Of a stretch of 64,000 nt of DNA, positions 1-64,000 are shown piece after piece. The position numbers were made by a program, and so were the translations under genes. The notes beneath the pieces are model-generated. The model worked only from the letters and a program-made list of their open reading frames with translations. It did no database searches and had not been told where the DNA came from. Source of the stretch: Macrostomum lignano (taxonomy: Eukaryota); NCBI GenBank assembly GCA_002269645.1, contig NIVC01000610.1, forward strand, positions 62,001-126,000, given 5' to 3'. Positions within the stretch are counted from its first letter, which is position 1. The number at the start of each line of letters is the position of its first letter.

Positions 1-291
1 AGCTATTTTCCCTGACTCATCGAGTCCTTTGTGTGCTCGCTTCTTTTCTGTAAATTGTGATTGCAACGGCTGGGTTAGAAATTATTCACCGAAAGACACT
101 GACTTCTCGAAGTTCGATACTGACTTTTGCAGAATCTTTGTCTGGCTACTGGGTGATGAAGCAACTCATTTACCAATATCGAATTCATTTTTCTTACTTA
201 AATACAATACAATCTTTTTAAAGTATCTTCTAGCTAGTGGCATATTTTAGTGACTGTATGATTCTTTAGGCTGGGCTCTCAATGCCTAGTG

Positions 292-800
292 AGGCGCTTC
301 AGTTCTTATTGTGGCGCCTTAAATACTGCTGATTGTGGCGCTTCAGTGCTTATTGTGGCGCTTCAGTGCTTATTGTGGCGCCTTAAATACTGCTGATTGT
401 GGCGCTTCAATGCTGATGGTGGCGCTTCAATGCTTATTGTGGCGCTTCAGTGCTTATTGTGGCGCTTCAGTGCTTATTGTGGCGCTTCAATGCTGATTGT
501 GGCGCTTCAATGCTGATTGTGGCGCTTTAATGCTGATTGTGGCGCTTCAATGCTGATTGTGGCGCTTCAATGCTGATTGTGGCGCTTCAATGCTGATTGT
601 GGCGCTTCAATGCTGATTTTGGCGCCTTAAATACTGCTGATTGTGGCGCTTCAATGCTGATTGTGGCGCCTTAAATACTGCTGATTGTGGCGCTTCAATG
701 CTGATTGTTGCGCCTTAAATACTGCTGATTGTGGCGCTTTAATGCTGATTGTCGCGCCTTAAATACTGCTGATTGTGACGCTTCAGTTCTTATTGTTGTG
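292..800. repeat. 20/24-bp minisatellite (GTGGCGCTTCAATGCTGATT, with GTGGCGCCTTAAATACTGCTGATT variants)
   Basis: Direct tandem repetition, about 24 units. Confidence 0.95.
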
Positions 801-1705
801 CTTCTAGTTTTATTTGACAGGCCAGCAGTGAAAGTATACTTTGCTATGCGAATATATTATTAATCTTTTTCAACTATTAGACACCAAACACAGCGATGGA
901 AACTGTTTCAATTGACCCATTCGCTGCAACACTTGAACCGGCGGCCTCTTAGAGTCCGGATTTGGACTGACTTGCTTTTAATAAGCTGGCCCATGCACAT
1001 TCTGGCATAGTTGCATCTCTGGGGAGCCACAGCCCATCCCGACCCTTGCACCCCCATAGTTCAGGCTCTTTCAGATTCGGTCATAATTTAAAAATTTTAG
1101 AGCGCCGCTCTGTCCCGGCGCGCTCCAAATTTCATAGACAGATTTTTCTGCCCGGCCGCCTGCTAGGGGGATTTGATCCCTGTTTGGGGCTCGGTCGGCT
1201 AATGGAAACCTTTCGAAATATGCGACAACCAAGGAGGGGAGGATAGGGAGGCCCGCCTCTATTTTTGCTAATTTGAAGTTTTATGTGCCCACTGGGGTCC
1301 CCGTCGAGGGACGGGCTCGCGTCCTCTTCTGTTGTGTCTCTGCCGCCTCCTTCTGGGAAGAAGAGATTGCGGAGAGGCTCCTGCTTGTCAGTTTTCGCTG
1401 GCTAGCTTAAAAAAATATCGAAGCGGATTCCTGTTTGACTTCTTGTTGTCGTCTTTTTGGGCGTCTCCTCCCCCCTTTAGTCCGCCTCAGATTTAAGGGG
1501 AGGGCCTGCGGCTGCCTCAACAGAACAGTTGTTGGGGCGACAAGTTTCTCTTGTCTGAAAATTGCTTTGCTTTTTGGTTGGAACTTTTCTATTCGGCTCC
1601 CTGCTGGGATGCTTTGCAATTTTTTGATAATAAATTTCTTACAAATAAAAAATAATAAAGGGATATGGAACAGAATACTGGAGGAAGTAGGCTGAGCGAA
1701 AGTAA

Positions 1706-2736
1706 GGCAGAGCGGAGAGAGGCAGAGCGGAGGGAGGCAGGGCGGAGGGAGGCAGAGCGGAGAGAGGCAGAGCGGAGGGAGGCAGGGCGGAGAGAGGCAG
1801 AGCGGAGGGAGGCAGAGCGGAGAGAGGCAGAGCGGAGGGAGGCAGAGCGGAGGGAGGCAGAGGGAGGCAAAGCGGAGAGAGGCAGAGCGGAGAGAGGCAG
1901 AGGGAGGCAGGGCGGAGGGAGGCAGAGCGGAGAGAGGCAGAGGGAGGCAGAGAGGAGAGAGGCAGAGGGAGGCAGGGCGGAGGGAGGCAGAGGGAGGCAG
2001 AGAGGAGAGAGGCAGAGGGAGGCAGAGCGGAGAGAGGCAGAGCAGAGAGAGGCAAAGGGAGGCAGAGCGGAGGGAGGCAGAGGGAGGCAGATCGGAGAGA
2101 GGCAGAGGGAGGCAGAGCGGAGAGAGGCAGAGCAGAGAGAGGCAGAGGGAGGCAGAGCGGAGGGAGGCAGAGGGAGGCAGAGAGGAGAGAGGCAGAGGGA
2201 GGCAAAGCGGAGAGAGGCAGAGCGGAGAGAGGCAGAGGGAGGCAAAGCGGAGAGAGGCAGAGCGGAGAGAGGCAGAGGGAGGCAGGGCGGAGAGAGGCAG
2301 AGGGAGGCAGGGCGGAGAGAGGCAGAGGGAGGCAGAGAGGAGAGAGGCAGAGGGAGGCAGGGCGGAGGGAGGCAGATCGGAGAGAGGCAGAGGGAGGCAG
2401 AGCGGAGAGAGGCAGAGCAGAGAGAGGCAGAGGGAGGCAGAGCGGAGAGAGGCAGAGCAGAGAGAGGCAGAGGGAGGCAGAGAGGAGAGAGGCAGAGCAG
2501 AGAGAGGCAGAGGGAGGCAGAGCGGAGAGAGGCAGAGCAGAGAGAGGCAGAGGGAGGCAGAGAGGAGAGAGGCAGAGCAGAGAGAGGCAGAGGGAGGCAG
2601 AGAGGAGAGAGGCAGAGCAGAGAGAGGCAGAGGGAGGCAGAGCGGAGAGAGGCAGAGCAGAGAGAGGCAGAGGGAGGCAGAGCGGAGAGAGGCAGAGCAG
2701 AGAGAGGCAGAGGGAGGCAGAGAGGAGGGAGGCAGA
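1706..2736. repeat. Purine-rich compound minisatellite built on AGGCAG (e.g. AGAGGCAGAGCGGAG and AGGGAGGCAG units)
   Basis: Tandem 10/15-bp units. It accounts for the overlapping low-complexity ORFs on both strands. Confidence 0.95.
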
Positions 2737-3686
2737 TTGTCTTCAAAGGAGTCTCTGTCTATCAAAGCATCTCTATCCTTTAATCAGAAGGAGACAATCA
2801 GACAGTCCTGAGGCATGGCTATCTGTTATTCATTTGTTCATTATAGTCTACAAGAATGCACACTGCAAACTGTTTGTCGGAGATATTTTATAAAAATTCA
2901 TTCAACCTTACTCCGGCACAATGCAAAGCACAGAAAGTTGACAGGATACGTGTTCCAATCGCTGCCATCAAATTTCCAATAGCCGACCTTTACAAAGGAG
3001 TTTTAAATCAATTTCAATCAAAGAAAGCGTACGATTGATAAATAAAAGAGCACTTCATGCTTCGGTTAGCCACTTTCTACCCGAGAAAAGGCCGTAAAAA
3101 ATGGTTGAAAATCAAAGGACCGCGACTGACACTGACTGGAAAGATGCGGGGGTCCACTTGATTGATAAAATATCTCCAGAGGGTGAACATATACAATCTG
3201 TCTATCGAAGCTGACCAAGGTGAAGCTGCAGGGTGCGGTCACACTTCATCATCAGTCCCGTTTGGAATGACTTTTCTAACTACCTACAGGTTGTTTCTCT
3301 GTCCCAACCCTCGATTGCAAAGCAAACGGTCAAGACCTTCTATCGTGTTTCGGGCCATAAATTAGCCCTATGGGATATTTTTCCTCAAACCCTTGCAGCG
3401 TCTTTGTCCTTCGGTACCGCACTGGCTACTTTTCGCAGTGAAGTTTATCAAAGCATCAATTTCAATTGAGGAAGGCTGCGGGCCTCCTTCTGGGTGACTT
3501 ATTTATCGCTTTTAGTCTGAGGGCCACTGAAACCAGTCGGAAACCAAGTGGCGGTCAAGGTACAAAAGAATCTCTTAACCTCTGGGTTGTTTAGTAGAGC
3601 ATTTTCATGCAAGGTTCCGGTGCTGTGCGAGTGTGATTGGAAGCAACCATCCATATAGTTTTTTATTTCGTTTTCTTTGTAAGAAC

Positions 3687-4090
3687 CCAGTGTAAGGTGA
3701 TAGAGGTCACAGTGTCTGAGGTGCAGAATACCCCAGTGACAGGTGATAGAGGTCACAGTGTCTGAGGTGCAGAATACCCCAGTGACAGGTGATAGAGGTC
3801 ACATTGTCTGAGGTGCAGAATACCCCAGTGACAGGTGATAGAGGTCACAGTGTCTGAGGTGCAGAATACCCCAGTGACAGGTGATAGAGGTCACAGTGTC
3901 TGAGGTGCAGAATACCCCAGTGACAGGTGATAGAGGTCACATTGTCTGAGGTGCAGAATACCCAGTGACAGGTGATAGAGGTCACAGTGTCTGAGGTGCA
4001 GAATACCCCAGTGACAGGTGATAGAGGTCACAGTGTCTGAGGTGCAGAATACCCCAGTGACAGGTGATAGAGGTCACAGTGTCTGAGGTC
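3687..4090. repeat. 46-bp minisatellite (AGGTGATAGAGGTCACAGTGTCTGAGGTGCAGAATACCCCAGTGAC), about 8.5 copies
   Basis: Unit starts at 3695, 3741 and 3787, i.e. a 46-bp period. Confidence 0.95.
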
Positions 4091-4905
4091 ACAATACGTA
4101 TTCTGCACCTCTATATCTTACACCTTGAGATTCTGGTTCCCCTGCGTTCCTTGAGATAAGGTAAAATTAGGGTTTGAAAATATCAAAGAAAATGAGTAGG
4201 CGAGATGAAAGCACAGAATTGCCGCATTTTGACTTTTGTTTCACTTAGCAGATCGTCAATATTTAACTTTGATTGGGAAAAGCAAACTAATCTTAGCTCT
4301 ATTTCCTTTGTCGCTCTGCTCCCAACCTTCCAGGCAATTGCAACTTTTGTCCCGACTATAAAATTCCTTTGATAATAAAAAAGCAGAGACGCACAAGAGG
4401 GCGGACAGAGAGAGATGTGGAATTGAAAAAGGCACAAAACACGGCATAAAGAGGGATCGCTAGCCTTCTCTTTTTCGAACAGAAAATGCGCTCGTAAAAA
4501 ATCAAAAGAAATGAAGCAAAACTGCAAGCAAGACTGCATCGGCTTCCTCAAAATTCAAAAGCCAACACAAATAACTGCCGCGGCCTGTCCCCGTCTGCCA
4601 GCTTCTAAGCTTCATCAGTTACAATGGTTGGTAGCTTAATGGGAGTTTCCCCTCTTTTCCCCTTTGTTGTCAACATGCCGACAGTCGCGACGCCTTTGTT
4701 GTCAAACAGCGCACTCCCTCCCAGTTTACGGCCGCGGGCGCTCAGCTTCTGTTCTTCATCCGCACCGTCTTAAAATGAGTAAAGCCTCTTTACTGAAGCA
4801 GGTTGTTGGCTTTGAATAAAGATACCCAAGTCAGAAGGCGGTTGCGCTCTTCTGAAGACTGTTTGAGTCTGTTTGACTCCAGCTGCCTCAAGGATGAAGC
4901 TGACG

Positions 4906-5402
4906 TTTCATGGGATTTGAAGTTTCATGGAATCTGAAGTTTCATGGGATTTGAAGTATCATGGAATCTGAAGTTTCATGGGATCTGAAGTTTCATGGGA
5001 TCTGAAGTTTCAATGGGATTTGAAGTTTCATGGGATCTGAAGTTTCATGGGATCTGAAGTTTCATAGGATCTGAAGTTTCATGGGATCTGAAGTTTCATG
5101 GGATCTGAAGTTTCATGGGATCTGAAGTTTCATGGGATCTGAAGTTTCTTGGCATCTGAAGTTTCATGGAATCTGAAGTTTCATGGGATCTGAAGTTTCA
5201 TGGGATCTGAAGTTTCAATGGGATTTGAAGTTTCTTGGCATCTGAAGTTTCATGGGATCTGAAGTTTCATGGGATCTGAAGTTTCATAGGATCTGAAGTT
5301 TCATGGGATCTGAAGTTTCATGGGATCTGAAGTTTCAAGGGATCTGAAGTTTCATGGGATCTGAAGTTTCTTGGCATCTGAAGTTTCATGGGCTCTGAAG
5401 TT
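4906..5402. repeat. 17-bp minisatellite (TTTCATGGGATCTGAAG), about 29 copies
   Basis: Direct tandem repetition. Confidence 0.95.
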
Positions 5403-6166
5403 TTAATAAGTTTTGGATTTTCAGGGGATTTAGTTTTCGGGACGTTTCGGGAAACGTTTTCGCTTTGGTTCATACGGCTTCCCCGCCAGCTGACAATTTG
5501 AGAACGCGGGTAAACTTTTTTGCGCACCTTCTCAGACAAGAATCAAGTCGCCATCCATCCGGACCGTCGAGATATTCAACGATTCTACCAGAAGGTCGGA
5601 TCTTTCCCACAAGCGCCAGTGTATGTTCAATGCGCCCCTGTGATCTGTCACCGCAGTTAGAATATTGTATTTTTGGGATCTCCAAAGTTCTAAATGCGCT
5701 CTGAGATTTCATGGGAAGAAAGAAATTGAAAAGAACTGCAATTAAGGAGTAGGATAGGCAGTGGGCACCTGTGCCTGCTTTCTATGTTGTTTCAAGGACA
5801 CAATATAGGGAAAATATAGCTTAGAAAGCAGAACAGAATTCTCCTCACCAGTAAAGATTACAAACTCAACAGGACTTCAGAAAAACTAACAAAATTAACC
5901 TTCGCACATCCCCCACGATCTGCTTATTTCCCATCGACCCTAAACAGAAAGACAAGAGTTCCACTCTGACAACTAAACCAATATTAAAAGACCATTTCTG
6001 TCCAAAATCTGGTTGACAGAATTATGCAGTGATTTATTAGCTGACGGGCGTTCCTTAAATTTTGACTTTTCCGGACCTCACTGAGCGCGTAGCGAAAAAT
6101 TTTTCCTGGAAAATGGCTGCTGCTCTCCCGCAGGCAGGATCTTCTCTGGCTGTTGAGGAGGCGCCA

Positions 6167-9100
6167 GCATCAGGGGCTTTAGCATCAGGGGATTTAGCAT
6201 CAGGGGATTTAGCATCAGGGGATTTAGCATCAGGGGCTTCAGCATCAGGGGCTTTAGCATCAGGGGATTTAGCATCAGGGGATTTAGCATCAGGGGCTTT
6301 AGCATCAGGGGCTTTAGCATCAGGGGATTTAGCATCAGGGGCTTTAGCATCAGGGGATTTAGCATCAGGGGCTTTAGTATCAGGGGATTTAGCATCAGGG
6401 GCTTTAGCATCAGGGGATTTAGCATCAGGGGATTTAGCATCAGGGGATTTAGCATCAGGGGCTTTAGCATCAGGGGATTTAGCATCAGGGGATTTAGCAT
6501 CAGGGGCTTTAGCATCAGGGGCTTTAGCATCAGGGGATTTAGCATCAGGGGATTTAGCATCAGGGGCTTTAGCATCAGGGGCTTTAGCATCAGGGGATTT
6601 AGCATCAGGGGCTTTAGCATCAGGGGCTTTAGCATCAGGGGCTTTAGCATCAGGGGCTTTAGCATCAGGGGCTTTAGCATCAGGGGCTTTAGCATCAGGG
6701 GCTTTAGCATCAGGGGCTTTAGCATCAGGGGATTTAGCATCAGGGGCTTTAGCATCAGGGGCTTTAGCATCAGGGGATTTAGCATCAGGGGATTTAGCAT
6801 CAGGGGCTTAGCATCAGGGGCTTTAGCATCAGGGGATTTAGCATCAGGGGCTTTAGCATCAGGGGCTTTAGCATCAGGGGCTTTAGCATCAGGGGATTTA
6901 GCATCAGGGGCTTTAGCATCAGGGGCTTTAGCATCAGGGGATTTAGCATCAAGGGATTTAGCATCAGGGGATTTAGCATCAGGGGCTTTAGCATCAGGGG
7001 CTTTAGCATCAGGGGCTTTAGCATCAGGGGATTTAGCATCAGGGGCTTTAGCATCAGGGGCTTTAGCATCAGGGGATTTAGCATCAGGGGCTTTAGCATC
7101 AGGGGCTTTAGCATCAGGGGATTTAGCATCAGGGGATTTAGCATCAGGGGCTTTAGCATCAGGGGCTTTAGCATCAGGGGATTTAGCATCAAGGGATTTA
7201 GCATCAGGGGATTTAGCATCAGGGGCTTTAGCATCAGGGGCTTTAGCATCAGGGGCTTTAGCATCAGGGGATTTAGCATCAGGGGCTTTAGCATCAGGGG
7301 CTTTAGCATCAGGGGATTTAGCATCAGGGGCTTTAGCATCAGGGGCTTTAGCATCAGGGGATTTAGCATCAGGGGATTTAGCATCAGGGGATTTAGCATC
7401 AGGGGCTTTAGCATCAGGGGCTTTAGCATCAGGGGCTTTAGCATCAGGGGCTTTAGCATCAGGGGATTTAGCATCAAGGGATTTAGCATCAGGGGATTTA
7501 GCATCAGGGGATTTAGCATCAGGGGCTTTAGCATCAGGGGCTTTAGCATCAGGGGATTTAGCATCAGGGGCTTTAGCATCAGGGGCTTTAGCATCAGGGG
7601 ATTTAGCATCAGGGGCTTTAGCATCAGGGGCTTTAGCATCAGGGGCTTTAGCATCAGGGGCTTTAGCATCAGGGGCTTTAGCATCAGGGGATTTAGCATC
7701 AGGGGATTTAGCATCAGGGGATTTAGCATCAGGGGCTTTAGCATCAGGGGCTTTAGCATCAGGGGCTTTAGCATCAGGGGCTTTAGCATCAGGGGATTTA
7801 GCATCAGGGGATTTAGCATCAGGGGATTTAGCATCAGGGGCTTTAGCATCAGGGATTTAGCATCAGGGATTTAGCATCAGGGGATTTAGCATCAGGGGAT
7901 TTAGCATCAGGGGATTTAGCATCAGGGGATTTAGCATCAGGGGATTTAGCATCAGGGGCTTTAGCATCAGGGGCTTTAGCATCAGGGGATTTAGCATCAG
8001 GGGCTTTAGCATCAGGGGCTTTAGCATCAGGGGATTTAGCATCAGGGGATTTAGCATCAGGGGATTTAGCATCAGGGGCTTTAGCATCAGGGGCTTTAGC
8101 ATCAGGGGCTTTAGCATCAGGGGCTTTAGCATCAGGGGCTTTAGCATCAGGGATTTAGCATCAGGGATTTAGCATCAGGGGATTTAGCATCAGGGGCTTT
8201 AGCATCAGGGGCTTTAGCATCAGGGGATTTAGCATCAGGGGATTTAGCATCAGGGGCTTTAGCATCAGGGGATTTAGCATCAGGGGCTTTAGCATCAGGG
8301 GCTTTAGCATCAGGGGATTTAGCATCAGGGGCTTTAGCATCAGGGGCTTTAGCATCAGGGGATTTAGCATCAGGGGATTTAGCATCAGGGGATTTAGCAT
8401 CAGGGGCTTTAGCATCAGGGGCTTTAGCATCAGGGGCTTTAGCATCAGGGGCTTTAGCATCAGGGGATTTAGCATCAGGGATTTAGCATCAGGGGATTTA
8501 GCATCAGGGGCTTTAGCATCAGGGGATTTAGCATCAGGGATTTAGCATCAGGGGCTTTAGCATCAGGGGCTTTAGCATCAGGGGATTTAGCATCAGGGAT
8601 TTAGCATCAGGGGATTTAGCATCAGGGGATTTAGCATCAGGGGATTTAGCATCAGGGATTTAGCATCAGGGGATTTAGCATCAGGGGATTTAGCATCAGG
8701 GGATTTAGCATCAGGGGATTTAGCATCAGGGGCTTTAGCATCAGGGGCTTTAGCATCAGGGGATTTAGCATCAGGGGCTTTAGCATCAGGGATTTAGCAT
8801 CAGGGGCTTTAGCATCAGGGGCTTTAGCATCAGGGGATTTAGCATCAGGGATTTAGCATCAGGGGATTTAGCATCAGGGCTTTAGCATCAGGGGATTTAG
8901 CATCAGGGGCTTTAGCATCAGGGGCTTTAGCATCAGGGGCTTTAGCATCAGGGGATTTAGCATCAGGGGATTTAGCATCAGGGGATTTAGCATCAGGGGA
9001 TTTAGCATCAGGGGATTTAGCATCAGGGGATTTAGCATCAGGGGATTTAGCATCAGGGATTTAGCATCAGGGGATTTAGCATCAGGGGATTTAGCATCAG

Positions 9101-12100
9101 GGGCTTTAGCATCAGGGGATTTAGCATCAGGGGCTTTAGCATCAGGGGATTTAGCATCAGGGGATTTAGCATCAGGGGATTTAGCATCAGGGGCTTTAGC
9201 ATCAGGGGATTTAGCATCAGGGGATTTAGCATCAGGGGATTTAGCATCAGGGGCTTTAGCATCAGGGGATTTAGCATCAGGGGATTTAGCATCAGGGGAT
9301 TTAGCATCAGGGGATTTAGCATCAGGGGATTTAGCATCAGGGGATTTAGCATCAGGGGATTTAGCATCAGGGGATTTAGCATCAGGGGATTTAGCATCAG
9401 GGGCTTTAGCATCAGGGGCTTTAGCATCAGGGGATTTAGCATCAGGGGCTTTAGCATCAGGGGATTTAGCATCAGGGATTTAGCATCAGGGGATTTAGCA
9501 TCAGGGGATTTAGCATCAGGGGATTTAGCATCAGGGGATTTAGCATCAGGGGATTTAGCATCAGGGGCTTTAGCATCAGGGGCTTTAGCATCAGGGGATT
9601 TAGCATCAGGGATTTAGCATCAGGGGATTTAGCATCAGGGGATTTAGCATCAGGGGATTTAGCATCAGGGGATTTAGCATCAGGGGATTTAGCATCAGGG
9701 GCTTTAGCATCAGGGGATTTAGCATCAGGGGATTTAGCATCAGGGGATTTAGCATCAGGGGATTTAGCATCAGGGGATTTAGCATCAGGGATTTAGCATC
9801 AGGGGATTTAGCATCAGGGGATTTAGCATCAGGGGATTTAGCATCAGGGGATTTAGCATCAGGGGATTTAGCATCAGGGGATTTAGCATCAGGGGATTTA
9901 GCATCAGGGGATTTAGCATCAGGGGATTTAGCATCAGGGGATTTAGCATCAGGGGCTTTAGCATCAGGGGCTTTAGCATCAGGGGATTTAGCATCAGGGG
10001 CTTTAGCATCAGGGGATTTAGCATCAGGGGATTTAGCATCAGGGGATTTAGCATCAGGGATTTAGCATCAGGGGATTTAGCATCAGGGGATTTAGCATCA
10101 GGGGCTTTAGCATCAGGGGCTTTAGCATCAGGGGCTTTAGCATCAGGGGATTTAGCATCAGGGGATTTAGCATCAGGGGATTTAGCATCAGGGGCTTTAG
10201 CATCAGGGGCTTTAGCATCAGGGGATTTAGCATCAGGGGATTTAGCATCAGGGGCTTTAGCATCAGGGGCTTTAGCATCAGGGGATTTAGCATCAGGGGA
10301 TTTAGCATCAGGGGATTTAGCATCAGGGGCTTTAGCATCAGGGGATTTAGCATCAGGGGCTTTAGCATCAGGGGATTTAGCATCAGGGGATTTAGCATCA
10401 GGGGATTTAGCATCAGGGGATTTAGCATCAGGGGCTTTAGCATCAGGGGATTTAGCATCAGGGATTTAGCATCAGGGGATTTAGCATCAGGGGCTTTAGC
10501 ATCAGGGGATTTAGCATCAGGGGATTTAGCATCAGGGGATTTAGCATCAGGGGATTTAGCATCAGGGGATTTAGCATCAGGGATTTAGCATCAGGGGATT
10601 TAGCATCAGGGGCTTTAGCATCAGGGGATTTAGCATCAGGGGATTTAGCATCAGGGGATTTAGCATCAGGGGATTTAGCATCAGGGGCTTTAGCATCAGG
10701 GGCTTTAGCATCAGGGGCTTTAGCATCAGGGGATTTAGCATCAGGGGATTTAGCATCAGGGGATTTAGCATCAGGGGCTTTAGCATCAGGGGATTTAGCA
10801 TCAGGGATTTAGCATCAGGGGATTTAGCATCAGGGGATTTAGCATCAGGGGATTTAGCATCAGGGGATTTAGCATCAGGGGATTTAGCATCAGGGGATTT
10901 AGCATCAGGGGCTTTAGCATCAGGGGCTTTAGCATCAGGGGATTTAGCATCAGGGGCTTTAGCATCAGGGGATTTAGCATCAGGGGCTTTAGCATCAGGG
11001 GATTTAGCATCAGGGGATTTAGCATCAGGGGATTTAGCATCAGGGGATTTAGCATCAGGGGCTTTAGCATCAGGGGCTTTAGCATCAGGGGCTTTAGCAT
11101 CAGGGGATTTAGCATCAGGGGATTTAGCATCAGGGGATTTAGCATCAGGGGATTTAGCATCAGGGGATTTAGCATCAGGGGATTTAGCATCAGGGGATTT
11201 AGCATCAGGGGATTTAGCATCAGGGGATTTAGCATCAGGGGATTTAGCATCAGGGGATTTAGCATCAGGGGATTTAGCATCAGGGGATTTAGCATCAGGG
11301 GATTTAGCATCAGGGGATTTAGCATCAGGGATTTAGCATCAGGGGATTTAGCATCAGGGGATTTAGCATCAGGGGATTTAGCATCAGGGGATTTAGCATC
11401 AGGGGATTTAGCATCAGGGGCTTTAGCATCAGGGGCTTTAGCATCAGGGGATTTAGCATCAGGGGCTTTAGCATCAGGGGATTTAGCATCAGGGATTTAG
11501 CATCAGGGGATTTAGCATCAGGGGATTTAGCATCAGGGGCATTAGCATCAGGGGATTTAGCATCAGGGGCTTTAGCACCAGGGGCTTTAGCATCAGGGGC
11601 TTTAGCATCAGGGGATTTAGCATCAAGGGATTTAGCATCAGGGGATTTAGCATCAGGGATTTAGCATCAGGGGATTTAGCATCAGGGGATTTAGCATCAG
11701 GGGCTTTAGCATCAGGGGCTTTAGCATCAGGGGCTTTAGCATCAGGGGATTTAGCATCAGGGATTTAGCATCAGGGGATTTAGCATCAGGGGCTTTAGCA
11801 TCAGGGGATTTAGCATCAGGGATTTAGCATCAGGGGATTTAGCATCAGGGGCTTTAGCATCAGGGGATTTAGCATCAGGGGATTTAGCATCAGGGGATTT
11901 AGCATCAGGGATTTAGCATCAGGGGATTTAGCATCAGGGATTTAGCATCAGGGGATTTAGCATCAGGGGCTTTAGCATCAGGGGATTTAGCATCAGGGGC
12001 TTTAGCATCAAGGGATTTAGCATCAGGGGCTTTAGCATCAGGGGCTTTAGCATCAGGGGATTTAGCATCAAGGGATTTAGCATCAGGGGATTTAGCATCA

Positions 12101-15100
12101 GGGGCTTTAGCATCAGGGGATTTAGCATCAGGGGCTTTAGCATCAGGGGCTTTAGCATCAGGGGCTTTAGCATCAGGGGATTTAGCATCAGGGGCTTTAG
12201 CATTAGGGGCTTTAGCATCAGGGGATTTAGCATCAGGGATTTAGCATCAGGGATTTAGCATCAGGGGCTTTAGCATCAGGGGCTTTAGCATCAGGGGCTT
12301 TAGCATCAGGGGCTTTAGCATCAGGGGCTTTAGCATCAGGGGATTTAGCATCAGGGGCTTTAGCATCAGGGGCTTTAGCATCAGGGGCTTTAGCATCAGG
12401 GGATTTAGCATCAGGGGCTTTAGCATCAGGGGCTTTAGCATCAGGGGATTTAGCATCAGGGGATTTAGCATCAGGGGATTTAGCATCAGGGGCTTTAGCA
12501 TCAGGGGCTTTAGCATCAGGGGCTTTAGCATCAGGGGCTTTAGCATCAGGGGATTTAGCATCAAGGGATTTAGCATCAGGGGCTTTAGCATCAGGGGCTT
12601 TAGCATCAGGGGATTTAGCATCAAGGGATTTAGCATCAGGGGATTTAGCATCAGGGGCTTTAGCATCAGGGGATTTAGCATCAGGGGATTTAGCATCAGG
12701 GGATTTAGCATCAGGGGATTTAGCATCAGGGGATTTAGCATCAAGGGATTTAGCATCAGGGGATTTAGCATCAGGGGCTTTAGCATCAGGGGATTTAGCA
12801 TCAGGGGATTTAGCATCAGGGGCTTTAGCATCAGGGGCTTTAGCATCAGGGGATTTAGCATCAGGGGCTTTAGCATCAAGGGATTTAGCATCAGGGGCTT
12901 TAGCATCAGGGGCTTTAGCATCAGGGGATTTAGCATCAAGGGATTTAGCATCAGGGGATTTAGCATCAGGGGATTTAGCATCAGGGGATTTAGCATCAGG
13001 GGCTTTAGCATCAGGGGCTTTAGCATCAGGGGCTTTAGCATCAGGGGCTTTAGCATCAGGGGATTTAGCATCAGGGGATTTAGCATCAGGGGATTTAGCA
13101 TCAGGGGATTTAGCATCAGGGGATTTAGCATCAGGGGATTTAGCATCAGGGGATTTAGCATCAGGGGCATTAGCATCAGGGGATTTAGCATCAGGGGCTT
13201 TAGCACCAGGGGCTTTAGCATCAGGGGCTTTAGCATCAGGGGATTTAGCATCAAGGGATTTAGCATCAGGGGATTTAGCATCAGGGGCTTTAGCATCAGG
13301 GGATTTAGCATCAGGGGCTTTAGCATCAGGGGATTTAGCATCAGGGGATTTAGCATCAGGGGATTTAGCATCAGGGGATTTAGCATCAGGGGATTTAGCA
13401 TCAAGGGATTTAGCATCAGGGGATTTAGCATCAGGGGCTTTAGCATCAGGGGATTTAGCATCAGGGGCTTTAGCATCAAGGGATTTAGCATCAGGGGCTT
13501 TAGCATCAGGGGCTTTAGCATCAGGGGATTTAGCATCAGGGATTTAGCATCAGGGGATTTAGCATCAGGGGATTTAGCATCAGGGGATTTAGCATCAGGG
13601 GCTTTAGCATCAGGGGCTTTAGCATCAGGGGCTTTAGCATCAGGGGATTTAGCATCAGGGGATTTAGCATCAGGGGATTTAGCATCAGGGGCTTTAGCAT
13701 CAGGGGATTTAGCATCAAGGGATTTAGCATCAGGGGATTTAGCATCAGGGGATTTAGCATCAGGGGATTTAGCATCAGGGGATTTAGCATCAGGGGCATT
13801 AGCATCAGGGGATTTAGCATCAGGGGCTTTAGCATCAGGGGCTTTAGCATCAGGGGATTTAGCATCAGGGGCTTTAGCATCAGGGGATTTAGCATCAGGG
13901 ATTTAGCATCAGGGGATTTAGCATCAGGGGATTTAGCATCAGGGGATTTAGCATCAGGGGATTTAGCATCAGGGGCTTTAGCATCAGGGGATTTAGCATC
14001 AGGGGCTTTAGCATCAGGGGATTTAGCATCAAGGGATTTAGCATCAGGGGATTTAGCATCAGGGGCTTTAGCATCAGGGGATTTAGCATCAGGGGATTTA
14101 GCATCAGGGGATTTAGCATCAGGGGATTTAGCATCAGGGGATTTAGCATCAGGGGATTTAGCATCAGGGGATTTAGCATCAGGGGATTTAGCATCAGGGG
14201 ATTTAGCATCAGGGATTTAGCATCAGGGGATTTAGCATCAGGGGATTTAGCATCAGGGGATTTAGCATCAGGGGATTTAGCATCAGGGGCTTTAGCATCA
14301 GGGGATTTAGCATCAGGGGATTTAGCATCAGGGGCTTTAGCATCAGGGGCTTTAGCATCAGGGGATTTAGCATCAGGGGCTTTAGCATCAGGGGATTTAG
14401 CATCAAGGGATTTAGCATCAGGGGATTTAGCATCAGGGGATTTAGCATCAGGGGCATTAGCATCAGGGGATTTAGCATCAGGGGCTTTAGCACCAGGGGC
14501 TTTAGCATCAGGGGCTTTAGCATCAGGGGATTTAGCATCAAGGGATTTAGCATCAGGGGATTTAGCATCAGGGGCTTTAGCATCAGGGGATTTAGCATCA
14601 AGGGATTTAGCATCAGGGGATTTAGCATCAGGGGATTTAGCATCAGGGGCTTTAGCATCAGGGGATTTAGCATCAGGGATTTAGCATCAGGGGATTTAGC
14701 ATCAGGGGCTTTAGCATCAGGGGATTTAGCATCAGGGGATTTAGCATCAGGGGATTTAGCATCAGGGGATTTAGCATCAGGGGATTTAGCATCAGGGGCT
14801 TTAGCATCAGGGGATTTAGCATCAGGGGATTTAGCATCAGGGGATTTAGCATCAGGGGCTTTAGCATCAGGGGATTTAGCATCAGGGGATTTAGCATCAG
14901 GGGATTTAGCATCAGGGGATTTAGCATCAGGGGATTTAGCATCAGGGATTTAGCATCAGGGGCTTTAGCATCAGGGGCTTTAGCATCAGGGGATTTAGCA
15001 TCAGGGGATTTAGCATCAGGGGATTTAGCATCAGGGGATTTAGCATCAGGGGATTTAGCATCAGGGGATTTAGCATCAGGGGATTTAGCATCAGGGGATT

Positions 15101-17234
15101 TAGCATCAGGGGCTTTAGCATCAGGGGATTTAGCATCAGGGGATTTAGCATCAGGGGATTTAGCATCAGGGATTTAGCATCAGGGGATTTAGCATCAGGG
15201 GATTTAGCATCAGGGGATTTAGCATCAGGGGATTTAGCATCAGGGGCATTAGCATCAGGGGATTTAGCATCAGGGGATTTAGCATCAGGGGCTTTAGCAT
15301 CAGGGGCTTTAGCATCAGGGGATTTAGCATCAGGGGATTTAGCATCAGGGGATTTAGCATCAGGGGATTTAGCATCAGGGGATTTAGCATCAGGGGATTT
15401 AGCATCAGGGGATTTAGCATCAGGGGATTTAGCATCAGGGGCTTTAGCATCAGGGGATTTAGCATCAGGGGCTTTAGCATCAGGGGATTTAGCATCAGGG
15501 GATTTAGCATCAGGGGATTTAGCATCAGGGGCTTTAGCATCAGGGGATTTAGCATCAGGGGATTTAGCATCAGGGGATTTAGCATCAGGGGCTTTAGCAT
15601 CAGGGGATTTAGCATCAGGGGATTTAGCATCAGGGGATTTAGCATCAGGGGATTTAGCATCAGGGGATTTAGCATCAGGGATTTAGCATCAGGGGATTTA
15701 GCATCAGGGGATTTAGCATCAGGGGCTTTAGCATCAGGGGCTTTAGCATCAGGGGATTTAGCATCAGGGATTTAGCATCAGGGGATTTAGCATCAGGGGC
15801 TTTAGCATCAGGGGATTTAGCATCAGGGGATTTAGCATCAGGGGCTTTAGCATCAGGGGATTTAGCATCAGGGGATTTAGCATCAGGGGCTTTAGCATCA
15901 GGGGATTTAGCATCAGGGGATTTAGCATCAGGGGATTTAGCATCAGGGGCTTTAGCATCAGGGGATTTAGCATCAGGGGATTTAGCATCAGGGGATTTAG
16001 CATCAGGGGATTTAGCATCAGGGGCTTTAGCATCAGGGATTTAGCATCAGGGGCTTTAGCATCAGGGGCTTTAGCATCAGGGGATTTAGCATCAGGATTT
16101 AGCATCAGGGATTTAGCATCAGGGGATTTAGCATCAGGGGCTTTAGCATCAGGGGATTTAGCATCAGGGGATTTAGCATCAGGGGCTTTAGCATCAGGGG
16201 TCTTTAGCATCAGGGGATTTAGCATCAGGGGCTTTAGCATCAGGGGATTTAGCATCAGGGGCTTTAGCATCAGGGGATTTAGCATCAGGGGCTTTAGCAT
16301 CAGGGGCTTTAGCATCAGGGGCTTTAGCATCAGGGGATTAGCATCAGGGGATTTAGCATCAGGGGATTTAGCATCAGGGGCTTTAGCATCAGGGGATTTA
16401 GCATCAGGGGATTTAGCATCAGGGGCTTTAGCATCAGGGGCTTTAGCATCAGGGGCTTTAGCATCAGGGGATTAGCATCAGGGGATTTAGCATCAGGGGC
16501 TTTAGCATCAGGGGATTTAGCATCAGGGGCTTTAGCACCAGGGGATTTAGCATCAGGGGATTTAGCATCAGGGGATTTAGCATCAGGGGCTTTAGCATCA
16601 GGGGATTTAGCATCAGGGGATTTAGCACCAGGGGCTTTAGTATCAGGGGATTTAGCATCAGGGGATTTAGCATCAGGGGCTTTAGCATCAGGGGCTTTAG
16701 CATAAGGGGATTTAGCATCAGGGGATTTAGCATCAGGAGCTTTAGCATCAGGGGATTTAGCATCAAGGGATTTAGCATCAGGGGCTTTAGCATCAGGGGA
16801 TTTAGCACCAGGGGCTTTAGCATCAGGGGCTTTAGCATCAGGGGCTTTAGCATCAGGGGATTTAGCATCAGGGGCTTTAGCACCTGGGGCTTTAGCATCA
16901 GGGGCTTTAGCATCAGGGGATTTAGCATCAGGGGATTTAGCATCAGGGGATTTAGCATCAAGGGATTTAGCATCAGGGGCTTTAGCATCAGGGGCTTTAG
17001 CATCAGGGGATTTAGCATCAGGGGATTTAGCATCAGGGGCTTTAGCATCAGGGGATTTAGCATCAGGGGCTTTAGCATCAGGGGCTTTAGCACCAAGGGC
17101 TTTAGCATCAGGGGCTTTAGCATCAGGGGCTTTAGCACCAGGGGCTTTAGCACCAGGGGCTTTAGCATCAGGGGATTTAGCATCAGGGGCTTTAGCACCA
17201 GGGGATTTAGCATCAGGGGATTTAGCATCAGGGG
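6167..17234. repeat. Giant 15-bp satellite TTTAGCATCAGGGG[C/A], about 11 kb and about 740 units
   Basis: Continuous tandem array with one dimorphic C/A position, scattered 14/16-bp units (almost all G-run length changes) and rare marker substitutions. Confidence 0.98.
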
Positions 17235-17523
17235 CCAGCATCAGCACCAGGGCGCCAGCACCAGGGGCGCCAGCACCAGGGGCGCCAGCACCAGGGCGCC
17301 AGCACCAGGGGCGCCAGCACCAGGGGCGCCAGCACCAGGGCGCCAGCACCAGGGCGCCAGCACCAGGGGCGCCAGCACCAGGGGCGCCAGCACCAGGGGC
17401 GCCAGCCAGGGCGCCAGCACCAGGGCGCCAGCACCAGGGGCGCCAGCACCAGGGCGCCAGCACCAGGGCGCCAGCACCAGGGGCGCCAGCACCAGGGCGC
17501 CAGCACCAGGGGCGCCAGCACCG
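17235..17523. repeat. GC-rich 14/15-bp array GGCGCCAGCACCAGG(G), related to the adjacent 15-bp satellite
   Basis: About 20 tandem units sharing the AGCAYCAGGGG core with the big array. Confidence 0.93.
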
Positions 17524-17978
17524 GGAAACAACGGTGATCCCCATTGCCAATCAAAAATATCTACTCTGACGAGGCAAACTGAATAGTATAACTTTTTAAC
17601 TTATCGAGTTGATGAAGCACTGATTCAACACACTAGTTTACACTGCTTTGGAAGGCTCCTTCCAAATAAGGCCAGTCCAGAGGCCTTTAAGAGGCCCATG
17701 ATTCATACTGAAACCATCAGCTTTGTGCGATGGTGTTGTATTTCAACTGGGAACAGGAGCCAGCCCAGTGCCAAAAAACAATGATTAACTGGACCCAATA
17801 CTTTTCGTCATGCAGAGCTGCGTTATAACTTAATTTTGTTACTTTTATTATTTTTCTCAGCCATTTATTAAACTCTGCAAACTGCCTGCATTATAGAAGT
17901 TTTGTATCGCTTTTGCATATAAGTTGCATGAATTTTCCTTCCAAAATGAAAATGTAACTTATATTGTAACTGATATTT

Positions 17979-18392
17979 NNNNNNNNNNNNNNNNNNNNNN
18001 NNNNNNNNNNNNNNNNNNNNNNNNNNNNNNNNNNNNNNNNNNNNNNNNNNNNNNNNNNNNNNNNNNNNNNNNNNNNNNNNNNNNNNNNNNNNNNNNNNNN
18101 NNNNNNNNNNNNNNNNNNNNNNNNNNNNNNNNNNNNNNNNNNNNNNNNNNNNNNNNNNNNNNNNNNNNNNNNNNNNNNNNNNNNNNNNNNNNNNNNNNNN
18201 NNNNNNNNNNNNNNNNNNNNNNNNNNNNNNNNNNNNNNNNNNNNNNNNNNNNNNNNNNNNNNNNNNNNNNNNNNNNNNNNNNNNNNNNNNNNNNNNNNNN
18301 NNNNNNNNNNNNNNNNNNNNNNNNNNNNNNNNNNNNNNNNNNNNNNNNNNNNNNNNNNNNNNNNNNNNNNNNNNNNNNNNNNNNNNNNNNNN
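17979..18392. other. Assembly gap (414 N)
   Basis: Run of N. Confidence 1.
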
Positions 18393-18546
18393 GAGGATTT
18401 GAGGGTGATTATCAAGGAGTTAAGGGTGACTATCAAAGATTCGAGAGTGATTATCGAGGAATTGAGGGTGATTATCAAGGAGTTAAGGGTGACTATCAAA
18501 GATTCGAGAGTGATTATCGAGGAATTGAGGGTGATTATCAAGGAAT
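18393..18546 (+). repeat. 21-bp subunit / 63-bp higher-order repeat, reading (EGDYQGV-KGDYQRF-ESDYRGI)n on +, truncated by the gap
   Basis: Three diverged 21-mers repeated as a 63-bp block. The frame is open to a stop at 18607. Confidence 0.85.
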
Positions 18547-19178
18547 CGAACGCAATCGAAAATTAGTTGTCCAACAAAATTTTATCGCAAATCCAAATGG
18601 CCAATAACTTCCATTATGCTTTTATAAAACCTCTGTAACTTAAGAAAAAAGAGCAAATCTTTTGCGCACTCTCATTTTTCTGATATTTACTTTTGATTAG
18701 AAGATTAAACAAAGAAAGAAAACATCTTGATACCATTGAAGTGTCACACTCGAATGCCTAAGGTATAGAATATCATCACACTTTGTAATAAATAAACAGT
18801 TTATTATATCATCTACAGAGTTGGAAGGATTACAGAACTCAAACAGGATTGCCTGCAATCAAGTTAAAAAATGTTTTTTAAGTGTATCGTTGCTGATTAA
18901 ACTACTTATAGTATTATTGAGCAAAATTAGTATAGAATGTTTAGAATTCGCAAGATAAAAAGGTTAAATAAAAAGGTTGTATTTGTTATTTATACCACTT
19001 TTACAATTAAATAATCTATATGGATATATAGAATTGTTTTTGCAAACAAAGCATAACAAACTTTCATAAATTTGATGGAACTCTTTAGAACAACTGATAT
19101 GTGGAAGACAGAATTGTCTGATTGTTATACCGAAGCAAAAAGCTGATCAACATTTGTACTTTTAGTTGCAGTTGTACA

Positions 19179-22100
19179 TCAGGCATCGCCGATCAGGGCC
19201 AGAAGAATCTTGCGATAATCGCCGCTGGTGTCGTCCTTGATCCATTCGGCGAGGCTCTGCCCGAACTCCTTCTGGAAGGCGGTCTTGATCTGAACCATGT
19301 CCACCTCGCAGCGGCTGATCACGATGCGAAGCAGCGTCTTGTCGTTGGTGCCTGGAGACGAATAGAGGGCGTTGAATAGAGGATGTGCAACCGACAGCTC
19401 AGCCGCAGCTATTGCGCGGCGCATCTGAAGGCTGCTGCGTACGGCTGTTCAGACCAAGGACTGGAGGGTTGCCACACGTACCCTCAATTACCCCAGCTAA
19501 TGCTGGCACCCATTTTACCGCTGGGTGAACTGAAGCAATTCAGAGTTGAGTGTCTCGCTCAAGGACAAATTGTTCCAGCGGGATCGCGGATCGAACCCCT
19601 GACCCCGTTCAGTCGTGAGTTCAACGCTCTAACCACTACGCTACAACCCCATCAGACCAATCAGGAATCCAGAGTGTCTCACTCGCTGACTGCGGATCGG
19701 TTGTCGCCTTGAATAGTTACAACATTAGGACAGATATTTTTGCCATCAACCCCTCCCTTTCACTTAAAGTGACACTTTAAATATAGAAAGTCTGAAAACC
19801 TCAAAGTTTTTTTACACAATGCTCAATTTCTTGAAAAATTTTCCCACATTGCTTGTCACGCTCGCTCGATCCTTTTCTCTCTGATTGAGCATGATTGAGT
19901 CACTTACCCAGGCCCTTCATCGCCTTCTGCAGCGACTTAGCAAAATAGGCCGGCTTGTTCTGAATGCAGCGGACCAGAGTCAGCATGGCGCGGAGCAGGT
20001 CGCCAGACATCTCCGCCTTCAAGGAGTCCTCGAGCGTCTTGCCGGTCAATTTCTCGTATTCGGCAAACAGGGCGCGCAGGTGGGCGTTGTTGTTGCCGCA
20101 GAGGATCTCGTTGAACTTGCTCTCGTCCGTGCCCCACTTGCCGACGCCGGCCTCCTGCAGGGCCTGGGCGTCCTTCTTCACCTGCTCCGGATCGTAGGAG
20201 CTGCCCTCCGGCCGGGCGCCGGTGAGCAGAGACACCAGAATGCGCTTGAAGTGGCCGGATGTGTCCGACATAACGTCGTCCTCAAGTTCGCGATTGTAAG
20301 CTGAGTTTGGTGTGCGGTATTGGAGTCGAAGAGTTGTTAGAAAGTTCATGACTCATTGGGATGGCATTTTGCACGCTGTTTTTAGTTGTTTTCAGTGCGT
20401 GGTGTGTTTCGCCTTTCAGGGTCAGAGGGTGAGTTTCGTGAGCCAATAGTTGCTGTGTCTATAGTACGTAGTGCATTGTGCCCTTCAGGAGTCAGAGAGC
20501 TTTTCTGAACAAATCGTTCGGTTCCAGTAGATTAACCATCCATCTGGAATGCTTATTTTGGCCAGGGCATACAATATGAATCTGATCACTGAAAGCGGAG
20601 CAAACTCACTGGCTTTGTAGATTTTCTTGATCTCCTCGATTTGGGCCTGCGTTCTGGTGCAGATGACCTCAATCAGGCAGTCCTCGTCCGTGCCCAGGCC
20701 CTTCACCGCCTCGCGAAGCTCTTTAGCGTCGTACTCGGCCGGTCCCAGGCACAGATTCTGGCAGATCTTGTTGAAATTGCCGCTCAGCTCGCTGTCCAAC
20801 TCGCGTTTGAGATCTTTGCCGTATTTCATCTTGAAGGTGCGCACAATTTCCATACGCTGGGTGACGGTCCGATGGCCGAGCACGTTGATGATGCTCTCTT
20901 CGTTGGTGCCCAAACCTTTCATCGCCTTGCGCAGCTGCTCCGCATCGGCCGCAGCGCTGAAGTTCGGATACGGCTTCAGCGTGCCCTCCTGGACGTACTC
21001 CTCCTGCAAGAAGAAGGCCTCCCCGGCCGGCTCTGGTGGCTTTTCCTCCTTCAGCACAATGGCGTCCGCCTTCTCGTGGTCGGTCTTTTTCACCTGTAGA
21101 AAGTGCAATTTTGCAATTTTTGCAATACGTTCTGCTGCAGACACCGATGACTAATAGAGCACACAGATCTAGTTATTCGCACCTCAGTCTCCACTTTGTG
21201 ACTTGGCGGCGGCGGCGGCTTCTCCGCCTTCTTGGGCGGCGGCGGCGGGGGCGGCGGCGCAGGGTCCCTGCTGGCACTCTTTGAGGGAGGCATAAACGGC
21301 TTCGGTTTTGGATCCGAGCTCCGCTTGTTGATTGACTTTGGCGCGTGCAGCGGCTTCTTGTGCCCCGGCTTGGCGATGTGGATGGTCAGTAGGAATGAGT
21401 CGTCTGACTCGTCAAGTTCAGCTGACAGCACCTGCATCGGCAATGTGGAAAACTTCAAGCTTCTCATCGGCTTTAGAGTGACAGGCTCGGCGCGAGCAGG
21501 ATAAAATTTCTTAGAAATTAAGACCAATTTGATTATTTCATGAGTAAGCTTACCTTGCCAAATTTCTGGTCCTCAATGGCAGCTTGAAATCCTCCATCTT
21601 TCCGCGCGAACTGCAGCAAGTGCGCGTAGACGTGCTGCAGCTGAGTTTTAAAGTCGCCGTCGCCCTTGCTGACAGGCAGGCAGGGCGGATCGGCGACGAT
21701 CTTCTCAACCTTCTCAGTCTTCTTGGACTCGTCCACTAGGCGCCGGATGTCGTCCAGGGTGCTCTTGCGAGTCTCGTCCATGCGCTGCGACAGCTGTTGA
21801 GTCAGCTGGTTCAGCTGCTGCGGAGTCACGCCCTGTGGTGTGTTTTTTTCGCAACTAGTAAGAAAATGTTGTGCCAGCACCAACTTTAAGTAGGTTTTTA
21901 AGTATGAGCCCCCCGAGGGCCCTGACATTTTCACTCTGCAGTGTCCTCCCTCCCGTCCCGGCAGAATTCTAATCTAGCCACTCGTACGCTTGTAGCAAGC
22001 TTGGTGGCGGCGGGTCACTGCCGGCGTGAGCGCGTCAACTTTTACGATATTAGGGCCAATTTTTTCCTACGATTAGAAAAACGTAACGCCTAAAGATGAG

Positions 22101-23374
22101 ACAGTTTTTAGCGCACAGATTTCCCAGATCTGCCTTTATGCTCGTATGGGAAAAGTTTTAAAGAAAAGGTCTGAAATTTTCGTGTTAGGAAGACACTTGG
22201 TGGCAATGACATTTAACTTCAACCGTATCTTAGAGTTATCCAAAAGGTTTTAGCAACAATCTAAATTAGCAACTAGCGATCGTTGACGATATTTATAGAT
22301 AAAGGCACTTGTTTAAGCAGGTAAAAATGCCTAAAATCAAAGCATGACAATTTTTGAGCAGCACGTTGAATGGAGCACTTATTACCTGCAGCGAAGGGTC
22401 TGGCAAAGCGGGCACGGCGCTGGGCGGCTGGCCTGGGAAGCCGCCGCGGAAGTTCACATCGTTTGGGGTGCGCACCTCCCAGCCGAGGCCCCCGGTGGGA
22501 CCGCCCGCTGCGCCGCCTCCGTACAGGTTGATCTGCGTGCCGGAGTGATTGACAGCTGAAAAGCCCTGGTCAGGCACCGACGAAGCTGAGAGATCGTCAG
22601 CCGGGTCTGTCCTTTCCCAGGCTTCGTACGGACCGCTGGCAGCTGCGGCAGCCGCCGAGGCACCACCAGCACCGGAGCGGCGCAGGCGATCGCGGGAGTT
22701 GCTGCGTCTGCCGCCGCCGTTGCGCCGTCGCGTCCGAAGGCCGTCCTCGAGGTCGCTGTCCCAGCTGGAAAGTTCGACGGGATTTCGAGGATATGAGGGT
22801 TAGGGTTAGGGTGTGTGCACCTGTATATATATATATATGTTCTCAGAGAAACGACCAATGCACTCAACCCATACTTCAGCAGCTACAACAGCACTAATCG
22901 CTCACCCATTAATATCGGAGTTGCTGACGCTGCTCTGATCAAGGCAGTCGTCGATCTCGTTCCAACCGTGCACATCCTCGCAGTGATAGGTTCGTGAAGT
23001 GACGAAACTCTGCTGCTTGGTGACGCGGTGCATGGCAACCGATTTGACAATGCGTTTGCCCGGCTTCAGGCAGAAAGGAGCCCGGTACTGGAATGTGACC
23101 TCGCGACCGTTCAAAAATCGCTTGTTGGGATCCGGTCGCGTGCCGTCGGTTGTGAAGAAAATGTTGCAGTTGTTGCTCTCTGAAACGTGCAACGGTTGTT
23201 TTATAGATAGCCTTCACAATTTAAGTGATTAAATCTAACAAAAATCAAAATCAGTAGCGCACCGGTGGACATTTCAATGTAGGTTGAGGTGTCGATGCAG
23301 GTGCTGGGCTTGCCATTCACGTGGCTCCTCAGCGGCGTAACGACTGGGGCGGCAATTCCGCCTGCGGACGGCAT
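19179..23374 (-). CDS. Annexin with a long N-terminus carrying DZANK1-like domains (about 780 aa, 8 exons)
   Basis: Exons 23374-23263, 23179-22906, 22764-22386, 21832-21554, 21431-21183, 21093-20610, 20300-19908 and 19351-19179. All junctions are GT-AG and phase-compatible, total 2343 nt. Annexin repeats: KAMKGLGTNEESII, AVKGLGTDEDCLIEV, GVGKWGTDESKFNEIL, KAMKGLGTNDKTLLRI, ending DTSGDYRKILLALIGDA*. N-terminus MPSAGGIAAPVVTPLR...NIFFTTDGTRPDP...KPGKRIVKSVA and internal FKTQLQHVYAHLL...FGKVLSA resemble DZANK1 (from recalled family sequence). Confidence 0.88.
19382..19650 (-). mobile_element. tRNA-derived SINE, copy 1 (last intron of the annexin gene)
   Basis: Minus strand starts GGGGTTGTAGCGTAGTGG (A box) and has GGTTCGATCC (B box), followed by the core GTCCTTGAGCGAGACACTCAAC...CACCCAGCGGTAAAATGGGTGCC. 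It is colinear with 49515-49783. Confidence 0.88.
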
Positions 23375-24372
23375 CTGAAATGTTAAATAATGGTCGGTAT
23401 ATTGAAGAAACAGGACGTTCGTCCTGCATGGATGTAAAATTATAGTTTTAAAAATATATTGTTACAAAACTACTGTTGACTTAGTATAAAATGTGCATCA
23501 CAAAATTCATCATAGCTTACTTATTTACTTTTTTGTCATAAAAATCATATTAAATTTCAATTTAAGAGGAAGAATTTACGCTTTGACAATTAAAAATACT
23601 AGCTAGTAAACAGAATTCTTCAAGTACATTCAGTTCTATGAATACAATGTCTATATTTTAGCTATTGTTAATGATCTTGGCTTAAAGCAAGTGATATTAA
23701 AAAATACTAAAAAGGAACCATAGACAAATTCCAAAGAGCTGATATTTTACATAATTTGACATTTAAAAGTAGCTGTGTGCAAATTATGATGATTTTTATA
23801 AATTCAATATAAAGAATTTGTAAACATCATCATTTAAAGTGATACAAAATAATTCTTTTGCTTTATTTCAAGCTAAATAAGAAAGTTAGAAAAAGTAAAA
23901 CACAGTTGAAATATTATTTTAAAAGGACCACCAAGCAACAAAAATTTAAGTTGAGTTAAATGTTAAATCGTTTAATTATAAAGTTTAACTTAAAGATTGT
24001 TGGTTTTATATAGCCTGACATGACACTGTGAAATGCTACAAATAAAAACAGTAAAATACTTTAAATAAAGCGAAATAAAAAACAAAGTCTATCTTTTCTT
24101 GCGTTAATATCAAGGATTTTTTAAAATTAGAATATAAAGTACTTGTTATTACATTAGCTATCGTAGATATTATACTTTATAGATAAGAAATTCAGAAACA
24201 AAAATGATACCGTACACGCAAGTCAAATTCCCTGCACTACAAAAATACTAAAATTTAATGTACAATTAGTGTGGAAAAATTGTAATAAAACTTTAATGTT
24301 GTGCTTTTAATCTGAAACTTGAGCTGAAAGCATTTTGTAAGAATTCATTGCATAGAGTTTGTTTATATGCAT

Positions 24373-24386
24373 GTTGTCAAGACAAA
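24373..24386. promoter_or_regulatory. Possible RFX X-box (GTTGTCAAGACAAA) between the divergent annexin-fusion and CFAP107 genes
   Basis: Two mismatches to GTHNYYATRRNAAC; about 107 bp upstream of the CFAP107 ATG. Confidence 0.3.
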
Positions 24387-24492
24387 GTACAAGACAATTT
24401 TTAAAAATGAGTTAACAAACATTTATAACTTATCCTATAGATAATTTTGAGTTTTAGAGTTTTCAAGACACTTCTGGTAGTGAATGCAATAA

Positions 24493-25122
24493 ATGGACCA
24501 TGGAGCATCAAACTGGGACGTTTCAAAACGTTATAAAACAGACGTTCTAGTCGGAAATTGGTTTGAAGAACGACTAGTGTACGATAGAAAGAACCATACG
24601 CATCCATCGAGCTACAGCATCGACTTTCAACAAAGGGGATACCAGCAGCCAGATGTTGTGCTTCGAAGGAACGGCTGGATTCGCTCTAACGGAGTAGGCA
24701 AGGAAATACTGCTAGCCCATCACGGCGATGCCTACAAGAAAAACTGGATCACTTGGTACGACGAGGACTTCAACGGTCGAGGCTTGCCTAGGAACCCCCC
24801 GCTGCGCGACTGGCACTCAGGCAACATGGCCTGGAGCCCGGAGCGCTCAGACTTCCCCGTCCAGGGCAGCCCGACCAACTGGGGCTTGAAGGAAAGACTA
24901 GACAAGCGATGGAATACCAGTCTACAGGAGCGCTCGACCACGTCAAAGAATGATTTCAGTACTACGTACAACGCGTCATATCTGAAGCCGAGAACGGAGG
25001 ACCTGCTGGCTGCACGACAGCCGAGCTTCCTGCCACCAATCAGCGGGAGGATGCCGGCAAACACCGGCAGTCAGGACAAGTTCGAGGAGCCGGCCCAGAA
25101 GCTGTCGGTCGTGGCCACCTAG
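24493..25122 (+). CDS. CFAP107: CFAP107/C1orf158-like ciliary microtubule inner protein, 209 aa, single exon
   Basis: Uninterrupted ORF with family motifs W..SKRYKTDVLVGNWFEER, LLAHHG, ITWYDEDFN, PPLRDW...AWSPERSDFP...PTNWGL. Confidence 0.85.
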   Translation: MDHGASNWDVSKRYKTDVLVGNWFEERLVYDRKNHTHPSSYSIDFQQRGYQQPDVVLRRNGWIRSNGVGKEILLAHHGDAYKKNWITWYDEDFNGRGLPRNPPLRDWHSGNMAWSPERSDFPVQGSPTNWGLKERLDKRWNTSLQERSTTSKNDFSTTYNASYLKPRTEDLLAARQPSFLPPISGRMPANTGSQDKFEEPAQKLSVVAT

Positions 25123-25496
25123 ACAGCCGCGGTTCTTATACTTTAGCTTGTACAATACCGAACAATCAGCAGCCCTTTGCTATTTGGCCTAATCTTTTTG
25201 ACAGACTTTTCGCAAATGGATATCGAATTTCTGAACGGCAACAAACAGAGAAAAACGTTTTATTTTCACTATTGAACTCTGGCCAAGTACTGCGTGCGAA
25301 TCAAATTCAGTTCTTTATGTATAGTAGATGGCTAAGTGTGAAACGTCACTGCCAGGACCTAGTGCATGTATACGCTTCAACATGAGAACTTGTTACTCGT
25401 AACAGTTTGTGCGGCACAGATAGCAAATATATATTCAAAAGCTCACTCATGCTGCCTTCCTTAGATTATTTATACGCTCGTATTTTCTTGTAGCAC

Positions 25497-25901
25497 TTGA
25501 AGCAGTGAAATGGATGGATGAAGCACTTGAAGCAGTGATATGGATAGATGAAGCAGTGAAATGGATCGATGAAGCACTGATATGGATGGATGAAGCAGTG
25601 AAATGGATGGATGAAGCAGTGATATGGATGGATGAAGCAGTGAAATGGATGGATGAAGCAGTGATATGGATGGATGAAGCAGTGAAATGGATGAATGAAG
25701 CAGTGAAATGGATGGAGGAAGCAGTGAAATGGATGGAGGAAGCAGTGAAATGGATGAATGAAGCAGTGAAATGGATGGAGGAAGCAGTGAAATGGATGGA
25801 TGAAGCAGTGATATGGATGGATGAAGCAGTGAAATGGATGGATGAAGCAGTGAAATGGATGAATGAAGCAGTGAAATGGATGAATGAAGCAGTGAAATGG
25901 A
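25497..25901. repeat. 21-bp minisatellite (GAAGCAGTGAAATGGATGGAT), about 19 copies
   Basis: Direct tandem repetition. Confidence 0.93.
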
Positions 25902-26756
25902 ACTATTAAAACACTATGTATAGATATAATGGATGGATTAAGTGTACGACGTAGATAAATGTGACTTCATTTTGAAAATAAAATAGCAATAACTCCATTT
26001 GTTTAATGTTACTGTGCAAAATCTAGATAGATCGAAAATCTGGTTTATTAATTTAAGCCACAAATTAAAGGCACATTAAAAAATTAAACAATCAAGTTGT
26101 CAAGTGTTAGCAAAAAATACAATAAGAATTCCAGCAGAAGTACAAGTCGCCTTTGCGGAAATAAAATTGTCAGTTAATACGTAATTCTAAGATCCGTTGA
26201 TGGCTTTAGCAGTAATATATATAAGTAGTTTAGCAGGCGTTTCATCAGTAGCAAGTAGCGATCATGGACAACTGAAGTAGGACGCTGCAGTTGATTTTCT
26301 AAGATATGATCTGAAAGGTTCCAGATCATTTCTAAGAAAATGGAGAACAATGTCCTTTTGCTTCAGCTGTCTATGGTAGAGATAATCTGGATAAAAAACA
26401 AGCAAAGCAAAGAAGCTCTAAAAGCGGTTGATGTTCGTCCCTCTTGCCCCTTGTGCCCTTCCCGACCCTTGGCCTGGCCTCCAATATAGAGCTGGATAGG
26501 TGACACCCTTGAGGCTTGCAGCCCTATAGGTTTTGCGGTTGCCTGACAGGAGACTCGCCCTCGAAACAAGCCTTCCAGACTCGCTCCAAAATTAAGCCAT
26601 TTCCGAGACTTCTGGGTCCCCCGCTCTCGGACCGCTTTTTAGTAGTATCCCAAACATTTTCGAAATTCTTTTTTTTCGCGCACTCCCGGACTTGTCCGCT
26701 GGGTGGCGGCTTGGGTGAACTCGGTCCTAGCACTGTCCCTGATTCCACTTTTGTGT

Positions 26757-27398
26757 TAGCGGTGTCTTAGTCCATAGGTTTGGTTGGCGGTGTCTTAGTC
26801 CATAAGTTTGGGTTGGCGGTGTCTTAGTCCATAGGTTTGGGTTGGCGGTGTCTTAGTCCATAGGTTTGGGTTGGCGGTGTCTTAGTCCATAGGTTTGGGT
26901 TGGCGGTGTCTTAGTCCATAAGTTTGGGTTGGCGGGTGTCTTAGTCCATAGGTTTGGGTTGGCGGTGTCTTAGTCCATAAGTTTGGGTTGGCGGTGTCTT
27001 AGTCCATATGTTTGGGTTGGCGGTGTCTTAGTCCATAAGTTTGGGTTGGCGGTGTCTTAGTCCATAGGTTTGGGTTGGCGGTGTCTTAGTCCATAAGTTT
27101 GGGTTGGCGGTGTCTTAGTCCATAAGTTTGGGTTGGCGGTGTCTTAGTCCATAGGTTTGGGTTGGCGGTGTCTTAGTCCATAGGTTTGGGTTGGCGGTGT
27201 CTTAGTCCATAGGTTTGGGTTGGCGGTGTCTTAGTCCATATGTTTGGGTTGGCGGTGTCTTAGTCCATAAGTTTGGGTTGGCGGTGTCTTAGTCCATAGG
27301 TTTGGGTTGGCGGTGTCTTAGTCCATAAGTTTGGGTTGGCGGTGTCTTAGTCCATAAGTTTGGGTTGGCGGTGTCTTAGTCCATAGGTTTGGGTTGGC
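26757..27398. repeat. 29-bp minisatellite (GGTGTCTTAGTCCATAGGTTTGGGTTGGC), about 22 copies
   Basis: Period 29 (e.g. 26821 and 26850). Confidence 0.95.
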
Positions 27399-27630
27399 AG
27401 ATTCCCCTGGCCCAGACGCCAGGGTCCAATCTCGGGGTATCTCGGGCTATATGCCCCTGGTAGTGCCCCTCAGCGGCAGAGCTCCTCCCAGTGCTGATCC
27501 GCAGGTAGCTCCCGGCTTCCCACCCCGTTTAACAACAACAAAAGCGAATTGAGTCCGACCAATTATAACCTCCAATATTTTAAAGCAATCACAGCTTCCA
27601 GCATAGTAGTTGATAGTTGATGGAGCTGCC

Positions 27631-30600
27631 TCACACAGCCTCTGTGCCGCTCACCGCCGCAGCGTCAAAGCCGCTGTGCTGCCGTCGCACCAGCGGGCGG
27701 TTCGCTTCGTCAGCTTGAACCCCCGAGGGGCCGCTGCCGCGGCCACCACCGCTGCCTCCTTCGGCGAGCCTGGCTGACCGGATCCGGGCAAACTTGATTT
27801 CCTCTTGCTGAAATTGGCGGGAGATGATGAGCGATCGAATTGTGGTCGGAAGTTTGGGGAGAATTGTTTTGGAATTTTTTTAATATTGACTGGTTAATGG
27901 GAACTAGTTGTGACCTGATTATAAACTAGTTGTGACCTTTGTGAACTAGTTGTGACGTTTGTCAACTAGTTGTGACCTTTGTGAATTAGTTGTGACCTTT
28001 GTGAATTAGTTGTGACCTTTGTGAACTAGTTGTTACCTTTTTCAACTAGTTGTGACCTTTGTGAACTAGTTGTTACCTTTGTCAACTAGTTGTTACCTTT
28101 GTCAACTAGTTGTTACCTTTGTCAACTAGTTGTGACCTTTGTGAACTAGTTGTAAACTAGTTGTGAACTATTTGTGAACTATTTGTGAACTATTTGTGAA
28201 CTAGTTGTGAACTAGTTGTGAACTAGTTGTGAACTAGTTTTGAACTAGTTGTGACCTGGTTGTGAAATAGTTGTGACTTAGTTGTGAACTAGTTAATTTG
28301 TAGTTTCAGAAAGTTTTTAAGACAAATTAGAGCCATTAGGGATTATTTTAGATTAATATTTTAAGCACTGATTACTTTAGAATTTACTAAATTTTAAATT
28401 TAGCAACTTATGATTACCTCATTAAGCTGTTTGAGTCTCTGATCCCCGATCTCCTTCCTGGCAATTGCCAGAGTTCGATAATAGTGAATGGCCATTCTGC
28501 AATTTCAAAGCCAAGAAGAGATCTGCACTAAGGATCTGCACTTTTCAATTCAAAAATGGAATTTTAAAGAAGAAATACTCGTATCTTGCCTACTTACAGT
28601 AGCGAGATGATCACCACAAATAGAAAGCTGGCCGAGCTGAGATAGTCGATCAGGTGCCGGCCATCAGAGCTAAAGCCGGCCACCACATCCTTGATGGGCT
28701 GGTAGGCCGTGCCGCCGTGCGGAATGGGAACAGCCCTTTGATGTGGAGATCCTGGGAGGGCGAAAGTGAAGGCCAATGAAACCCTACTCCTGTCACCCTG
28801 GTCACTCTGGTCACTCTGGTCACTCTGGTCACTCTGTTCACTCTGGTCACTCTGGTCACTCTGGTCACTCTGGTCACTCTGGTCACTCTGGTCACTCTGG
28901 TCACTCTGGTCACTCTGGCCACTCTGGCCACTCTGGTCACTCTGGTCACTCTGGTCACTCTGGTCACTCTGGTCACTCTGGTCACTCTGGTCACTCTGGT
29001 CACTCTGGTCACTCTGGTCACTCTGGTCACTCTGGTCACTCTGGTCACTCTAGTCACTCTAGTCACTCTAGTCACTCTAGTCACTCTTGTCACTCCGACA
29101 GAGCTCAACTCACGAAACGATGGCGTATCCTATTGGGAGGAGGCAGACAAAGTAGGCCAAGAAGAGGGTGACCATGAAGAAGACGGTTGCGCTGGAGTTC
29201 TTCATGGGTCGGTCCGGCGGCTTGTACGAGAAATGGCAGGAGAACTGGCAGAGAAGAAGCAGGCGATTTTCACAAATATGACGCAAATTTCGAAAAAAAT
29301 GGCATCGATTCCGAAAGTGGCACCTAAATTTTCTTTAAAATGGCACCCGTTTCCTAAAAATGGCACCGGTTTCCTAAAAATGGCACCGGTTTCCTAAAAA
29401 AAGGGCACCGGTTTCCTAACGATGGCAACGGTTTCCTAAAAATGGCACCGGTTTCCTAAAAATAACACCGGTTTCCTAAAAATGGCACCGGTTTCCTAAA
29501 AATAACACCAGTTTCCGAAAAAACGGCAGGTTTCCTAAAAATGGCATTGGTTTCCTAACGATGGCACCGGTTTCCGAAAACGGCACCGGTTTCCTAAAAA
29601 TGGCACCGGTTTCCTAAAAATGGCACCGGTTTCCTAAAAATGGCCCCGCTTTCCTAAAAATGGCACCGGTTTCCTAAAAAGGGCACCGGTTTCCTAACGA
29701 TGGCACTAGTTTCCTGAAAATGGCACCGGTTTCCTACAAACGGCACTAGTTTCCTAAAAGGGCAACGGTTTCCTAACCATGGCACCGGTTTCCTAAAAAG
29801 GGCAGGTTTCCTAAAAATGGCACTAGTTTCCTAAAAATGGCACTAGGTTCCTAAAAAGGGCAGGTTTCCTAAAAATGGCACTGGTTTCCTAAAATGGCAC
29901 CGGTTTCCTAAAAAGGGCAGGTTTCCTAAAAATGGCACCGGTTTCCTAAAAAGGGCAGGTTTCCTTAAAAGGGCAGGTTTCCTAAAAAGGGCAGGTTTCC
30001 TAAAAAATGGCACTAGTTTCCTGAAAATGGCACCGGTTTCCTAAAAAGGGCACTAGTTTCCTAAAAGGGCAACGGTTTCCTAAAAATGGCACTAGGTTCC
30101 TAAAAAGGGCAGGTTTCCTAAAAATGGCACTGGTTTCCTAAAATGGCACCGGTTTCCTAAAAAGGGCAGGTTTCCTAAAAATGGCACCGGTTTCCTAAAA
30201 AGGGCAGGTTTCCTTAAAAGGGCAGGTTTCCTAAAAAGGGCAGGTTTCCTAAAAAATGGCACTAGTTTCCTGAAAATGGCACCGGTTTCCTAAAAAGGGC
30301 AGGTTTCCTAAAGATGGCAACGGTTTCCTAAAGATGGCACCGGTTTCTTAAAAAGGCATCAAGGTTTTTAATGGCTCTGGTTTCTGAACAATAATTCATT
30401 TGTAGCAACAAAACATAATAGAATTTGGAGTTTCTGCCGATCAGCTCACCTTCCTCAGGTAGAAGAGCAGGAAGAGCACCACGGAGTTCATCACGGGCAG
30501 GAAGGGGCAGAACAGCATGCCGAACCAGACAATCACCTGGGCGTACAGGACATCGAGCACAGAGTCGGAAATGTTAAACTCAGGCGGTCCAATCAGCTTG

Positions 30601-33600
30601 GCGGCTTTGCATTGGCATTTGCGAGCGATTAGGGACCTGTTTGTGAGGCGAGGGTTTGTCTTTGATCACCTGGCTTGCTAAATCACGTGTGCTGGATTCT
30701 GGATGATGCAATAATCCACTAGAGCTAGAGAGATGAGACATTATATAGAAATACTTTGAGCTTGGATGCAAAATTTGAGATTGATTTTAGAGAATAGAGA
30801 TTAATAAGGATGGGAGATAACAGACGAGAGATAAGAGATAAGAGATTGAGATTAGATTAGAGATGAGAGATTATAGAGATTGAGATTAGAGATTAGAAAT
30901 CAGAGTCTAGAAATCATAGATTAGAGACAATAGACAAGAGATTGAAATTGAGATTAGATTAGAGATTAGAAATCAGAGATCAGAGATTAGAGATAAGAGA
31001 TTATAGACTGCATGTAGAGATTGAAAATAGAAAATTGGAGATTGGAGATTAAAAAGTGGAACTTTGAGAGTGAAGGAGAAAATAAGAATTAGAGAGTAGA
31101 GATTAAAGATCAGAGACTATAGATAAATTATTACAGATTAGAGATTGAAGATTGGAAATTGGGAAGATTACAAGAAGATTAAACAAAGTAAAAAAGCTCG
31201 AAAAAGCGAACCTGGGCAGCTCAACAACGAAGCACACGACCAGCTGTACGGCAAAGAAGGTGATCTCCAGCTTGTAGAAGGCCTGACCAACGTAGGCCTC
31301 CCAGCAGTGCACAGCGGAGCACCGGGGCGCCACCCCAACTCCGCAGGTGTCCTTGGTGTCGCAGGTGATTATGGAATAAATCGAAATAACCAGAACGGTT
31401 AAACTGGCCAACCTGAGAAAGATGCAGCGGCCCAACGTCACAGCCAGCTCAGTGTCCGGGGTGTACTCTTCAAGGCGAGCCAGCAGCTGGAACAGGATCG
31501 GCAGGATCGCCACCAGCAGCGAGATGATCACCATAGGCAGGTACTGGTAGGCCAGGTAGGCGAAGCTGCTCGTGTCCACCCCGGCAGCCGTGGTGTACTC
31601 GGCCGAAACCTTCTGGGCCTGGTAGATGGCAAAGCCGGCGCCGCACAGCAGGCCGAGAACCAGGATGTTCACCAGGACTCGCTTGGCAATCAGGCTGCAG
31701 CCGCCGCATCTGCCAGCTTCCAGCCGTCGCTGCAACAGTCGGTGAAGATCGAGTTCGGCGACCAGGTTGTTGCGAAGGAGCTGTTTGGCCAGGTTGGCAG
31801 TCTTGGAGTCGCTCAGGCCGAAGTCCCAGGCCGAGAGGATGAGCGGCGAGAACCGGGTGGACTTGGACGACACTGACGGCTGGGCGCGCTGGAGCAGCAC
31901 CTCCTTGAAGGCGGCGCCAGTTCTGATAGTTGAGGGCGTTTGAGAGGCGAGTGTGAGGATCTTCGGTGGGCGACGGGGCAGATGGGATTATTGCGAAGGG
32001 ATAATCAGGGAAAAAATCAGGAAGGGATAATCAGGTAGGGATAATCAGGGAGGGATAATCAGGTAGGGATAATCAGGGAGGGATAAATCAGGGAGGGATA
32101 ATCAGGTAGGGATAATCAGGGAGGGATAATCAGGTAGGGATAATCAGGGAGGGATAAATCAGGGAGGGATAATCAGGTAGGGATAATCAGGGAGGGATAA
32201 TAAGGGAACGGATAATCAGGGAGGGATAATCAGGTAGGGATAATCAGGTAGGGATAATCAGGGAGGGATAATAAGGGAACGGATAATCAGGGAGGGATAA
32301 TCAGGTAGGGATAATCAGGTAGGGATAATCAGGGAGGGATAATAAGGGAACGGATAATCAGGGAGGGATAATCAGGTAGGGATAATCAGGGAGGGATAAT
32401 CAGGGAGGGATAATAAGGGAACGGATAATCAGGGAGGGATAATCAGGTAGGGATAATCAGGGAGGGATAATCAGGGAGGGATAATAAGGGAACGGATAAT
32501 CAGGGAGGGATAATAAGGGAGAGATAATCAGGTAGGGATAATCAGGGAGGGATAATCAGGTAGGGATAATCAGGTAGGGATAATCAGGGAGGGATAATAA
32601 CGGAACGGATAATCAGGGAGGGACAATCAGGGAGGCACAGTGAGGGAGCTAATGTCAAGCTCATCTCCATCTATAAAGGCGCAGGAGACGGAGTCAAGAG
32701 TCTGCAGGCCGAAACCTCAGCCAAGCAGAAGCAATACGCATGTAGAATTGCACCTTTCGAGCATGAACAACATGCTGATGAAAAAGGCGGCTCCAGTGAC
32801 GGCGAGGTAAGCCACGGGCATGTTGTAACTCAATGCTCCAATGCTTAGCGCGGTGGGGAAATAGTAGCCTACGAACAGGATAGTGTTCTCCAGAATGCCC
32901 TGCAGAGAATTAATAGGTAATACTTCTTTGTAAATCAGCTCTCAATGCCAATGCCAGAAAATATTTTTGTTTTATTAATTTATTTCTTGGAATGGTAACA
33001 ATTAGTTTAGGTACAAATAATGTCGAAGAAATTGATACATTTGTTTAAAATGCACAACTAAATTTCTACATGTCTATATTTTACGCTCGAACTTTTTATT
33101 AAAGAAACAAAAAACTGTTTTAAAACCTTTTTAACAAAGGTTTCGACATTTTTAGTTGTATTCTAGGTATTTTTGAGTTAAGCAAAGCATGTAACAAATA
33201 TGAAAAGTACATAAATAACGTGGACATCTTTTTAATCTCTAATATATCCAATACAAAATTTAACAAAAAATTGACACTCAAAACATCAGCTTGCAACATT
33301 AAGTCCTTTGTTTATGAGCGTAAGCATTCTTCTACAAATATATTTGCATTTGAATAAATTAAATCTAGAATTTAAAATTGCAGACCTGTGACTGATACTC
33401 TTAAGCACTCATTTACTTACACGGAACCACATTAATAATTTTGCGCTATTTTCACGGAACGGAAACACAAAAATCTATACCATCTATTAAAAATATTCCT
33501 TATAGACATTATATTTTTGTTTAACTATAATGTTGAATTATGTTATATTATATTAATATTAATATTTCATTATTAATTGTCTTATCTAGCATACTTTTCA

Positions 33601-36600
33601 CATGACATGTAGGTCCTAGATAGATAGAGACGAACCATTTTTAGTATAGTGGACATACGATATTTTACTTTACCATTATACAATATTAGTTACTATTATA
33701 GTTTATAATGCAATAACTATACGCTTCCGAAAAAATACCGCAAAATTAATTGCGCAAAACGGTCCGTGTAAATAACAAGTGCCTTATATCTGATCTTAGT
33801 ATAATGGGTTTTGTTTTATTTTTGTTACTTATGTTTACTTTTTAGTCTTTTTTGTTTTCAAACAATATTATAAACTTCTTTAAATACTTGTTTCAAATTA
33901 TTATTGTCTATTGTGTATTTCAATAACGCAATTACATTATAGTAACTTATAGATTAGAATTTACCGTTTTGTCACTTTAATAGACGAAATGTAAAGTAAG
34001 GCTTAAAAATTCAAATAATCTATTTTTAAAATTCAAATAATCTATTTTTAAAATTCAAATATTCTGTTTTTAAAATTCAAAAAACCTATTTTAAAAATTC
34101 CACTGCCTAATTTTTGATAGCCGAATAAAATATTCCCTGGAAATAATTCTCAAACTCAATGTTTCCAAATTCATAGAAAACGCTCGGAACTCACCGTGCC
34201 CTGAATGACGTCCAGAAACCTGGCCAATGAAGCACCTGAACTGATCACCGAGCTCAAATTCGCCGCATAGATTTCTGAGCACAGTCCACTCGCATTGGTC
34301 TTTTCCGAACTCATCAGGCTGGCCAGCATGCTGCTGTACTGCCCAGAACCCGCCGCCTGCGGTGCAATCACGAACAAGCCAAGCAGAATTGACAGGATTA
34401 TGTTTAGGGCGAACAGGGACTTCAGGAATACGAAGAATGACAGCACGCCGCTGCCGTACATGCCTGTAGACGGCCGTGTGGGGTATCAGGATGTGAGATT
34501 TGGTATCCTTCCTCTCTGATCCTCCCTGATCCTCTCTGATCCTCACTGATCCTCTCTGATCCTCTCTGATCCTCTCTGATCCTCTCTGATCCTCTCTGAT
34601 CCTCTCTGATCCTCACTGATCCTCTCTGATCCTCTCTGATCCTCTCTGATCCTCTCTGATCCTCTCTGATCCTCTCTGATCCTCTCTGATCCTCTCTGAT
34701 CCTCTCTGATCCTCACTGATCCTCTCTGATCCTCTCTGATCCTCTCTGATCCTCACTGATCCTCACTGATCCTCTCTGATCCTCTCTGATCCTCTCTGAT
34801 CCTCTCTGATCCTCTCTGATCCTCTCTGATCCTCTCTGATCCTCTCTGATCCTTTATATGATCCTTTCTGATCCTCTTTAATGATTTTTGTCCTCTCTGG
34901 TCGAGGCCTAATAATGTTTTTTAACCTTCCAAAGTCCGCAGCGACTTCTGCCACAATGGTATTTCACACCAGCCGCGGGAGCAGCAGCTGCCAGACTGCG
35001 AAAACGAGAAGCAGCTCTGAAACAGGCATAGAATCTTACTTACTGAGTCATACGAAAAAGTACTTTCTAAGAAACCAGTCGAAATTTAAATTGGTGCCAA
35101 ACCTCGTCCTGCTGCCGCTGGTGCCCAACACCGATTGAGTTGGTAGCGCGGGCGACGGCATCCCTTGAGAATTAAGAATAAAAAAGTCAGAGTTTGGTTG
35201 CAGATTGTGCATAGTTAACACATTGCTATCGTGTTCAATTTGTCACACAAACTGGCACTCTAAAATTCTGAAATGGCAAGCCTGTCAATCTTGACTGGCC
35301 CAAGCTATTATTCTGATAATTCTAGTGTCACGCATAATCAGCTAGTCTACCTGTACACATTAATCACTAAATGCCACCCTGACAGTGATATACTCTGACA
35401 CAGTCCTCTGACACAGTCCTCTGACACTGTCACTCTAGTCACTCTAGTAACTCTAGTAACTCTAGTAACTCTAAGTCACTCTGGTCACTCTAGTCACTCT
35501 AGTCACTCTGGTCACTCTAGTCACTCTAGTCACTCTAGTCACTCTAGTCACTCTAGTCACTCTAGTCACTCTAGTCACTCTAGTCACTCTAGTCACTCTA
35601 GTCACTCTAGTCACTCTAGTCACTCTAGTCACTCTAGTCACTCTAGTCACTCTAGTCACTCTAGTCACTCTAGTCACTCTAGTCACTCTAGTCACTCTAG
35701 TCACTCTAGTCACTCTAGTCACTCTAGTCACTCTAGTCACTCTAGTCACTCTAGTCACTCTAGTCACTCTAGTCACTCTAGTCACTCTAGTCATTCTAGT
35801 CACTCTAGTCACTCTAGTCACTCTAGTCACTCTAGTCACTCTAGTCACTCTAGTCACTCTAGTCACTCTAGTCACTCTAGTCACTCTAGTCACTCTAGTC
35901 ACTCTAGTCACTCTAGTCACTCTAGTCACTCTAGTCACTCTAGTCACTCTAGTCACTCTAGTCACTCTAGTCACTCTAGTCACTCTAGTCACTCTAGTCA
36001 CTCTAGTCACTCTAGTCACTCTAGTCACTCTAGTCACTCTAGTCACTCTAGTCACTCTAGTCACTCTAGTCACTCTAGTCACTCTAGTCACTCTGGTCAC
36101 TCTGGTCACTCTGGTCACTCTGGTCACTCTGGTCACTCTGGTCACTCTGGTCACTCTGGTCACTCTGGTCACTCTAGTCACTCTAGTCACTCTAGTCACT
36201 CTAGTCACTCTAGTCACTCTAGTCACTCTAGTCACTCTAGTCACTCTAGTCACTCTAGTCACTCTGGTCACTCTGGTCACTCTGGTCACTCTGGTCACTC
36301 TGGTCACTCTGGTCACTCTGGTCACTCTGGTCACTCTGGTCACTCTGGTCACTCTGGTCACTCTGGTCACTCTGGTCACTCTGGTCACTCTAGTCACTCT
36401 AGTCACTCTAGTTCACTCTGGTCTCTCTGGTCACTCTGGTCACTCTGGTCACTCTAGTCACTCTAGTCACTCTAGTTCACTCTGGTCTCTCTGGTCACTC
36501 TGGTCACTCTGGTCACTCTAGTCACTCTAGTCACTCTAGTTCACTCTAGTTCACTCTGGTCTCTCTGGTCACTCTGGTCACTCTGGTCACACAGCTCACC

Positions 36601-36826
36601 GAATTCGCCGTTTCACCGCCAGCGGGACCCCGGCCGCAGCCCGGACAGCGGCCGGAGCGCCAGTGGCCGAGGCATCCCGCAGCAGCATCCGGTAGACGGG
36701 CTGGTACTTCGGCTCGATCCCGAAGGCGGGGTCGGCTGCCACGGCGGCATTTTCGGCCGGCTGAGGTGCAACAGCATGGCGGCTGCTGTTGAGCGTCAGC
36801 ATGCTGAGCATTGGTTGTCGCTTCAT
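27631..36826 (-). CDS. TMC: Transmembrane channel-like (TMC) protein, probably TMC4-8/TMC7-like, about 753 aa, 11 exons, with an apparent frameshift in exon 9
   Basis: Exons 36826-36600, 35163-35076, 35016-34926, 34463-34195, 32899-32754, 31922-31212, 30636-30450, 29244-29114, 28751-28598, 28496-28418 and 27807-27631, all GT-AG. Motifs LWQKSLRTLEGMYGSGVLSFFVFL, GILENTILFVGYY, CWEAYVGQAFYKL (TMC signature) and PEFNISDSVLDVLYAQVIVWFGMLFCPFLP. Exon 9 needs +2 nt to keep phase. Confidence 0.9.
27895..28292. repeat. AACTAGTTGTG-based minisatellite (20-bp units grading into 11-bp units) in TMC intron 10
   Basis: Direct tandem repetition. Confidence 0.9.
28790..29094. repeat. 9-bp satellite GTCACTCT[G/A] filling TMC intron 8
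   Basis: About 33 units; same family as 35424-36590. Confidence 0.95.
29335..30358. repeat. Variable 17-20-bp minisatellite (GGCACCGGTTTCCTAAAAAT) in TMC intron 7
   Basis: Tandem units with an invariant GTTTCC core. Confidence 0.93.
30775..31150. repeat. Degenerate GAGATTA-rich repeat in TMC intron 6
   Basis: Recurrent GAGATTAGA motif; reverse complement of the TCTAATCTC repeats at 51865 and 62866. Confidence 0.75.
31998..32632. repeat. 14/15-bp minisatellite GGGATAATCAGG(TA/GAG) in TMC intron 5
   Basis: Direct tandem repetition. Confidence 0.93.
34510..34878. repeat. 10-bp satellite TGATCCTCTC in TMC intron 3
   Basis: About 35 tandem units. Confidence 0.95.
35424..36590. repeat. 9-bp satellite GTCACTCT[A/G] in TMC intron 1, about 125 units
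   Basis: Direct tandem repetition with alternating blocks of A and G variants. Confidence 0.96.
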
Positions 36827-37384
36827 CTTCGGAAAATTTCAAGTCGGAAGATCTCAACGCTGAACCAAGCGGCCGTGTGGCGCATGCATGTAGATGTGTA
36901 ATGATATAGGAAGGCTAGCGAGAGCTAAAGTTGATCAATACGATTGTGGGACCCTGAGCAGCAACTCGCCATTGGCTGAGAGCTCTCTCATTAGAATACC
37001 TGTGCCCCCCTCCCTGCACTCTGTTTACTCACTTTAGCTCTGTCTGAAAAGTTTGTCCGAGCTATAGAGAAATGTACGAGCAAATTTATGTAATCAAAAG
37101 TCTGCATGCTGGCTCTGTGGGGCTCCATAGGAATTGCGCCGCAGATTGGCACCGCAAGCCGTCTTGAGGAAAGATTGACTGAATTATTTTTTTAAGTGCA
37201 CATTTTCTAAGCGCTCACTATGCAAACTATGAAAATATCTATGATGCATGCGAAAAGTCCGTTTAGTATGTAAATTCAATGGCTATATCCACACGCACAA
37301 AATTAATATATTGAAGAATGATGTACTATGTAGGCAAGAATGCTATCAGTTTTAGAAAAACTCTCGACAATTTTCATTTAACTT

Positions 37385-37724
<340 letters not shown>

Positions 37725-37909
37725 TAACAGAGCATTTTGCTTCAAATTGCACGTTGGAATCCCTAAAAGAAAATTTCTTTCTCACCCCAGCTGCCCGGTG
37801 TATTGATTGGTTAACTTTTCATTCCCTGCTTAGTTCAGCTCAGCTTCTTTTGTACTCAAGCCACAGCAAGCCCTTGCTCAGCCATTGTTGTGCTCAACAC
37901 AGTCGCCCA

Positions 37910-37923
37910 GTCGCCATGGAGAC
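37910..37923. promoter_or_regulatory. Candidate RFX X-box GTCGCCATGGAGAC upstream of TMC
   Basis: Near-palindromic, one mismatch to GTHNYYATRRNAAC; about 1.08 kb 5' of the TMC ATG. Confidence 0.45.
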
Positions 37924-38156
37924 GCTGGCACACATAGTCTTCTGGCAGTCTGGGCACAAAAGCCACTTCTAGCTGTTCCCCGCAGTTCCACGGGCTTCCC
38001 CCCTGCTCTGCGTCTCTCTGCTCTCTTAAGTCCGGCTTTTGGAATGTTGGAGCGACCAAAATAGCGTTCTATAGGGCTGTAGTTGATGGATGGTGCGTTG
38101 GGTGTGCTGATTTTTTCATTAAAGTGCATGATAATCTATCTGTCAATACAGTTACG

Positions 38157-38520
<364 letters not shown>

Positions 38521-39563
38521 GAGGCGCATTGCAAACGGCTTGCATACTGCAGTGTTGCGGTCCCTAAGCTGAGTTTTTGTCCACCTATCGCTTCCATATC
38601 AATCTGTCAGTTTTCCAGAGAGCGCAATTCTTAGAGTGGCAGTGCAAGTTTCATGACAGACAGTTGCCTGCATAATTGTATTGTATATTTTATTACCAAC
38701 GGCATGCTAAAAAGTTTTATTGCAAAGTTCTCTGTCAATGCCTTCCCAAGCGATACTTTTTTGCTTCTCGCATTTGTACTTTTTATAAATTGTTGATAGC
38801 AAAAAAATCTATCAATGGCTGTCTTCTTTGTCTGCTGGAGTGCAACCCGCATTTAGGAGCATTCTTTTATTGTAGAAGTTTTCAAGCAGATCGAAAAGTT
38901 AAACTTACCTTTACCAAGCTGAGTTTAGCTGAGTTAGAAATGTCTTTCAGTAATCATAAAAGTCTTCTTTCAATACTTTAAAAAAATAGCTGGAACCACT
39001 GATGTAAAATGTGATCTCTATTGGGTAAATACCGGCGTAAATGGAATGTTTCTTTTTTGCTTTATCGAGCCAGTTTTAACCATAAACTATGCGCAAGACA
39101 TTTCAAGTAATTTCTAACTCGTGTGTGTCATCGGCGAAAAACAGACATTAAAAACCACTTTTAGCTACTGATAGTATAATAAATAGCACTTTGCTGATTT
39201 ATACTTTTTTTGATCTGATAAAATTTTAAGCTTTGTTTTTATAAAATTATGCAGATAAAAGTTACAATTAACGTTCAACGCACATAATTAACAAATTTTA
39301 TAATGGAAGGCTGATTGCCGCTAAAAGTACATCCGTTGTTTTTCGTCTAAATCAATTCGGTTAATATTTTCCGGCATTGAATCTTCGTGAAAAAATAGGG
39401 CCCAAAGTTCCTTGGATAACCGCATGATTTTGCATAAAAATAAGAATTATGATTTTTAATGCAACAGGCGATAAAATGACTGACACCTATGAAAAATATT
39501 CTTTGTAAATGGTTTTTAAGTTTTGCTGAATGCAGAAGGAGGAGTTCTTGTCATCTGATTAGA

Positions 39564-56938
<17,375 letters not shown>

Positions 56939-57392
56939 CTTGGCGGTGCGCTGTCCGCCTTCCTCTAAGCTGAAATGTCCCTAATCTGTTTTCAAAGACA
57001 ACTAGATTTATTAAAAAAAAGATTTTCGTAGGTAAGTATTTTCTGCAGAGTGTTGCAAATGCCAACCGGAAAAACTTATGCAATTGTTGCTCGATGTGTC
57101 TCTCTATCTTGCTTCATATTGGGCGAACTCTGCAAAACTCTTTGAGAAGCTGTTTGAGCACAAGTCCCAATGCAGTGTTTGCTGTCTCCTGCGTTTTGTG
57201 TGTCAGGCAATGTGCAGCTATCTCTCTGCCCCCATTGTCTCTCTCTCCTTACCTGCCCTGTGATTTCTTTTGCCAGTGTGCATGCTATGTGTTTATGTGT
57301 AATTTCTTCCTTCTATATTTAGCACATCATGAATTTAACCAGCGGATAGTGGAGACACGGCTTAAGTGGGAAAGAATTCATTTTTCTCTCCG

Positions 57393-57425
<33 letters not shown>

Positions 57426-58026
57426 GGCTAGAATTGGATTGTAAAGGGTTGGAACTGTTCTTGAGGTGGTCGCTCTCGCATATATTTATCTAAAAACGTG
57501 CTCAAACAGCGGCTGCATCATGGGATTGACGCATGATATTATTTTTGTCTTCTTCTGGCACAGATGTGTCTTTAAAGGTGTCTCATGAAGGATTAAATTT
57601 TTTCTGAAGAAATTTTTCTCTGCTAGAAAAGTGCAAATCGATCAGGGTTAGCAAGCAGGTACTGAGCAATTTTGGCTTTTGTTAAAAGCCTCTGCTCAGT
57701 CGGTAGCTCCACAGTGTGACGCGGAGCTGCTCAATGCTAGCACGAGATTGACAATAATGGCTTTTGCACACCCCACCGATTGCCAATACAAATAATTGAG
57801 TCGTCGCGCACTCAGAGGAGGAGTGAGTCAAGCCCCAAGCCATGCCATTCGATGCAATTTTCTCTAGCCGGCAAAATCTGCAGCTGTTCTCCCCTGAGAG
57901 CGATCTCTGAGATGGGATTATATACCAATTCGTTCTGGTCGCTCATGCTTGAGTCTCCAGATCGCTCTCAGTCGCAATCGCAAAACTGAGCAGACTATTC
58001 TACTTAGTTGATTTTGCATAGCAACT

Positions 58027-58362
58027 ATGGGTAGTCACTTGTTGCTAGGCACGCTACTATTGGTAGCCATAGCAACCGAGCCGGCCCTGGCGGGCAGCAT
58101 TCGCTGCTACAAGTGCATCGGCTGCAACAAGGTGCACGCGTCGACCAACACTTCAATTGGAGATTTCTGTGTCAAGTCCATCACTAGGGACTCCGTATCC
58201 AGGGACGCTGGCACCGGGGTGTGCGTGAGCTCCGCCATCACGTACTGTTGCTACGAGTGGCTCTGCAATGCGTCGAGCTCGAATTTAGACTCGAAACAGC
58301 GGCGCTACTCGTCAGCTATGGTCTTTGTTGCTATCGCAGTCTTTATTTATTGGCCCGTCTGA
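58027..58362 (+). CDS. Ly6/uPAR (three-finger fold) secreted/GPI-anchored protein, 111 aa, intronless
   Basis: N-terminal signal peptide (MGSHLLLGTLLLVAIATEPALA), CYKC..C, CC....CN motif, Ser-rich omega region and hydrophobic C-terminal tail (MVFVAIAVFIYWPV). Confidence 0.85.
   Translation: MGSHLLLGTLLLVAIATEPALAGSIRCYKCIGCNKVHASTNTSIGDFCVKSITRDSVSRDAGTGVCVSSAITYCCYEWLCNASSSNLDSKQRRYSSAMVFVAIAVFIYWPV
58063..58076. promoter_or_regulatory. Perfect X-box consensus match GTAGCCATAGCAAC inside the Ly6 signal-peptide codons
   Basis: Zero mismatches to GTHNYYATRRNAAC; weaker half-sites at about 58017-58025 and 58041-58052. Confidence 0.35.
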
Positions 58363-58559
58363 CACATCAGCTTTAAGTGTGATGGAAATCTTTAGTGTGA
58401 ATAAGCGCTAACTATTTTCTGCCAGAGTGCTGTGCCATGTAATCCACGGACACTAACAAGCGCTAAATTTTATCTTAAATAAAACCGGCTAAGGCTTTTT
58501 TATACGCTCGTACTCAAATGATCCCCTAACGCTTTTTGTTTAAATTTCGCTTCACTCGC

Positions 58560-59140
58560 TCCATGCCCTCAGTGATTATAACTCACCTGTCCATGCCCTC
58601 AATCAGTGAATATAACTCACCTGTCCATGCCCTCAATCAGTGAATATAACTCACCTGTCCATGCCCTCAATCAGTGAATATAACTCACCTGTCCATGCCC
58701 TCAATCAGTGAATATAACTCACCTGTCCATGCCCTCAATCAGTGAATATAACTCACCTGTCCATGCCCTCAATCAGTGAATATAACTCACCTGTCCATGC
58801 CCTCAATCAGTGAATATAACTCACCTGTCCATGCCCTCAATCAGTGAATATAACTCACCTGTCCATGCCCTCAATCAGTGAATATAACTCACCTGTCCAT
58901 GCCCTCAATCAGTGATTATAACTCACCTGTCCATGCCCTCAATCAGTGAATATAACTCACCTGTCCATGCCCTCAATCAGTGAATATAACTCACCTGTCC
59001 ATGCCCTTAATCAGTGATTATAACTCACCTGTCCATGCCCTCAATCAGTGAATATAACTCACCTGTACATGCCCTCAATCAGTGAATATAACTCACCTGT
59101 ACATGCCCTCAATCAGTGATTATAACTCACCTGTCCATGC
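58560..59140. repeat. 34-bp minisatellite, 17 copies, each carrying minus-strand ATG(G/T)ACAG|GTGAGT
   Basis: AACTCACCTG at 58580, 58614 ... 59124. Confidence 0.96.
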
Positions 59141-59152
59141 CGTCATTGTCGC
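59131..59152 (-). CDS. Candidate 22-nt 5' microexon of the ferlin gene (…GGC ATG GAC AG)
   Basis: Minus strand TTTGACAG|GCGACAATGACGGCATGGACAG|GTGAGT. A phase-2 splice to the acceptor at 56970 (ATTTCAG|C TTA GAG GAA GGC GGA CAG CGC ACC GCC AAG ATG) gives the open frame MDSLEEGGQRTAKMSLK. Confidence 0.5.
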
Positions 59153-59644
59153 CTGTCAAAGCAAGCAAAGCTCATTTTGAAATGGGATAATGTTGACACA
59201 ATGGATAATAAATTCCCATGAAATCCTCAAAATCATCATCAATAGTCTTCTGATCGTCTATAGCTGTCAATCATTTTAGTACTAAAATATGACAATGGAA
59301 TTGACGACTAACATTGAACTCACTAAAAACTTTGAAAAGATTTTGTAATTTGAAACGATTTATTTCCTTTGAAATTTTTGCCTCGCTGTGATGGTATAAA
59401 ATGCTACGTTTAACAATCGCAAAGCAGATTGAGAGACAGTTCCACGGACAAACTAAATGTTAAACTGAATAAAACTGAATAAAAAACTGAATAAGATTAT
59501 GCAAGCAAAATTCCATCCGGCCCTGCTGCTGCTGCTGCTGGCATTTCTGCTCTCTGCTCAGCTCGTAAGATAGTGCGATTTGAATATTTGTATGTGTATC
59601 CTTCCTTAATAAAAAAATAAAACTCTTGCAATTACTGAAAGTTG

Positions 59645-61662
59645 TGCAGGACCATAGACACTGATGTTTTATGTCCTTGTGAGCGGTGCAGGACCATAGA
59701 CACTGATGTTTTATGTCCTTGTGAGCGGTGCAGGACCATAGACACTGATGTTTTATGTCCTTGTGAGCGGTGCAGGACCATAGACACTGATTTTTATGTC
59801 CTTGTGAGCGGTGTAGGACCATAGACACTGATTTTTATGTCCTTGTGAGCGTAGTAGGACCATAGACACTGATTTTTATGTCCTTGTGAGCGGTGTAGGA
59901 CCATAGACACTGATTTTTATGTCCTTGTGAGCGGTGCAGAACCATAGGCACTGATGTTTTGTGTGTCTGTGAGCGGTGCAGGACCTTAGACACTTATGTT
60001 TTGTGTGCTTGTGAGCGGTGTAGGACCATAGACACTGATGTTTTGTGTGTTTGTGAGCGGTGTAGGACCATAGACACTGATTTTTATGTCCTTGTGAGCG
60101 GTGTAGGACCATAGACACTGATTTTTATGTCCTTGTGAGCGGTGCAGAACCATAGGCACTGATGTTTTGTGTGTCTGTGAGCGGTGCAGGACCTTAGACA
60201 CTTATGTTTTGTGTGCTTGTGAGCGGTGCAGGACCATAGACACTGATGTTTTGTGTGTTTGTGAGCGGTGTAGGACCATAGACACTGATTTTTATGTCCT
60301 TGTGAGCGGTGTAGGACCATAGACACTGATTTTTATTTCCTTGTGAGCGGTGTAGGACCATAGACACTGATTTTTATGTCCTTGTGAGCGGTGCAGAACC
60401 ATAGGCACTGATGTTTTGTGTGTCTGTGAGCGGTGCAGGACCATAGACACTTATGTTTTGTGTGCTTGTGAGCGGTGCAGGACCATAGACACTGATGTTT
60501 TGTGTGTTTGTGAGCGGTGCAGGACCATGGGCAATGATGTTTTGCGTGTTTGTGAGCGGTCCAGAACCATAGACACTGATGTTTTGTGTGTTTGTGAATG
60601 GTGCAAGACAATAGACACTGATGTTTTGTGTGTTTGTGAGCGGTGCAGGACCATGGGCAATGATGTTTTGCGTGTTTGTGAGCGGTGCAGGACCATAGAC
60701 ACTGGTGTTTTGTGTGTTTGTGAGCGGTGCAAGACAATAGACACTAATGTTTTGTGTGCTTGTGAATGGTGCAAGACAATAGACACAGATGTTTTGTGTC
60801 ATTGTGAGCGGTGCAGGACCATAGACACTAATGTTTTGTGTCCTTGTGAGCGGTGCAGGACCATAGACACAGATGTTTTGCGTGTTTGTGAGCGGTGAAG
60901 GACCATAGACACTGATGTTTTGTGTGTTTGTGAGCGGTGAAGGACCATAGACACTGATGTTTTGTGTGTTTGTGAGCGGTGCAGGACCATAGACACTGAT
61001 GTTTTGTGTGCTTGTGAGCGGTGCAGGACCATAGACACTGATGTTTTGTGTGTTTGTGAGCGGTGCAAGACAATAGACACTAATTTTTTGTCCTTGTGAG
61101 CGGTGCAGGACCATAGACACTGATGTTTTGTGTGTCTGTGAGCGGCGCAGGACCATAGCCACAGATGTTTTGCGTGTTTGTGAGCGGTGAAGGACCATAG
61201 ACACTGATGTTTTGTGTGCTTGTGAATGGTGCAAGACAATAGACACTGATGTTTCGTGTGTTTGTGAGCGGTGCAGGACCATAGTCACTGATGTTTTGTG
61301 TGTTTGTGAGCGGTGCAGGACCATAGTCACTGATGTTTTGTGTGTTTGTGAGCGGTGTAGGACCATAGACACTGATGTTTTTTGTCCTTGTGAGCGGTGC
61401 AGGACCATAGACACTGGTGTTTTGTGTTTGTGAGCGGTGCAGGACCATGGACACTGATGTTTTGTGTGTTTGTGAGCGGTGCAGGACCATAGACACTGAT
61501 GTTTTGTGTGTCTGTGAGCGGCGCAGGACCATAGACACATGTTTTGTGTCCTTGTGAGCGGTGCAGGACCATAGACACTTATGTTTTGTGTGTCTGTGAG
61601 CGGCGCAGGACCATAGACACATGTTTTGTGTCCTTGTGAGCGGTGCAGGACCATAGACACTG
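59645..61662. repeat. About 42-bp minisatellite (GTGAGCGGTGCAGGACCATAGACACTGATGTTTTGTGTGTTT), about 48 copies, with higher-order blocks
   Basis: Period 42 (59646 and 59688); the variant GCAGAACCATAGG recurs at 59936, 60144 and 60393. Confidence 0.95.
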
Positions 61663-61754
61663 GTTTACTTCAACAGTTCAATTCTTTTTATAATTTATTA
61701 TTTGTCATAGTTCTATTCACGAGTATTCTAACTAAATACAGTCGACCGGTAATC

Positions 61755-64000
61755 TCAATCGAGTCGGAGGAGGAAGAAGTCCAGCCAATCCTGAGATGCG
61801 TCAAGGCCAGGTGGAGCAGCCGGAGGAGCACAGCTCGTCTGAAATTGGCAGCCCGCCGCTCTGCAGCCTGAGCAGCTATTGCGTGAATGACAGGCCGCCA
61901 GATGAGTGAGATGGCAGCTTGCGTCATATAGACTCCCACGTGCGTCTCACTGAAAGGCAGTTATGAGCTCGTAAAATGACGCAAATATATAATATCTGAC
62001 CGAAGCAAGGCATCTCGTTAATTGGTTTTTCTCCGAGTACCTGAAGCTCTTTATTTGTTTTGTTGTCTTAGAGTTCTCTGCATGTAAGAGTCTGCCTCTC
62101 CACTCTGTCTCTTATCTATGAGTCTGCCTCTCCGCACTTTCTCTTATCCATGAGTCTGCCTCTCCGCACTGTCTCTTATCCATGAGTCTGCCTCTCCGCA
62201 CTGTCTCTTATCCATGAGTCTGCCTCTCCGCACTTTCTCTTATCTATGAGTCTGCCTCTCCGCTCCCTGTATGATATCTTATTAGTAAAGGAACGTATAA
62301 AATACTTAAAAATATTTCAGGCTATAGACGTTTTATGAAACACTGTAACCTTTGGTCAATAGTTAGTTAGGAGTTGTTTAAAAATTATTTCGTTGTATAG
62401 CTCGTATGTAGCACTTCATGAATAATTTTTTCGAATTATTATATAAGTGAATATATATTTTTAACTTTATAAAAAATTGTCATAGCAAAGGGTAACTATT
62501 TTGTGCATGTCACAAATGATTCATTTTCAATATTAAATTTGAGATTCCATACAGAAAGTCAAGGAAGCTCCGGGATATCAGCTCGAATACTTGTACATCA
62601 GGATTAGCATTTGAAAGGCTCGATAATAAATACGTGGAATAAAAATTCATTTCAGCTACTAGAAGTAGGCGAATAGCGCAGCTATTCTGAAGCGATGCAA
62701 GCTAGCAAAAATTGAAGTCATATTCTTACTTATTTTAGTTATTTTAAAATTTGAGCGGAACTCTTGCAGATAAAAAGTCATTTTAGCTTAATAATGTCAC
62801 AATAAAATTATTTTTTTCTTGACTAGAATGCAAACGATTGTTTTTGTCAGCACCAACTGACATTCTCAAGCCAATCTCTAATCTCAAGCCTAATCTCTAA
62901 TCTCAAACCAATCTCTAATCTCAAGCCAATCTTTAATCTCAACCCAAACCTCTAATCTCAAGCTAAATCTCTAATCTCAAGCCAATCTCAAATCACAAGC
63001 CAATCTCTAATCTCAAACAATCTCTAATCTCGAGTCAATCTTTTATCTCAAGCCAATCTCTAATCTCAAGCCTAATCTCTAATCTCAAGCCAATCTCTAA
63101 TCTCAAGCCAATCTCTAATCTAAAGCCAATCTCTAATCTTAAGCCAATCTCTATTCTCAGCTTCGCTGTCACACAGCGGCGGAGGAATCGGCGGGTGTCG
63201 TCGCCGCTGGCCCGGCGAACTCGATGGTCAGCTCTCTCCGCAGCGTGCCCAGCAGAGCTCGGGTGTCGCTGCCCGGTCTGGCAGCCAGATGTCGAATGAC
63301 ATCCCATTCGTCGTGATCGGCGGTGGCCGACAAGGCAGTCGCTCTCGACGCCTCAGATTCGTCGTTGCTTTCATCGTTGCCGCCGCCGCCGCTGCTGCCG
63401 CTGTTGATGTTGACGGCGAAGGTCCGGCTGGCAGGACGAGGTTGGACGCTGATCAGTCGAGAGCTGGAGGCCGCTGGTTCGGGTGGCTGCAGCGGCCGCG
63501 GCTCCGACAGTTTCTGACGGCGCAAGTCCTGGAGTTTGGAGAATATGTGGTGTTTTTGGAGAAACTTTTAGCAATTTCATACTACTGACTTGATGCAGTA
63601 GAGTGTTGCGAGAGTTTTTCTATCATGATGCGAATCCACGTGACTGTTAACAAGTTAAAAAGTTCACGATTGAGATCATAAGTGACTTTATGAGTGAGGT
63701 CATAAATGACATTATTAGTGAGTTCATAAGTTACTTTATGAGAGAGGTCATAAGTGACTTTATGAGTGAGGTTATAATTTACTTTATGAGTGAGGTCATA
63801 AGTCACTTTATGAGTGAGTTCATATCATATCAATAAAAAATCTTGCTTTAAGCATATGAAAAGGTAAAAGTAACAACTATGTACTCTAATTTTTTTTTAT
63901 TTAGATCAAATGTTCTAAATAGTCGACTCACCTCCTCAAGCATGGGTCTGAGTTTGGCCAACTGGTCCCCAGTTCGGTAGGGCGAAGGCAGAGTCTGGGC
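61755..64000 (-). CDS. Partial 3' end of an unidentified spliced gene running off the right edge
   Basis: Exon >64000-63932 (AQTLPSPYRTGDQLAKLRPMLEE|GTGAGT) splices in phase 0 to 63528 (DLRRQKLSEP...DSSAAV, stop at 63169 or donor at 63174). A possible terminal exon 61867-61755 (...PPGLDASQDWLDFFLLRLD*) is followed by AATAAA at 61699-61694. The link between these last two exons is unresolved. Confidence 0.45.
62085..62265. repeat. 32-bp minisatellite (ATGAGTCTGCCTCTCCGCACTGTCTCTTATCC), about 6 copies
   Basis: Period 32 (62118 and 62150). Confidence 0.9.
62866..63160. repeat. 18-bp minisatellite (TCTCTAATCTCAAGCCAA), about 16 copies
   Basis: Direct tandem repetition. Confidence 0.9.
63675..63825. 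repeat. 24-bp minisatellite (CATAAGTGACTTTATGAGTGAGGT), about 6 copies
   Basis: Period 24. Confidence 0.88.

What the first reader, a model, noticed from the sequence alone, without database searches (positions are those of the whole stretch)
19179..23374. DZANK1-annexin chimera: ciliary trafficking domains with zinc ribbons and ankyrins replaced by an annexin core
All eight exons join in phase into one ORF of about 780 aa. Exons 1-2 (GGIAAPVVTPLR...IDTSTYIEMSTESNNCNIFFTTDGTRPDP...TFQYRAPFCLKPGKRIVKSVA...SFVTSRTY) match the N-terminal Ig/Fn3-associated (CHB_HEX_C-like) domain of DZANK1. Exons 4-5 (GDGDFKTQLQHVYAHLLQFARKDGGFQAAIEDQKFGKVLSAELDESDDSFLLTIHI) match my recollection of the DZANK1 central segment (GRGYWRRQLDHISAHL...[22 protein letters not shown]). 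No CxxC double zinc ribbons or ankyrin repeats are present. Instead a poly-Pro linker leads into four annexin repeats with intact KGLGT loops. DZANK1 is known to work with NINL and dynein in photoreceptor ciliary transport, and annexins bind phospholipid in a Ca2+-dependent way. The fusion could therefore be a Ca2+-gated tether between membrane and the dynein/ciliary machinery (inference). I do not know of this architecture being described.
Basis: partly seen in the sequence, partly recalled or inferred. Interest (0 to 1): 0.82.

Follow-up and report, generated by a model that had tools for sequence, protein, structure and literature searches.

The report
DZANK1-like annexin fusion gene, flatworm
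This flatworm gene really does join the front half of the cilium-base protein DZANK1 to a complete calcium- and membrane-binding annexin; it belongs to an old, widespread animal gene family that sits unnamed in databases, and it exists alongside a normal DZANK1 gene instead of replacing it.

Summary
Eight GT-AG exons on the minus strand (23374-19179) join in phase into a 780-aa protein. It is 100% identical to an annotated Macrostomum lignano hypothetical protein.

- **Domains:** the N-terminus and a central segment are significantly similar to DZANK1 (PDB 11xu, E 6.5e-20). The C-terminus is a full four-repeat annexin core (Pfam E 8e-93). There are no zinc ribbons and no ankyrin repeats.
- **One gene, not two:** in the M. 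lignano paralogue a single uninterrupted exon spans the DZANK1-like/annexin junction. The linker is conserved as far as tapeworms, and every region shows pN well below pS.
- **Not a replaced DZANK1:** M. lignano also has a canonical DZANK1 with zinc ribbons and ankyrins. The fusion forms its own clade across flatworms, a brachiopod, a nemertean, molluscs and a priapulid. Echinoderms and hemichordates have a version that keeps the ankyrins.
- **What was lost and kept:** the zinc ribbons are the module reported to bind NINL. A conserved LC8-type motif (SGTQIN) is retained.
- **Best reading:** an LC8-dimerised, Ca2+-dependent membrane binder carried on a DZANK1-type localisation module. A ciliary-base site is plausible but unproven.

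I found no paper describing this architecture. Interest is moderate.

The parts
23263..23374 (-). Exon 1 (aa 1-37), with the conserved start MPSAGG...
   Evidence: The same start (MPxxG[GA]) occurs in all full-length orthologues. The intron position at aa 37/38 is shared with T. szidati.
22906..23179 (-). Exon 2 (aa 38-128). Together with exon 1 it encodes the N-terminal Fn3_assoc/CHB_HEX_C-like beta-sandwich, aa 1-110 (window 23374-22962).
   Evidence: Pfam. DZANK1 alignment. AF2 pLDDT about 90 and all-beta. Conserved against the paralogue locus.
22386..22764 (-). Exon 3 (aa 129-255): a predicted disordered region that carries the conserved LC8-type motif.
   Evidence: pLDDT below 50. In-phase splice sites.
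22518..22550 (-). NHSGTQINLYG (aa 201-211), a TQT-like LC8 (DYNLL) anchor motif.
   Evidence: N[HY][SN]GTQ[IV]N is conserved in the fusion proteins of flatworms, Lingula, Tubulanus, snails and Priapulus; the unnamed ENA protein P0005 lacks it. It occupies the same relative position as TQTVGLFYP in canonical DZANK1. dN/dS 0.12 between the paralogues. Motif rules from PMC6607443.
21554..21832 (-). Exon 4 (aa 256-348): a long helix (aa 259-293) and the first part of the DZANK1-type central domain (VSKGDGDFKTQLQHVYAHLLQFARKDGGFQAAIEDQKFGKV).
   Evidence: The intron position at aa 348/349 is shared with T. szidati.
21183..21431 (-). Exon 5 (aa 349-431): the end of the central domain (LSAELDESDDSFLLTIHIAKPG) followed by the Pro-rich disordered linker.
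21094..21182 (-). Intron 5 (89 nt), sitting exactly between the DZANK1-like half and the annexin half (ETE|VKK).
   Evidence: Reading through it hits a stop. The paralogue has no intron here; one exon spans the junction.
20610..21093 (-). Exon 6 (aa 432-592): the conserved pre-core linker (...FFLQEEYVQEGTLKP), annexin repeat 1 and most of repeat 2.
   Evidence: The linker is conserved in cestodes, Lingula and Tubulanus. Pfam. There is no in-frame Met upstream of repeat 1 within this exon.
19908..20300 (-). Exon 7 (aa 593-723): the end of annexin repeat 2, repeat 3 (GKWGT variant) and the start of repeat 4.
   Evidence: The intron position at aa 592/593 is shared with T. szidati.
19179..19351 (-). 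Exon 8 (aa 724-780 plus the TGA stop): the rest of annexin repeat 4.

Best explanation
Window 23374-19179 (minus strand) is one protein-coding gene of Macrostomum lignano. It belongs to an old family that exists only as unnamed or generically named database entries. In this family a paralogue of DZANK1 is fused, in a single reading frame, to a complete annexin core.

Shown:
- The protein is a string of folded modules joined by long disordered linkers.
- In order, these are: (1) an N-terminal Ig-like Fn3_assoc domain; (2) a disordered stretch with a conserved SGTQIN motif of the LC8 (DYNLL) 'TQT' type; (3) a long helix and a small alpha/beta domain homologous to DZANK1 residues ~457-546; (4) a ~95-aa Pro-rich linker ending in a conserved FFxxEEYxxEGTLKP motif; (5) four annexin repeats with the Ca2+-site signatures intact.
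- It lacks the zinc ribbons and the ankyrin repeats. The zinc ribbons are the module reported to bind NINL.
- The same genome also encodes a canonical DZANK1.

Inferred mechanism:
- An LC8 dimer clamps two copies together through the TQI motif.
- The DZANK1-type module places the dimer on microtubule-based structures. The most likely sites are the basal body and transition-zone doublets, where DZANK1 and LC8 have been placed.
- The two annexin cores, on long flexible tethers, bind acidic phospholipid when Ca2+ rises.
- The result would be a Ca2+-switched link between microtubules and membrane, comparable to the annexin A2-S100A10 tetramer.

The ciliary site is the least certain step.
For: Single gene:
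- Eight in-phase GT-AG exons and an annotated protein that is 100% identical.
- In paralogue locus L002 one uninterrupted exon (12469-13161) encodes the end of the central domain, the linker and annexin repeats 1-2.
- The linker across the junction is conserved between Macrostomum and cestodes and in Lingula and Tubulanus.
- Window and paralogue DNA are similar only in the exons.
- pN is well below pS in every region; dN/dS is 0.12-0.28 in the regions where dS could be estimated.
- Three intron positions, in both halves of the gene, are shared with Trichobilharzia.

Homology:
- DZANK1 in PDB, E 6.5e-20, two stretches.
- Pfam Fn3_assoc and Annexin x4.
- ANXA4 E 3e-98 and a gapless alignment to ANXA6 with GxGT and the downstream D/E kept.

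Family and paralogy:
- 762 relatives at E<=1e-3.
- Fusion architecture in Schistosoma, Echinostoma, Paragonimus, Anoplocephala, Lingula, Tubulanus, Bradybaena and Priapulus, with an Ank-containing version in Asterias.
- Canonical DZANK1 in M. lignano, Tubulanus and cestodes.
- Fusion clade 75/100, flatworm subclade 85/100.
- Annexin cores of fusion proteins are each other's nearest neighbours.

LC8 motif:
- The motif is conserved at the equivalent position to the canonical TQTVGLFYP.
- DZANK1 co-purifies specifically with DYNLL1/2 (PMC4617706).
- A DZANK1 dimer and an LC8 dimer have been modelled on the transition-zone A-tubule (bioRxiv 10.64898/2026.06.11.731632).

Fold: N-domain pLDDT about 90, annexin core 80-95, linkers below 45.

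Circumstantial: the divergent neighbour about 1.1 kb away is CFAP107, Pfam E 5.6e-52.
Against: - There is no expression, localisation or binding data for this protein or any orthologue.
- The motif is TQI/TQV, not TQT. Many TQT-containing peptides fail to bind LC8 (PMC6607443), so binding is not assured.
- It is unknown which DZANK1 segment contacts tubulin. The DZANK1 assignment in the cryo-ET map was itself guided by AlphaFold fitting and comes from a preprint.
- The central domain is predicted only at pLDDT 50-68.
- No X-box was found in the intergenic region shared with CFAP107.
- Whether the ambulacrarian Ank+annexin proteins share the same fusion event is unresolved (6/100 bootstrap).
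Confidence: 0.6

Rival explanations
1. The same fusion protein, but working away from cilia. It would be an A7/A11-type cytoplasmic annexin whose unusual head serves only for LC8-mediated dimerisation or general microtubule association. Possible roles are vesicle traffic, membrane repair or tegument/epidermal membrane dynamics.
For: - The core is most similar to broadly expressed annexins: ANXA4, ANXA6 and A7/A11-like proteins.
- The closest stand-alone flatworm annexins carry Gly/Pro/Tyr-rich heads of the A7/A11 type.
- LC8 is a general hub enriched in places unrelated to dynein (PMC6607443).
- Over-expressed DZANK1 also decorates the cytoplasmic microtubule network (PMC4617706).
- The NINL-binding zinc ribbons are absent.
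Against: - All conserved non-annexin modules are DZANK1-type, and DZANK1 has been localised to the ciliary base and transition zone.
- The neighbouring gene is the ciliary CFAP107.
- None of this is direct evidence.
Confidence: 0.3
2. This is the flatworm DZANK1 itself, with its zinc ribbons and ankyrins replaced by an annexin. It would still work with NINL and dynein in ciliary transport and add a Ca2+-gated membrane anchor.
For: - Real DZANK1 homology at the N-terminus and in the central segment.
- A retained LC8-type motif.
Against: - M. lignano has a canonical DZANK1 in three near-identical gene copies (P0027 cluster). Tubulanus and cestodes also have both kinds of gene.
- The fusion clade is separate from canonical DZANK1.
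- NINL binding maps to the zinc-ribbon region that is absent here.
Confidence: 0.07
3. Gene-model artefact: two adjacent genes, a truncated DZANK1-like gene and an annexin gene, that only appear to join.
For: The junction in the window rests on a predicted 89-nt intron. I could not inspect RNA reads.
Against: - The paralogue has the junction inside one exon.
- Exon 6 has no in-frame Met before annexin repeat 1.
- The linker is conserved across phyla.
- The same architecture was annotated independently in more than 10 species, including RefSeq models.
- The two halves track each other phylogenetically.
- The linker itself is under purifying selection, dN/dS 0.25.
Confidence: 0.02

Closest known systems
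[quoted passage not shown]
   Same: - N-terminal Fn3_assoc/CHB_HEX_C-like beta-sandwich (aa 3-105 align to DZANK1 2-103).
- Central domain (aa 294-383 align to DZANK1 457-546).
- An LC8-type TQx motif followed by a helix just upstream of the central domain.
- The same order of modules.
   Different: - No double zinc ribbons, which are the NINL-binding part.
- No ankyrin repeats.
- The C-terminus is an annexin core.
- The motif is TQI, not TQT.
- It is a paralogue; a canonical DZANK1 coexists in the same genome.
Annexins with long N-terminal heads (A7/A11 type); closest solved cores are ANXA4 and ANXA6
   Same: - A four-repeat core with 53-62% identity to many A11/A7/A4-like annexins.
- ANXA4 E 3e-98.
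- Ca2+-site signatures conserved.
- A variable N-terminal head that sets localisation and partners.
   Different: - The head is not a low-complexity Gly/Pro/Tyr region.
- It is a 470-aa multi-module DZANK1-type region with two folded domains and a short linear motif.
Annexin A2-S100A10 heterotetramer (comparison of mechanism only)
   Same: Proposed logic: a small dimeric hub binds a short motif in the annexin's N-terminal region. This makes the annexin bivalent and lets it bridge membrane and cytoskeleton.
   Different: - The hub here would be LC8, not an S100 protein.
- The motif lies about 270 residues upstream of the core.
- Nothing has been tested. The resemblance rests on general knowledge and inference.
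Ambulacrarian DZANK1-like-Ank-annexin proteins (Asterias rubens XP_033629438 'DZANK1-like isoform X1'; Saccoglossus annexin with Ank repeats, P0218)
   Same: - Fn3_assoc domain, TQT motif, central domain, no zinc ribbons, C-terminal four-repeat annexin core.
- The Ank-annexin junction is 65% identical between the starfish and the acorn worm.
   Different: - These proteins keep ankyrin repeats between the central domain and the annexin core.
- Their motif is the canonical TQTVGLFYP.
- They do not group with the protostome fusion clade in my tree, so one origin versus two is unresolved.

Membership tests
Annexin superfamily (Pfam PF00191) | Four tandem ~70-aa annexin repeats forming a ~310-aa all-helical core | tested here: met
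   Pfam finds 4 stretches, E 8.1e-93. Near-full-length, gapless alignment of residues 3-309 of the 311-aa core to the first half of ANXA6; ANXA4 covers residues 4-309 at E 3e-98. The AF2 core is all-alpha with pLDDT 80-95.
Annexin superfamily (Pfam PF00191) | Type II Ca2+-site signature: GxGT loop plus an acidic residue about 38 residues downstream | tested here: met
   KGLGT in repeats 1, 2 and 4 and GKWGT in repeat 3. The downstream residues SELSG, SDTSG, AEMSG and DDTSG align with the equivalent ANXA6 residues. This is a sequence-level test only.
Annexin superfamily (Pfam PF00191) | Ca2+-dependent binding to acidic phospholipid | not testable with these tools
   Needs a liposome co-sedimentation or similar assay.
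DZANK1 orthologues | N-terminal Fn3_assoc/CHB_HEX_C-like domain | tested here: met
   Pfam 26.3 bits against a cut-off of 23. Aligns to DZANK1 2-103, i-E 7e-13.
DZANK1 orthologues | Double zinc ribbons (PF12773, about 10 CxxC motifs) | tested here: not met
   No DZR hit and zero CxxC motifs. Canonical members have about 10.
DZANK1 orthologues | C-terminal ankyrin repeats | tested here: not met
   No Ank hit. The introns are too short to hide further exons.
DZANK1 orthologues | Central SPGRGYWRKQxDH...FRAxIxEPRMGK domain | tested here: met
   aa 294-383 align to DZANK1 457-546. Profile alignment across 70 family members.
DZANK1 orthologues | LC8 (DYNLL) binding through a TQT motif upstream of the central domain | tested here: inconclusive
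   The motif here is GTQIN where canonical members have TQTVGLFYP. I/V at position +1 fits the stated preference for a mid-sized hydrophobic or H-bonding residue (PMC6607443). Binding itself has not been tested.
DZANK1 orthologues | Orthology: the DZANK1 of its genome | tested here: not met
   A separate canonical DZANK1 exists in M. lignano (P0027). The fusion clade is separate at 75/100.
DZANK1-like-annexin fusion clade (undescribed; database entries named 'Annexin' or 'uncharacterized') | Co-linear Fn3_assoc - TQ[IV] motif - helix - central domain - linker - annexin x4, without DZR or Ank | tested here: met
DZANK1-like-annexin fusion clade (undescribed; database entries named 'Annexin' or 'uncharacterized') | Clade-specific motifs N[HY][SN]GTQ[IV]N and [YF]Fxx[ED][ED]Yxx[ED]GTLKP before the core | tested here: met
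   NHSGTQIN and FFLQEEYVQEGTLKP.
DZANK1-like-annexin fusion clade (undescribed; database entries named 'Annexin' or 'uncharacterized') | Groups with the other fusion proteins in both halves and shares intron positions with them | tested here: met
   N-terminal plus central-domain tree: 75/100, flatworm subclade 85/100. Annexin-core nearest neighbours are the cestode, Lingula and Tubulanus fusion proteins. Three intron positions are shared with T. szidati.

The most novel reading that the evidence does not exclude
An ancient bilaterian protein, lost in vertebrates, in which an LC8-dimerised DZANK1-type microtubule-doublet-binding module carries two annexin cores on long tethers. It would form a Ca2+-switched bridge between transition-zone or basal-body microtubules and the ciliary membrane. 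That would make it a candidate regulated microtubule-membrane connector at the ciliary gate of invertebrates.
Probability: 0.15. Interest if true: 0.8.

Novelty: new variant of a known kind. Interest (0 to 1): 0.52.

Why it matters
DZANK1 is poorly understood. It has only recently been modelled, with LC8, on the outer surface of transition-zone doublets. How microtubules are coupled to the ciliary membrane, and how Ca2+ acts at the ciliary base, are open questions.

A conserved natural fusion of the DZANK1 localisation module to a textbook Ca2+/phospholipid binder is a 'Rosetta stone' hint that DZANK1-type proteins work next to membrane.

It also offers a tractable test system. M. lignano has transgenesis and RNAi, and schistosomes and planarians have cell atlases.

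For annexin biology, it adds a structured N-terminal head of a new kind and a possible LC8-based way of making an annexin bivalent.

For annotation, it shows that entries now labelled 'annexin A11', 'annexin A7/11', 'Annexin A6' or 'DZANK1-like' in several phyla belong to one family.

Tried and rejected
- **Word-indexed search with the N-domain alignment:** it found only fragments. The exhaustive representative search was needed.
- **Foldseek of the AF2 model (aa 1-398) against PDB:** only generic Fn3/Ig-like hits at E >= 2.5e-3 and no DZANK1. That library stops at April 2026 and evidently lacks 11xu. The fold search therefore neither adds to nor detracts from the sequence match.
- **Annexin-core database search:** the core is so conserved (53-62% identity to many annexins) that rank alone could not show orthology. 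I used nearest-neighbour distances instead.
- **RFX X-box in the 1.1-kb region shared with CFAP107:** none found.
- **tRNA in intron 7:** ARAGORN found none. Rfam tRNA scored 17.8 bits against a gathering score of 29.
- **Literature:** no relevant paper holds both 'annexin' and 'DZANK1'. Nothing came up for Fn3_assoc with annexin, for Mlig000517, or for annexin at the transition zone. Two flatworm annexin family surveys do not mention a long-headed member.
- **A third class, 'Fn3_assoc + Ank without zinc ribbons':** considered and set aside. The Batillaria protein nests among canonical lophotrochozoan DZANK1s, so it is probably a model or isoform lacking the zinc-ribbon exons. The Glandiceps protein pairs weakly with Asterias and may be the front part of an Ank+annexin gene.
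- **Hidden ankyrin exons in the window's introns:** rejected, because the introns are only 83-556 nt long.
- **Structure job with the spliced 780-aa sequence:** It was rerun with P0001 as the first row.


Full report
**1. What is in the sequence**

On the minus strand between 23374 and 19179 there are eight exons with AG acceptors and GT donors:
- 23374-23263
- 23179-22906
- 22764-22386
- 21832-21554
- 21431-21183
- 21093-20610
- 20300-19908
- 19351-19179

They join in phase into a 2343-nt CDS of 780 codons plus a stop.

The product is 100% identical to the NCBI protein 'hypothetical protein BOX15_Mlig000517g1, partial [Macrostomum lignano]' (P0001). The window is therefore genomic DNA of the free-living flatworm M. 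lignano, and the gene is already annotated as a single model.

**2. Domain content**

- Pfam finds four annexin repeats (E 8.1e-93).
- It finds an N-terminal Fn3_assoc domain at aa 33-102 (26.3 bits, cut-off 23).
- It finds a just-sub-threshold CHB_HEX_C_1 match.
- Against PDB sequences, the non-annexin part hits one protein family only. That is DZANK1 (11xu chain G1, E 6.5e-20), in two stretches. aa 3-105 align to DZANK1 2-103, and aa 294-383 align to DZANK1 457-546.
- There is no CxxC motif anywhere and no zinc-ribbon or ankyrin hit.
- The annexin core aligns without gaps to ANXA6 and scores E 3e-98 against ANXA4.
- KGLGT is present in repeats 1, 2 and 4. Repeat 3 has the usual GKWGT variant. 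The downstream acidic residues are conserved in all four repeats.
- AlphaFold2 gives a confident beta-sandwich for aa 1-110 (pLDDT about 90).
- It gives a long helix at aa 259-293, a small two-helix plus hairpin domain at aa 316-367 (pLDDT 50-68) and a confident annexin core (80-95).
- The stretches aa 110-255 and aa 370-460 are predicted disordered.

The only correction is that three loops, not four, read KGLGT.

**3. One gene or two?**

I could not inspect RNA reads, but several independent lines settle the question.

- **(a) Paralogue exon.** M. lignano has a paralogue (P0002, 764 aa; 76% identical over the whole protein, 59% by BLASTP over the head) at locus L002. There, a single uninterrupted exon (L002 12469-13161) encodes the end of the central domain, the Pro-rich linker, HKMETEVKQTSHEKADAI... 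and annexin repeats 1-2. In that copy the two halves are joined without any splicing assumption. The window copy has an 89-nt intron exactly at ETE|VKK.
- **(b) No independent start.** Exon 6 has no in-frame Met upstream of repeat 1.
- **(c) Conserved linker.** The linker across the junction is conserved far beyond Macrostomum. HKVETEVKKTDHEKADAIVLKEEKPPEP..FFLQEEYVQEGTLKP matches Hymenolepis HEVETEVRQSRNQKAAPIELKKEEKPPEK..YFETEEYKCEGTLKP. The YFETEEYxxEGTLKP motif recurs in Lingula and Tubulanus.
- **(d) Exon-only similarity.** DNA similarity between the window and L002 is confined to exons 2-8, with matching boundaries.
- **(e) Purifying selection.** pN is well below pS in every region between the two paralogues. 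dN/dS is 0.12 for the motif region and the annexin core, 0.21 for the central domain and 0.25 for the linker. Synonymous sites are near saturation, so these ratios are approximate.
- **(f) Shared introns.** Intron positions at aa 37/38, 348/349 and 592/593, which lie in both halves, are shared with the Trichobilharzia szidati orthologue.

**4. The family**

An exhaustive profile search with the pre-annexin region found 762 relatives at E<=1e-3. Pfam scans and name look-ups show two main architectures.

Canonical DZANK1 (Fn3_assoc + double zinc ribbons + Ank) is found from a filasterean (Pigoraptor) and a sponge (Sycon) to vertebrates.

The fusion (Fn3_assoc + central domain + annexin x4, without zinc ribbons or ankyrins) is found in:
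- Macrostomum
- schistosomatids (Schistosoma, Trichobilharzia, Heterobilharzia)
- Echinostoma, Paragonimus and Opisthorchis
- a monogenean (Cichlidogyrus)
- cestodes (Anoplocephala, Hymenolepis, Mesocestoides, Hydatigera, Dibothriocephalus)
- the brachiopod Lingula
- the nemertean Tubulanus
- snails (Bradybaena, Candidula, Nucella)
- Priapulus

Starfish (Asterias) have Fn3_assoc + central domain + Ank + annexin. The acorn worm Saccoglossus has a model with Ank + annexin that is 65% identical to the starfish protein across the junction.

The sources name these entries 'Annexin', 'annexin A11', 'annexin A7/11', 'Annexin A6', 'DZANK1-like' or 'uncharacterized'. I found no paper that describes the architecture.

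**5. Paralogue, not replacement**

M. lignano has its own canonical DZANK1 (P0027 and two near-identical gene copies: Fn3_assoc + DZR + Ank). Tubulanus and cestodes also have both kinds of gene.

A neighbour-joining tree on 198 columns (N-domain plus central domain, 70 proteins) recovers the protostome fusion proteins as a clade in 75/100 bootstraps. It recovers the flatworm fusion proteins in 85/100.

The annexin cores of fusion proteins are each other's nearest neighbours across phyla: window, then cestodes, Lingula and Tubulanus. Both halves have therefore been inherited together.

Whether the ambulacrarian Ank+annexin genes stem from the same fusion event is unresolved (6/100). Two histories remain possible:
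- one fusion in an early bilaterian, followed by ankyrin loss in protostomes
- two independent fusions

**6. A conserved short motif**

In the otherwise poorly conserved disordered region, the fusion proteins of flatworms, Lingula, Tubulanus, snails and Priapulus share N[HY][SN]GTQ[IV]N[LVI][WYF]G. The unnamed ENA protein P0005 does not. In the window this is NHSGTQINLYG, aa 201-211.

Canonical DZANK1s, including that of M. lignano, carry ..TQTVGLFYP at the equivalent place. That place is after the zinc ribbons and just before the helix and central domain.

TQT is the anchor of the LC8/DYNLL recognition motif. Q at position 0 and a mid-sized hydrophobic or H-bonding residue at positions -1 and +1 are the stated requirements (PMC6607443). 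TQI and TQV fit these, and G at -2 matches the optimal VSRGTQTE.

DZANK1 co-purifies specifically with DYNLL1 and DYNLL2 (PMC4617706). A 2026 preprint models a DZANK1 dimer and an LC8 dimer as neighbours on the A-tubule of transition-zone doublets.

By contrast, NINL binding was mapped to the DZANK1 zinc-ribbon region, aa 244-317. That region is absent here.

**7. Most likely mechanism**

The domain string, the intact Ca2+-site signatures, the conserved LC8-type motif and the loss of the NINL-binding module are shown.

The following steps are inferred:
- LC8 dimerises the protein.
- The DZANK1-type module docks it on microtubule-based structures, most plausibly the basal body or transition zone.
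- The annexin cores, on ~95-residue flexible tethers, bind acidic membrane when Ca2+ rises.
- This would give a Ca2+-switched microtubule-membrane link, with logic like the annexin A2-S100A10 tetramer.

Weak circumstantial support for a ciliary setting comes from the gene neighbours:
- The divergently transcribed neighbour, 1.1 kb from the start codon, is CFAP107.
- The paralogue lies next to a PKD2-like channel gene.

No X-box was found.

The main rival is the same molecule working off-cilium in general membrane traffic or repair.

**8. Verdict**

The gene is one member of an old, widespread, undescribed DZANK1-paralogue-annexin family. It is a new variant of known kinds and is already present in annotations. 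Interest is moderate: a useful functional hint for DZANK1 and for regulated microtubule-membrane coupling, with simple decisive experiments available.

Noticed in passing
window 24493-25122 (+): A single-ORF gene for CFAP107, a cilia- and flagella-associated protein (Pfam PF22595, E 5.6e-52). It lies head-to-head with the fusion gene; the two start codons are about 1.1 kb apart. No RFX X-box was found between them.
   Followed up: partly
window 19579-19650 (-), inside intron 7: A degenerate tRNA-like element with A- and B-box-like sequences (GTAGCGTAGTGGTTAGAGC...GGTTCGATCC). Rfam tRNA scores 17.8 bits against a gathering score of 29, and ARAGORN calls nothing. It is possibly a tRNA-derived SINE or a tRNA pseudogene. 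There is one copy in the window.
   Followed up: partly
window ~22796-22840 (-), inside intron 2: A short (TA)n run followed by a telomere-like CCCTAACCCTAACCCT (2.5 units of CCCTAA/TTAGGG).
   Followed up: no
window ~6000-17550 (-): A long stretch with strong GC skew (0.30-0.38). It contains several large minus-strand ORFs that match Pfam Extensin_1 (two above its cut-off, E as low as 1.8e-37). This looks like a repetitive Pro-rich coding region or gene array just downstream of the fusion gene.
   Followed up: partly
window 31103-31900 (-): An ORF with a TMC-domain match (PF07810, 25.4 bits against a cut-off of 25). It is probably an exon of a TMC-like channel gene.
   Followed up: no
window 23375-23386 (-): A splice-acceptor-like ttaacatttcag directly abuts the start ATG. 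This suggests a 5'-UTR intron or spliced-leader trans-splicing at this site. This is an inference and was not tested.
   Followed up: no
L002 12469-13161 and 19105-24364: The M. lignano paralogue lacks intron 5, so one exon spans the DZANK1-like/annexin junction. This is either intron gain in the window copy or intron loss in the paralogue. Its downstream neighbour is a PKD2-like polycystin channel gene. There is no synteny with the window outside the gene itself.
   Followed up: partly
P0020 (Bradybaena, 1096 aa) and P0024 (Priapulus, 1288 aa): These fusion-family models carry 8 and 11 annexin repeats. They may be true tandem annexin cores (annexin A6-like) or merged neighbouring annexin genes.
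   Followed up: no
P0027 cluster (M. lignano canonical DZANK1): Canonical DZANK1 is present as three near-identical annotated genes (Mlig021025 g1-g3). The fusion gene also has near-identical copies (5 member sequences on 2 contigs). Both fit the known partial genome duplication of this species.
   Followed up: no
PMC13594227 (planarian study): RNAi of a planarian gene named dzank1 reduced regeneration of TH+ dopaminergic neurons. I could not tell whether that gene is the canonical DZANK1 or the annexin-fusion paralogue.
   Followed up: no
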